In this document: positions 1 through 32,242 of the stretch, piece by piece | Layout of the letters: each line of letters opens with the position of its first letter | Numbering within the stretch: the first letter of the stretch is position 1 | Assembly: GCA_030674415.1 (NCBI GenBank) | Contig: JAUSGP010000006.1 | Coordinates: forward strand, 1 to 32,242 | DNA length: 32,242 nucleotides | Direction of reading: 5' to 3' | From: a bacterium | Lineage (GTDB): Bacteria; Patescibacteriota; Minisyncoccia; Phycocordibacterales; Zambryskibacteraceae | Position numbers and translations under genes: made by a program | The notes under the pieces: generated by a model | Databases searched by the model: none | What the model saw: only the letters and a program-made list of their open reading frames with translations | Told to the model about the DNA's origin: nothing

Positions 1-1187
<1,187 letters not shown>

Positions 1188-1251
1188 AATTTAGATAAAT
1201 AAAAACCCGAGTGGGTTACGGGGAAACTATATATCAAAAGGGGTTTTTGGG

Positions 1252-1280
1252 CAAATGAAAGCCCGGCGCGATACCGGGCT
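1252..1280 (-). terminator. Rho-independent terminator after the 101-aa ORF
   Basis: Stem AGCCCGG (1260-1266) / CCGGGCT (1274-1280) with a 7-nt loop, followed on the minus strand by TTTCATTTGC. A second weak hairpin AACCC/GGGTT plus a T-run lies at 1201-1217. Confidence 0.6.
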
Positions 1281-1290
1281 TGAATAGAAG

Positions 1291-1596
1291 TCACTCGCCG
1301 CACACGTTTCCGTGCCCGATACTAATGACTCCATCGTACATGCTGAGGTAGAGCACCGGGTCGAGCTTGTCGAGCTCCTCCTTGAGCTTGGCCTTAAGGG
1401 CCTCGAACTCTTCCCAGTTTCGGCTCTTCTCCAGGGCCGCCACATACCCAGATTTCACGGAAATGAAGCAGCGGTTCGGACCAGAAGCTTTGCGAGCTCT
1501 GACCAGAAACCTCTTCCACGCTTCCCCATTGGCACTGAAGGTGCCACTTGGAGCCCTAAGAGCGACTACTGTCATCCTAAGAGCGACCGCTGTCAT
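1291..1596 (-). CDS. Hypothetical 101-aa protein, self-contained gene inserted between rpsG and fusA
   Basis: ORF-track ORF. GAGGAG sits 5 nt upstream of the ATG at 1596, and the gene has its own terminator at 1252-1280. No motif recognised. Composition looks GC-richer than the flanking ribosomal genes. Confidence 0.6.
   Translation of the reverse strand: MTAVALRMTVVALRAPSGTFSANGEAWKRFLVRARKASGPNRCFISVKSGYVAALEKSRNWEEFEALKAKLKEELDKLDPVLYLSMYDGVISIGHGNVCGE
1555..1596. repeat. 21-bp tandem duplication covering the start codon of the 101-aa ORF
   Basis: cctaagagcgactactgtcat (1555-1575) is followed by cctaagagcgaccgctgtcat (1576-1596), 19/21 identical. This yields the peptide repeat MTAVALR-MTVVALR, with two in-frame ATGs 21 nt apart. 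Confidence 0.9.
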
Positions 1597-1634
1597 ATTG
1601 TCTCCTCACTTGGTAAAAACGTGCTTCCACGTGT

Positions 1635-1663
1635 ATTAATATCACAATAATACAAAAAGTCAA
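1635..1663 (-). promoter_or_regulatory. Candidate sigma70-type promoter for the 101-aa ORF
   Basis: Minus strand reads TTGACT (rc of 1658-1663), 17 nt, ATTAAT (rc of 1635-1640), about 40 nt upstream of the ATG at 1596. Confidence 0.4.
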
Positions 1664-1847
1664 TACAACCGTACAACCAAGGTTCAGATTTTCTAAGAAG
1701 TTCAAGGCGCAAACTTATGAAGTTTTATTCGATAAGATTTTTCTTCAGTATCAAGGCGCGAGCGAGCAAACGACTAAGGAGTATAAAAATACTCCGCAGG
1801 AGTGGCGGAGTGGGCAACGCAGATAATGGAGAAAAAGATATCGAAAA

Positions 1848-2318
1848 CTACCAAGCAAAGTGAGCGAAGGCTTTATTAGCTTCCGCCATCTTGTGAGTGT
1901 TTTCTCGTTTTCGCACCGCATCGCCTTCGTTGTTTGAAGCCGCGATGATCTCTTCGGCGAGCTTCTCGTGCATCGGCTTGCCCTTCTTGGCGCGAGCGGC
2001 GTCAATAATCCATTTCATCGAGAGGAAGATGCGTCGTTCCGGACGTACTTCACGAGGAATCTGATAGTTGGCGCCTCCCACTCGGCGTGAACGGACTTCC
2101 ATAGTCGGACCGGTGTTCTTAAGAGCAGTTTCAAGCACTTCCAAAGGATTAGGATTCTTGGTCTTCTCTTTGATAAAATCCATTGCAGCATAAACCACCT
2201 TCCTGGCAGTCTGCTTCTTCCCCGCTTCCATCACGTAGTTGACGAACTTCGTCAGCTTCTCGGAATCATAGAGATAGTCTGGCTGGATCTTCGGCTTGGC
2301 TTTAAGTTTGCGTCTCAT
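1848..2318 (-). CDS. rpsG: 30S ribosomal protein S7
   Basis: 156 aa. Full-length S7-like sequence (…EVRSRRVGGANYQIPREVRPERR…KRENTHKMAEANKAFAHFAW). Lies immediately downstream of rpsL. Confidence 0.97.
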   Translation of the reverse strand: MRRKLKAKPKIQPDYLYDSEKLTKFVNYVMEAGKKQTARKVVYAAMDFIKEKTKNPNPLEVLETALKNTGPTMEVRSRRVGGANYQIPREVRPERRIFLSMKWIIDAARAKKGKPMHEKLAEEIIAASNNEGDAVRKRENTHKMAEANKAFAHFAW

Positions 2319-2341
2319 TTTTGTAAATTGAAAATTGAAAA

Positions 2342-2758
2342 TTATTTTGCTTTCTTCGGTCTCTTAACGCCATATTGAGAGCGGGTCTGGCGTCTGGTCT
2401 CTACTCCGGTAGCATCAAGCACCCCACGCACGATAGTGTAGCGAAGTCCGACATCCTTCACACGGCCGCCACGAATCATGACCACCGAGTGTTCCTGGAG
2501 ATTATGACCGATGCCTGGGATGTAGGCTGTTACTTCCATGCCGTTGGTCAGACGCACACGAGCGATTTTTCTGATAGCGGAGTTAGGCTTCTTAGGAGTC
2601 TTGGTGGTGACCTTAGTAGCTACCCCACGCTTGAAGGGAGAGTTGAAGAAAACTGGTCTGTTCTTAAGAGTATTGAACCCGCGCGTCAAAGCGACCGCCT
2701 TGGTCTTCCGGACAAGCTTCTTCCTCTTTCTCTTGACGAGCTGATTGATAGTGGACAT
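2342..2758 (-). CDS. rpsL: 30S ribosomal protein S12
   Basis: The S12 sequence starts at the internal Met [13 protein letters not shown]…[19 protein letters not shown]…[24 protein letters not shown]. That ATG is at 2758-2756 with GGGGGA 6 nt upstream. The 50-aa N-terminal extension in the ORF track is not S12-like. Confidence 0.96.
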
Positions 2759-2818
2759 TAAAAATCCCCCACAAAGGGAGACTGATACTGTACTAAAACA
2801 ATGGATAAAATGCAAACT

Positions 2819-2846
2819 GGGCCCCTCACGCGAGTGCGAGGGGCCC
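2819..2846 (-). terminator. GC-rich hairpin terminator after the 33-aa mini-ORF
   Basis: Stem GGGCCCCTC (2819-2827) / GAGGGGCCC (2838-2846), followed on the minus strand by AGTTTGCATTTTATCC. Confidence 0.55.
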
Positions 2847-2852
2847 AATGGC

Positions 2853-2954
2853 TTAGTCCAGGCGCAGCGAGAGCCGCGCCAGTACCGCCAAGACGGCGAG
2901 GGCAACAATCACCTTGATGTGATTCCTCCCCCACCACGAGATAGCTTTGTTCAT
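2853..2954 (-). CDS. Candidate 33-aa hydrophobic mini-protein ([33 protein letters not shown])
   Basis: Below the ORF-track length cutoff. GGAGG sits 4 nt upstream of the ATG at 2954-2952. One predicted TM-like stretch. The stop is followed 6 nt later by the hairpin at 2819-2846. Confidence 0.35.
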
Positions 2955-2988
2955 GTAGCCTCCATTTACTACTATACACCCAAACAGT

Positions 2989-3588
2989 TTAAATGTCAAG
3001 CCCAGTAATAAGTCTGAAAATATGGCTAGCTACAGGGGCAATAAATTGCCAGACAAAGAAGATGAAGAAAAGGACCAATATCATACCGTAACGTTCGAAG
3101 AAAGCTCTGAAGGTGCCCATATTAGCTGGGAAAATAGCAAAAAGTAGCTTGGACCCGTCCAAGGGCGGTATAGGCATGAGGTTAAAGAGGGCAAGCAAGA
3201 TATTGATAAAGACAATGACCGAGACGATAGAAAGAAGGGCAGGATTAGCAGGATAAATCCGCAAGAAAAGCCCGAATATTAGAGCTATGCTTATGTTGGA
3301 AAGAGGTCCAGCCCCAGCCACGATCGCTTCAGACCACCGGCCGGGACGCAGATTATGAGGATTATAGGGTACAGGCTTGGCCCAGCCGAAGAGGAACCCG
3401 CCCATCATGTAAGAAATGGTCGGCACTATAACAGACCCGACTGGGTCCAGGTGTTTAAGTGGATTAAGCGTCAACCTCCCCTCCCAGCGAGCGGTTTGAT
3501 CGCCTAAGTAACTAGCCGCGTAGCCGTGCGAAACTTCGTGTATCACGATAGACATAATCAAAATCGCAATTTGAAATATAAACTCCAT
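2989..3588 (-). CDS. Site-2 protease family (peptidase M50) membrane metalloprotease
   Basis: HEVSHG (HExxH) lies in the first TM helix, the protein is multi-pass hydrophobic, and LMPIPPLDGS resembles the M50 LDG motif. Start placed at ATG 3588 (MEFIFQ…) because TATACT lies 6 nt upstream. The ORF track extends to a GTG at 3606. Confidence 0.85.
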   Translation of the reverse strand: MEFIFQIAILIMSIVIHEVSHGYAASYLGDQTARWEGRLTLNPLKHLDPVGSVIVPTISYMMGGFLFGWAKPVPYNPHNLRPGRWSEAIVAGAGPLSNISIALIFGLFLRIYPANPALLSIVSVIVFINILLALFNLMPIPPLDGSKLLFAIFPANMGTFRAFFERYGMILVLFFIFFVWQFIAPVASHIFRLITGLDI

Positions 3589-3599
3589 AATGCTAGTAT
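3571..3599 (+). promoter_or_regulatory. Promoter of rpmB giving a near-leaderless transcript
   Basis: TTGAAA (3571-3576), 17 nt, TAGTAT (3594-3599), then 9 nt to the ATG at 3609. No Shine-Dalgarno sequence. Confidence 0.5.
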
Positions 3600-3608
3600 A
3601 ACCCACCT

Positions 3609-3851
3609 ATGGCCAAGGTTTGTCCTGTAAACAATAAGGGCTCGATCATGGGGGGAGGCTACTCCAACCGCACTCGCGCTACCCAATTCAACCCGACCGG
3701 GATGGTTAGGAAGTATCCTAATCTCCAGAAGAAGCGCCTTTATGTACCAGAATTGAAGAAAACTCTTACTCTCACCCTCTCCACGCGAGCCTGGAAGACC
3801 ATCTCCAAACGCGGCGCCCACTCGGTATTGAAGAAAGCTGGGGTTATTTAA
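3609..3851 (+). CDS. rpmB: 50S ribosomal protein L28
   Basis: 80 aa. MAKVC…G…SNRTRATQFNPTGMVRKYPNLQKKRLYVPE matches the L28 pattern (MAKxC, PNLQ). Confidence 0.9.
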   Translation: MAKVCPVNNKGSIMGGGYSNRTRATQFNPTGMVRKYPNLQKKRLYVPELKKTLTLTLSTRAWKTISKRGAHSVLKKAGVI

Positions 3852-3908
3852 TTTGTAGACTTTTAAGCAGTTAGTTAGTAAAGTCGTATGAGACGGGAGG
3901 AAAATACG

Positions 3909-4223
3909 ATGAAGTTTCTTGTTCTTGTGCCGATTATCGCCTTCTATCTGTATCAAGACTTCAAACTCAGGAGATGGAGGAAACGGGAGAAAGAGGTGGT
4001 CAATCTGCATTGCGATATGTTTGATAAATATCGCGAGCTGATGGAAGATCCGCTCATGAGCTACCTGAAGTGGAAGGCGTGGCTACCGATCTTCGAAGCC
4101 GCTGACGAAAGATGTGAGCAGCTTGAGCCAGATATGGCAGCACGACTCGGCCGCGTCTCCAATTTCGTAAAAAGAGCCATCAACGACGACGGCTACAAGC
4201 AAGACACAATGGCGGGGAGATAA
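3909..4223 (+). CDS. Hypothetical small membrane-anchored protein (104 aa)
   Basis: GGGAGG sits 8 nt upstream of the ATG at 3909 (MKFLVLVPIIAFYLY…). N-terminal TM followed by a charged helical region. A terminator overlaps the stop. The ORF track starts 7 codons earlier, at 3888. Confidence 0.55.
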   Translation: MKFLVLVPIIAFYLYQDFKLRRWRKREKEVVNLHCDMFDKYRELMEDPLMSYLKWKAWLPIFEAADERCEQLEPDMAARLGRVSNFVKRAINDDGYKQDTMAGR

Positions 4224-4245
4224 CATCAACCCGCCTTTTGCTTTA
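4211..4245 (+). terminator. Rho-independent terminator
   Basis: Stem GGCGGG (4211-4216) / CCCGCC (4230-4235), followed by TTTTGCTTT. Confidence 0.6.
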
Positions 4246-4257
4246 TCTAAAAACTTA

Positions 4258-4295
4258 ATACGTTAATATTCCACGGTCGTAGATTATTAACGTAC
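4258..4295. repeat. 38-bp hairpin-forming repeat, copy A (downstream of the PaaX-like gene)
   Basis: ATACGTTAATATTCCACGGTCGTAGATTATTAACGTAC. 9-bp arms ACGTTAATA / TATTAACGT around the core TTCCACGGTCGTAGAT. 32/38 identical to copy B, in the same orientation. Confidence 0.9.
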
Positions 4296-4307
4296 AAGTA
4301 GCTTAAG

Positions 4308-4874
4308 TTAAATTAGGTCGAAAAAGTTTCTAAGATGCTTGTCGTTTTCTAATTCATCAACAATTAAATATAGAACATTCTTTCCAACGCCCATCTCTGA
4401 TTTCAAAAGTGTCAGAATGTCTTCGCAATCATAAGGATAAACCCAAACACTATCTTGCAGATGATAGAAACCAGCCGTCTTGAACAGGTCTCTAATTTGA
4501 TCTCGTATTAATCTCTTCCTCTCAGGAATGTCGAAAATAATGACTCTCCACTTTTTATCCCATTTCTTGGGTCTTTCTAGTCTAAAGTTGGCAAACTCCC
4601 AGCGACGAAGTATGTCTTCCCCTTTGGAAGTCATACAATATCTTTTACCGTCATAATATAATAGTCCGCGTTTAACTAATTTACTGGCTGAAGAACTGAC
4701 ATACTCACCCTGTCTCTTCCTCGGAGCCATACCGAGCTTATGCATTGCCTTCGCTACATTAGGAGCCATCAATGCCACACTTAGCATTCCCACATCCGCT
4801 ATAACTTCCAAAATAAGCCTCTGCAAATGCCTTCGATTACCTCTTTCTCTACTTTTTTCTTCTATTTTACCCAT
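4308..4874 (-). CDS. PaaX-like / Cas2-fold-like putative transcriptional regulator
   Basis: N-terminal winged-helix-like segment (KLVKRGLLYYDGKRYCMTSKGEDIL). The C-terminal segment WDKKWRVIIFDIPERKRLIRDQIRDLFKTAGFYHLQDSVWVYPYD is typical of the PaaX C-terminal, Cas2-like region. Confidence 0.75.
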   Translation of the reverse strand: MGKIEEKSRERGNRRHLQRLILEVIADVGMLSVALMAPNVAKAMHKLGMAPRKRQGEYVSSSASKLVKRGLLYYDGKRYCMTSKGEDILRRWEFANFRLERPKKWDKKWRVIIFDIPERKRLIRDQIRDLFKTAGFYHLQDSVWVYPYDCEDILTLLKSEMGVGKNVLYLIVDELENDKHLRNFFDLI

Positions 4875-4910
4875 ACGTTATTAATCCACGGTCGTAGAAT
4901 TATAACGTAT
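4873..4910. repeat. 38-bp hairpin-forming repeat, copy B (between a TATAAT box and the start codon of the PaaX-like gene)
   Basis: ATACGTTATTAATCCACGGTCGTAGAATTATAACGTAT. 7-bp arms ACGTTAT / ATAACGT. On the minus strand the outer arm contains TATAAT about 24 nt upstream of the ATG at 4874, which is an operator-like position. Confidence 0.9.
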
Positions 4911-4950
4911 ATATGATTTTAATACTTTATTGGCTGTGAATAGCACAACC

Positions 4951-5838
4951 TTACTTTAGTTCAAGAGTTTTTCCATCTGTTTCGAATTTTATAGTCCCGC
5001 TCTCGGCGGTACTGATTGTTTTAGCTCCGACTTTTTGCAAAATATTTATAACTTCTTTGTGAGGATGGCCGTAGGTGTTGTCTTTGCCGGCGGAAATCAC
5101 TACGTACTCGGGCGTGACTGCTTCGGCATATGTAAGTGAAGTAGAGGTGCGCGAACCATGATGTCCTGCTTTCAAAACATCGGAATCCAAGATTTGAGAA
5201 TCAAGTTTAAGCAAAATATTTTCCGTCTTGATCGGCGAGTCGCCGGTAAGAAGAAAGGATGATTCGCCGTAGACAAGCTTGGCCACGATCGAGGCGTCAT
5301 TGGTCTCCCAATTTGAAACATCTTGGTTGGGAAAGAGAATCATCAGCCTTACGCCGTCGCCGAAGTTTATTACCTGTCCCCTTCTGGCGAGGATGGTCGG
5401 AATCTTTTTCTCCTCTACCCTCTTTCTCAATTCATCATCGATTTCGTTATCGGATTCAACTCCGGGAGAGATAAGCAGGCCAACATCAAAACGACTGACC
5501 ACTTCCGGCAAACCCCCGATGTGGTCCGCATCTGGATGTGTGGCTATGATCACATCGATGCGCTTGTCTCCAAATGACAAGGTCTTACCAAGTTCACTGA
5601 TAATCTGCCGATTACGTCCGCCATCGACCAGAACTCTGCCGTGTGTCGGCGAGTCGATGAGTATGGCATCACCCTGCCCAATGTCGAAGAAGTAGACTTT
5701 CAAAATATCCCCAGGATTCTTTTGCCACACAAGCACCCAGACCGCGAGATTAAGTGCGATTAAAGTTACGAGCAGGATCTCTCTCCACCGCTTCTTGAAT
5801 GTTTCTTTGTATACCACCGTCTTAAGTATATAATTCAA
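4951..5838 (-). CDS. ComEC/Rec2-type metallo-beta-lactamase domain protein (C-terminal ComEC module encoded as a separate gene)
   Basis: N-terminal TM, then FFDIGQGDAILI…, ATHPDADHIGG (HxHxDH-type motif) and KAGHHGS. ORF-track start is a TTG at 5838. An alternative GTG at 5817 has TATACT 7 nt upstream. Confidence 0.85.
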   Translation of the reverse strand: MNYILKTVVYKETFKKRWREILLVTLIALNLAVWVLVWQKNPGDILKVYFFDIGQGDAILIDSPTHGRVLVDGGRNRQIISELGKTLSFGDKRIDVIIATHPDADHIGGLPEVVSRFDVGLLISPGVESDNEIDDELRKRVEEKKIPTILARRGQVINFGDGVRLMILFPNQDVSNWETNDASIVAKLVYGESSFLLTGDSPIKTENILLKLDSQILDSDVLKAGHHGSRTSTSLTYAEAVTPEYVVISAGKDNTYGHPHKEVINILQKVGAKTISTAESGTIKFETDGKTLELK

Positions 5839-6377
5839 TGATGGCTAAACAATTCGAGGAAAAGAAATTTAATATCCCCGCGCTCAAAGGTATTTCAGCA
5901 AAAACGATCGAGGAACACCTTAAGCTCTATGCTGGTTATGTGAAAAACTCTAATGATTTATTGGGAGGAGAAGAATACAACCGCCGATTTCCATTTGAGT
6001 TTAACGGCATGAGGAATCATGAAATTTATTTCTCGCACTTTGAAGGTGGGGCCAAGTCTCTAGCAACCGACAGTGAGTTTGTTAAAGCTGGATTTGATTT
6101 AGAAAAGTTTAAAGCCTTAGCCCTAACACGTGGGGTAGGTTGGGCTATCGTGTATTACGACCCGATATCCAAACAACTTATACATAACTGGGTCGATGAA
6201 CAGCATTTAGGCCAGCTCTCTTCCTGCATCCCTATCCTTGCTCTCGACATGTGGGAGCATTCGTATGTCGCTGACTACCAGCCTTCTGGCAAAAAGCAGT
6301 ATGTTGAAGACTTCTTCGAAAACCTTAACTGGAAATCTTGCGAAGAGAATTTTGCCAACGCCACACGATTACAATAA
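5838..6377 (+). CDS. Fe/Mn superoxide dismutase family protein (short form)
   Basis: LDMWEHSYVADY matches the DxWEH(A)YY motif. Candidate upstream His ligands lie in IEEHLKLYAGYV and NGMRNHEIYF. TATAAT (5829-5834) lies 6 nt before the second ATG (5841), which may be the true start. Confidence 0.75.
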   Translation: MMAKQFEEKKFNIPALKGISAKTIEEHLKLYAGYVKNSNDLLGGEEYNRRFPFEFNGMRNHEIYFSHFEGGAKSLATDSEFVKAGFDLEKFKALALTRGVGWAIVYYDPISKQLIHNWVDEQHLGQLSSCIPILALDMWEHSYVADYQPSGKKQYVEDFFENLNWKSCEENFANATRLQ

Positions 6378-7734
6378 GTGCGAGATAGGCTAAAGCTATT
6401 ATCGACCAGTGGACCGGCGGCACAGCCACAGAAGCAAACGAGAGATTGCCGAGGACATGTGCGACAAGAAGTATCCACCCCAAGAGAAGGTGCGAAAGAT
6501 ATGATAATGGCCACGCGATAATCAGACTGACGTAGCCAAGAAGAGTCGCGAGGAATCCTATGAGCATAGTGAACGGAATGATAAGAAGCACCAAGATATT
6601 GGCCGGAAGCGAGACGAGCGAGAAGTCACCCATCGAATAGATAAGAAGTGGTAGCACAGTAATCTGCGTACCGATAGTAGTGGCGACAATGGAACGAAAC
6701 TCCCAACGTTCCGGAAGTTTTTCTAAATATTTTTCTGCAATCGGCACGACATAAATGAGCGCTAGAGTCGCAAGGAATGAAAGTTGGAAGGACGGATCGA
6801 AAACCAGAATCTTCGGATTTTCCAATAGCATGAGAAACCCTGCCAGTAGAAGCGCTCTGGGAGCCGAGAACTTGCGCCGAGTCATCTTAGCCGCCACTAC
6901 TGCGGTAACCATAAGCGAGGCGCGTACTACTGTTGCTTCTGCTCCGGTCATGATGACGAACATGAGAATGCCGAGAAGTGCGACAGCATTATTCCTGAAG
7001 AGCTTCCTCATAAAGTCAGCGATGATAGTGATGTTAAAGCCCGAGAGCACTACGATGTGAATGATGCCCGCGCGGCGGAATTCTTCGAGCAGCCCCGCTG
7101 GCATGGCATCGCGGCCAGCCACTAGAAGTCCCGCCAAGAGACTCGAATAGGGCTCGGCCAAGATTTCCCTAATCTTATTCACAAAACTCCTTTTGATCTT
7201 AAGAAGTATCGCCTTCACCACACTACCTTCTCCGCTTCCTAGCACTTCAATCTTGGCGAAGCTCATGGTGTAGTAAATATCGTCTTTAGAAAGATATTTT
7301 GCGTAATCAAATGGTCGACCACCGTCTTCATCTTCTATAATGCCTGGCTCTTTAAGCTTCCCTTCTACATTTACCCTGTCTCCATATTGAACAGGGCTGT
7401 ATAAACCAGTACTGACCAGAACTTTTTCATTATTATTGGAATGGAGAACAAAACGTGTCGCATTCTCTCTCTGTTCTGGCTCGCTCACTACGACACCTGT
7501 CTCACCGGGAACAATTGTTTCGTGGAAATCTTTAATAGAATAGCGCAAACAACCCAAACTAAAAGAAATAAGGGCTAGAGAAATAAACAGAACTTCGATC
7601 TTTCGATCTGAAACAATTATCGCAAGACCAATAATTAAAATACAAAGTGAAACAAGCGGAGAAATGAAAACGAAAGAAGAGACCAGAATGCCGAAAACAA
7701 AACTAAAGATGACAATAAGAATTTCGCGATCCAT
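6325..7734 (-). CDS. comEC: ComEC/Rec2 competence channel, N-terminal (DUF4131-like) plus Competence domain, lacking the MBL domain
   Basis: Polytopic membrane protein with an OB-like soluble insert. RRAGIIHIVVLSGFNITII resembles the ComEC HLLAISGLH motif. Start placed at MDREIL (7734); the ORF track extends to 7785, inside rnhA. Confidence 0.85.
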   Translation of the reverse strand: MDREILIVIFSFVFGILVSSFVFISPLVSLCILIIGLAIIVSDRKIEVLFISLALISFSLGCLRYSIKDFHETIVPGETGVVVSEPEQRENATRFVLHSNNNEKVLVSTGLYSPVQYGDRVNVEGKLKEPGIIEDEDGGRPFDYAKYLSKDDIYYTMSFAKIEVLGSGEGSVVKAILLKIKRSFVNKIREILAEPYSSLLAGLLVAGRDAMPAGLLEEFRRAGIIHIVVLSGFNITIIADFMRKLFRNNAVALLGILMFVIMTGAEATVVRASLMVTAVVAAKMTRRKFSAPRALLLAGFLMLLENPKILVFDPSFQLSFLATLALIYVVPIAEKYLEKLPERWEFRSIVATTIGTQITVLPLLIYSMGDFSLVSLPANILVLLIIPFTMLIGFLATLLGYVSLIIAWPLSYLSHLLLGWILLVAHVLGNLSFASVAVPPVHWSIIALAYLALIVIVWRWQNSLRKISS

Positions 7735-8179
7735 TGTAGAGAGAGATGGTAAGGTCGTCGGCGAAGGAGGTGGCGATCTCATCACAACGCTCGTTTAATT
7801 CATGACCCGAGTGGCCAGCGACATATTTCCAGTCTATTTCTTTGCCATCACTTGTGAGAATCAGTTTCTGCCAAAGATCCTGGTTAAGCACCGGCTTCTT
7901 GGAGGCTGTTCTCCAACCTCTTTTCTGCCAGCCTGTGACCCAGAGCGTGATGCCTTTCATAACGTATTCGGAATCTGTGTAAAGCTCGATTCTGGCGTCA
8001 CTCAAGGTACTGACAAATTCAAGAGCCTTGATAGCCCCCATAAGTTCCATGCGGTTATTAGTAGTACGATCTTCTCGACCGCCGAGTTCCACTACCCGGA
8101 CATCGTCCATGATGATGGCAGCCCAGCCGCCCGGGCCGGGATTACCTCTCGAAGAGCCGTCCGTATAAATGGTAATCAT
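7703..8179 (-). CDS. rnhA: Ribonuclease HI
   Basis: IYTDGSSRGNPGPGGWAAI, TNNRMELMGAIKAL, YTDSEYV and GHSGHELNERCDEIA are RNase HI catalytic-region motifs. TAAACT (rc of 8186-8191) lies 6 nt upstream of the ATG. Confidence 0.92.
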   Translation of the reverse strand: MITIYTDGSSRGNPGPGGWAAIIMDDVRVVELGGREDRTTNNRMELMGAIKALEFVSTLSDARIELYTDSEYVMKGITLWVTGWQKRGWRTASKKPVLNQDLWQKLILTSDGKEIDWKYVAGHSGHELNERCDEIATSFADDLTISLYNGSRNSYCHL

Positions 8180-8195
8180 TAATTTAGTTTACATG

Positions 8196-8218
8196 AAAAA
8201 GGGCCGCTGGGGCGGCCC
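8196..8218 (-). terminator. Rho-independent terminator after the 106-aa ORF
   Basis: Stem GGGCCGC (8201-8207) / GCGGCCC (8212-8218) with loop TGGG, followed on the minus strand by TTTTT (8196-8200). It ends only 17 nt upstream of the rnhA start. Confidence 0.7.
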
Positions 8219-8240
8219 TGTATCTTGTCCGTATGTGATA

Positions 8241-8561
8241 TCAGGACTTAGAGGTGCCGTTGGTCGACTGGGCAGTTGAGGCTGCTGGTTTCCCTACGGA
8301 AACGAGCTCGAGGTCCTCGATCTCACCATCTTCCCTGATTCGATCCTCGTAGTACTTGACAACCGGCTTGTAACTTTCGGCCTCAGCGGCGAGTTCTGTG
8401 GCGAACAGCCTCTGCCGGCCTTTTGCCACTTCAGTACCTGGAGCTGAGGCCTTGATCCGCTCATAGTACGCCTGGATCTGAGCGATCTCGGCTTTTACCC
8501 CCACAAGCTTCTCGACCCATCTTTGAACTCTCGGCGATCTGTCTGACGTCGGCGGTGGCAT
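8241..8561 (-). CDS. Hypothetical 106-aa charged/helical protein
   Basis: GGAGG sits 4 nt upstream of the ATG at 8561 (MPPPTSDRSPRVQRW…). The gene has its own terminator. No motif recognised. The ORF track starts 14 codons earlier, at 8603. Confidence 0.5.
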   Translation of the reverse strand: MPPPTSDRSPRVQRWVEKLVGVKAEIAQIQAYYERIKASAPGTEVAKGRQRLFATELAAEAESYKPVVKYYEDRIREDGEIEDLELVSVGKPAASTAQSTNGTSKS

Positions 8562-8606
8562 ATGTCCTCCCAATGTGTTCTTACATCCCCCACCATTAAG
8601 CACTTT

Positions 8607-10250
8607 CTATATCGTGATGTCAACAATACGCAAGCGCACCTCGGGGCGGTTCCTGAAATAGGACTTTTCGAGATGGGCTTGGAGGTTACAAGAAGAGCTG
8701 TCAGCTTTTAGCTTATAGCTTTCAGGAGAAGAGAAGAAGGAGATAGCTTTGATGTCCTTTTTACCATCGGTGAGGATCACTTCTAGGTGATTCTGCTCCT
8801 TGCCAAACTGCTTGACCGACTTGATATTGCCTTTGAGTTTGAAAACCGGCTTTTCATTACCTACACCGAATGGAGCAAACTGTGACACAGTTTGCCAGAG
8901 ACTTTCCCCCACGTCCGATAAACTGATGATAAGATTGTTTTGCTCTTCACTCCCGGACCCGTCGCCAACAAGCGAAGTAAGGGCCTCACTAAGCTTCTCT
9001 TCCAAGGTCGAGATCTGCTCGAGGGTGACGGAGAAACCTCCAGCCCCCTTATGCCCGCCGAATTCGATAAAAGATTCTTTCGCTCCTTCCATGAGGGCGA
9101 CAAGATCGTAGCCATCGTAAGAGCGGCACGAGCCCTTGAGAGTATTATCACCATCCCGACCCCACGCAAACACCGGTCTTTCGTATTCTTCGACCAGCGA
9201 ATTACAAATTAAACCCAACAAACTCGGTTTCCAATCTGGATTGCCAACTACAATCACCTCTCCGAGCTTTTCTCTCTTCCCAAGATGAGCCTTGGCCTCC
9301 TTGACCATGGCCGCCACGACACCCTTCCTTTCCTGATTAATTTTCTCCAAATGATTAGCCAATCTCCCAGCTTCCACTTCGTCGGTAGTGGAAAGGAGTT
9401 TGAAAGCATCGAGGGGCACGCCCATCCTGGAGGCGGCATTGATACGAGGTGTGATCATGAAGGCCACATCATCTTCCGTCAAAAATTTCTGGTTAATGTT
9501 GAGATTATTAAAGAGCGCCAAGAGTCCAGGCCGAGGTGACTTCCGCAGTACGTCAAGGCCAAAGCGGGCAAGAATGCGATTCTCGTCAACCAATGGCACC
9601 ATGTCTGAAAGGGTGGCGATGCCAACCATATCTAGTGACCATTTCTCCATCCCAGGCTTCACACCGAAAGATTCTTTGGCAAATATGGCTTGCACCAGTT
9701 TGAAAACAACACCTGATCCACAGAGGCCCTGGAACGGATAGACCGAATCTTTTCTCTTTGGATTAACGATGGCAAAGGCGGGCGGTAATTCATCCTTAGA
9801 CTCATGATGGTCAGTAATAATGACATCTATCCCCCTTTCATTAGCCAAAGCCACTTCTTTGAAATCAGTAATACCGCAATCAACACTAATAATCACCTTC
9901 GATCCGCGAGCAGCACACTCTTCGATCGCTTCAAGATTGAGTCCGTAGCCCTCGTCATGGCGATGAGGAATGTAAAAAGAAATATTTTCGTATTTAATGC
10001 GTTTGAAAAAGTCCGAGAACACTACCGCACCAGGAATGCCGTCGGCGTCATAGTCCGAGAAGACGACAATATGCTCATTATTCTTGACCGCTTCGATGAC
10101 CCGATCGCGGGCTTTGGCCATATCAGGCAAAAGTAACGGGTCATGAAGCCGCGAGTAATCCGGATTGAGAAAAATTTCTTTGTCTTCTCCAGAAATACCC
10201 CGTTCCTTGAGAAGCAATTCGAAAATTTCCGGGAAGTGAGAAACTAACAT
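8607..10250 (-). CDS. recJ: Single-stranded-DNA-specific exonuclease RecJ
   Basis: DHH-family motifs: VFSDYDADGI, SVDCGI, ITDHH. DHHA1-like GGHKGAGGF. 547 aa. TAAAAT (rc of 10257-10262) lies 6 nt upstream of the ATG. Confidence 0.93.
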   Translation of the reverse strand: MLVSHFPEIFELLLKERGISGEDKEIFLNPDYSRLHDPLLLPDMAKARDRVIEAVKNNEHIVVFSDYDADGIPGAVVFSDFFKRIKYENISFYIPHRHDEGYGLNLEAIEECAARGSKVIISVDCGITDFKEVALANERGIDVIITDHHESKDELPPAFAIVNPKRKDSVYPFQGLCGSGVVFKLVQAIFAKESFGVKPGMEKWSLDMVGIATLSDMVPLVDENRILARFGLDVLRKSPRPGLLALFNNLNINQKFLTEDDVAFMITPRINAASRMGVPLDAFKLLSTTDEVEAGRLANHLEKINQERKGVVAAMVKEAKAHLGKREKLGEVIVVGNPDWKPSLLGLICNSLVEEYERPVFAWGRDGDNTLKGSCRSYDGYDLVALMEGAKESFIEFGGHKGAGGFSVTLEQISTLEEKLSEALTSLVGDGSGSEEQNNLIISLSDVGESLWQTVSQFAPFGVGNEKPVFKLKGNIKSVKQFGKEQNHLEVILTDGKKDIKAISFFSSPESYKLKADSSSCNLQAHLEKSYFRNRPEVRLRIVDITI

Positions 10251-10281
10251 GGCGTTATTTTAACACACCCGTCTGCCATGC

Positions 10282-10310
10282 TTGGCACTAGCGGGCAGGC
10301 GTATTAAGAT
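10282..10310 (+). promoter_or_regulatory. Promoter of the LTD-protein/HIT gene pair, leaderless geometry
   Basis: TTGGCA (10282-10287), 17 nt, TAAGAT (10305-10310), 6 nt, ATG at 10317. Confidence 0.5.
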
Positions 10311-10316
10311 AACCTT

Positions 10317-11282
10317 ATGGGAATGAGGTTTAAACGCGGCGAAGGAGACTTGGACGGCATCGTTATCTTGGCCGTGCTCCTCATCATTATCTGGGTAACG
10401 CCTAAAAGTCATACTCCTTCCGAAACCGGTATCTGGACACCCGGGGCCACCATATCGAGCTACGGCACAGACAACAATACCTCCAGGGGAACCGTTAGCG
10501 GCACTACTCTCTCATCCGCTGGAGCAAGCCGTTCCGCGCAATCGGTCTCTCTCGGCACAGGCAACGCCTCCTACAGCTATCAGCCGTATGAGGAATATGT
10601 CACCATCGAAAATTACGGCAGAAACCCCATAGACATCACTGGCTGGCAGCTGAAGAACGGCAAGGACCAGCGCCCTTATAACTTAGGCGGCACGCTCCAA
10701 CGTTTCTCGGCAGATATCGCCGTCATCCCACGCGCCACCCTCTTCCTCTCTCCTACCGGCCAAAGCGCTTTAAGCAATGTAGTGCTCGGAGACGGAGAAA
10801 AAGCCATTGTCACCACCGGAGGAGTCAGCGTCACCTCTCCTTATCGGATTGTGAGCTTCAAGGAAAACATATGCACCGGCTATATCGAAACTCATCCTGA
10901 CTACGCTTTCACTCCGTCACTGACCCAGAACTGCCCGAGACCTCTTGATGAACCGGGGGTGAAGAACTTGCCGACCGAATGCCGCGACTTCATGAACACT
11001 CTCTCCTCGTGTCGCATTCCGGAATTCGGCGGTAAGGATAGCGAGGGGGAGTACTGCGAGAATTGCGTCCAGGGCAAACTTCTGCCGAGCTCGTGTGTAG
11101 CCTTCGTCAGAGAACACTTTACCTACCAAGGCTGTGTAGCTAACCACCGAAATGATCCGGGCTTCGAAGGCCGCACTTGGAGGATTTTCCTCGGCCGTGG
11201 CTGGGAAATGTGGAACAAAGATTATGAATCTATCGAGCTTTTCGACAACCTCGGACAATTAGTAGATTTTAAGAATTATTAA
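10317..11282 (+). CDS. Membrane-anchored lamin-tail-domain (LTD)-like protein with a Cys-rich insertion
   Basis: N-terminal [25 protein letters not shown] and the C-terminal [18 protein letters not shown] look like the first and last LTD strands. About 9 Cys lie in the segment between them. Confidence 0.6.
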
Positions 11283-11283
11283 T

Positions 11284-11649
11284 ATGAAAGACCAAGATTG
11301 CATATTTTGTAAGATTATAAATAAGGAAATTCCAGCGGAGATTGTGTACGAGAATGAAGAATTTCTTGCTCTTCTTTCTATTAATCCACAAGCACCCGGA
11401 CACACTCTAATAATACCTAGGGAACACCACCGTTGGGTATGGGATGTGCCAAATGCTGGAGCATACTTCGAAGTAGCGAAGAAGATTGCCATAGCACAGC
11501 AAAAAGCTTTTAAGACTGAATCAATATGGGCCCACGTCGAAGGAGCGGAAGTCCCTCATGCTCACATCTGGATATTCCCTAATCCAAAAACTCCTGGAGA
11601 TAAAGCCGATCTTGCCGGCAACGCCGAGAGGATCCGAAAGTTTATTTAA
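11284..11649 (+). CDS. HIT (histidine triad) family protein
   Basis: [22 protein letters not shown]…, [15 protein letters not shown], and the histidine triad [10 protein letters not shown]. Confidence 0.9.
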
Positions 11650-11730
11650 GCGCCTCAACTCACGCATACTTTTCTGTTGAAAAGTTGCGCGAGCCCGCCT
11701 CGTCGCCGTCGCGACTGCGACCATTGAGGC

Positions 11731-12723
11731 TTACTTAAGCGCCTCAATGCCCGGCAAGGTACCTTTAGCCAAGAAGTCCAGCATGGCTCCGCCACCGGTA
11801 GACACAAACGAGAATTTATCCAAAAGGTTGAGTTCCGCGATTGCCGCCAAGGTATCCCCTCCTCCGACTATCGATTCGTTGCCTGACTCGGCGATAAGCT
11901 GGGCTAGTTGCAAAGTGGCCACCTTGTAGCCCTGTTCGTAGTTCCCCAAAGGGCCGTTCCAGAGGATTAGATTAGCGGCCATGACCTTGTCCTTCAGTTT
12001 CTCAATCACGATCGGACTCGCATCGACTATCTTATCTTCTTTAGTAACAGTTTCTTCCGGTAAAATGATTTTGCCGGTCTCAAAAAGTTCTTTAACGCCG
12101 AAGTCTCCGTCACTCACCAAAGAGGAGCCGATATCGCGTCCCAGTTCGCGGAAAAAGTTATGGGCCAAGGCACCCCCGACGAAGATATCATCGGCGATAT
12201 TGATAAATTTCTTAAGCAAGGGTAGTTTAGTATCGAACTTCGCTCCGCCAAGGATAAAGAGAAATGGTTTCTTAGGATAGAAAACCTTGGAAAGCTCCTT
12301 CACTTCTTCGGATAAACGTAAGCCCGCGAAACTCGGCAAGAATTTCGGCACTCCGACGATAGAAGCGTAGGAGCGATGCGATTCTGGAAAAGCCTCGTTG
12401 ACATAGATATCGGCGCGGCTGGCCAATTCTCTGGCACACTCTTCTGAATTAGCTTTCTCGCCGGGATTATCGCGCAAGTTAGACAGAAGTTCCATACCTT
12501 CCGGCAAATAAGGTTTGAGAGCTTCTGGGGAATCGTCCTTGGACTCCAGATGGGTGGCTACGATCACCGTGGCGCCAGCGTCTTTCAGATATTTCAGAGT
12601 AGGAAGGGTGGCTGTAATCTGGTAATTGTTGATAATCTCTCCGTGAGCCATCGGCACACTCCAATCCACGCGTACTAGTACGCGTTTGCCCTTTAAGTCC
12701 CCTGCTTCGGTGATAGATTTCAT
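11731..12723 (-). CDS. pgk: Phosphoglycerate kinase (short, 330 aa)
   Basis: KGKRVLVRVDWSVP, DIYVNEAFPESHRSYASIVG, ILGGAKFDTKL, STGGGAMLDFLAKGTLPGIEAL. 4-nt ATGA overlap with tpiA. Confidence 0.9.
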   Translation of the reverse strand: MKSITEAGDLKGKRVLVRVDWSVPMAHGEIINNYQITATLPTLKYLKDAGATVIVATHLESKDDSPEALKPYLPEGMELLSNLRDNPGEKANSEECARELASRADIYVNEAFPESHRSYASIVGVPKFLPSFAGLRLSEEVKELSKVFYPKKPFLFILGGAKFDTKLPLLKKFINIADDIFVGGALAHNFFRELGRDIGSSLVSDGDFGVKELFETGKIILPEETVTKEDKIVDASPIVIEKLKDKVMAANLILWNGPLGNYEQGYKVATLQLAQLIAESGNESIVGGGDTLAAIAELNLLDKFSFVSTGGGAMLDFLAKGTLPGIEALK

Positions 12724-13448
12724 TTTCCTAAAAGTGATTTGGCAATAGTTTCAAAACTTTTAGCACTTAAAGAAGCGTGGCCGACCAGAAAGCCTCTTAC
12801 TCCCGTGCCTACCATCAACTCTCCCGCATTTGCCGGCTCCACTGAGCCCCCGTAGAGAATTGGGATCTTCTCCGCCACGGCTCGGTTGAAGAGTTGGGTC
12901 AAAACTTTTTTAATGAAAATAACAGATTCCGCGAGCTCTGGCGCGCTGAGCGCATCTTTAGCACGCTTACCTATGGTCCAGATTGGCTCATAAGCAATCG
13001 CGATTTTGCCGGCCTCGAGAGGTTTAAGTCCAGAGAGCGAACTTTTAAGTTCTTCACGCAAGAATTCGAAATGTTCGCCATCCACATCGCGGACTGATTC
13101 CCCAATACAGACGAGAGGTACGATACTCGCGCGAAGCGCCAATTTAATCTTCTGAGATACAATCTCGGAAGATTCCCCGAGTGCGCGATAATCGCTGTGT
13201 CCAATGATAGCTAGACGCACTCCGAAACTTTTTAAAATTTCCGGGGAGAAAAAATTCTGGGAAGCTAATTTGGCAAAATTTCTTGTGCGGAGAAGAGTAG
13301 ATTCAAGATAAGGCTGGGGCGGGGCGATAAAAAGCGCGACCTTTTTATACAGTTCCCGTTTCTTTGACATTTCTTTGAGAAGTTTCTGCGCTTCAGAAAG
13401 AGAGTTCGGATGATTCTTCCAATTCGCCACTAAGATTGGTTTAGCCAT
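12720..13448 (-). CDS. tpiA: Triosephosphate isomerase
   Basis: VANWKNH, IIGHSDYR (catalytic His), IAYEPIWTIG (catalytic Glu), ILYGGSV. TATAAT (rc of 13455-13460) lies 6 nt upstream of the ATG. Confidence 0.9.
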   Translation of the reverse strand: MAKPILVANWKNHPNSLSEAQKLLKEMSKKRELYKKVALFIAPPQPYLESTLLRTRNFAKLASQNFFSPEILKSFGVRLAIIGHSDYRALGESSEIVSQKIKLALRASIVPLVCIGESVRDVDGEHFEFLREELKSSLSGLKPLEAGKIAIAYEPIWTIGKRAKDALSAPELAESVIFIKKVLTQLFNRAVAEKIPILYGGSVEPANAGELMVGTGVRGFLVGHASLSAKSFETIAKSLLGK

Positions 13449-13465
13449 AGACGAATTATACGAGT

Positions 13466-14632
13466 TTATTCAACCTCTAGCCAGTTAGAAACAGTGTAGC
13501 CGCCGGACGGGCCATTGGTAAAGGCTGCGTCGACGAGACCTTGTTCGTAGGTAATGGTGGCATTATTGGAAAGAGAAATAGTTTTGGCACTAATTTGCTT
13601 AACTGCCGCACCATTACTCAATTCTACCGTACCATTCGGAGCATAGAGGATAACCGCTCCGGCATTATTGTCTAAACTGATGGCACTCCCGCTATTGTTA
13701 GTCGAGAGAAGCATGATATAGCTATTAGCGCTTCCTGAACCTTGGAAAGTGGAGCCGTTAGAGAGAGTAGAGACGCCATCGACTATAATAACCCCATCTC
13801 CTGAAGCGTACCCGGAGGAAAGTTTAATAATTGAACTGTTAGAAAGCACCAAGTTGCCGGTGATCCACAGAGTACCAGTAACAGTCAGGGTATCGCCGTT
13901 CCCGAGAGTGAGATTACCGTTAATCTTCTTAGGACCCAGTATGTTGTCGTCGCCAGATAAAGTCTGGTTGCCAACCGTACCGCCTGCGGCCGCCTCATTC
14001 TTCCAATCCGTTATTTGTGTATCAGTAATCGGAAGGGCTTGTGAAGAAACTCCGGTCTGGCTCTCTCCGCTAACACTTACCCCAGTGATAGATCCAACCG
14101 CGGAAGCATCGCCGGTTATAAACGAGCCGTTAGAACCAGAAATATTGCCGTTGGAATAGACATTACCATTCACTCCGGCGTTATTGCTCAAACTAAAGCC
14201 GCCCGCTCCGACCTGAATGCCATAGTGGAAAGCTACTCCTTCGCCCAAAAGCAGTTCGACTTTCACCTTGCGCATCAGAGTTCGTACTGTACCGGTAGCC
14301 GCCACATCTTTGCCAGCACTTGTATTGGTAGTGATTGTAGTGGCACTCGAACCATTAAGGTTCAGCACTTCGGTAGTGCCGACCGTCTCCCCGGTCTGAA
14401 GACGGAAGACCACATCCTCCACCCCTGATTCAGCCAGAAAGTAGCTTTGGCGCGAGGTTAGTAGTTGCGAGCTTAACTGCTGTTGGCGCACAATCGGCCC
14501 GACCAAGCCGAAAATGATAGTGATGGAAATTATCAAGAAAAACATGGTGGCCACCATCATTGCCTGTCCCGAGTCTAGTCGAGGGGCTTGCCCCGCTTTG
14601 TATTTATTCTTAAATCTTAAATCCTGAATCAT
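13466..14632 (-). CDS. PilX-like pilus-associated protein with a beta-helix-like Gly/Asn/Ser repeat region
   Basis: N-terminal TM (MMVATMFFLIISITIIFGL) followed by YFLAESGVEDV, as in PilX N-terminal domains. Then long G/N/S/T-rich repeats (GNISGSNGSFITGDASAVGSITGV). Last gene of the pilus gene string. Confidence 0.6.
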   Translation of the reverse strand: MIQDLRFKNKYKAGQAPRLDSGQAMMVATMFFLIISITIIFGLVGPIVRQQQLSSQLLTSRQSYFLAESGVEDVVFRLQTGETVGTTEVLNLNGSSATTITTNTSAGKDVAATGTVRTLMRKVKVELLLGEGVAFHYGIQVGAGGFSLSNNAGVNGNVYSNGNISGSNGSFITGDASAVGSITGVSVSGESQTGVSSQALPITDTQITDWKNEAAAGGTVGNQTLSGDDNILGPKKINGNLTLGNGDTLTVTGTLWITGNLVLSNSSIIKLSSGYASGDGVIIVDGVSTLSNGSTFQGSGSANSYIMLLSTNNSGSAISLDNNAGAVILYAPNGTVELSNGAAVKQISAKTISLSNNATITYEQGLVDAAFTNGPSGGYTVSNWLEVE

Positions 14633-14637
14633 AAATC

Positions 14638-15159
14638 TTATCTAATTATTGAGGTGCTATAAAACTTCTTGGTACGATAAGCGGTGCTAGTGCCGCTCTC
14701 TATGGTCATCTCTACCCTGACGCCTTCGGAATTCGTGCCACTGAAACGATTGAAAATTAATCCGGTAATCTCTGCATCACTTCCCGTAAGTGGCCCTAAG
14801 ACCACGGCATTTTCCTTCAAGATGAGCTGACCGGAAGAGAGATAAAATTCGACCGTACGCGGATTGCCACTCTGGTCCGTACTTTGTAACACCAATTTGC
14901 CCGGATGAGTACCGAGAATGCTCTCTCCGACATTAATACTCTCGGCCTCGCGCATTTCGCGGCTGATTCGCTCAATGCCAAGAACGGCGGAGTTCTCGAT
15001 ATTTCTCAAAGATTTGATTATTCTGTCAGATTTGGTCAGAGAAACAACCACTTGGATAATGATAACAAGCATAAAAACCAAAACTGTAATATAGACAAGC
15101 ATTTCTACTAGTGAAAAACCTCTTTGTTTCTGGAAAGATTTTTTCATTTTAGTTTGCAT
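14638..15159 (-). CDS. Prepilin-type N-terminal cleavage/methylation domain protein (pseudopilin)
   Basis: QRGFSLVEMLVYITVLVFML is a class III signal peptide motif (G-F-S/T-L-x-E). Confidence 0.85.
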   Translation of the reverse strand: MQTKMKKSFQKQRGFSLVEMLVYITVLVFMLVIIIQVVVSLTKSDRIIKSLRNIENSAVLGIERISREMREAESINVGESILGTHPGKLVLQSTDQSGNPRTVEFYLSSGQLILKENAVVLGPLTGSDAEITGLIFNRFSGTNSEGVRVEMTIESGTSTAYRTKKFYSTSIIR

Positions 15160-15565
15160 AAAGATTTGTGATATAAGTAGAAATATTTCTCGTAGTAGTA
15201 GCCCCGCTCGCTTGCCAAGAGACGCTTGAAGTGACTAGTTTAGTATTGGAATCCAGCGTCCCTCCCGAAGAAACGATATCGTCAGAAGCATCGCGGTAGA
15301 CTGGAGATAAGTTTACTGTTCTTTGGAAATTATCTATCCAAGTAGTAGTACTTGTAAGCGAAGCTATGTTGGTACTCCAAGATTGATCCCGCAAAAAACG
15401 TATTTCTTCAATCCCTGCTTCGGCAAGATAAGCCGCTTGCACCAGTTCAGCGTTAGAAAGCGCGGTTTTAAAGTAAAGCCCATAGACCCCCAGAAGGGTA
15501 ACTACTGCTCCCAGAATGATAGTGGAGGCAATCATCACTTCTACCAGCGTAAGTCCTTTAGTCAT
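15149..15565 (-). CDS. Prepilin-type N-terminal domain protein (pseudopilin)
   Basis: The internal Met gives MTKGLTLVEVMIASTIILGAVV. The 50-aa extension in the ORF track overlaps the upstream gene and is not pilin-like. Confidence 0.8.
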   Translation of the reverse strand: MTKGLTLVEVMIASTIILGAVVTLLGVYGLYFKTALSNAELVQAAYLAEAGIEEIRFLRDQSWSTNIASLTSTTTWIDNFQRTVNLSPVYRDASDDIVSSGGTLDSNTKLVTSSVSWQASGATTTRNISTYITNLYAN

Positions 15566-15575
15566 AAATGTTTTA

Positions 15576-16055
15576 TCAATTGGATTCAATTGCTCCAGTA
15601 CCGGAGATGTAAATGGTGCGAAAGTTAGTGGTAGAGGCCTTGAGATAAACCTCGAAGGTGCCGGACTGATCGGTCTGCCCCGAGAGTTTTTTAAAAATAA
15701 CGTTGGTACCGCCACCAGAAAGACTTATATTGCGCATCCCGACCAGCGCATTAAGAGTGGTGATTGAATTATTAGAATCAATAGCGGAGTAACTCGAACC
15801 TCGGAACAATACTAACTGATCACTCTCTAGGTTAACCCCGTATTGATAGCCATTCTTAGCAGAAAGAGTTAATGAGCGGGACTCATTGAGCACAGAAACC
15901 GCTAAGTCCGCGCTTTTATCCAACGCTTGATTTGCATTTAATTTAGAAAAAGAGAGTGTAACGATAGTAATGGAGGCGACCATGATACCGATAGCCACGA
16001 GCATCTCCATCAGAGTAAACCCCTTGTTGGTCGTTAGTCGTCGGTTGTAAGTCAT
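15576..16055 (-). CDS. Prepilin-type N-terminal domain protein (pseudopilin)
   Basis: NKGFTLMEMLVAIGIMVASITIV motif. Abuts the pilC stop. Confidence 0.85.
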   Translation of the reverse strand: MTYNRRLTTNKGFTLMEMLVAIGIMVASITIVTLSFSKLNANQALDKSADLAVSVLNESRSLTLSAKNGYQYGVNLESDQLVLFRGSSYSAIDSNNSITTLNALVGMRNISLSGGGTNVIFKKLSGQTDQSGTFEVYLKASTTNFRTIYISGTGAIESN

Positions 16056-17282
16056 TTAGATGTAATCCACCAGAGAATATGTCGGCATGAGCATCGAGAT
16101 GGCGAAGATTCCTACGCCAATACCGATGATAATCATGAGTACCGGCTCGATAATAGTTGAGAGATCTTTGGTCTTCTGATCGACCTCGTCTTCATAGAAA
16201 GTAGCTACTCCTAGAAGCATTTCAGCAATCTTGCCGGTCTCCTCGCCAACCGCAATCATCTCACCAACGAAGAGCGGATAGAGATGCTCGTAACCGACGA
16301 AGACCGCCGACATGGCCTCGCCTTTCTGTATAGCATCGCGCGCCCGTGTCAACGCTTCTTTGTATAAATGATTTTGCATGACATCTATCGTCACGTCGAG
16401 TGCTACCACGATCTCAACTCCGGCAGAGAGGAGCGAGGAAAGGGTGCGCGCTGTTCTCGCCGCCTGCACTTCCCGGATCATCTCACCGATGACCGGTAGA
16501 CGTAAGACGGCGGAATCGACCAACTCCCTACCAGTCTTGCTACGGAGAAACATAGTCAGACCGGCGCAGAGTACCAGAAGCGTCCCCAGGACAAGTATCG
16601 TATTGTTGACCAGGAAATCACTTAAGAAAATGATAATCCTAGTTGGAAGTGGCAAGGCCACTCCCAACCCTTCGAATGTAGCAGTGAGTGTCGGCACCAT
16701 GAAGATGAGTAGTAGGATGGCGAGGATAACCATGACCGAGAGGATGACCGCTGGGTAGATGAGCGCTCCGCGCACTTTCTTTATAAGCAGGTATGACTTC
16801 TCCATCTGATTGCCGACAATTGCGAGGGACCCAGAGACGCTCCCCGACTCTTCGCCAGCCTTAACCATCGAGACGAAGAGTCCGGAAAAGACCTTGGGAC
16901 GTTTATTTAAAGCTTCTGAAAGTGTTGTGCCGTGACTAACATCGGCTTCGAGATCGGCGAGAAGTGATTTCAGAGATTTGCTCTTGGTCTGCTTGCCCAT
17001 GACCGAGATAGCTCTGGTCACGGGAAGTCCCGCCTTGATCATCGAGCCCAAGTTCTTGGCGAAATTGATCTTCTGCTGGGTTTTGATACCGCCGAAAAAA
17101 CTGCCAAGAGAAAATGAGAAGGATGAGTTCAAAATACCCAATCCTGTAGCCTCTTTAATGGAAACGACTGTGCCGCCTTCCTCACGAATGATTTTATAGA
17201 GCGCGAACTTATCCGCCGCTTCAACTGCGCGTTCATAGACTTCCCCCGTCTTACTCTTCGCTTTGTATTTGTAAAGAGGCAT
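16056..17282 (-). CDS. pilC: Type IV pilus / T2SS platform protein (GspF/PilC family)
   Basis: 408 aa with a duplicated T2SSF-like architecture and three TM segments. Follows pilB after a 4-nt gap. Confidence 0.9.
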   Translation of the reverse strand: MPLYKYKAKSKTGEVYERAVEAADKFALYKIIREEGGTVVSIKEATGLGILNSSFSFSLGSFFGGIKTQQKINFAKNLGSMIKAGLPVTRAISVMGKQTKSKSLKSLLADLEADVSHGTTLSEALNKRPKVFSGLFVSMVKAGEESGSVSGSLAIVGNQMEKSYLLIKKVRGALIYPAVILSVMVILAILLLIFMVPTLTATFEGLGVALPLPTRIIIFLSDFLVNNTILVLGTLLVLCAGLTMFLRSKTGRELVDSAVLRLPVIGEMIREVQAARTARTLSSLLSAGVEIVVALDVTIDVMQNHLYKEALTRARDAIQKGEAMSAVFVGYEHLYPLFVGEMIAVGEETGKIAEMLLGVATFYEDEVDQKTKDLSTIIEPVLMIIIGIGVGIFAISMLMPTYSLVDYI

Positions 17283-17286
17283 TTAA

Positions 17287-19038
17287 TTATTCTGAAACCA
17301 CCCTTAAGACTTCTTCGATAGTGGTCGTGCCTTGCACCGCTTTGAAGATACCGTCTTCGATCATAGTCATCATACCATCAGTCTTGGCTCGATCTTCGAG
17401 ATCTCCGGCTGTGGCACCCTTCATGATCAATTCTTTGATAGTCGCCGTCACGCGAAGCACTTCGTGGATGCCAATACGACTTGCGTAGCCGTCTTCGGAA
17501 TCTTTGCCAGGCACGGGCTTCCAGAACGGGATCTTATCCCACTCATCCTTCGGTCCGACGATCTTCTCCTCTCTTAAGAGAGTGAGCATGCGCTCGAGCG
17601 AGACAACATTGCCAAGAGAAGTCAGTTCTTCTTTATTCAAAAAGTATTTGGTCTTACTAGCCGCGAGCTTCCTCACTAATCTTTGCGCGATAACGATATT
17701 TAAAGTGGAGACCAGGAGGAAGGGTTCGGCCTTCATATCTAAAAGGCGTGGGATGGCTCCGGCGGCCGAGTTGGTGTGTAAAGTCGAAAGCACGAGGTGT
17801 CCAGTAAGTGAAGCATTGATAGCGAGGCCTGCCGTCTCATTGTCACGAATTTCTCCCACCATGATGATGTCTGGGTCCTGACGTACCAAAGTGCGCAAGC
17901 CGTTGGCGAAGGTGAAGCCGATCTCTGGGCGCACCTGGGTCTGATTGATGCGTGCCATCTGATACTCGATTGGGTCCTCGATGGTCGAAATGTTTACGCT
18001 CGGGGTGTTTAAGATATCGAGCATGGTATAGAGCGTAGTAGTCTTGCCTGAACCAGTTGGACCAGTGGCGAGTACCATACCAGTAGTCAGCTTAAGCGCC
18101 TTATGAATATCTTCTAAGCCATGACCGTGGAAGCCCAGGCCCTCGAGGGTAAAACCAGAAACACTTTCACGCAGAAGACGCATGACCGTCTTTTCCCCAT
18201 AATAAGTGGGCAAAGTGGAGACGCGGAAAGAAACTTTTTCCCCCTCGGCGTCGATCTTGAAGCGGCCATCTTGGGGAATGCGTTTCTCGTCGAGCTTGAG
18301 ATTGGAAAGCACCTTGATGCGGGCGGTAATACCGGAAGCGGTGTTCTTCGGCAGGATCATAGCGTCACGTAAGATACCGTCAATGCGATAGCGCACCAAG
18401 ACCTGATTCTCTTCCGGCTCGATATGAATGTCGGAAGCGTCCTGGATGATGGCGTGCTTGAGCAAGGTATCGACAATGCGCACCACTGGGATATCTTCGG
18501 CGAGCTTCTTTAATTCATCTTCGGGAGCATCGTCATCCATCGAGTCTTTCATGGGCTGTAGAGCAGAAGCTTCTGCTTGGATGATATCGCCGAACTCCGC
18601 TTTCAAAGTCTTTTGATAGGAAAGGAGCGCCCACTTCATCGACTCGCCATCAGTCAGACGCGGTAGGATCCTCAACCCCACCTTCTTCTTAACGAAGTCG
18701 ATAGCGGTCAGATCCTCTGTATCAAGCATAGCCACTTCGAGAGCCTCTGCGGTCTTCTTGAAGGCCACAATATTGTGATTCCTCGCGATCGGCTCCGGGA
18801 TGAGCGAGAGTACGGGGAAATCGAGCTTCTGATTCTTCAAATCAACGAAAGGAATGCCGAGAATGTAGGCCTGCATGCGACGCAGATCATCTTCGGAGAG
18901 AATGCCGCGACTGATCAATACCGAGCCGATGCCTTGCTTCTTCTCGCGCGAGAGAGAGATAGACGCTTCCATCTCATCCTTGGAGATCAAGCCGGAGTCG
19001 ATGATAAAATTTTCAAGTTGAGTCTCGTCAATGTGCAT
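17287..19038 (-). CDS. pilB: Type IV pilus assembly ATPase (GspE/PilB family)
   Basis: N-terminal T2SSE_N-like domain, Walker A GPTGSGKTTTLY, MVGEIRD (Asp box/Walker B region), LVLSTLHTN (His box). Confidence 0.93.
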   Translation of the reverse strand: MHIDETQLENFIIDSGLISKDEMEASISLSREKKQGIGSVLISRGILSEDDLRRMQAYILGIPFVDLKNQKLDFPVLSLIPEPIARNHNIVAFKKTAEALEVAMLDTEDLTAIDFVKKKVGLRILPRLTDGESMKWALLSYQKTLKAEFGDIIQAEASALQPMKDSMDDDAPEDELKKLAEDIPVVRIVDTLLKHAIIQDASDIHIEPEENQVLVRYRIDGILRDAMILPKNTASGITARIKVLSNLKLDEKRIPQDGRFKIDAEGEKVSFRVSTLPTYYGEKTVMRLLRESVSGFTLEGLGFHGHGLEDIHKALKLTTGMVLATGPTGSGKTTTLYTMLDILNTPSVNISTIEDPIEYQMARINQTQVRPEIGFTFANGLRTLVRQDPDIIMVGEIRDNETAGLAINASLTGHLVLSTLHTNSAAGAIPRLLDMKAEPFLLVSTLNIVIAQRLVRKLAASKTKYFLNKEELTSLGNVVSLERMLTLLREEKIVGPKDEWDKIPFWKPVPGKDSEDGYASRIGIHEVLRVTATIKELIMKGATAGDLEDRAKTDGMMTMIEDGIFKAVQGTTTIEEVLRVVSE

Positions 19039-19047
19039 AAATTTGTT

Positions 19048-21405
19048 CTAAAATTCTTCAAATTGCGGATCGAAGTTGATCTGGGCAGTAGCCGCTGGGC
19101 AACTGGATTGGATAGAGTCCGTGTCGGTAATAGTTACGACAGCAGTCTTCTGTCCGATGGTACTGTAAGTCCGGTTATAAGGATTGCTACTAGGAGCAGG
19201 ACTGGTCGGGATATTGGTCCCGCTCCACGAGTAAGTGAATGGTGCTGTCCCTCCAGAGAAAGTGGCTGTCCAAGTCACACTCTCTCCGACGAAAGCGGTC
19301 GAGGGGGAGGCAACGCAGGAGACAGTAATTGGACTTCCTGAAACGATCAGGTTGAAACTCGTTTGCTTGCTTAAGGGAGAACCTGTTACCGTAATCAGAT
19401 AAGTGCCGAGGGGAGTGCTGGGACTGACCGTAAAGGTAATGACCGAGGTGCACGCCGGAGAACACGAGCTCGGCGCGATGGAATACGAAGTGCCCGAAGG
19501 TACCCCCGAGACAGAGAGGGTGATAGGCTCTGTCGTACCAGTCAAGAGAGTCTTAGTAATAGTGTTTTGAGTGAAGGCGTTGCTATTAGTTTTGGTCACA
19601 TTGGAGTTGCCGGAATTGGAAAGCGAGTAATTGAAGGGCGGTGGCGCCACGCTGAAATTAACTCGCGCCGTCTTGTCGCCATCGATGAGAGCCGAGCAGG
19701 TAGCGCTCTGACCACCACAGATCGTGCCACTCCCGGGCAACCATTTGTCAAACTCGTATCCGGAAGCGGGCGTGGCGATGAGAGTAATCCAGCCGATATT
19801 AGAAGAGTAGGTCTCGCTACAATCCCCCGGACAACTAATGCCAGGCCCGCTTATGGTGCCGGAGCCAGAATTCACGGAAGCAGTAACGGTATAAGTAGTG
19901 GTGACAAAGTTGGCTGTCACACTCTTGGCCGCATCCATAGTCACCGTGCAACCACCACTGCCGGAGCACGCGCCGGACCAGCCACTAAAGCCAGAACCAG
20001 ATGAGGGAGAAGGGGTGAGCGTAACAGCAGTATTGTAGTTATAAACCTCCGAACAATCACTCCCACAACTCACACCGGCGGGACTTGAGGTCACGGTGCC
20101 AGAACCTGCGCCAGTTTTGGAAACAGTCAGAGTGTAAACAAGAGTGGCACAGCTACTGCCATTCCAAGCTGTGCCTACGGCACAAGTTACAGAGGACCCA
20201 GAAATAGTTTCTTGATCAAGTAAAACGCCATTATTATAAAGATAGAAAGTTTCACCGCCCCATTTAATAGCGAAGGGAACATTGGTACCAGAATTCCCAG
20301 TCGCTACCGTCACATTGGTCGGTTTGGTGATTACAGAAGTGTCGATAGGATTTGTCGTGGTCCAAGAGAAATTGATATTACAGCTACTGGCCCCCGCAGC
20401 AATAACACAAGAAGAAGAAGCGGGAGTAAGGGTACCAGTACTCGGGATGACCTGAATGTCGCCGATGGTCAGCGCCCCCTGCGCGCCAGCACCAGCCGAG
20501 CCGGCATAGCCGAAGTTCGAGCCGCCTCCCCCACCACCACCGGCTCCCCGATTACCACCAGCAAGACTCACCCCGCCGCCCGCGCCACCACCACCAGCGC
20601 GCTGACTACCATTGCCACCTATTGCAGTTCTCGAAACTCCGGCGGCACCGGGTACCAAAGAAGCATTCTCGTCATTGTCGTATTCATAGTACCAACCAGC
20701 GCCGCCAGCACCGCCAGTTTCAGAAAGACCATCTCCGCCCGCCGCACCACTTGAGTTGTTGCCTGTATCATCACCGTGGCCAGCGCCTCCTCCGCCGCCG
20801 GTACCGTTACCGGCGGCGGACCCCTTCTTGCCGGGATTATGACTGGGGGCGGCGCCATTTCCCCCATCACCACCCTTCACCCCTCCAGAACCAACGTTAG
20901 CCGAGCCGCCCGTGCCACCCACCGAGTGATCGTAGGATTCCACAGGAGCTTGTCCGCCACCACCGCCACCCAAGCTCAAATAAACCGTACCTCCGGAAAT
21001 CTGGAAGGTGGTGCTCCCGCCAGCACTACCAACACTGCCGAAAGAACTGCCACCGACGCCAGCAGCACCGACAACAGCAGTGTAGGTTGTCCCCGTCTCA
21101 AGAGTGACGGTAACTCCATTTAGATTTGTCGCTCCGCCGCCACCGCCGGCTCCGCCCCATCCAGTAGAAGAGTCGTAACGACCACCTCCGCCGCCACCAC
21201 CACCAGCCACACCCTTCACAACAATAGAAAGCTTGGCATTGACCGTAATGGTATAAGTACCGGGAGTAGTGAAATTTAAAGTGCCGGCGGTAGCGGCATG
21301 GGTACCGGAAGCCGGTCCACTGTAGGTAATGGTGGGGGTCACGGCAGAAGCTAATCCCGGATTCATCACCACCAAGAGCGCTAATATAATAACGGCAGTA
21401 CGCAT
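19048..21405 (-). CDS. Secreted 785-aa modular protein: glycine-rich domain, Ig-like region, two InlB-B-repeat-like modules, PKD-like C-terminus ending FDPQFEEF
   Basis: Signal peptide MRTAVIILALLVVMNPGLASA. LNFTTPGTYTITV…VVKGVAGGGGGGGG opens about 300 aa of poly-Gly-rich sequence. YTLTVSKTGAGSGTVTSSP…FSGWSG…VTANF and a second copy follow. VTWTATFSGGTAPFTYSWSG is PKD-like. The stop lies 9 nt before the pilB start. Confidence 0.85.
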   Translation of the reverse strand: MRTAVIILALLVVMNPGLASAVTPTITYSGPASGTHAATAGTLNFTTPGTYTITVNAKLSIVVKGVAGGGGGGGGRYDSSTGWGGAGGGGGATNLNGVTVTLETGTTYTAVVGAAGVGGSSFGSVGSAGGSTTFQISGGTVYLSLGGGGGGQAPVESYDHSVGGTGGSANVGSGGVKGGDGGNGAAPSHNPGKKGSAAGNGTGGGGGAGHGDDTGNNSSGAAGGDGLSETGGAGGAGWYYEYDNDENASLVPGAAGVSRTAIGGNGSQRAGGGGAGGGVSLAGGNRGAGGGGGGGSNFGYAGSAGAGAQGALTIGDIQVIPSTGTLTPASSSCVIAAGASSCNINFSWTTTNPIDTSVITKPTNVTVATGNSGTNVPFAIKWGGETFYLYNNGVLLDQETISGSSVTCAVGTAWNGSSCATLVYTLTVSKTGAGSGTVTSSPAGVSCGSDCSEVYNYNTAVTLTPSPSSGSGFSGWSGACSGSGGCTVTMDAAKSVTANFVTTTYTVTASVNSGSGTISGPGISCPGDCSETYSSNIGWITLIATPASGYEFDKWLPGSGTICGGQSATCSALIDGDKTARVNFSVAPPPFNYSLSNSGNSNVTKTNSNAFTQNTITKTLLTGTTEPITLSVSGVPSGTSYSIAPSSCSPACTSVITFTVSPSTPLGTYLITVTGSPLSKQTSFNLIVSGSPITVSCVASPSTAFVGESVTWTATFSGGTAPFTYSWSGTNIPTSPAPSSNPYNRTYSTIGQKTAVVTITDTDSIQSSCPAATAQINFDPQFEEF
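19051..19897. repeat. Dispersed repeat copy 1 (about 840 bp), paralogous to 24237-25076
   Basis: Recognisable DNA identity, for example gatcgaagttgatctg near the 3' ends of both genes and ctacaatcccccggacaact in both. Encodes the shared C-terminal module of about 280 aa. Confidence 0.85.
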
Positions 21406-21424
21406 GTTATTCTATTTTAACACA

Positions 21425-22453
21425 ATGAAGAAAAAATTTTATATCAACATTCTCATTCTCGGGGTATTTCTTGTCGGATCGGTCATACTGATTACCCGTA
21501 CCTCATCGAATGCTGCACCGGAAATAGAAAAGATTAAAAATCTCACCAATGCCGAAGCTCAGGGGGTGGAATTAAAAAAACTTTTGGAAAGAGTTGGTCC
21601 CACCGAAGCCCAGGAGCAAATGCTCCACTCGGGACTCCCCTTCACTGGGCAAACTCACCTACTTATACATGTCATCGGGGATTATATCTACAACCAATAC
21701 GGCCCAGAGGGGCTCGCCCTGTGTCGAGACTACTTCCTTTCGGCCTGTTATCACGGCTTTATCATCAACACTTTGGGCGATCACGGCATGGACGGGATGC
21801 AAGATGCGATGGAGAGATGCAATTCTGCACCGCTGGGTGTAGCAACGCAATGCGCGCATGCCGCCGGACACGGCTTCACAGCTTGGCATGACTATGATCT
21901 TCTTAAGGGACTCTCAATGTGCGATGAATTAGGTGAGAGGGTTGTAGATTTTACTTACTACAACTGTTATGACGGCGTCTTTATGGAAAATGTCTGGGGC
22001 GTCCACAACGGCACACCTTCGGAGAAAAGATGGGTTAAAACCGATGACATCTACTATCCCTGTAATGACTCGCGCATCCCGGAAAAATATTTGAAGGGCT
22101 GTTGGGCCAACCAGGCCACTCTCATCTACCAGCATTTCAAGGGCGACCTGAAGAAAACTGCCGAAGCCTGCGACGCTGTGAAGAACCCAAGCTACCAAGA
22201 AACCTGTTACAACAACTTCTCCCGCCAGATTCACCCTCTAACCAAGGGAGATAAGGAAAAAGTTTTCTCCTTGTGCGCCAATGCCACAGGGCAGAAGTGG
22301 CAAGACGAGTGCGTGCTGACCAACATGGTCGCCTATTTCTCGGTCGGAGACAGAATCTTGCCTGAACAAATCTGTAATATGGCCAGAAGCGAGTTAAAAG
22401 ACCGTTGCCTTGAAAGACTCGACGGCATGATAAAGTATTATAGTGGTGAATAA
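21425..22453 (+). CDS. Membrane-anchored or secreted Cys/His-repeat protein (paralog A, 342 aa), function unknown
   Basis: Start at MKKKFYINILILGVFLVG (ATG 21425, with TATTTT 6 nt upstream). Motifs ACYHG, QCAHAAGHG, NCYDGVFMEN and YYPCN are shared with the next gene. Confidence 0.8.
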   Translation: MKKKFYINILILGVFLVGSVILITRTSSNAAPEIEKIKNLTNAEAQGVELKKLLERVGPTEAQEQMLHSGLPFTGQTHLLIHVIGDYIYNQYGPEGLALCRDYFLSACYHGFIINTLGDHGMDGMQDAMERCNSAPLGVATQCAHAAGHGFTAWHDYDLLKGLSMCDELGERVVDFTYYNCYDGVFMENVWGVHNGTPSEKRWVKTDDIYYPCNDSRIPEKYLKGCWANQATLIYQHFKGDLKKTAEACDAVKNPSYQETCYNNFSRQIHPLTKGDKEKVFSLCANATGQKWQDECVLTNMVAYFSVGDRILPEQICNMARSELKDRCLERLDGMIKYYSGE

Positions 22454-23723
22454 AATCTCTCTTTTCGTATTCCTACTATTTACTGTCTACTGTCTATTAC
22501 CCACTAATGCCTTCGCTCATGGCGACGCACATGGAGAACTGATCATCCGCATGACGGATAACGGCTTTGAGCCTAAAGAGCTGACAGTTACCGAAGGCGA
22601 CGAGATACTTTTCATAAACAACGACGACACGGACCGCTGGCCGGCCTCAAACTTCCACCCTTCTCACACTCTTTATCCCGAATTCGATCCCAAGATGCAT
22701 GTGAAGCCCGGGGAATCATGGAAATTTATTTTTGAAAAAACGGGGACATGGAGGATGCACGACCATCTCATCCCCCACATGACCGGTACAATTGTGGCAC
22801 TTGAGGTTTCTACCACTACCAACACCGAGACCACAACGCCGGAAACCAAGCCAAGTCTCTGGGCTAAGTTCAAAAATTTCCTCCTCAAATTATTCGAGAG
22901 GAAACCGGCGGAAGAAGCCTCCTATGATGACCATGCCAAGGCCCATTTGAAGGGCCAGCTTTTTTTCAAAGAATACGGTTTAGATGGAGTAGCTTATTGC
23001 ACTAGAGAGGCGGCCTTCGGTTGCTATCATGGGCTCTTGGAAGTGGCCTTTGCTGGCCAGAGCGAAGAGAAATACCGGGATAATCTCCTCGAAGCCGAGG
23101 GGAGTTGTCGCAAACTAGGGCGTGAGACTTCAGGAAGCTTCGCGAGCTGTATCCACGGCATAGGCCACGGCACGGCGACGTATCGAGAGCACGCTCTCGC
23201 AGTAGCACTTACGGATTGCGATACTTTAAGCCAGAAGATCAGGACTTACTGTCATGACGGCGTCTTTATGGAATTCTCGATCAGCGCGCCGTCAAGCTTT
23301 TATCATAAAGAAAATCCTATTTACCCTTGCGATGTCGCCGACGAAAGTTACAAAGTCGCCTGCGCTCGTTCTCAAGTCCAAGTCATGAGACTGCGCTTCG
23401 GTTTCGACACCAATACTATTATAGAGACGTGTGAAGAGACCGGGAATCAAAAAATTATTTATAACTGCATTGACTCTCTAGGCTACTTCATCGCCAAGAG
23501 AGCATCTGGCGAAGCAAGCAAAATCATCACCAGTTGCAATGAGATTAAGGGGGAGGCGGCCGCGGCGCAATGCGTAGCCGCGGCCGCCGGTGAACTAGTC
23601 TTCCAAGACACGCTAGGCTGGCAACAATCGGCCCCAGCAGTTTGTCAAATGCTTAGAGAGCCGTACCAACAGAAATGCCTAGAGCGAGTAGCTCAAGTTA
23701 AGCAATCATACGGACGAGACTAG
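22443..23723 (+). CDS. Secreted cupredoxin-like domain fused to a Cys/His-repeat domain (paralog B, 426 aa)
   Basis: Signal peptide …LLPTNAFA|HGDAHG. TVTEGDEILFINNDD…WRMHDHLIPHMTGTIVAL has a cupredoxin-like layout, but no Cys at the position expected for the copper ligand. Thr-rich linker. Then GCYHG, SCIHGIGHG, YCHDGVFMEF and IYPCD, matching paralog A. GTG start overlaps the upstream gene by 11 nt. Confidence 0.8.
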   Translation: MVNKISLFVFLLFTVYCLLPTNAFAHGDAHGELIIRMTDNGFEPKELTVTEGDEILFINNDDTDRWPASNFHPSHTLYPEFDPKMHVKPGESWKFIFEKTGTWRMHDHLIPHMTGTIVALEVSTTTNTETTTPETKPSLWAKFKNFLLKLFERKPAEEASYDDHAKAHLKGQLFFKEYGLDGVAYCTREAAFGCYHGLLEVAFAGQSEEKYRDNLLEAEGSCRKLGRETSGSFASCIHGIGHGTATYREHALAVALTDCDTLSQKIRTYCHDGVFMEFSISAPSSFYHKENPIYPCDVADESYKVACARSQVQVMRLRFGFDTNTIIETCEETGNQKIIYNCIDSLGYFIAKRASGEASKIITSCNEIKGEAAAAQCVAAAAGELVFQDTLGWQQSAPAVCQMLREPYQQKCLERVAQVKQSYGRD

Positions 23724-23725
23724 AA

Positions 23726-24223
23726 TTATTTTATAAGATACGAGAGCTGGACCAGAGTCTTACCTCCATTAGCACTTATCGCCACCGAGAGATTAGCCTC
23801 TACTTTAGTACCGAAGAGGGCTCTGACCGGAGCGTTGGTACTGCCTTCGGTGATCTGGTAACCGGCGTTAGTCAAATAACTTTTGTATTCGGCGTATTTC
23901 TGAGCCACCGTCTTATCGCTCCGATAACTGACAGAAAGCTGACTCGCGTCCTGATTAGGATATTCGGTAGTGGCACTTTCTAGAATCACTCCCACCTCCA
24001 AAGGAATTTCTGCTGGGAAACCAGCCGGGGCTCTTAGCGTGCCATTGACCGCTGGAGTTTCTGTAACCACGACTACCATTTCCTGACTTCCGTTTTGAGT
24101 ATCAGTTCCCTCTTCAACTTCGACAGGAGTACTCTTCATCTTGAAGAATAGAAATCCTGCTCCGATAATAAGTATGATGCCGAGAACGGCTGAAATATTT
24201 TTAATGTTTGGTGATGTGTCCAT
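23726..24223 (-). CDS. Hypothetical N-terminally anchored 165-aa protein
   Basis: Single N-terminal TM (AVLGIILIIGAGFLFF) and an extracytoplasmic domain with no recognised motif. Lies directly downstream of the 447-aa surface protein. Confidence 0.6.
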   Translation of the reverse strand: MDTSPNIKNISAVLGIILIIGAGFLFFKMKSTPVEVEEGTDTQNGSQEMVVVVTETPAVNGTLRAPAGFPAEIPLEVGVILESATTEYPNQDASQLSVSYRSDKTVAQKYAEYKSYLTNAGYQITEGSTNAPVRALFGTKVEANLSVAISANGGKTLVQLSYLIK

Positions 24224-24233
24224 AATAATTTAA

Positions 24234-25577
24234 TTAAAATTCCTCAAAATTGGGATCGAAGTTGATCTGAACGGTAGCTGGAGCGCAAGTAGTGATAAGA
24301 CCATCGGCATCGGTCACTCTAAGTGTAGCAGTTTTCTGTCCGATGGTGCTGTAGGTACGACTATAAGGGTTGGTAGCGGGAGCCGGATTGGTCAGGATAT
24401 TGGTACCGCTCCATGAGTAGGAGAGAGGTGGTGTGCCGCCAGAGACCGAGCCGGACCAGGTGACATTCTGGCCCACGAGCGTGGTGGGCGGATTAGCGAA
24501 ACAGGTGGCCGTAGTGGGGTTACCAGAGATGACCAGGTTGAAGTTGGTGGTCTTACCGAGTGGAGCGCCAGTTATAGTGATCGGGTATGTGCCGACAGGA
24601 GCACTTGAAGGAACGGTGAAGGTGACGGTAGACGAGCATGTCGGATTGCAAGGGTTAGAACTAACAGAGTACGAAACTCCCGAGGGTGTGCCGAAGACAG
24701 CTAGAGTAACCGACTGGCTGGGGCCGCCAGAAAGAGTTCTGGTGATAATGTTTTGAGTGAAGGCATTGCCATTGGTCTTAGCCACGTTGGAATTGCCGGA
24801 ATTCGAGAGACTGTAATCGAAGGCCGGTACCGGGGTGAAATTCACTCGTGCCGTCTTGTCAGCGTCGACGAGCGCCGAGCAGGTAGCACCCTGTCCGCCG
24901 CAGATAGTACCGTTCGAGGGAATCCAGTTATTGAATGAGTAGCCACTAGCCGGAGTTGCAATCAAGGTGATCCAGGTGCCGACATTATAAGTCTCACTAC
25001 AATCCCCCGGACAACTGATACCCGGTCCGGTGATAGTACCAGAGCCGGAGTTAATAGAAACAGAGACGGTATAAGTGGTGGGAGGTGGCGTAGGATAAAG
25101 ATAAGATGGTGTGGGGTAATCGTATTCCTCTTCCGGAGTTGGGTAGTTGTATGGAGGTGTAGGGTAGATATAAGACGGCGTGGGATAATTATAAGAAGGA
25201 GTGGGATAGTCGTATAAAGCAGAAGGACTTTGATAAGAAGGGGTGGGATATTCGTAAGAAGGAGGTGGGGCAGGATAATCATAAGGTGGAACTGGGTAGT
25301 CATATGGTTCAGGGTCTGGATCCGAGCAATAGCTTGGGTCATAACCCTCACATCCGGGGTTACAAATGTCATAGCATGCCCCATCTCCACCGCCGCCGTC
25401 ATCACATTGATCAGGATTACCATAGCAATCGAGATCTGCATCACACTCCCAATAACAGCCCGATTGAGCCATGGCAACATCTGGCGAAGGAATAGCTGGG
25501 GTCACAATGATAGCGGCTATAATCATTGCGGACGCGAGTATCAAAGCAGAAAATATATTTTTCTTTTCTTTTTTCAT
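24234..25577 (-). CDS. Secreted 447-aa modular protein: acidic Cys-rich module, YPTPSY tandem repeats, InlB-B-repeat-like module, PKD-like C-terminus ending FDPNFEEF
   Basis: Signal/anchor KKNIFSALILASAMIIAAIIV. CYWECDADLDCYGNPDQCDDGGGGDGACYDICNPGCEGYDPSYC. At least 8 copies of (Y/D)YP(T/A/V)P(S/P)Y. The C-terminal 280 aa are colinear with the 785-aa protein. Confidence 0.85.
   Translation of the reverse strand: MKKEKKNIFSALILASAMIIAAIIVTPAIPSPDVAMAQSGCYWECDADLDCYGNPDQCDDGGGGDGACYDICNPGCEGYDPSYCSDPDPEPYDYPVPPYDYPAPPPSYEYPTPSYQSPSALYDYPTPSYNYPTPSYIYPTPPYNYPTPEEEYDYPTPSYLYPTPPPTTYTVSVSINSGSGTITGPGISCPGDCSETYNVGTWITLIATPASGYSFNNWIPSNGTICGGQGATCSALVDADKTARVNFTPVPAFDYSLSNSGNSNVAKTNGNAFTQNIITRTLSGGPSQSVTLAVFGTPSGVSYSVSSNPCNPTCSSTVTFTVPSSAPVGTYPITITGAPLGKTTNFNLVISGNPTTATCFANPPTTLVGQNVTWSGSVSGGTPPLSYSWSGTNILTNPAPATNPYSRTYSTIGQKTATLRVTDADGLITTCAPATVQINFDPNFEEF
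24237..25076. repeat. Dispersed repeat copy 2, paralogous to 19051-19897
   Basis: See copy 1. Both copies are on the minus strand (direct orientation), about 5.2 kb apart. Confidence 0.85.
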
Positions 25578-25578
25578 A

Positions 25579-26226
25579 TCAATTTTTGGATACTCTCTGC
25601 ACTACCACCGCTTCAGTGGAATTGTTATCACTTGGGTACATCACTATTCTGAACAAATAATCCCCCTTTTCTAACAGAAGCATTATGGCGTCATCTTCAG
25701 CATAGACATGTCCCGCCACTAGACGGAAATAATTGGGAAGAATAGAATTTTTGTAATATTGGAATGTATCAAGTAGGTTGGTGTCATAATTAAATACAGC
25801 CCTTACCCCTGTAGAACCGTCCTCGAAGGTCATTTGAGATACTGCCAAGGGATCATGATTAATTTTAAATGGGGCTAGAGTTATAACATCTTGATCGGCC
25901 AGTACTTTTTCACTTATTATTTTGGGAATCTGGTATTGCTTGTAGCGGTCACTGGGCTCTTCTGCCTTGCGCATTATGCTCTCTATTTCAGTAGCAGATG
26001 GCCGGCCTCTTGCCCCATCAACATTTTGCGTAAGGGCATTCTCAAGAAAAGATTCTACCCCAACGCGATCAAAGGTGGTGGTGTTTGGTTGTTTGATTAT
26101 ATAAAGAAAGACAACGAGCAATAATACAATAACAATTACAAGGATTGTCGATAATTTGTGCGGTTTCTCTTGCTGGACATTAATTGGATCCGGCGATAAA
26201 GGAAGTTGTGGGCCCATCGATTCCAT
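25579..26226 (-). CDS. Hypothetical N-terminally anchored protein (about 215 aa)
   Basis: TM STILVIVIVLLLVVFLYII, no recognised domain. Start placed at the ATG at 26226, which follows a promoter with leaderless geometry. The ORF-track TTG start at 26232 falls between that -10 box and the ATG. Confidence 0.6.
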   Translation of the reverse strand: MESMGPQLPLSPDPINVQQEKPHKLSTILVIVIVLLLVVFLYIIKQPNTTTFDRVGVESFLENALTQNVDGARGRPSATEIESIMRKAEEPSDRYKQYQIPKIISEKVLADQDVITLAPFKINHDPLAVSQMTFEDGSTGVRAVFNYDTNLLDTFQYYKNSILPNYFRLVAGHVYAEDDAIMLLLEKGDYLFRIVMYPSDNNSTEAVVVQRVSKN

Positions 26227-26232
26227 AAACAA

Positions 26233-26261
26233 ATTTTACTTCAAAAAAAACTCTTTCACAA
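26233..26261 (-). promoter_or_regulatory. Promoter with leaderless geometry for the 25579-26226 / 24234-25577 gene string
   Basis: Minus strand: TTGTGA (rc of 26256-26261), 17 nt, TAAAAT (rc of 26233-26238), 6 nt, ATG at 26226. Confidence 0.5.
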
Positions 26262-26271
26262 GTTTAATTAT

Positions 26272-26312
26272 CCAAAACAAAAAGGTCGGCCTGCGTGAAC
26301 GCAAGACCGACC
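26272..26312 (-). terminator. Rho-independent terminator after the VWA gene
   Basis: Stem GGTCGG…TGCG / CGCA…CCGACC (26284-26312), followed on the minus strand by TTTTTGTTTTGG. Confidence 0.6.
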
Positions 26313-26341
26313 TTAAGACTCGACAGAGCTGACTCCTTTCT

Positions 26342-27445
26342 CTAGTGGGGCACGATGTACCCCTGCCGGTGACGAACCTCCAGGCCACGCCCGTTTACCT
26401 TGATGGTAATTTTGCGAGTCGTGCCCGGCTTATTGCCAGACGGCATCACGTAGCCGAGCAGATAGTGGGAACTGTGTTCGTGCACAACCCGACTGAAAGC
26501 GCGCGCGAAGTCGTTGGTACGAAGGATTGGGTTCTCCCCCGTCTCTTCGGAAAGCATCATCAGGGATTGATGGCCGCTATTAGGAGCTCCAAGTCCCCTT
26601 GCGTCAATAGAAACGATAGAAAGATTGGCCCCTCTCAAATTTTTTTTCGTATCCCCCATAATGCTGGCAAACGCGGCGTTATCGGCCATAATTTGCGCAT
26701 TGATAGATGGCTCAACCATAGCTCGCCGGTCGGACCGGGGTAGCTGATTTAAACCTTCGACCCCTTCGCTGAAAAGTAAGACGACTTTCCGTTGAGTAGG
26801 GAGGTTCTCGTTGCTCCAAGCGGTGAGGTCGTTGACAACCCGGAAGAACTTGAGAGCATTTGCCCTCCTTTCTGCCAAAGTTGCCTCCACATCGCCGTTA
26901 GGTCGCCGACCGACAAACCTACCGAGAGCCTTCAAGAGAAGCCCCCGGTCGTTGGTGAAATCCTGACCCAAACCGCCGATACCGCTGCTATAGACGATCG
27001 ACATCAAGTCGTTGTCCGAGAAGAATTGCTCGACGAACAACTGAGCCCTCTTCTTGACATCGAACCACGCCGACGCCACCTCACATTCTGGCAGATCGCT
27101 CGCACAACTCGTGGTATGAAGGTCGTCGAGAATCATGATGTAAACGCGGCCGAGGGACTCGGCTCTCACATCCACACCTGACTCCGCTATCGTCATCGCG
27201 AGTTTGACGTCCCCGGTGTTTGAGAACGGAATCTCGATGAACGAGAAGTTTGTGACCGGCTGCGGCTTCCCTTCGTCAAGAATGGTGAAATCGTCCTTGG
27301 TCAACCCGTGAACAACTTCGCCGTTCTTATTTGTGACAAGTACGTTGACCTCCACCAGTTCGGTTTCGGTTCGGAATCTCTCCTGCTGTGCCGTTGCCTG
27401 GCCAGCAAGTAGAACGCTGACGACGACTAAACACAGCAGTTTCAT
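26342..27445 (-). CDS. Secreted VWA-domain protein of the VWFA-related (Acidobacteria-type) family
   Basis: Signal peptide MKLLCLVVVSVLLAGQATAQQ. The N-terminal module FRTETELVEVNVLVTNKNGEVVHGLTKDDFTILDEGKPQPVTNF is characteristic of that family. VYIMILDD is a MIDAS-region-like strand. AGGAG sits 6 nt upstream of the ATG at 27445. Clearly GC-richer by eye than its neighbours. Confidence 0.75.
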   Translation of the reverse strand: MKLLCLVVVSVLLAGQATAQQERFRTETELVEVNVLVTNKNGEVVHGLTKDDFTILDEGKPQPVTNFSFIEIPFSNTGDVKLAMTIAESGVDVRAESLGRVYIMILDDLHTTSCASDLPECEVASAWFDVKKRAQLFVEQFFSDNDLMSIVYSSGIGGLGQDFTNDRGLLLKALGRFVGRRPNGDVEATLAERRANALKFFRVVNDLTAWSNENLPTQRKVVLLFSEGVEGLNQLPRSDRRAMVEPSINAQIMADNAAFASIMGDTKKNLRGANLSIVSIDARGLGAPNSGHQSLMMLSEETGENPILRTNDFARAFSRVVHEHSSHYLLGYVMPSGNKPGTTRKITIKVNGRGLEVRHRQGYIVPH

Positions 27446-27528
27446 TGTCATCTCCTAAGAATTGGTGCCGACAAGACAAAGAACAGAGAAAACTAGCCTG
27501 ACACTAGTATACCATCTATAATAGATGT

Positions 27529-28554
27529 ATGCAAAAGAGCATTATTTACAGAAATGTCAAACTTCTCGGGATTTTGCTGATTTTAGCCTTAGTGGCACTC
27601 CTCTTTCTGACCTTACCCTCAGGCTTACCTTCTCTCTATACCAAGGGAAATAAGATCTTGTCGGCTAGTACCAACCAGCCGATCACGTTGCGCGGCATAG
27701 TCTCCGATTACTTCAGATATGACTTCAATTACGACTACCCGGAGCTCTACGGTGGACTGGAAGCCGAGTTGGCGAAGATCAAGTACTTGAAACAAGCTGG
27801 AGCAGACGTGAATGTCGTCGGCTTATATCTGGCTCGCTTGGACAAAATTAAGTCTCATATTGAGGAAATGGACCAGTACATCGAATACGCCAGAGATAAT
27901 GACATGTACGTCTATCTCGCCCCGGCCGGCATCGGCTTCCTCGAAACTAATCCGGAGAAAAAGATTAAAAAGGATGAAGGTTACTGGGAAAATGTAGGTG
28001 CAAATGACTTAGGAGCATTAACCGAATTCCTGGCTTCTCGCTACGGCAGTTACTCCAATGTCATGTACCAGCTGACCGCCGAGCCGAACATTTCTTACTC
28101 CACCTGGGAAATAAAGCAGAGGGAATTAGCCGAGATCGTCAGGAAATATACGAACAACCCGATCATCGTCAGTACTCCGCGCTACACTCCCTACTCCTCC
28201 TTGCCCGCTCTACCCTTCGAGAACATCATCTATTCGACCGGAGGATATGTCAGAAGAGTCGATGGCTCTTTTACGGAACGCCAGATAAGCGATATCTTAG
28301 GGATAGAAAGTTTGAAGCGAATCTATCCGGTCATGGTTGCTGAATTCGGAGGCAATTACGGCGGAGATTTCTCTAGCGTAGAAGATCTGCTTTCCTTTAA
28401 GAATATTATGGAAGCTCTTCACCAGGAACAGTTGAGTTATAGCGTCTACCGCTTGAGCGCCACTTACCAGGGCGACGGTCTAGCCCTTTTTGATACTGAA
28501 GGGAATCTGACCAAGAAGGGCCAGATATTCCTAAATATGTTTGTAAGCTATTAG
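27529..28554 (+). CDS. Membrane-anchored glycoside hydrolase, GH5 (cellulase-like) family candidate
   Basis: N-terminal TM. ITLRGIV near the N-terminus. YQLTAEPN sits where the GH5 NEP acid/base motif is expected (AEP here). VMVAEFGG sits at the nucleophile position. TATAAT (27517-27522) lies 6 nt upstream of the ATG. Confidence 0.6.
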   Translation: MQKSIIYRNVKLLGILLILALVALLFLTLPSGLPSLYTKGNKILSASTNQPITLRGIVSDYFRYDFNYDYPELYGGLEAELAKIKYLKQAGADVNVVGLYLARLDKIKSHIEEMDQYIEYARDNDMYVYLAPAGIGFLETNPEKKIKKDEGYWENVGANDLGALTEFLASRYGSYSNVMYQLTAEPNISYSTWEIKQRELAEIVRKYTNNPIIVSTPRYTPYSSLPALPFENIIYSTGGYVRRVDGSFTERQISDILGIESLKRIYPVMVAEFGGNYGGDFSSVEDLLSFKNIMEALHQEQLSYSVYRLSATYQGDGLALFDTEGNLTKKGQIFLNMFVSY

Positions 28555-28560
28555 GTGGTG

Positions 28561-28589
28561 TTTACCCTGAGGGATTCGAAGGGTAGAAT
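28561..28589 (+). promoter_or_regulatory. Promoter of xth with leaderless geometry
   Basis: TTTACC (28561-28566), 17 nt, TAGAAT (28584-28589), 6 nt, ATG at 28596. Confidence 0.5.
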
Positions 28590-28595
28590 ATCGTT

Positions 28596-29363
28596 ATGAA
28601 ATCCATCATCTCCTGGAATGTCAATGGCTTGCGGGCTGTGCACCGCAAAGGCAACTGGGAGCGCATTCTGGAGGAAAAACCCGACATTTTATGCCTCCAA
28701 GAGACTAAAAGTTTGCCCGACCAGCTTCCAGCCGAGCTCAAGGATATCCCTGGCTATCACTCCTACTTCCACTTCCCTACCGTCAAGAAGGGTTACAGCG
28801 GAGTGGCTATTTATAGTAAGGAGAAGCCGTTGAAAGTTTCACGCGACCTAGGAATAGAGACTTTCGACCAAGAAGGCCGCCTGATCATGGCTGAATATAA
28901 GCATTTTATCCTGATTAACGTCTACTTCCCCAATGGCGGTGGCGCACCAGAGCGCTTACGCTACAAGCTCGATTTCTATGACTATTTCTTGGAATTTATA
29001 GATAAGTTAAGGAAGATTCAGCCGAATATCATTTTCACCGGTGATGTAAACGTCGCTCACCAAGCTATAGACCTGGCCAGACCGAAGGAGAATGAGACCC
29101 ATGTTGGATTCCTTCCCATTGAGCGTGCTTGGATGGATAAGCTAGTGTCTCACGGTTGGACAGACGTCTTCCGCCACTTTTACCCTGACCAGACCGAAGC
29201 CTATACCTACTGGGATATGAAGACCTTCGCTAGGGAAAGGAACGTGGGCTGGAGAATAGACTACTTCTTCGCCTCGCCAGAGATGCTGAAGAAGGTTAAA
29301 TCCATGGAGATACTTGACAGTATTATGGGCTCCGACCACTGCCCTATTAAAATTGTCCTTTAG
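28596..29363 (+). CDS. xth: Exodeoxyribonuclease III (AP endonuclease, EEP family)
   Basis: ISWNVNGLRA, ILCLQETK, GDVNVAH and GSDHCPI are canonical ExoIII/APE1 motifs. Confidence 0.93.
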   Translation: MKSIISWNVNGLRAVHRKGNWERILEEKPDILCLQETKSLPDQLPAELKDIPGYHSYFHFPTVKKGYSGVAIYSKEKPLKVSRDLGIETFDQEGRLIMAEYKHFILINVYFPNGGGAPERLRYKLDFYDYFLEFIDKLRKIQPNIIFTGDVNVAHQAIDLARPKENETHVGFLPIERAWMDKLVSHGWTDVFRHFYPDQTEAYTYWDMKTFARERNVGWRIDYFFASPEMLKKVKSMEILDSIMGSDHCPIKIVL

Positions 29364-29640
29364 TTATCCCCAGGTGGATTAGGTAATTTGTCCTTTACTC
29401 TATATTATATATCTAGACGTTCGGCGGATATTTATTTCTCTCTAGCAGTAATTGGAAGCTGAATTTTTTGCTCTTTGGAAGACGCCCGCCCGACTGAATG
29501 ACTTCAGTCATTCGGGCAGGTTCCAGTAGAAGACATTCTGGTCTTCGAGGAACAAGCATAGACGACGGATCCTCAACTTACTTTATTTTTTTGATCCAGT
29601 CGCTCTAGGGCCCCCTCCTTTTCTGGAATACTCTTCTTCA

Positions 29641-29680
29641 ACCCGCTAGCATAGACTTCGTCGCTGGCGGGTTTTTGTTT
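29641..29680 (+). terminator. Rho-independent terminator about 280 nt downstream of xth
   Basis: Stem ACCCGCTAGC (29641-29650) / GCTGGCGGGT (29663-29672), 9/10 paired, followed by TTTTTGTTT. Confidence 0.6.
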
Positions 29681-29897
29681 ATCTTGAGCTTGTCGAAATG
29701 GTATGTCCTTAAAGAAAAGCTTTTATTTAAAGGGGAATTAGACCATAAATTCTCCAAACTGTGGATAATTAGGTGGACACTGTGTATTAAAAGACATAAT
29801 ATTAAAAGACAGCTTTTGCGATAAGTCTTTAATCTTAGCCATATTTTCACTTTACTTAGCAATTTAAGTTTCATATGAAACATATTCAAGCAGTTTC

Positions 29898-30308
29898 ATG
29901 AATAACGTCGACCGGAGGACGGAAAAGAGGAAAACGGGAGATATTGGAGAGAATATCGCCTGCGATTTCTTGAAGAAAAGGGGCTTCGAGGTGGTAGAAA
30001 GGAACTATTTAAGGAAGTGGGGCGAGATTGATATCGTGGCTCGTAAAGCGAATGTTATTCGCTTTGTCGAAGTCAAAAGCGTGACATGGGCCATCCATGG
30101 TAAGACTCAAGCCAAGGTTTCAAATGAAACCTATAGGCCAGAAGACAATATGCACCCGTGGAAACTCAAGCGTCTAGCCAGAACCATGCAGACCTACATG
30201 TTACACAAGAAACTTGACTGTGACTTCCAGCTTGACCTCATCACGGTCAAAATGGACATGACCACCCATAAAGCCCGAGTAGAGATGATTGAGAATATTG
30301 TAATCTAG
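29898..30308 (+). CDS. yraN: YraN family (UPF0102) endonuclease-like protein
   Basis: GDIGENIACDFLKKRGFEVVERNYLRKWGEIDIVARKANVIRFVEVKS is the typical YraN PD-(D/E)xK core. Confidence 0.85.
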   Translation: MNNVDRRTEKRKTGDIGENIACDFLKKRGFEVVERNYLRKWGEIDIVARKANVIRFVEVKSVTWAIHGKTQAKVSNETYRPEDNMHPWKLKRLARTMQTYMLHKKLDCDFQLDLITVKMDMTTHKARVEMIENIVI

Positions 30309-30412
30309 CAAGATTATCCTGAGCGAACGCAGTGAGTCGAAGGGTCATTTGATAAAATAGACAGAACATAGTATTTTAAACTTAGAGTTAACTTGCAGTT
30401 ACGGGGAGATAT

Positions 30413-30658
30413 ATGACCAAAGAGGATCGCGGATTTGCTTCGATGGATCGCGAGAAGCGGCGCGAGATTGCTAGTAAGGGCGGCCAGGCGGCTCATAAAC
30501 CCGGGCTTCGCACAAACGGTAAGCCCAAGAAGAAGCCTCACGAGTGGGATACGCACTCAGCGCGTTCGGCCGGTCGCAAAAGTGCGGAGAAGAGATTCGG
30601 CTGCTCAGAAGAAGTTGCTACGGTCGGTCTCGAGGACTTTTTCCTGCCAGAGGTCTGA
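30413..30658 (+). CDS. KGG-repeat stress-induced protein (GsiB/YciG-like)
   Basis: RGFASMDREKRREIASKGGQAAH and HEWDTHSARSAGRKSAE resemble KGG repeats. GGGGAG sits 4 nt upstream of the ATG, and a strong terminator follows the stop. Confidence 0.7.
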   Translation: MTKEDRGFASMDREKRREIASKGGQAAHKPGLRTNGKPKKKPHEWDTHSARSAGRKSAEKRFGCSEEVATVGLEDFFLPEV

Positions 30659-30669
30659 CGGCGTGCAAA

Positions 30670-30701
30670 GGGGCCTGCTAGTGCAGGCCCCTTTCTTATT
30701 T
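30670..30701 (+). terminator. Rho-independent terminator
   Basis: Stem GGGGCCTGC (30670-30678) / GCAGGCCCC (30683-30691) with loop TAGT, followed by TTTCTTATTT. Confidence 0.8.
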
Positions 30702-30712
30702 AATAATTAGTG

Positions 30713-30783
30713 TGCGGGATGAGGTAATCGAAACCTCGACTACAGTTTGGAAAACTGTCGTTTTACCACTAAACTAATCCCGC
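30713..30783 (-). tRNA. tRNA-Gly (anticodon UCC)
   Basis: Minus strand GCGGGAT-TA-GTTT-AGTGGTA-AAAC-G-ACAGT-TTTCCAA-ACTGT-AGTC-GAGGT-TTCGATT-ACCTC-ATCCCGC-A. All stems pair. 71 nt, CCA not encoded. Confidence 0.93.
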
Positions 30784-30796
30784 ATTCTGGTATATA

Positions 30797-30867
30797 TCGG
30801 GGCGCCGAGAATCGAACTCGGACCTCAAGCTCCCAAAGCATGTATACTACCACTATACTACGCCCCG
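30797..30867 (-). tRNA. tRNA-Pro (anticodon UGG)
   Basis: Minus strand CGGGGCG-TA-GTAT-AGTGGTA-GTAT-A-CATGC-TTTGGGA-GCTTG-AGGT-CCGAG-TTCGATT-CTCGG-CGCCCCG-A. One T:T mismatch in the anticodon stem, G37 present. 71 nt. Confidence 0.85.
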
Positions 30868-30892
30868 TTCTCTTCATATTTTCGGGATGTTG

Positions 30893-30963
30893 TCGGGATG
30901 GGGAGAATTGAACTCCCGTCTCACGAACCCGAATCGTGTATACTACCGCTGTACTACATCCCG
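30893..30963 (-). tRNA. tRNA-Pro (anticodon CGG)
   Basis: Minus strand CGGGATG-TA-GTAC-AGCGGTA-GTAT-A-CACGA-TTCGGGT-TCGTG-AGAC-GGGAG-TTCAATT-CTCCC-CATCCCG-A. 71 nt. Confidence 0.9.
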
Positions 30964-31034
30964 AAAATTAATCTACATTTCGTAGGAATTTACTCTAGCA
31001 TTTTACCCAAATTTAGGCTAATATTTCCCTGTTT

Positions 31035-31105
31035 GCGGCTATGGTTTAGTGGTAGAACACGTCCTTGCCAAGGACGAGATTCGGGTTCGATTCCCGGTAG
31101 CCGCA
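31035..31105 (+). tRNA. tRNA-Gly (anticodon GCC)
   Basis: GCGGCTA-TG-GTTT-AGTGGTA-GAAC-A-CGTCC-TTGCCAA-GGACG-AGAT-TCGGG-TTCGATT-CCCGG-TAGCCGC-A. 71 nt. Confidence 0.93.
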
Positions 31106-31139
31106 CACTTCGACTCACTATGTTCGCTCAGTATAAACC

Positions 31140-31706
31140 TTATTTATTATCAATAGAGGCTTCGTAGATCTGGTCGGAGTAACTGCCGCCAAACGCAGTG
31201 CACCAGAAGACATTGGTGAAGTGCCACTTATAGCCCTTCGCTCCGCAGCGATTAGGATGCCCGGCCGACTCGAGGTTAGTAGTCAGATCATAGCTGTCCG
31301 CATAAGCATACCGGCCGACATTGCCGTAGGTGTAAGAATGGCAGTTGTCGTTCCACGGAGGGCAGCTATCATTAACAGGATCGACTGGCATAGAACCAAG
31401 GTAGGGCGCGAGATAAGTATAGAAAGTATTCCAGGAGGTCGGACCACTAGCGATGTAGCTGTAGTTATAGCCGGTGCAATCCCAGCCACAGCCGGATGGG
31501 GGATAGTAGCCGTTGTCGCTATGAAATAACTCTAGCGCATTCCTTACTTGCTCAAGGTCACTCATGCGTCTAGCATCATTGGCCTTAATACGCGAGGAGA
31601 AAACGCTAGTGGCGATTAAGCTTGAGAGCAGTGAGATAAGCGCAACGACCATCAGTAATTCTATAAGGGTGAAACCGCGCTTGTACTGTAAGGAAATTAT
31701 TCTCAT
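31140..31706 (-). CDS. Type IV pilin / PulG-like major pilin candidate
   Basis: KRGFTLIELLMVVALISLLSSLIA prepilin motif. NDARRMSDLEQVRNALELFHSDNGYYP is a typical pilin alpha1-C region. Cys/Trp/Tyr-rich globular domain. Confidence 0.88.
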   Translation of the reverse strand: MRIISLQYKRGFTLIELLMVVALISLLSSLIATSVFSSRIKANDARRMSDLEQVRNALELFHSDNGYYPPSGCGWDCTGYNYSYIASGPTSWNTFYTYLAPYLGSMPVDPVNDSCPPWNDNCHSYTYGNVGRYAYADSYDLTTNLESAGHPNRCGAKGYKWHFTNVFWCTAFGGSYSDQIYEASIDNK

Positions 31707-31978
31707 TAATTTCTAGGAACCGCTACTTCAATAATATTAGTTGAAATTGGCACCGGACGCTCAGTAGCTCGTAGAAACATCACGGCCGAAACTGTGAGTA
31801 TCACTACCGCAAGTATCGCTAAAGCGATCTGGGCCTGCTTGTCGGTACTGACTATACCCCCCGAGAAATTCATAACCACACGCGACATCAAGGACGTGCC
31901 GGTTCTCTGAGCCATGAATTCCTGTGGAGCATATTGTTGATCAGTCTCGAAGACTACTTTCTTCTCATCGGGATTCAT
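31706..31978 (-). CDS. Hypothetical 90-aa membrane protein, translationally coupled (TAATG) to the pilin gene
   Basis: Start at MNPDEKK (ATG 31978), with TATAAT (rc of 31986-31991) 7 nt upstream. One TM (IALAILAVVILTVSAVMFL). The longer ORF-track version overlaps tRNA-Arg. Confidence 0.55.
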   Translation of the reverse strand: MNPDEKKVVFETDQQYAPQEFMAQRTGTSLMSRVVMNFSGGIVSTDKQAQIALAILAVVILTVSAVMFLRATERPVPISTNIIEVAVPRN

Positions 31979-32023
31979 ATCGTAGATTATAGCAGTAAAT
32001 TGTTGTAGGATAACCACAATCAT

Positions 32024-32099
32024 GCACCCGTAGCTCAACGGATAGAGTACTTGTCTTCGGAACAAGGGGTTGGGGGTTCGAGTCCCTCCGGGTGCACCA
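32024..32099 (+). tRNA. tRNA-Arg (anticodon UCG), CCA encoded
   Basis: GCACCCG-TA-GCTC-AACGGATA-GAGT-A-CTTGT-CTTCGGA-ACAAG-GGGTT-GGGGG-TTCGAGT-CCCTC-CGGGTGC-A-CCA. Confidence 0.92.
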
Positions 32100-32130
32100 G
32101 AAGTAACTTGTTCGGAATTAAGAATATGGA

Positions 32131-32166
32131 GCGATTTTGCAGAAGCCAAAATCGCGCTTTGATTTT
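32131..32166 (+). terminator. Hairpin plus T-run downstream of tRNA-Arg
   Basis: Stem GCGATTTTG (32131-32139) / CAAAATCGC (32147-32155), followed by GCTTTGATTTT. Confidence 0.5.
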
Positions 32167-32242
32167 CGCCAAAACCCTTTCCGCCTACGGCGGAAGCCGT
32201 GAAATCCCATAATTCCCCCCAGCGTATGGAAACCGTTTTGTC

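Follow-up and report, generated by a model that had tools for sequence, protein, structure and literature searches.

FEEF-tailed secreted proteins and Cys/His solenoid proteins interleaved upstream of a type IV pilus operon in a Zambryskibacteria-like Patescibacterium

Gene content of the variable region

The window analysed here is a stretch of 32,242 nucleotides from an ultrasmall bacterium, a Zambryskibacteria-like Patescibacterium. Between a conserved ExoPhos/UPF0102 block and a type IV pilus operon it contains a variable spot with six genes, G1 to G6, whose layout is as first described and in which two modules are interleaved rather than one six-gene system being present. The features are, by position and strand:

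13466..19038, minus: type IV pilus operon, downstream of G1
13466-14632, minus: gene for a 388-aa protein, last of the pilus operon, followed by TIM and PGK
14638-16055, minus: three pseudopilins with N-methylation motifs, pilus operon
16056-17282, minus: pilC, pilus operon
17287-19038, minus: pilB, pilus operon
19048..21405, minus: G1, FEEF-tailed secreted protein of 785 aa (profile and sequence comparison)
19048..19665, minus: C-terminal module (CTD) of G1, last 205 aa and stop codon
19903-20127, minus: best match of the two InlB B-repeats of G1
about 20470-21270, minus: glycine-rich tail-fibre-like domain of G1
21425..22453, plus: G2, Cys/His protein of 342 aa, N-terminal TM helix followed by an all-alpha solenoid
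22443..23723, plus: G3, 426 aa, signal peptide, cupredoxin-like domain and Cys/His solenoid domain
22470-22799, plus: cupredoxin-like domain of G3 (Cupredoxin_1 match)
about 22932-23720, plus: Cys/His solenoid domain of G3
23726..24223, minus: G4, bitopic membrane protein of 165 aa, starting 10 nt after the G5 stop
24234..25577, minus: G5, FEEF-tailed secreted protein of 447 aa
24234-24851, minus: CTD of G5, stop codon included
24831-25061, minus: single InlB B-repeat of G5
25083-25304, minus: nine YxYPxP repeats of G5
25326-25457, minus: Cys-rich stretch of G5
25579..26232, minus: G6, N-terminally anchored protein of 217 aa, its stop 1 nt before the G5 start codon

The coordinates agree with the original prediction of a 785-aa secreted protein whose gene stops 9 nt (aacaaattt) before the pilB ATG at 19038; no terminator-like site was found in these 9 nt. 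The Cys/His pair indeed diverges from G1 at a distance of 19 bp, with the ATGs of G2 (21425) and G1 (21405) on opposite strands. In the window the order FEEF gene, G4, FEEF gene, pilB of locus L085 recurs, interrupted by the inverted Cys/His pair.

G1 consists, in order, of a Sec signal peptide cleaved between ..LASA and VT, a glycine-rich domain, a Cys-containing middle part, two InlB B-repeats (Flg_new_2) and the CTD. Its passenger, the part in front of the CTD, matches phage tail-fibre families and Gly_rich_2, the latter at the N-terminus with 21.5 bits, under the cut-off of 24.3. The CTD comprises an Ig-like domain (FNYSLSNSG..CSPxC), a PKD/Ig-like domain (VTWTA..SGG..PxTYSWSGTN) and the tail INFDPQFEEF-COOH. 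In G5 a signal peptide, the Cys-rich stretch, the nine YxYPxP repeats and one InlB B-repeat precede the CTD; a PKD_4 match to G5 stayed sub-threshold. The claim that G5 repeats the last 280 aa of G1 is correct: residues 507-785 of G1 recur in G5 with 65% identity over 280 aa (E 8e-122), and both proteins end in FEEF. Neither a C-terminal LPXTG motif nor a pilin-type N-terminus was found in G1 or G5.

G5 is flanked, as proposed, by two N-terminally anchored proteins, G4 and G6, each with a single N-terminal hydrophobic segment; sequence comparison revealed no relationship between the two. In G4 a TM helix, predicted by AlphaFold2 at residues 6-29, is connected through a disordered linker to a beta-beta-alpha-beta4 ectodomain, whose fold matches were weak (DcrB, PsbP, LpqN and Eag-type proteins, E 0.005-0.05). 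G6 is an orphan in our dataset, without a homolog among the 168 fetched loci. The statement that none of the six proteins has a nameable function stands, since profile libraries gave generic domains only.

The FEEF family: a constant C-terminal module upstream of pilB

G1 and G5 represent a family that has no name; its members all have a Sec signal and a conserved CTD of ~205 aa, but their passengers are unrelated. Among 45 unique complete ORFs (269-1018 aa) every one of the 1980 ordered pairs aligns over the last 205 aa (median identity 62%), whereas hits cover less than 20% of the passenger in 86% of the pairs. An exhaustive HMMER search added dozens of representatives that carry the module at the extreme C-terminus, again behind unrelated N-terminal parts. 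Tail-fibre-like, TSP1-like, CARDB and B-repeat domains are present among the passengers, and that of G1 has no homolog among the 168 fetched loci. The family is restricted to a single Zambryskibacteria-like clade, in which it occupies essentially one locus in one to three copies.

A conserved C-terminal module on unrelated passengers is also known from the T9SS CTD, from LPXTG proteins and from SLH and other cell-wall-binding domains. Those modules, however, mark many proteins per genome, at many loci, and FEEF proteins have neither an LPXTG motif nor a C-terminal TM segment nor an SLH domain. The low copy number at a fixed locus, the conserved and presumably anchoring end joined to a hypervariable exposed end, and the adjoining gene for a bitopic partner would also suit an S-layer-type arrangement, in which the FEEF proteins form the main surface coat, with a conserved C-terminal anchoring or lattice module and an exposed part that varies between strains, and G4 serves as membrane anchor. 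We consider this quite improbable, as size and domain content vary far beyond what is expected for a lattice-forming protein and as profile searches revealed neither SLH nor any other known domain for S-layer anchoring.

Nearly all members share the tail consensus [IV]NF[DN]Px[FL]EEF. The last residues before the C-terminus rank with the best-conserved ones of the protein, and xEF-COOH is invariant. Selection acts on the tail at the protein level; its codons vary synonymously (GAA/GAG 44/22, TTT/TTC 51/14, all four CCN codons used). Loci without G4 conserve the tail to the same degree, so that G4 is not its sole partner. TcpF of Vibrio cholerae and CofJ of ETEC are soluble non-pilins secreted by type IVb pili of diderm hosts; they are encoded in the pilus operon and dock on a minor pilin via a short N-terminal peptide. 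FEEF proteins are likewise non-pilins of a pilus operon with a short terminal peptide, for which docking is a candidate role, but their conserved peptide is C-terminal. A Sec-exported FEEF protein might thus dock via this peptide on the minor-pilin complex and be carried or released by the pilus. For a non-pilin encoded by the first gene of an assembly operon, with an end conserved under protein-level selection and regardless of G4, such a role is conceivable; we nevertheless regard it as unlikely, given that the tail may merely complete the last Ig-like domain, that FEEF genes also occupy the site without adjacent pilus genes and that no homology to TcpF, CofJ or PilY1 exists.

The position of the genes was evaluated for 56 non-redundant FEEF genes whose downstream sequence extended over at least 700 bp. 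The co-occurrence in relatives that had been suggested for the six genes holds for the FEEF genes, 38 of which are followed on their own strand by pilB, at most 5.2 kb away, and for G4, the conserved downstream partner, whose homolog is preceded by a FEEF gene in 7/7 cases inspected gene by gene; it does not hold for the Cys/His pair or for G6. Thirteen of the 38 abut pilB directly, with gaps of 9-177 nt (exception: L160, with pilB 1,251 nt downstream), and 19 reach it via a G4 homolog. Synteny, shared strand and very short gaps suggest a functional tie of the FEEF proteins to the pilus. Synteny is weak evidence for this tie because the clearly unrelated TIM and PGK are equally syntenic: they trail the pilus operon as faithfully, on the same strand and with equally short gaps.

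Possibly, though we doubt it, FEEF proteins and G4 are lineage-specific surface proteins in a variable-gene hot spot and work independently of the pilus. The entire neighbourhood is collinear in the clade (ComEC, RNase H, RecJ, LTD, HIT, PGK, TIM, the pilus genes, then ExoPhos and UPF0102), the slot has also received other genes in different lineages (VWA and GH5 in the window; TPR, DsbA, transglutaminase and radical-SAM in relatives), and in at least five lineages (L084, L138, L154, L163, L166) the FEEF gene persists at the site where adjacent pilus genes are missing. On the other hand, the strand and the place immediately upstream of pilB have been kept through several rearrangements, among them presence and absence of G4, tandem duplication and insertion of the Cys/His cluster, and FEEF genes are almost never found away from this site.

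The Cys/His solenoid family

G2 and G3 are paralogs, as had been noted (23% identity over 300 aa, E 2e-21). The AF2 model of G2 is an all-alpha solenoid with a mean pLDDT of 94, in which seven Cys pairs each join a helix hairpin. These 14 Cys and six His residues (78, 82, 110, 145, 149 and 194 in G2) are invariant in the family. A Foldseek search with G2 gave no enzyme-like relative, the 318 homologs returned are all unnamed, and no relative of known structure or function was found for the family. The closest analogy is offered by the Helicobacter Hcp proteins, Sel1-like repeat proteins with one disulfide per helix pair: both are secreted alpha/alpha repeat solenoids built from hairpins of about 33-36 residues with one stapling Cys pair each. 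In contrast to Hcp, G2 and G3 match no Sel1 or TPR profile and have the six invariant His residues and CxH and GHG motifs; the family has an N-terminal membrane anchor, is fused to a cupredoxin in some members and was found only in contigs that are assigned to Patescibacteria, unclassified or doubtfully labelled.

The cupredoxin-like domain noticed in one of the paralogs is confirmed for G3, whose N-terminal domain passes the Pfam threshold of Cupredoxin_1 (PF13473; 29.6 bits against a cut-off of 27), a family including the EfeO N-terminal domain. Unlike blue-copper carriers it has no Cys or Met ligands; its conserved site is His-only with one aspartate (H72, H75, H106, D107, H108). A type-1 copper electron carrier has been proposed for CPR NirK partners (PMC5581439). 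With these conserved residues and without Cys or Met ligands such a function is ruled out for G3.

The family spans the Patescibacteria with 80 species-level loci, of which only 2 contain FEEF modules and 10 show pilB at a distance of no more than 10 kb. Among the 26 loci with a length of at least 20 kb, 20 encode a cupredoxin paralog. A Tyr/Pro-rich ORF lies near the Cys/His gene, usually directly adjacent, in 41/83 loci. The family is thus weakly linked to pilB and strongly linked to secreted Tyr/Pro-repeat proteins. Within the FEEF family, Tyr/Pro-rich passengers occur in 4/8 proteins with a Cys/His cluster and in 0/37 without (Fisher p = 5e-4, uncorrected for phylogeny and based on 4 proteins).

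The claim that all six genes are one pilus-tied set did not survive this comparison. A single pilus-linked surface system would account for the interleaving of the genes, which is seen in the window and shared by a minority of relatives (L001, L003, L005, L089, L110, L114), and G2 and G3 may have the Tyr/Pro-rich passenger of G5 as their client. Still, we hold it to be very improbable: the distribution of the Cys/His family is separate and phylum-wide, the pair is missing from most FEEF-G4-pilB loci, and G6 has no counterpart in the fetched loci.

Proposed roles of the two modules

We give an even chance to the assumption of two independent modules, FEEF surface adhesins co-expressed with the pilus and metal-binding Cys/His proteins that act on Tyr/Pro-repeat clients. 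G2 and G3 would then be extracytoplasmic, disulfide-stapled, His-rich helical-repeat proteins that bind metal, probably copper, at a putative site and presumably act on or bind neighbouring secreted Tyr/Pro-repeat proteins. In the window the client would be the repeat stalk of G5.

The other module would comprise G6-G5-G4 and G1, with G1 and G5 as Sec-exported non-pilin surface proteins, best read as hypervariable surface adhesins co-expressed with the pilus. The CTD, with its Ig-like and PKD-like domains and xEF-COOH tail, presumably keeps the protein attached to the envelope or the pilus apparatus, and membrane-tethered G4 would be its accessory partner in roughly half the lineages. The passenger, which would face outward, is swapped freely among relatives: tail-fibre-like and glycine-rich in G1, a Cys-rich stretch with YPTPSY repeats in G5. 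The plan recalls the PilY1/PilC-type proteins, large Sec-exported non-pilin adhesins of pilus gene clusters in which the variable N-terminal part binds targets and the conserved C-terminal part presumably provides the coupling to the pilus. FEEF proteins share these traits of size, export, gene location and conserved C-terminal/variable N-terminal layout, but do not match PilY1/PilC in sequence, have Ig-like and PKD-like domains instead of a C-terminal beta-propeller, are encoded upstream of pilB and not among the minor pilins, and show far more extreme passenger turnover.

Cultivated Saccharibacteria bind their hosts via type IV pili (PMC11623550). In the present organism, the FEEF genes are probably transcribed together with pilB-pilC and the pseudopilins, by which attachment proteins and pilus would be made together for binding of a host cell or surface. 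Because the CTD is constant while the outer part differs almost completely between relatives, the FEEF proteins may determine what the cell attaches to.

Gene layout around the pilus operon

The original prediction treated six genes next to the type IV pilus operon as one surface system physically tied to the pilus. They are arranged as follows.

G1, 19048-21405, minus strand: secreted, FEEF-tailed protein of 785 aa
G2, starting at 21425, strand opposite to G1: Cys/His protein
G3, 22443-23723, overlapping the end of G2: Cys/His protein
G4, 23726-24223, minus strand: small N-terminally anchored protein, 10-nt gap to G5
G5, 24234-25577, minus strand: secreted, FEEF-tailed protein, 1-nt gap to G6
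G6, 25579-26232, minus strand: N-terminally anchored protein

The layout described in that prediction was reproduced throughout. G1 is separated from the ATG of pilB at 19038 by a 9-nt spacer (aacaaattt), in which no terminator-like site was found, and G1 and G2 lie on opposite strands with their start codons 19 bp apart. G2 and G3 are paralogues (23% identity, E 2e-21), G3 having a Cupredoxin_1 domain in addition. Residues 507-785 of G1 recur in G5 with 65% identity (E 8e-122), and the two proteins share FEEF as their last four residues; G4 and G6 each possess one N-terminal hydrophobic segment and show no relationship to each other. The statement that none of the proteins has a nameable function also agrees with our searches, as profile libraries give just generic domains. 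By the names of the best hits and loci, the source is a Patescibacterium of Zambryskibacteria/Minisyncoccia type. The convergent stop codons of G3 and G4 (23723-23726) are 2 nt apart, a packing as tight as that at the starts of G1 and G2 (21405-21425), and promoters and terminators must therefore fall within coding sequence at these sites.

Some further features of the surroundings were recorded. The pseudopilin ORFs as listed at 15149-15715 and 15576-16055 overlap by 140 nt; the N-methylation motif lies near residue 53 of the 188-aa pseudopilin ORF, so that its real start codon is probably located about 150 nt further downstream. The product of 10317-11282 is secreted and has a lamin-tail domain (LTD; 31 bits, under the cut-off of 34.3); all relatives of the clade conserve it at this position. 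Between G6 and a conserved ExoPhos gene, the region 26342-28554 codes for a VWA protein of the TIGR03436 'acidobact_VWFA' type (E 3e-42) and a GH5 cellulase-like protein. No homologue of either was found in 168 related loci, and both are thus lineage-specific insertions.

FEEF proteins and their link to the pilus operon

G1 and G5 carry Sec-type signal peptides (LASA followed by V and AMA followed by Q, respectively) and both match the InlB B-repeat profile (Flg_new_2, PF18998) with 39.4 bits for G1 and 33.6 bits for G5 at a cut-off of 23.6. The PKD profile (PF18911) remains under its cut-off of 27 with 22.8 bits on residues 368-437 of G5, and a sequence search of the PDB gave nothing beyond weak hits to phage decoration domains of Ig-like type (E ~2e-3). 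Gly_rich_2 (PF21722) covers profile positions 1-221 of 226 on residues 46-312 of G1 at 21.5 bits, under the cut-off of 24.3; the glycine-rich assignment is supported by matches of this N-terminal region to phage tail-fibre PHROG families (E 1.6e-6). Neither protein is a type IV pilin or pseudopilin, a class defined by a class III signal peptide, an N-methylation motif (PF07963) and a hydrophobic helix. The N_methyl profile gave no match in residues 1-506 of G1 (E ≤ 1) or in full-length G1 and G5 (E ≤ 0.1), and it does match the true pseudopilins at 14638-16055 and 31140-31706. Sortase (LPXTG) substrates can be dismissed as well: both proteins end in FEEF without a C-terminal hydrophobic segment, and the sole LPxxG of G1 is internal, at residue 556.

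A word-index search with the module shared by G1 and G5 yielded 64 proteins with very different N-terminal parts, about 50 of which end in [IV]NF[DN]PxFEEF. By exhaustive profile search the module was found at the extreme C-terminus of dozens of further representatives of 210-1510 aa, whose variable N-terminal parts (passengers) include glycine-rich, Cys-rich, poly-Pro, TSP1-like, CARDB-like and multi-B-repeat regions. The passengers of two family members, P0314 and P0390, contain thrombospondin-type-1-like motifs (WSPWSSCSASCGGG...), which are unusual in bacteria. For a quantitative comparison we pooled 45 unique complete FEEF ORFs (269-1018 aa) from all loci. All pairs align over the last 205 aa with a median identity of 62%, and BLASTP hits cover less than 20% of the passenger in 86% of the ordered pairs; pilB of the same loci is 79-84% identical to pilB of the window. 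The tail codons of the FEEF genes vary synonymously, which indicates that the peptide, not a DNA signal, is under selection; the idea that this conserved stretch serves the next gene as a signal in the DNA was rejected for this reason. An S-layer-type coat built of these secreted proteins, constant at one end and changing at the other, appears very unlikely to us. The FEEF family is unnamed in any source, and literature searches on Zambryskibacteria and Parcubacteria pili, on surface proteins and on CPR cupredoxins brought up nothing on the FEEF, G4 or Cys/His families.

The genomic position of FEEF genes was compared in loci fetched from relatives (L numbers).

Gene order at pilus loci of relatives
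L083: TPR, FEEF, G4, pilB, pilC, pseudopilins, TIM, PGK
L085: FEEF, G4, FEEF-like, pilB and the remaining operon
L086 and L087: FEEF, G4, pilB
L088: FEEF, G4, three other genes, pilB
L003: FEEF, G4, inverted G2, pilB

Gene order in the window is that of L085, except that G4 and G1 are separated by the Cys/His pair as an inverted insertion. In L088, a transglutaminase-core protein and a radical-SAM/SPASM enzyme are encoded at 8538-10313, between G4 and pilB. Two other genes look like retroelement-type insertions within the pilus region, namely one for a reverse transcriptase of 348 aa (RVT_1), located between TIM and pilB (L001, 6110-7156), and a gene of the 23S_rRNA_IVP family (PF05635) between pilB and pilC (L086, 10331-10708).

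An independent metagenome scan with the conserved C-terminal domain gave 80 loci that were de-duplicated to 67 gene groups; linkage was counted for the 56 groups with at least 700 bp of downstream sequence.

Genes found downstream of FEEF genes (56 gene groups)
Same-strand pilB within 5.2 kb: 38
G4, then contig end or (L163) TIM directly: 5
Cys/His genes, then contig end: 4
TIM directly, without pilus operon: 2
None of the tested genes: 7

The route to pilB leads via G4 in 19 groups, is direct in 13 and passes an inverted Cys/His cluster or a second FEEF gene in three groups each. Direct gaps measure 9-177 nt, with the exception of L160 (1,251 nt). Among the seven groups with none of the tested genes, a long flank is present in L166 only and consists of 8.5 kb of housekeeping genes. 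From this distribution it follows that the FEEF family is essentially confined to one site. Co-occurrence with pilB is supported for the FEEF proteins, 38 of 56 groups reaching pilB, and for G4; it is not supported for the Cys/His pair and G6.

A shared site can also reflect pure synteny, in which FEEF and G4 genes occupy a variable hot spot beside the pilus operon and act independently of the pilus. In synteny and in tight packing with the operon, TIM and PGK equal the FEEF genes, and several lineages keep a FEEF gene without adjacent pilus genes; because of these two observations a functional tie between pilus and FEEF protein is something we infer. Pure synteny is nevertheless rather unlikely in our estimation. 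A constant C-terminal domain, a hypervariable passenger and a position at the head of the pilus operon would fit a surface adhesin or host-recognition protein that is made together with the pilus, and we would class the FEEF/G4 arrangement as a variant among the non-pilin surface proteins that are associated with pili. The narrower possibility that FEEF proteins are cargo of the pilus or are docked at its tip seems improbable.

For G4, 80 homologues were found, all of the same clade. The AF2 model (pLDDT above 90 at residues 50-165) predicts a TM helix, a disordered linker and a beta-beta-alpha-beta4 domain. Its best fold matches are weak and comprise CalU16, DcrB, PsbP, LpqN, MTC28, TiME and Eag proteins, which are of an envelope binding or chaperone type; several homologues have precomputed matches to PF27226 (AF_1845), flagged weak in one locus table. 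An assignment of G4 or G6 to PilN, PilO or PilM is not supported: neither had any Pfam match at E ≤ 10, and the top 50 Foldseek matches of G4 are of the DcrB, PsbP, LpqN, MTC28, TiME and Eag type, none being PilN or PilO. The idea that the FEEF tail has G4 as its only receptor was rejected as well: loci that lack G4 conserve the tail to the same degree, which makes G4 an accessory partner at most. G6 is an orphan, with no homologue in any of the 168 loci.

The Cys/His module and the Tyr/Pro-repeat proteins

Of the 318 homologues of G2 (48-74% identity), not one is named or carries a Pfam domain. When a single genome of each species was scanned, 80 Cys/His loci were found in Paceibacteria, Microgenomates (Levy-, Davies-, Curtiss- and Gottesmanbacteria), Doudna-, Andersen- and Kaiserbacteria and others, and every protein of the window was searched against these loci, 26 of which are at least 20 kb long. 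The cupredoxin-bearing paralogue is present in 51 of the 80 (20 of the 26 long ones). No more than 10 loci have pilB at a distance of up to 10 kb (4 of the long ones), the FEEF module and G4 occur in two loci each, and G6, the G1 passenger and the VWA and GH5 proteins in none of the 80. The proposal that the six genes form one system can thus not be maintained, since the Cys/His pair is a separate, phylum-wide module. In close relatives (L002, 13938-14444; L001, 13647-14129), G2 and G3 are followed by a protein of the Lipoprotein_15 family (PF03640) and by a third Cys/His paralogue of greater divergence, where the window has G4-G6, VWA and GH5 instead.

Fourteen Cys and six His residues are invariant in the family. 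The cysteines form seven pairs, 8-15 residues apart, each straddling one helix-turn-helix; the histidines (H78, H82, H110, H145, H149 and H194) belong to the motifs HxxxH, CYH and CxHxxGHG. The AF2 model of G2 (mean pLDDT 94.4) consists of an N-terminal TM helix and an all-alpha solenoid. Neither single-sequence search (phmmer) nor an 81-sequence family profile matched a PDB chain, no Pfam repeat profile, Sel1-like and TPR included, matched G2 or G3, and Foldseek found generic TPR/ARM/PPR solenoids only (TM-scores 0.2-0.25, E of at least 0.04). The six invariant His and the CxH motifs had suggested a tyrosinase or another type-3 copper protein; this idea was rejected, as there was no Pfam match at E ≤ 0.1, no PDB sequence match and no four-helix-bundle di-copper protein of this kind among the Foldseek matches. 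Right after the membrane anchor, the family has a nearly invariant SGLPFTG(E/Q)TH (21629-21658, residues 69-78 of G2), which resembles LPXTG, yet is N-proximal and runs straight into the first invariant His, H78.

Cupredoxin_1 (PF13473) matches residues 10-119 of G3 with 29.6 bits at a cut-off of 27. The His-Cys-His-Met set of type-1 (blue) copper proteins is absent, no Cys or Met being conserved across 47 homologues, and the plastocyanin model, with its cut-off at 87.85, reaches 16 bits; invariant in the 47 sequences are H72, H75, H106, D107 and H108. Since it lacks Cys and Met ligands, this domain is not a blue-copper electron carrier and differs in this respect from the electron carriers that are discussed as NirK partners in CPR bacteria (PMC5581439). 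We regard the Cys/His proteins as a family that is conserved throughout Patescibacteria and is as yet uncharacterised.

Clustering of neighbouring ORFs revealed a secreted protein of about 800-950 aa in 32 Cys/His loci, in which N-terminal Cys-rich repeats precede a long series of YYTPP/YPTPSY-type repeats. Secreted proteins of 800-980 aa that adjoin the Cys/His cluster in Microgenomates and other lineages (L072, 10595-13261; L046, L016 and about 30 further loci) contain repeated GGCx5Cx2YCxDPxNx3C units and YYTPP/YPTPSY repeats over hundreds of residues; no Pfam family matched these Tyr/Pro-repeat proteins. Judged by composition alone, a Tyr/Pro-rich ORF is present in 41 of 83 loci, usually 0.1-1.5 kb away and with shared strand. 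G5 has a passenger of just this kind, with a Cys-rich stretch and then nine YxYPxP repeats of 21-nt period. Such passengers occur in 4 of the 45 unique complete FEEF proteins, all four at Cys/His-cluster loci, and in 0 of 37 at loci without the cluster (Fisher p = 4.7e-4, kinship ignored). Apart from this association, we found no real link that connects the two modules of the window. Conserved residues and gene neighbourhood suggest that the Cys/His and cupredoxin module may bind metal and may act on Tyr/Pro-repeat proteins.

Implications for host recognition and envelope biology

Host recognition in Patescibacteria is, to our knowledge, largely unknown, and we know of nothing for Paceibacteria-type lineages. 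PMC11623550 states that all Patescibacteria in culture live attached to other microbes, that type IV pili drive host binding in Saccharibacteria and that, in cultivated representatives of the latter, large accessory domains on minor pilins mediate this binding. By analogy, the role of these minor-pilin domains may be filled here by a protein that is not a pilin, the FEEF protein.

A more far-reaching reading has two separate parts, one for each module, and as a whole is quite unlikely to be correct. FEEF proteins would be interchangeable host-specificity heads of the pilus, and, separately, the phylum-wide Cys/His and cupredoxin proteins would be a new class of extracytoplasmic metalloproteins that modify or cross-link Tyr/Pro-repeat surface proteins. 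After Sec export of the FEEF protein, NFDPxFEEF-COOH and the Ig/PKD module would dock on the pilus or its base, presumably with the help of G4. The pilus would then present the passenger, which would be swapped between close relatives as the host range changes.

With its presumed coupling end constant and its exposed end replaced, the FEEF gene is an obvious candidate for a host-range determinant, and strains in metagenomes can conveniently be typed with this locus as a marker. The Cys/His and cupredoxin family, phylum-wide and unannotated, with Tyr/Pro-repeat proteins as its likely clients, represents a good target for envelope biology.

Follow-up and report, generated by a model that had tools for sequence, protein, structure and literature searches.

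Two secreted proteins encoded in the window, the 32,242-nucleotide stretch of DNA that was analysed, end in the same short acidic and aromatic tail. In our best reading, drawn from sequence comparison, this tail would be a docking motif of pilus-associated surface proteins that works without a transmembrane segment, and a TPR protein is possibly its reader. We put at about even the chance that it is the Zambryskibacteria-type form of a C-terminal short linear motif for surface-protein docking in Parcubacteria. The core of the motif is [P/T]-x-[F/W]-[E/R/K]-E-[F/V/I], located at the C-terminus or at most three residues from it, and its form in the window is (I/V)-N-F-(D/N)-P-x-F-E-E-F-COOH. Among all ORFs of the window, only the two proteins, ORF A and ORF B, display an FEEF-type end. 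The features concerned are listed by window position.

13466-14632, minus strand: conserved 388-aa gene with no family assigned, within the pilin block
14638-15159, about 15149-15715 and 15576-16055, minus strand: pilin/pseudopilin genes, in the block 13466..16055
16056..17282, minus strand: PilC-type platform protein (T2SSF)
17287..19038, minus strand: PilB-type assembly ATPase (T2SSE, MshEN), directly downstream of ORF A
19048..21405, minus strand: ORF A, 785 aa, with a Gly-rich N-terminal region unique to it
19051..19074, minus strand: ORF A tail FDPQFEEF, with the stop codon (19048-19050) immediately after
19051..19899, minus strand: ORF A copy of the common C-terminal module, residues 503-785
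21329..23723, plus strand: two paralogous cupredoxin-like genes, between ORF A and p165/ORF B
23726..24223, minus strand: p165, a bitopic membrane protein, directly downstream of ORF B
24234..25577, minus strand: ORF B, 447 aa, with a signal peptide or membrane anchor at the N-terminus
24237..24260, minus strand: ORF B tail FDPNFEEF, a coil in the AlphaFold2 model
24261..24506, minus strand: ORF B PKD-like terminal domain, residues ~358-439, last strand ATVQIN
24507..24821, minus strand: ORF B Ig-like middle domain, residues ~253-357
24831..25067, minus strand: ORF B InlB B-repeat-like domain, residues 171-249

ORF A runs from a Sec signal peptide through a Gly-rich region, two InlB B-repeats, an Ig-like domain and a PKD-like domain to the FEEF tail, and ORF B from a Cys-rich module through YPTPSY linker repeats, one InlB B-repeat, an Ig-like domain and a PKD-like domain to the same tail. 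The first-pass annotation had described the two proteins as colinear over 280 residues up to the last one, and BLASTP bears this out (ORF A 507-785 against ORF B 171-447; 65% identity, 81% positives, E 8e-122); aligned globally over 280 codons, with TTYTV as the start and the last residue as the end, they reach 67% amino-acid identity. Its view that the N-terminal halves are unrelated is correct overall, except that ORF A contains a second InlB B-repeat (433-500). The assignment of the module to InlB-B, Ig-like and PKD-like domains was also sound: the Pfam model of the InlB B-repeat, Flg_new_2, passed its cut-off of 23.6 bits in both proteins (ORF A, 39.4 bits; ORF B, 33.6 bits), and the AlphaFold2 model of ORF B residues 168-447 revealed three beta-sandwich domains with a mean pLDDT of 94, while PKD_4 scored 22.8 bits in ORF B, under its 27-bit cut-off. 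PKD membership is supported by a profile built from the last 100 aa, which retrieved 17,400 proteins with multi-PKD-repeat giants at the top; PDB matches of the terminal domain were the Ig/PKD domains of Hoc, and its AlphaFold2 fold is a beta-sandwich. Conservation within the module is lowest in the InlB B-repeat-like domain, which about half of the homologs lack. Foldseek with the common module returned generic Ig-stalk neighbours only.

The two C-termini, QINFDPQFEEF in ORF A and QINFDPNFEEF in ORF B, run straight into a stop codon and lack any hydrophobic or basic extension. That they carry no transmembrane segment or known sorting motif had been noted earlier and is confirmed by the absence of matches to NCBIfam CTERM models (E <= 0.1) and to T9SS CTD models of the Por_Secre_tail type in Pfam and NCBIfam. 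The N-termini of both proteins are Sec-type, and the class III signal peptide model N_methyl (G|FxxxE), which matches the neighbouring pilins, did not match ORF A or ORF B. The last strand of the AlphaFold2 model stops at ..QIN and the final eight residues form a coil of lower pLDDT, the last-10-residue block (271-280) averaging 76 against 94 for the whole model. An outer-membrane beta-signal (C-terminal Phe, BAM) was considered and rejected because the ORF B model contains no transmembrane beta-barrel; it comprises three soluble domains whose Foldseek matches are adhesin stalks.

A homolog search found 78 proteins, about 60 of them non-redundant and bearing the tail, which range from 310 to about 930 aa and have unrelated N-termini. 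Within this set F-8 is kept in 58/60, P-6 in 59/60, E-2 in 60/60 and F-1 in 59/60, and the invariant positions draw freely on all four codons for Pro and on both for Glu. At the level of residues and codons, the tail motif is under strong purifying selection. Additionally, a degenerate DNA pattern of the tail was scanned against 185,579 species genomes and yielded 27 matches, versus a calculated expectation of about 1; every one of them lies in a Patescibacteria MAG, in frame and with a stop codon directly after. The first-pass annotation had allowed for a tail confined to the duplicated pair, which the about 60 homologs, the 27 Patescibacteria loci and a second terminal-domain family contradict. 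No curated model in Pfam or NCBIfam (E <= 0.1 for NCBIfam) covers the tail of ORF A or ORF B, and literature searches for the motif or for a link between Parcubacteria TPR proteins and pili returned no relevant description. As far as Pfam, NCBIfam and the searched literature go, the tail is an undescribed C-terminal motif.

The carriers are Sec-exported tandem beta-sandwich proteins whose C-terminal end is constant and cell-proximal and whose N-terminal end is hypervariable. PxFEEF-COOH is also the C-terminus of P0139 and P0229, in which another type of domain comes last, and of about 20 metagenomic ORFs with a 'type-2' terminal domain, which is Ig-like and has no detectable similarity to the PKD-like domain (blastp E > 0.1); tail conservation in the type-2 set is circular because the set was picked by the tail pattern. 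Related tails (TFEEVEP, PEWKEIIPR, GWNEIPPE) end other secreted multi-domain proteins, variants b to d have two to three further residues after the core, and at L111 a tail variant comes after a non-Ig, Asp-rich segment. Position -7 is D/N in tails of the main, type-1 family only and T, I, V, A, L, S or R in type-2 tails and variants, and (D/N)-P autocleavage by FrpC Asp-Pro or FlhB N|PTH chemistry was rejected as a general mechanism for this reason. P0066 joins the Ig-like middle domain of the module to a prepilin N-terminus.

The earlier remark that pilus genes adjoin the two ORFs was borne out by the PilB, PilC and pilin genes listed above, and it extends to related genomes: in about 19/26 loci the next gene downstream of the tail gene, read from the same strand, is pilB. 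The pilin/pseudopilin block, including the 388-aa gene, is syntenic in related loci, and about 10 of them have a p165 homolog placed after the tail gene and before pilB. p165 itself had no match in PDB or Pfam, and its candidacy as a PilN/PilO homolog was dropped since no BLASTP similarity was found. The cupredoxin-like genes at this position are absent in L001 and present in L015. p217 and the VWA gene (25579-27451) were rejected as conserved neighbours because they do not recur in related loci.

A second gene accompanies the tail genes in other genomes. It is conserved, encodes a TPR protein of ~270 aa predicted to be membrane-anchored, and lies less than 100 nt upstream on the same strand in six type-1 and four type-2 tail loci. 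When the search was run from the TPR side, with 8 homologs of other lineages, a co-directional secreted multi-domain gene was found downstream in 8/8; all eight products end in a tail variant, and 7/8 of the genes are adjacent to the TPR gene. In L108, an Lnt-like acyltransferase gene lies between the two. The pair was found in at least three distinct upstream contexts, and its adjacency may partly reflect shared ancestry, because Parcubacteria genomes are small and syntenic. Among tail loci with enough flank, the TPR gene is adjacent in only about 25-30%, and the 32 kb of the window contain no TPR homolog. In the TPR model (mean pLDDT 93.5) an all-alpha solenoid comes after an N-terminal helix, and its Foldseek neighbours are generic and include the peptide-binding OGT, PEX5, LGN and APC/C subunits. 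The N-terminal helix together with a positive-inside N-terminus suggests an extracytoplasmic TPR domain. The TPR family is nearly invariant while tails vary by lineage, and in 15 pairs of TPR protein and tail variant the two sequences showed no visible covariation. Because variants b to d run two to three residues past the core, a carboxylate clamp that strictly grips the last residue cannot be universal.

We infer the docking function of the tail from its conservation and gene order. After Sec export, the flexible acidic/aromatic tail would stick out from the last Ig-like domain and could serve as a docking peptide that keeps the protein attached, by non-covalent contacts, to the cell surface or the pilus machinery, in place of the motif, transmembrane and basic-tail signals of sortase-type systems. 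Its likeliest reader would be the TPR protein, and the variable N-terminal domains would be outward-facing adhesin or host-contact modules. Tentatively, and with less confidence than the docking motif itself, we propose that Parcubacteria sort surface proteins without a transmembrane anchor through a membrane-anchored extracytoplasmic TPR receptor that captures PxFEEF-COOH and its variants on Sec-exported adhesins and would thereby fix these hypervariable host-contact proteins close to the type IV pilus machinery. The first-pass idea of a recognition tag is partly supported: conservation beyond the pair and the link to pilus genes favour a functional C-terminal signature of secreted pilus-locus proteins, which may serve in export, anchoring or docking.

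The tail could instead do no more than cap the structure of the terminal beta-sandwich. It would then have come down with the domain, lack a dedicated receptor and pack against the protein that bears it or against an adjacent copy, as in a head-to-tail array or a donor-strand-like contact. NF(D/N)PxFEEF follows the same PKD-like domain in 27/27 genome matches, and in the main family the tail is inseparable from its domain because the last ~195 aa are about as conserved as the tail. [quoted passage not shown] A part of the generic PKD fold, however, the tail is not: the PKD repeats among the 17,400 matches cover only profile positions ~5-96, and among the top 150 proteins the tail is internal in none and terminal in P0139 alone. 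The motif is never internal in multi-repeat proteins, it also occurs after a sequence-unrelated domain and after a non-Ig segment, and its last eight residues are modelled as lower-confidence coil, unpacked from the domain. We regard the structural cap as rather improbable.

An equally low probability goes to a tail that is no passive docking peptide but is recognised by an enzyme or an export machine. A peptidase or transpeptidase might trim it or might join the C-terminus so made to the envelope or pilus, acting as an analogue of sortase or exosortase that needs no transmembrane segment; or the type IV pilus apparatus might push the folded tail protein through the envelope in the manner of TcpF, which is secreted via the toxin-coregulated pilus. 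Such roles would suit a strictly terminal motif, tail genes that head a pilB-pilC-pilin operon, and the Lnt-like gene of L108. We know of no linear secretion signal for substrates of type II secretion or type IV pili, however, and no protease, sortase-like or ligase gene consistently adjoins the tail genes in the loci examined; the D/N-P pair that hints at autocleavage is limited to type-1 tails. Vasohibins trim the ..EEY/EEF tails of tubulin by one residue at the end. A literature lead in favour of an enzyme is CPR-C4, a cysteine protease that resembles vasohibins, has no known substrate and is conserved in CPR genomes, but it is reported without a signal peptide or secretion, and its gene neighbourhood is uninformative on function (PMC9108980). 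Among the window ORFs without a known family that were tested against PDB sequences, there was no CPR-C4 homolog.

Hardly any weight is left for tail and module as products of a recent tandem duplication or gene conversion in this genome, despite two copies less than 6 kb apart, further tandem pairs in L004, L019, L023 and L026 and nearly identical C-terminal ends in the L023 pair, because module and tail are kept across dozens of other genomes and at the DNA level the two copies agree at only 69% of positions (47% of third codon positions), with a longest exact run of 20 nt. These figures make gene conversion unlikely, contrary to the first-pass suggestion that the copies were similar enough to allow it or module shuffling, and synonymous sites are near-saturated between them. 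Judged by this divergence, recent duplication does not account for the shared tail.

A sizeable part of bacterial diversity belongs to the CPR, whose members live in attachment to host cells, and little is known of the way in which they present and keep their surface proteins. A clade-wide C-terminal signature would offer a simple sequence handle to list the surface and adhesin repertoire of uncultivated Parcubacteria; it flags proteins with hypervariable outward domains and is tied genetically to type IV pilus genes and the TPR protein. The tail peptide and the TPR ectodomain form a testable ligand-receptor pair; if confirmed, the tail would represent a mechanistically new class of prokaryotic sorting signal, one without a transmembrane segment.

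Among known systems, the sortase-type signals (LPXTG, PEP-CTERM/exosortase, GlyGly-CTERM/rhombosortase, PGF-CTERM/archaeosortase) resemble the tail as short, lineage-restricted C-terminal signatures on unrelated carriers, with a constant, cell-proximal C-terminal end and varying N-terminal domains. Unlike them, the FEEF proteins have no transmembrane helix or basic tail, in ORF A/B and in 27/27 genome loci, and no linked sortase-like gene; the related CPR protein P0067, with its classical IPATG, transmembrane and basic signal, illustrates the contrast. The T9SS CTD of Bacteroidota is likewise a conserved C-terminal Ig-like beta-sandwich (here ~85-195 aa) with diverse passengers and many carriers per clade, whereas the conserved part here reaches the terminal peptide and also occurs on unrelated terminal domains. 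To our knowledge, Patescibacteria have no outer membrane and no T9SS. Adhesin stalks (SraP, SiiE, RTX adhesins, phage Hoc) share the tandem beta-sandwich fold, but their PKD/Ig-like units are generic repeats without a terminal FEEF.

The pilotins PilF/PilW/Tgl, TcpF and PilY1 are comparable in gene content, since here too the pilB, pilC and pilin genes are accompanied by genes for a secreted non-pilin and a TPR protein; there is, however, no secretin for a pilotin to serve, and ORF A and ORF B bear Sec rather than prepilin signals. Modular pilins such as S. sanguinis PilB (PMC8179133) recall P0066 with its domain fused to a prepilin. Sequence similarity to pilotins, TcpF, PilY1 or modular pilins was not found. 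Pam pili, likened here by description only, consist of two-domain pilins (PamA/PamB) in which an incomplete Ig-like CTD is filled by the linker strand of a neighbour; the pam operon carries chaperone-like genes and is reported in Saccharimonadia and Microgenomatia, lineages that differ from those of the tail carriers (bioRxiv 10.64898/2026.03.03.709456).

A functional parallel may lie in eukaryotic TPR receptors, whose solenoids (PEX5, OGT, APC/C) the predicted Parcubacteria TPR structure resembles. TPR domains read EEVD-COOH (Hop, CHIP), SKL-COOH (PEX5) and IR tails (APC/C). As with Hop/CHIP, PEX5 and APC3, an acidic/hydrophobic extreme C-terminus may be matched here with a highly conserved TPR protein, whose gene adjoins the putative ligand gene in 10 loci found through the tail but is missing from the window and from about 70% of tail loci with enough flank. 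The known receptors are eukaryotic and cytosolic, whereas the proposed one would act outside a bacterial membrane; if true, the sorting system would parallel the eukaryotic TPR/C-terminal-peptide recognition code on the outside of bacterial cells.

Two secreted proteins of the window, encoded by ORF A and ORF B, share a 280-residue C-terminal module that closes with the tail, ..FDPxFEEF-COOH:

19048-21405, minus strand: ORF A, 785 aa
24234-25577, minus strand: ORF B, 447 aa

The first-pass annotation had described the two proteins as colinear through this module and unrelated in their N-terminal halves. BLASTP of ORF A against ORF B bore out both descriptions, aligning residues 507-785 of A with 171-447 of B at 65% identity (E 8e-122) and leaving the N-terminal parts unrelated to one another. 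Aligned globally from TTYTV to their C-terminal ends, the two copies were 67% identical over 280 codons. On sequence grounds, the likeness is upheld at the protein level. Both proteins end in QINFDP(Q/N)FEEF followed at once by the stop codon, and no remaining ORF of the window has a tail-type ending. The further proposal that the DNA copies of the module are similar enough for gene conversion was not supported, because they are only 69% identical overall and 47% identical at third codon positions, with a longest exact run of 20 nt; where the amino acids agree, the codon is shared in only 46% of cases. The divergence of the DNA copies also refuted recent duplication as the cause of the common tail, and the tail was not confined to this pair, recurring in about 60 non-redundant homologs and 27 genome matches.

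In Pfam, ORF A and ORF B each matched the InlB B-repeat (Flg_new_2), and ORF B also matched PKD_4 below the threshold. The AlphaFold2 model of ORF B residues 168-447, built on a 47-sequence alignment, comprised three beta-sandwich domains (mean pLDDT 94) whose structural neighbours in Foldseek were generic tandem-Ig adhesin stalks only. The last strand ended at ..ATVQIN, and the final eight residues, FDPNFEEF, were coil, with a mean pLDDT of 76 over the last ten-residue block. Among 115 loci and ~350 proteins, no relative was found for the Gly-rich N-terminus of ORF A (residues 1-340) or the Cys-rich N-terminal module of ORF B (residues 1-166), and only a low-complexity YPTPSY linker and an ~80-aa segment (ORF A 343-420) recurred, which fits extreme N-terminal variability. 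The database protein P0001, listed as 100% identical to ORF B, differs from it by one residue (NIPTNP vs NILTNP). Two other proteins showed related architectures. P0066 (419 aa, partial, from a Minisyncoccia MAG) combines a prepilin-type N-terminus (GFTIVELL) and a YPTPSY-type linker with two copies of an Ig-like middle domain, and is a modular pilin displaying the Ig-like middle domain also carried by ORF A and ORF B. P0067 (542 aa, a related CPR protein with PKD repeats) ends in IPATG, a hydrophobic helix and basic residues, a classical sortase-type signal in place of FEEF.

Homology search with ORF B retrieved 78 proteins, and the ~60 non-redundant homologs sharing the tail span 310-755 aa with very different N-termini; those annotated are Zambryskibacteria, Parcubacteria or Minisyncoccia MAG proteins. 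Because these 60 sequences were gathered by homology to the whole of ORF B, the sample carries no bias toward the tail, and its last ten residues read [I45/V15]-N47-F58-[D36/N21]-P59-x-[F43/L12]-E52-E60-F59. The last ~195 aa (Ig-like and PKD-like) were about equally conserved as the tail in this type-1 family, in which the tail follows a PKD-like domain, and the InlB repeat was less conserved and often absent. Scanning 185,579 species-representative genomes with the degenerate DNA pattern N-F-[DN]-P-x-[FL]-E-E-F-stop yielded 27 matches in 23 stretches, where our own calculation, with a pattern of ~40 bits and 1.2e12 positions, gives ~1 expected by chance. All 27 lay in Patescibacteria MAGs, in frame, with TAA, TAG or TGA next and the same PKD-like domain before the tail. 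Synonymous codons varied freely at invariant residues (Pro: CCG 8, CCC 9, CCT 6, CCA 6; Glu: GAA and GAG about equal), which shows purifying selection, not recently shared DNA. At one locus (L013:4041-4195), a second tail match 155 nt past the first, preceded by masked bases (X), probably stems from assembly or masking rather than from a second gene. As judged from these comparisons, the tail is a lineage-restricted, strictly C-terminal motif under purifying selection.

The tail also occurs without the PKD-like domain that carries it in the type-1 family. A profile of the last 100 aa matched 17,400 of 1.84 billion representative proteins, headed by giant multi-PKD-repeat proteins whose matches span only profile positions ~5-96; the domain is thus an ordinary PKD-type repeat, with the tail outside it. 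Among the top 150 of these matches, the only tail-ended protein was P0139 (1047 aa; 749-kb CPR contig, GCA_040384205.1), which ends in ...VTIGLTPHFEEF behind a different last domain; P0229, related to it at 40% identity, has the ending ...VTLVPAFEEF. The P0139 gene and a Y1 transposase gene sit between L2 and S19 in a ribosomal protein operon (L028:10001-13911). In metagenomes, the pattern [IV]-x-[FL]-x(not D/N)-P-x-F-E-E-F-stop was matched at 79 loci, about half of them short chance ORFs, near our rough chance estimate. The 25 long ORFs included five type-1 variants (NFSP, NFFP, YFRP) and ~20 with a distinct ~85-aa terminal Ig-like domain, designated type-2 (consensus ..STYTLxC....DSxTVxLIPxFEEF). 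Type-2 domains averaged 39% identity among themselves and had no detectable sequence similarity to the type-1 terminal domain, and every complete ORF of this type had a signal peptide or membrane anchor. Since this set was picked by the tail pattern itself, it demonstrates portability and is no measure of tail conservation. Tail carriers are Sec-exported and built of several beta-sandwich domains, constant at the C-terminal end and hypervariable at the N-terminal one. That the tail serves purely as a structural cap is improbable. Autocleavage at (D/N)-P was rejected as a mechanism common to all tails, since only type-1 tails have D/N there.

Tail genes show genetic linkage to type IV pilus genes and, in repeated cases, to a single conserved TPR gene. 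Next to its tail genes the window has genes for PilB and PilC, three pilin-like genes and one conserved gene of 388 aa, then TIM and PGK, and its ComEC, RecJ, HIT and LTD content and gene order agree with Parcubacteria/Zambryskibacteria MAG loci. Other genes in the window were as follows:

21329-22453 and 22443-23723, plus strand: pair of cupredoxin-like paralog genes (cupredoxin-like domain in one), separating ORF A from p165
23726-24223, minus strand: p165, a bitopic membrane protein
26342-27451, minus strand: VWA-domain protein (TIGR03436), upstream of ORF B
4308-4874, minus strand: PaaX_M/Cas2-like protein
31140-31706, minus strand: additional prepilin-type gene, outside the main pilus operon

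In ~19 of 26 related loci, a tail gene lay immediately upstream of pilB in the same orientation, in many cases with a p165 homolog in between. ORF A occupies this pilB-proximal slot in the window, with ORF B and p165 upstream of it, and tandem tail-gene pairs also occurred in L004, L019, L023 and L026. Homologs of the cupredoxin-like genes held the same position in L015 and adjoined a tail gene in L022; the VWA, PaaX_M/Cas2-like and outlying prepilin-type genes were not recurrent beside tail genes in the related loci. The tail would act as a docking or recognition peptide holding its carriers at the cell surface or pilus base; a role as a site for enzymatic processing or pilus-dependent export is unlikely.

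The gene for the TPR protein (~270 aa; N-terminal hydrophobic helix and TPR solenoid) preceded tail genes in the same orientation at a distance of up to 100 nt, both of type-1 (L001/L002, L005, L013, L024, L026; L009 at 1.2 kb) and of type-2 (L045, L048, L060, L064). These form a minority, ~25-30%, of tail loci with enough flank, and the window has no TPR homolog. The family is highly conserved, with 512 members at E <= 1e-3, and its named members are Zambryski-, Sung-, Azambacteria or Paceibacterota proteins. In a reciprocal, tail-independent test, the co-directional gene downstream of all eight TPR homologs inspected from other lineages encoded a large secreted multi-domain protein ending in a tail variant; seven were adjacent, and one lay beyond an Lnt-like gene and a further opposite-strand gene. 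The Lnt-like gene (L108:7808-9460, Sungbacteria MAG) carries LNT_N and CN_hydrolase domains of the apolipoprotein N-acyltransferase family.

Endings of the TPR-linked proteins
L108: ..PIQNFREVAP
L109: ..VLTFEEVEP
L110: ..LALPEFREIIPR
L111: ..NNPTFEEVAP
L112, L113: ..LALPEWKEIIPR
L114: ..LGLPQWKEIIPR
L115: ..GGGWNEIPPE

These endings share the core [P/T]-x-[F/W]-[E/R/K/N]-E-[F/V/I], which falls inside their final eight residues and is followed by extra residues. By our own estimate, the chance of this core is ~0.003 per protein. The pair was kept in at least three upstream contexts: a YcaO/nitroreductase/second-TPR block, a DsbA-like region and a spermidine-synthase-like region. In several Parcubacteria, a conserved block upstream of the TPR gene encodes, in this order, an epimerase, YcaO, a SagB-like nitroreductase, a protein of ~480 aa and another TPR protein, of ~360 aa; the block could form an azoline/RiPP-type or other YcaO-dependent modification cluster:

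YcaO block: L108:582-5536, L109:737-6278, L110:1375-6046, L112:3129-6981, L114:1-5403, L024:5016-7584

The TPR model (mean pLDDT 93.5) showed the N-terminal helix followed by 14 helices, and its Foldseek neighbours were TPR superhelices of a generic kind, among them the peptide-binding TPRs of OGT, PEX5, LGN and APC/C. Judging by the positive-inside N-termini, the TPR domain would face outward. No covariation between TPR proteins and tails was seen, and adjacency in small genomes can reflect inherited synteny instead of function. The TPR protein would be the most plausible reader of the tail, analogous to Hop with EEVD-COOH, PEX5 with SKL-COOH and APC3 with the IR-tail.

Among C-terminal sorting signals, LPXTG, PEP-CTERM, GlyGly-CTERM and PGF-CTERM combine a TM helix with a basic tail, and the FEEF tail falls outside their definition because it has neither. 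Tail proteins likewise lack the defining features of the T9SS CTD, the tail those of the outer-membrane protein beta-signal, and ORF A and ORF B those of prepilins. No Pfam or NCBIfam model matched the tail and no description was found in the literature searched; the motif appears to be undescribed. Two CPR systems offer leads rather than matches: CPR-C4, a vasohibin-like protease without a known substrate (PMC9108980), and, compared by description only, the Ig-like donor-strand Pam pili of other CPR classes (bioRxiv 10.64898/2026.03.03.709456). The shared module and tail are real. The tail appears to be biologically meaningful; it is placed among the C-terminal signals of surface proteins and stands a fair chance of marking a Parcubacteria sorting system that works without a TM segment and by a new mechanism.

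What the first reader, a model, noticed from the sequence alone, without database searches (positions are those of the whole stretch)
21425..23723. Tandem paralogs with a repeated Cys/His motif set, one fused to a cupredoxin-like domain that lacks the canonical Cys ligand
Both proteins share, in the same order: H-x3-H…G…C, (A/G)CYHG, (Q/S)C(A/I)H(A/G)xGHG, (N/Y)C(Y/H)DGVFME(N/F), YPC(N/D), and then several more spaced helix-like units each starting with Cys (GCWANQ, TCYNNF, ECVLTN, RCLERL in A). This looks like a Cys-punctuated alpha-repeat with a His-rich site, and I cannot assign it to a family. Paralog B adds an N-terminal cupredoxin-like domain. In that domain the usual C-x-x-H-x-x-x-x-M copper loop reads MHDHLIPHM, so His/Asp replace Cys. 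The mature N-terminus is HGDAHG. Together this suggests an extracytoplasmic metal-binding or redox function, with a Cu or Fe site different from blue-copper proteins.
Basis: partly seen in the sequence, partly recalled or inferred. Interest (0 to 1): 0.65.

Follow-up and report, generated by a model that had tools for sequence, protein, structure and literature searches.

The report
Undescribed exported histidine-ladder repeat protein pair
Two overlapping genes of an ultra-small (CPR/Patescibacteria) bacterium encode exported, disulfide-stapled helical-repeat proteins with a near-invariant histidine/methionine/glutamate ladder, one of them fused to a cysteine-free copper-protein fold. They belong to a very large protein family that no database describes, and this family is repeatedly encoded beside tyrosine/proline "thread" surface proteins in both CPR bacteria and DPANN archaea.

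Summary
A (21425-22453, 342 aa) and B (22443-23723, 426 aa) overlap by 8-11 nt and are true paralogs (BLASTP E=2e-21).

**The shared domain ("Dom").** It is about 270 aa with seven ~34-residue helix-hairpin repeats. Cys pairs are lost or shifted together, so they are most likely disulfide staples. His78/82/110/145/149, Met187 and Glu188 (A numbering) are 98-100% conserved in about 430 domain copies. Internal profile alignment and coevolution place them at equivalent positions of consecutive repeats, forming a ladder or pocket.

**B's head.** It is a real cupredoxin with no Cys. Asp107 sits at the blue-copper Cys position within H106-D-H108...H112.

**Family status.** Dom matches nothing in Pfam, NCBIfam or PDB, by sequence or by fold. 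It has about 2,660 cluster representatives in CPR bacteria and DPANN archaea, including Cup-Dom-Dom fusions.

**Gene neighbourhood.**
- 37 of 83 Dom-selected loci carry an ORF with three or more YxYP(T/S)P motifs.
- Of 13 metagenome loci selected only for that repeat (eight or more motifs), 12 carry Dom.
- In this genome the only such protein (24234-25577) lies 511 bp from B.

**Best reading (about 0.35).** An extracellular copper-type metalloprotein pair doing tyrosine-directed chemistry on the thread protein. Metal binding and activity are untested.

The parts
21425..22453 (+). Gene A: 342-aa membrane-anchored Dom-only protein (A-type)
   Evidence: ORF and translation. 318 homologues, all unnamed or 'hypothetical' and without Pfam domains. 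AF2 pLDDT 94.3.
21428..21496 (+). A residues 2-24: N-terminal hydrophobic helix (signal anchor or uncleaved signal peptide)
   Evidence: Helix 2-24 in the AF2 model; hydrophobic run INILILGVFLVGSVILI. Read by eye, no signal-peptide predictor was run.
21632..22444 (+). A residues 70-340: the Dom domain, seven ~34-residue helix-hairpin repeats, each with one Cys pair (100/108, 132/143, 166/181, 213/226, 249/261, 284/296, 317/328)
   Evidence: Invariant Cys columns. Co-loss or shift of pairs. Internal repeat alignments at 81-89% probability for two of the three adjacent segment pairs, 49% for the third. DCA couplings C100-C108 and C317-C328 and solenoid periodicity.
21656..21988 (+). A residues 78-188: His/Met/Glu ladder (H78, H82, H110, H145, H149, D183, M187, E188)
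   Evidence: 98-100% conserved in about 430 domain copies; D183 about 69%. H110, H145 and D183 sit at the same repeat position (Cys+2), and H149 and M187 at Cys+6. Couplings G111/F112/I114-A146, G150-D183 and T152-N189. H82R, H110R, H145Y and M187Y change together in degenerate copies.
22443..23723 (+). Gene B: 426-aa secreted Cup-Dom protein (B-type), overlapping A's end by 8-11 nt
   Evidence: 226 homologues, many with PF13473, some named 'plastocyanin' by JGI. AF2 pLDDT 87.9.
22443..22517 (+). B residues 1-25: Sec-type signal peptide; predicted cleavage AFA|H leaves His26 as the first mature residue
   Evidence: Sequence. An [AGS]-H dipeptide stands just upstream of the first strand in 91 of 115 homologues. 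The cleavage site was read by eye.
22518..22808 (+). B residues 26-122: Cys-free cupredoxin domain with WPASNxH72PxH75 and H106-D107-H108-x3-H112-M113
   Evidence: PF13473. Profile hits to amicyanin (1e-6) and to a Nitrosopumilus copper enzyme with a C-terminal cupredoxin domain, 9cck (2e-7), with D107 aligned to amicyanin Cys92. Foldseek TM 0.7-0.8. Both His motifs are lost together in four homologues.
22905..23714 (+). B residues 155-424: Dom domain of B (H164, H168, H196, H238, H242, D272, M276, E277 and seven Cys pairs)
   Evidence: BLASTP to A. Invariant columns of alignment A2, whose numbering is one lower. Dom profile hit at 22920-23717.
24234..25577 (-). Probable partner: 447-aa secreted protein with a Cys-rich acidic head, seven YxYPTP heptads, an InlB-B-repeat and a weak PKD-like match (below Pfam's cut-off)
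   Evidence: It is the only Tyr/Pro-rich ORF in the 485-kb genome and holds 7 of the genome's 8 six-frame Y.YP[TS]P motifs. The link to A/B is inferred from neighbourhood statistics.
25071..25313 (-). The YxYP(T/S)P repeat tract of the 447-aa protein

Best explanation
A and B are a translationally coupled pair of extracytoplasmic metalloproteins built on an undescribed domain (Dom). Dom is a seven-repeat alpha-solenoid in which each helix hairpin is stapled by a disulfide. The first four repeats present a ladder of near-invariant His, with Met and Glu, that forms a one- or two-metal site, most probably for copper.

B adds a Cys-free, His-rich cupredoxin whose site is of the type-2 or His-brace kind rather than blue-copper.

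The pair belongs to a conserved CPR/DPANN gene module whose other member is a secreted 'thread' protein made of YxYP(T/S)P repeats, here the 447-aa neighbour. I think the most likely mechanism is that the solenoid groove holds the extended Tyr/Pro thread and the copper sites oxidise its tyrosines. The product would be dityrosine or isodityrosine cross-links, or DOPA. This would cure or anchor a surface fibre, in the way extensin peroxidases or mussel tyrosinases treat YxY/Pro-rich proteins.

**Shown:** paralogy, export signals, folds, conservation, disulfide co-variation and the gene-neighbourhood link in both directions.

**Inferred:** metal binding, the identity of the metal, physical A-B association, and any chemistry on tyrosine.
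For: **Family and fold**
- establish the paralogy, family size and models.

**Functional site**
- H78, H82, H110, H145, H149, M187 and E188 are 98-100% conserved over about 430 copies that average about 28% identity.
- They occupy equivalent positions of successive repeats.
- Their neighbouring residues co-evolve.
- Four of them change together in degenerate copies.
- A near-invariant Met beside a His cluster is typical of copper sites (established knowledge of CopC, CusF, PHM and type-1 sites).

**Cupredoxin partner**
- Cupredoxin fusion recurs across the family.
- The Cup domain is followed by a B-type Dom in 41 of 50 cases.
- Cup-Dom-Dom fusions occur in Aenigmatarchaeota, Microgenomates and others, which suggests that B-like and A-like units work together.
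- In the cupredoxin, both His motifs are lost together, and Asp107 replaces the Cys ligand.

**Thread link, forward test**
- 47 of 83 Dom-selected loci have a Tyr/Pro-rich ORF (33 of 45 loci of at least 12 kb), mostly less than 1 kb away and often on the same strand.
- 37 of 83 have three or more Y.YP[TS]P motifs, including 5 of 8 archaeal loci.

**Thread link, reverse test**
- 12 of 13 metagenome loci chosen only by the repeat's DNA pattern, with eight or more motifs, carry Dom, and most carry Cup.

**Thread link, own genome**
- It has one such protein, 511 bp from B.
- The thread proteins' non-repeat parts differ (DUF5667, CWB2, Cys modules, InlB/PKD), so what is conserved is the repeat itself.

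**Supporting context**
- The genome encodes a DsbA-like oxidoreductase and an Fe/Mn-SOD-like protein. These are compatible with disulfide formation and oxygen exposure.
Against: - No metal, activity or structure was measured. I had no access to model coordinates, so the His-to-His geometry is inferred, not seen.
- There is no detectable similarity to tyrosinase, laccase, peroxidase or any other oxidase.
- Dom occurs 10-12 times in tandem in giant proteins with the ladder intact. That arrangement is more typical of binding modules than of enzymes.
- Eight related genomes have Dom but no detectable thread repeat of the window's type. Several close Paceibacteria loci also lack one, so the coupling is not obligate.
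- Many CPR and DPANN organisms live with little oxygen.
- No HMA-type copper-handling protein was found in this 80%-complete genome.
- The N-terminal His of B is present in only about 80% of homologues.
- The strongest DCA coupling (I81-A107) may be a subfamily signal rather than a contact.
Confidence: 0.35

Rival explanations
1. Dom is a non-catalytic, metal-stabilised or metal-dependent binding module. Its groove binds the YxYP(T/S)P thread (or a host-surface ligand) and so assembles or anchors a surface fibre, in the way ARM or TPR solenoids bind extended peptides or cohesins bind dockerins. The cupredoxin would serve only as a metal-loaded structural or adaptor head.
For: - Tandem arrays of 2-12 Dom copies occur in single polypeptides, and up to 10 paralogous genes sit in a row.
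- The solenoid architecture has a conserved W/N/Q stripe in later repeats (C226-W-x-N-Q).
- The same neighbourhood evidence applies as for the main reading.
- The location is beside the pilus operon and other adhesin-like proteins.
Against: - A ladder of five His plus Met plus Glu held at 98-100% is unusual for a pure peptide-binding groove.
- The regular presence of a His-rich cupredoxin points to metal chemistry.
- No binding was tested.
Confidence: 0.25
2. A and B form a metal-acquisition or metal-buffering system for a cell with a minimal genome. It would be analogous to EfeO/EfeM (cupredoxin plus helical metal-binding domain, and a cupredoxin-less paralogue) or to YcnI/CopC-type extracellular Cu(II) binders. 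The ladder would capture Cu, Fe or Zn for hand-over to a transporter.
For: - The architecture parallels EfeO (Cup plus alpha domain) with a Cup-less paralogue.
- B's N-terminal His after the signal peptide, together with H-x-H, resembles His-brace copper binders. YcnI is a cupredoxin-fold example (abstracts of 10.1101/2021.06.11.448128 and PMC12154828, listed).
- Multi-copy modules are also typical of scavenging receptors.
Against: - No Peptidase_M75 signal.
- No EfeU/FTR1, CopD or other permease was seen next to the pair in the window or among the recurrent neighbours.
- Distribution is patchy: 9 of 61 relatives, which is odd for an essential uptake route.
- This reading does not explain the thread-protein neighbourhood.
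Confidence: 0.15
3. A and B are purely structural envelope proteins (an S-layer-like or wall-associated scaffold). Their conserved His, Met and Glu residues serve folding or packing, and their proximity to thread proteins reflects only the general clustering of surface-protein genes.
For: - They sit in a surface-protein island between two large exoproteins and next to the type IV pilus genes.
- Distribution is accessory and patchy.
Against: - Adjacency with the thread repeat holds across bacterial classes and in archaea, and also in the reverse test.
- The later repeats of the same scaffold need no His.
- Buried structural positions are rarely His or Met at 99-100%.
Confidence: 0.1
4. Dom is a metallohydrolase (for example a Zn peptidase or wall hydrolase) that processes thread proteins or host envelope.
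For: His/Glu clusters are common in Zn hydrolases. One giant family member carries a GH3 domain.
Against: - No HExxH or other known hydrolase motif.
- No fold match.
- Tandem multi-copy arrangement.
- The partnership with a cupredoxin is unexplained.
Confidence: 0.05

Closest known systems
Single-domain cupredoxins (amicyanin, plastocyanin, the Nitrosopumilus purple cupredoxin 5fc9, the C-terminal cupredoxin domain of NirK (6hbe) and of the Nitrosopumilus copper enzyme 9cck; Pfam PF13473)
   Same: B residues 26-122 have the cupredoxin fold. Evidence: Pfam above cut-off, profile E of 1e-6 to 2e-7, Foldseek TM 0.7-0.8.
   Different: The domain has no Cys at all. Asp107 occupies the Cys-ligand position, flanked by His106 and His108 (an H-D-H-x3-H pattern like the H-C-H-x3-H of multicopper oxidases). 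There is an extra WPASNxHPxH loop and a frequent N-terminal His. It cannot be a blue (type-1) electron-transfer site.
EfeO / EfeM of the EfeUOB iron-uptake system
   Same: The architectural logic is the same: a periplasmic or extracellular cupredoxin fused to an all-helical metal-binding domain, plus a cupredoxin-less paralogue.
   Different: There is no homology to the M75 (imelysin-like) domain by sequence or by fold search. No EfeU or EfeB neighbours were seen. Dom is a disulfide-stapled solenoid, and it is linked to Tyr/Pro thread proteins.
Helicobacter cysteine-rich proteins (HcpB/HcpC) and other disulfide-bridged Sel1-like repeat proteins
   Same: Repeats of about 34-36 residues built as helix hairpins, each carrying one disulfide, in exported proteins.
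   Different: No Sel1 (PF08238) signal in 69 members, and these proteins are not among the fold hits. Hcp proteins have no His/Met/Glu ladder and no cupredoxin partner.
Plant extensins with extensin peroxidases; mussel foot proteins with tyrosinase (functional analogy only)
   Same: Secreted Pro-rich proteins with periodic YxY or Tyr motifs are encoded or produced together with a metal oxidase that cross-links or hydroxylates the Tyr.
   Different: No homology of any component, and no modification has been shown here. The candidate enzyme belongs to no known oxidase family.
Histidine-brace copper sites in cupredoxin-like folds (PmoB/AmoB CuB, CopC, YcnI)
   Same: A His as the first mature residue, plus an H-x-H on a beta strand, in an extracellular cupredoxin-like domain.
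   Different: The N-terminal His is present in only about 80% of homologues. The geometry is untested. The additional invariant residues His72, His75 and His112 have no counterpart in those sites.

Membership tests
Cupredoxin fold (Pfam PF13473 Cupredoxin_1) | Greek-key beta-sandwich recognised by the family profile and by structure | tested here: met
   PF13473 E=7.6e-7, 29.6 bits against a cut-off of 27. Foldseek probability 1.0, TM 0.7-0.8 to amicyanin, plastocyanin and 5fc9.
Type-1 (blue) copper proteins | Ligand set His ... Cys-x(n)-His-x(n)-Met | tested here: not met
   There is no Cys in B residues 26-122. In the profile alignment, Asp107 aligns with amicyanin Cys92, and the amicyanin His95 column holds Ile110.
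Multicopper oxidases / NirK | Two to six cupredoxin domains with four H-x-H motifs and H-C-H-x3-H forming T1 plus a trinuclear (or T2) centre | tested here: not met
   There is one cupredoxin domain and one H-D-H-x3-H motif. No Cu-oxidase family reaches its cut-off.
EfeO/EfeM (Peptidase_M75, imelysin-like) | M75 helical domain with the HxxE metal motif | tested here: not met
   No PF09375 hit at E<=1 for A or B, nor at E<=0.1 in 69 members. No imelysin among the Foldseek hits.
EfeO/EfeM (Peptidase_M75, imelysin-like) | Operon with the EfeU permease and EfeB peroxidase | tested here: not met
   The neighbours are pilus, exoprotein, VWA-like, GH5 and Exo_endo_phos genes. No permease appears among the recurrent neighbour clusters.
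Sel1-like repeat / Hcp proteins | Match to the Sel1 repeat profile | tested here: not met
   No PF08238 hit in A, B or 69 homologues.
Sel1-like repeat / Hcp proteins | One disulfide per helix-hairpin repeat | tested here: met
   There are seven Cys pairs flanking helix turns. C100/C108 are lost together in 9 of 10 cases. C132 shifts by one turn or is lost with C143. This is inferred from covariation, not observed chemically.
Type-3 copper proteins (tyrosinase, hemocyanin) | Tyrosinase/hemocyanin profile; six His from a four-helix bundle | tested here: not met
   No PF00264 or hemocyanin hit and no fold hit. Dom has five near-invariant His plus Met and Glu.
Histidine-brace copper proteins (PmoB CuB, CopC, YcnI, LPMO) | His as the first residue of the mature protein, coordinating through its amine and imidazole | tested here: inconclusive
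   B reads ...NAFA|HGDAHG. 91 of 115 homologues have [AGS]-H at that place. Cleavage and coordination are not testable with these tools.

The most novel reading that the evidence does not exclude
CPR bacteria and DPANN archaea share a prokaryotic counterpart of the extensin or mussel-glue principle. It would be a dedicated extracellular copper system with two enzyme parts, a Cys-free His-rich cupredoxin and a disulfide-stapled His-ladder solenoid of a new fold family. This system would oxidise the tyrosines of co-encoded YxYP(T/S)P thread proteins to cross-link or render adhesive a surface fibre used for attachment to the host cell. A and B of this window would be its enzyme pair, and the 447-aa neighbour its substrate.
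Probability: 0.25. Interest if true: 0.85.

Novelty: categorically new. Interest (0 to 1): 0.7.

Why it matters
Dom is one of the larger protein families without any description: about 2,660 clusters at 50% identity. It is concentrated in the ultra-small episymbiotic CPR bacteria and DPANN archaea, whose surface biology is largely unknown and decides how they attach to and feed on hosts.

A near-invariant five-His/Met/Glu ladder on a new scaffold is regularly partnered with a cupredoxin that has lost its cysteine. If real, this would be a new kind of extracellular metal centre.

Its two-way genomic link to Tyr/Pro thread proteins turns "function unknown" into a concrete and cheap experiment: recombinant proteins, copper, and a synthetic heptad peptide. 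The cross-domain distribution also documents gene exchange between CPR and DPANN lineages.

Tried and rejected
**Searches that found nothing**
- Sequence searches of A, of B and of the 69-sequence Dom profile against PDB gave nothing for Dom.
- Foldseek of the A model against PDB returned only generic ARM, HEAT, TPR and designed solenoids at E>0.01 and TM about 0.2. I therefore reject assignment to any solved fold family, including LanC-like toroids, imelysins, Hcp/SLR proteins and tyrosinase bundles.
- Pfam on all 69 members gave only scattered single chance hits. NCBIfam gave nothing.
- Three literature searches for CPR/Patescibacteria/Saccharibacteria plus cupredoxin or copper, one for Tyr/Pro-rich CPR proteins, and one for histidine-brace cupredoxins found no description of the family.

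**Ideas rejected**
- Cys residues as Cu(I)-thiolate ligands (Csp-like storage). Rejected because the pairs are lost or shifted together and are replaced by hydrophobic residues.
- FEEF C-terminal tails as the conserved link to A/B. Rejected because thread proteins in other loci end differently.

**Technical failures and limits**
- The first attempt to scan genomes with the wide alignment failed for lack of a conserved stretch. A narrower alignment worked.
- The genome-level co-occurrence test in 60 relatives was weak. Dom is in 9 genomes, and a window-like repeat is in 2, only one of which (the own genome) has both. The repeat search is probably insensitive to other repeat variants.
- VKOR and HMA searches in the own genome were negative.
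- I could not obtain coordinates of the AF2 models, so no distances were measured.
Full report
**1. What is there**

The window is a contig of a 485-kb, 80%-complete genome. Its closest relatives are Paceibacteria/Minisyncoccia and Zambryskibacteria MAGs.

Gene A runs 21425-22453 (+) and gives 342 aa. Gene B runs 22443-23723 (+) and gives 426 aa from GTG, or 425 aa in the database form. A's stop overlaps B's start by 8-11 nt, so the two are co-transcribed and probably translationally coupled. They are transcribed divergently from a 785-aa exoprotein gene that heads the pilB-pilC type IV pilus cluster.

A begins with a hydrophobic helix at residues 2-24. B begins with a Sec-type signal peptide ending AFA|HGDAHG. 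Both proteins are therefore extracytoplasmic.

A and B align over 300 residues at 23% identity with E=2e-21.

**2. The shared domain (Dom)**

*No described relative.* Pfam and NCBIfam give no hit for A or for B's C-terminal 270 residues. The same holds for 69 diverse homologues scanned one by one. PDB has no relative by sequence or profile.

*The family is very large.* There are 318 hits in the word-indexed search, all unnamed or 'hypothetical'. An exhaustive search gives 2,660 cluster representatives at E<=1e-3 and 1,339 at E<=1e-10, including giant proteins with 10-12 Dom copies.

*The fold is an all-helical solenoid of no solved type.* AF2 on a 69-sequence alignment gives a confident all-helical model with pLDDT 94.3 and pTM 0.88. 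Foldseek against PDB finds only generic ARM, HEAT, TPR and designed solenoids at E>0.01 and TM about 0.2.

*It is a true repeat.*
- Profile-profile comparison of adjacent segments gives 81-89% probability (E 1e-5 to 2e-6) for two of the three adjacent pairs, and 49% (E 2e-4) for the first pair.
- Mean-field DCA on 387 copies (Meff 356) shows the i to i+33..37 stacking couplings of a solenoid.

**3. The cysteines are disulfide staples**

Fourteen Cys are essentially invariant. They form seven pairs that flank helix turns: 100/108, 132/143, 166/181, 213/226, 249/261, 284/296 and 317/328.

- Where C100 or C108 is missing, both are missing in 9 of 10 copies, and both are replaced by hydrophobic residues.
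- In most of the 42 copies that lack C132, a Cys appears one helical turn earlier. In two copies C132 and C143 are lost together.
- C100-C108 and C317-C328 are among the top DCA couplings.
- The genome encodes a DsbA-like protein.

This is covariation evidence, not chemistry, but it argues against a Cys-thiolate metal cluster.

**4. The His/Met/Glu ladder**

Across about 430 domain copies that share about 28% identity, the counts are H78 428/428, H82 426/428, H110 424/429, H145 427/430, H149 431/431, M187 431/435 and E188 428/435. D183 is about 69%.

The internal repeat alignment puts C108-x-H110 on C143-x-H145, and by extension on C181-x-D183. H110, H145 and D183 therefore occupy the same position (Cys+2) in successive repeats. 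I114, H149 and M187 occupy Cys+6. H78 and H82 are spaced the same way one repeat earlier.

In a solenoid, equivalent positions stack side by side. The couplings G111/F112/I114-A146, G150-D183 and T152-N189 agree with this.

Two degenerate copies inside giant proteins carry H82R, H110R, H145Y and M187Y together while keeping H78, H149 and E188. This is probably a single evolutionary event, so it is weak but concordant evidence that these residues act together.

The later repeats keep only the Cys pairs plus a W/N/Q stripe. I could not inspect coordinates, so the claim that the ladder forms a metal site is an inference. It rests on conservation, residue chemistry (His, Met and carboxylate are typical copper ligands) and the cupredoxin partnership.

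**5. B's cupredoxin**

PF13473 is above its cut-off. A profile of 36 homologous domains hits amicyanins (1e-6) and a Nitrosopumilus copper enzyme with a C-terminal cupredoxin domain (9cck, 2e-7). The AF2 model (pLDDT 87.9) superposes on cupredoxins with TM 0.7-0.8.

The domain contains no Cys. In the amicyanin alignment:
- H106 aligns with H91.
- D107 aligns with the ligand Cys92.
- M113 aligns with Met98.
- The canonical His95 column holds Ile110.

The invariant residues are WPASNxH72-P-x-H75..YPEFD and H106-D107-H108-x-x-P-H112. Four homologues have lost both His motifs at once, which argues that the two motifs form one site. The HPxH loop has low pLDDT.

About 80% of homologues have a small residue followed by His at the signal-peptide end. 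This is the pattern of histidine-brace copper proteins, but it is not universal.

The site cannot be a blue-copper electron-transfer centre. A type-2 or His-brace kind of copper site is the natural reading, and it is unproven.

**6. Architectures and distribution**

Eighty loci from species-representative genomes show the family in these groups:
- Paceibacteria, Zambryski-, Kaiser-, Nomura-, Doudna- and Andersenbacteria.
- Saccharibacteria-labelled MAGs.
- Microgenomates (Davies-, Levy-, Curtiss-, Gottesman- and Chisholmbacteria).
- DPANN archaea, including a closed Aenigmatarchaeota chromosome (CP066684).

Several TPA MAGs labelled 'Gammaproteobacteria' carry the same operon as the Microgenomates loci. 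They are probably mislabelled; I did not test this.

Genes occur as clusters of 2-10 paralogues, and most clusters include one Cup-Dom gene. Proteins of 800-870 aa with Cup-Dom-Dom architecture recur in archaea, Microgenomates and Saccharibacteria-labelled genomes. The Dom directly after Cup is B-type in 41 of 50 cases. In the archaeal fusions the second Dom is about 50% identical to A. This is a Rosetta-stone hint that A-like and B-like units act together.

Within the window's own order the family is accessory: 9 of 61 genomes carry it.

**7. The neighbourhood link**

Clustering all ORFs of the loci showed two recurrent non-family neighbours:
- Large secreted proteins, in 39 loci.
- Membrane proteins of about 80 aa ending YKNPF..QYVNPF..YKNPF, in 32 loci.

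The large proteins are 12-15% Tyr and 12-16% Pro. They consist of YxYP(T/S)P and YYTP repeats behind unrelated heads: DUF5667, CWB2 or Cys-rich modules.

The window's own neighbour at 24234-25577 (-) is of this kind. It has a signal peptide, an acidic Cys knot, seven YxYPTP heptads, an InlB-B-repeat and a weak PKD-like match (below Pfam's cut-off).

*Forward test.*
- 47 of 83 Dom-selected loci hold a Tyr/Pro-rich ORF (33 of 45 loci of at least 12 kb).
- It usually lies less than 1 kb from a Dom gene and is often co-directional with gaps of 20-60 bp.
- 37 of 83 have three or more Y.YP[TS]P motifs, including 5 of 8 archaeal loci.

*Own genome.* One Tyr/Pro-rich ORF among 784, holding 7 of the 8 motif occurrences in the six-frame translation, 511 bp from B.

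*Reverse test.*
- A metagenome scan with a degenerate DNA pattern for two consecutive heptads gave 62 loci.
- Of the 13 loci with eight or more motifs in one ORF, 12 carry a Dom gene and 10 carry the His-rich cupredoxin, despite short flanks. Some of these loci come from the same samples, so they are not all independent.
- The motif-poor loci are unrelated sequences, many of them very low or very high in GC.

The link is not obligate. Several Paceibacteria loci and eight related genomes have Dom without a detectable thread repeat.

**8. Interpretation**

What is firmly established:
- An exported, disulfide-stapled solenoid family with a near-invariant His/Met/Glu ladder.
- Frequent fusion or pairing with a Cys-less His-rich cupredoxin.
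- A conserved genomic module with Tyr/Pro thread proteins, spanning bacteria and archaea.

My preferred mechanism (about 0.35) is copper-dependent oxidation of the thread's tyrosines, with the solenoid groove holding the extended repeat. The YxY-plus-Pro periodicity is that of extensins, where Tyr-x-Tyr forms isodityrosine. The Tyr/Pro decapeptides of mussel foot proteins are tyrosinase substrates. Both statements are established knowledge used as analogy only.

The chief rival (about 0.25) is a non-catalytic, metal-dependent binding or anchoring module. It is favoured by the tandem multi-copy proteins.

An EfeO/YcnI-like metal-acquisition role (about 0.15) fits the architecture. It does not fit the neighbours or the patchy distribution.

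An Fe/Mn-SOD-like gene in the window shows that the organism meets oxygen species. The absence of HMA-type copper proteins is neutral, because extracellular proteins load metal outside the cell.

**9. Relation to earlier notes of this scan**

I derived the thread link myself and only then looked at earlier notes. Other agents had reached the same pairing from the Microgenomates thread-protein side, and had described the same Dom family in other genomes. These are AI notes, not independent evidence.

- The extension to a Paceibacteria genome and to DPANN archaea.
- The shared YxYP(T/S)P unit.
- The two-way counts.
- The repeat-position argument for the ladder.

**10. Verdict**

The family and the module have no described counterpart.

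Noticed in passing
L020, L045, L050-L084 (e.g. L058:9112-9375): In 32 Dom loci (mainly Microgenomates-type), an ~80-aa protein sits between the first Dom gene and the thread gene. It has one N-terminal membrane helix and a C-terminal triple motif, YKNPF..QYVNPF..YKNPF. It could be a second Tyr-bearing partner or an anchor. The window has no counterpart.
   Followed up: partly
window 5838-6377 (+), between 4951-5838 (-) and 6325-7785 (-): An ORF with an Fe/Mn superoxide dismutase C-terminal domain lies on the opposite strand. It sits between a ComEC 'Competence/DUF4131' gene and a separate metallo-beta-lactamase gene, overlaps the ComEC gene's 3' end by about 50 nt and abuts the MBL gene's start codon. 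ComEC is therefore split here.
   Followed up: partly
window 19048-21405 (-) and 24234-25577 (-): The two large exoproteins that bracket A/B share a C-terminal module ending INFDP(Q/N)FEEF. Only the 447-aa one has the Tyr/Pro repeats. Thread proteins in other loci do not end in FEEF.
   Followed up: partly
G031:C5:14768-15796 and G012:C7:47116-50748 (relatives): The closest A-like genes in two genomes of the same genus are read through 1-2 in-frame TAA codons. This could reflect pseudogenes, assembly errors or strain decay of this accessory locus.
   Followed up: no
L025, L036, L040, L051-L066, L074-L082: Many TPA-assembled MAGs titled 'uncultured Gammaproteobacteria' (also one 'Chitinophagaceae' and one 'Methanosarcinales') carry the same Dom / NPF / thread / Cup-Dom-Dom operon as the named Microgenomates loci. 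The taxonomic labels are probably wrong or the contigs mis-binned.
   Followed up: no
P0130 (3580 aa): A giant family member combines 10-12 Dom copies with a C-terminal glycoside hydrolase family 3 domain and HEAT/LRV repeats. Other members (P0211, P0215) combine Dom with two cupredoxin-type regions: one scanned as PF13473 plus plastocyanin/azurin-type PF00127, the other as two PF13473 stretches.
   Followed up: partly
window 23726-24223 (-) and 25579-26232 (-): Two small membrane-anchored proteins (165 and 217 aa) without any family flank the thread gene. Their relation to the module is unknown.
   Followed up: no
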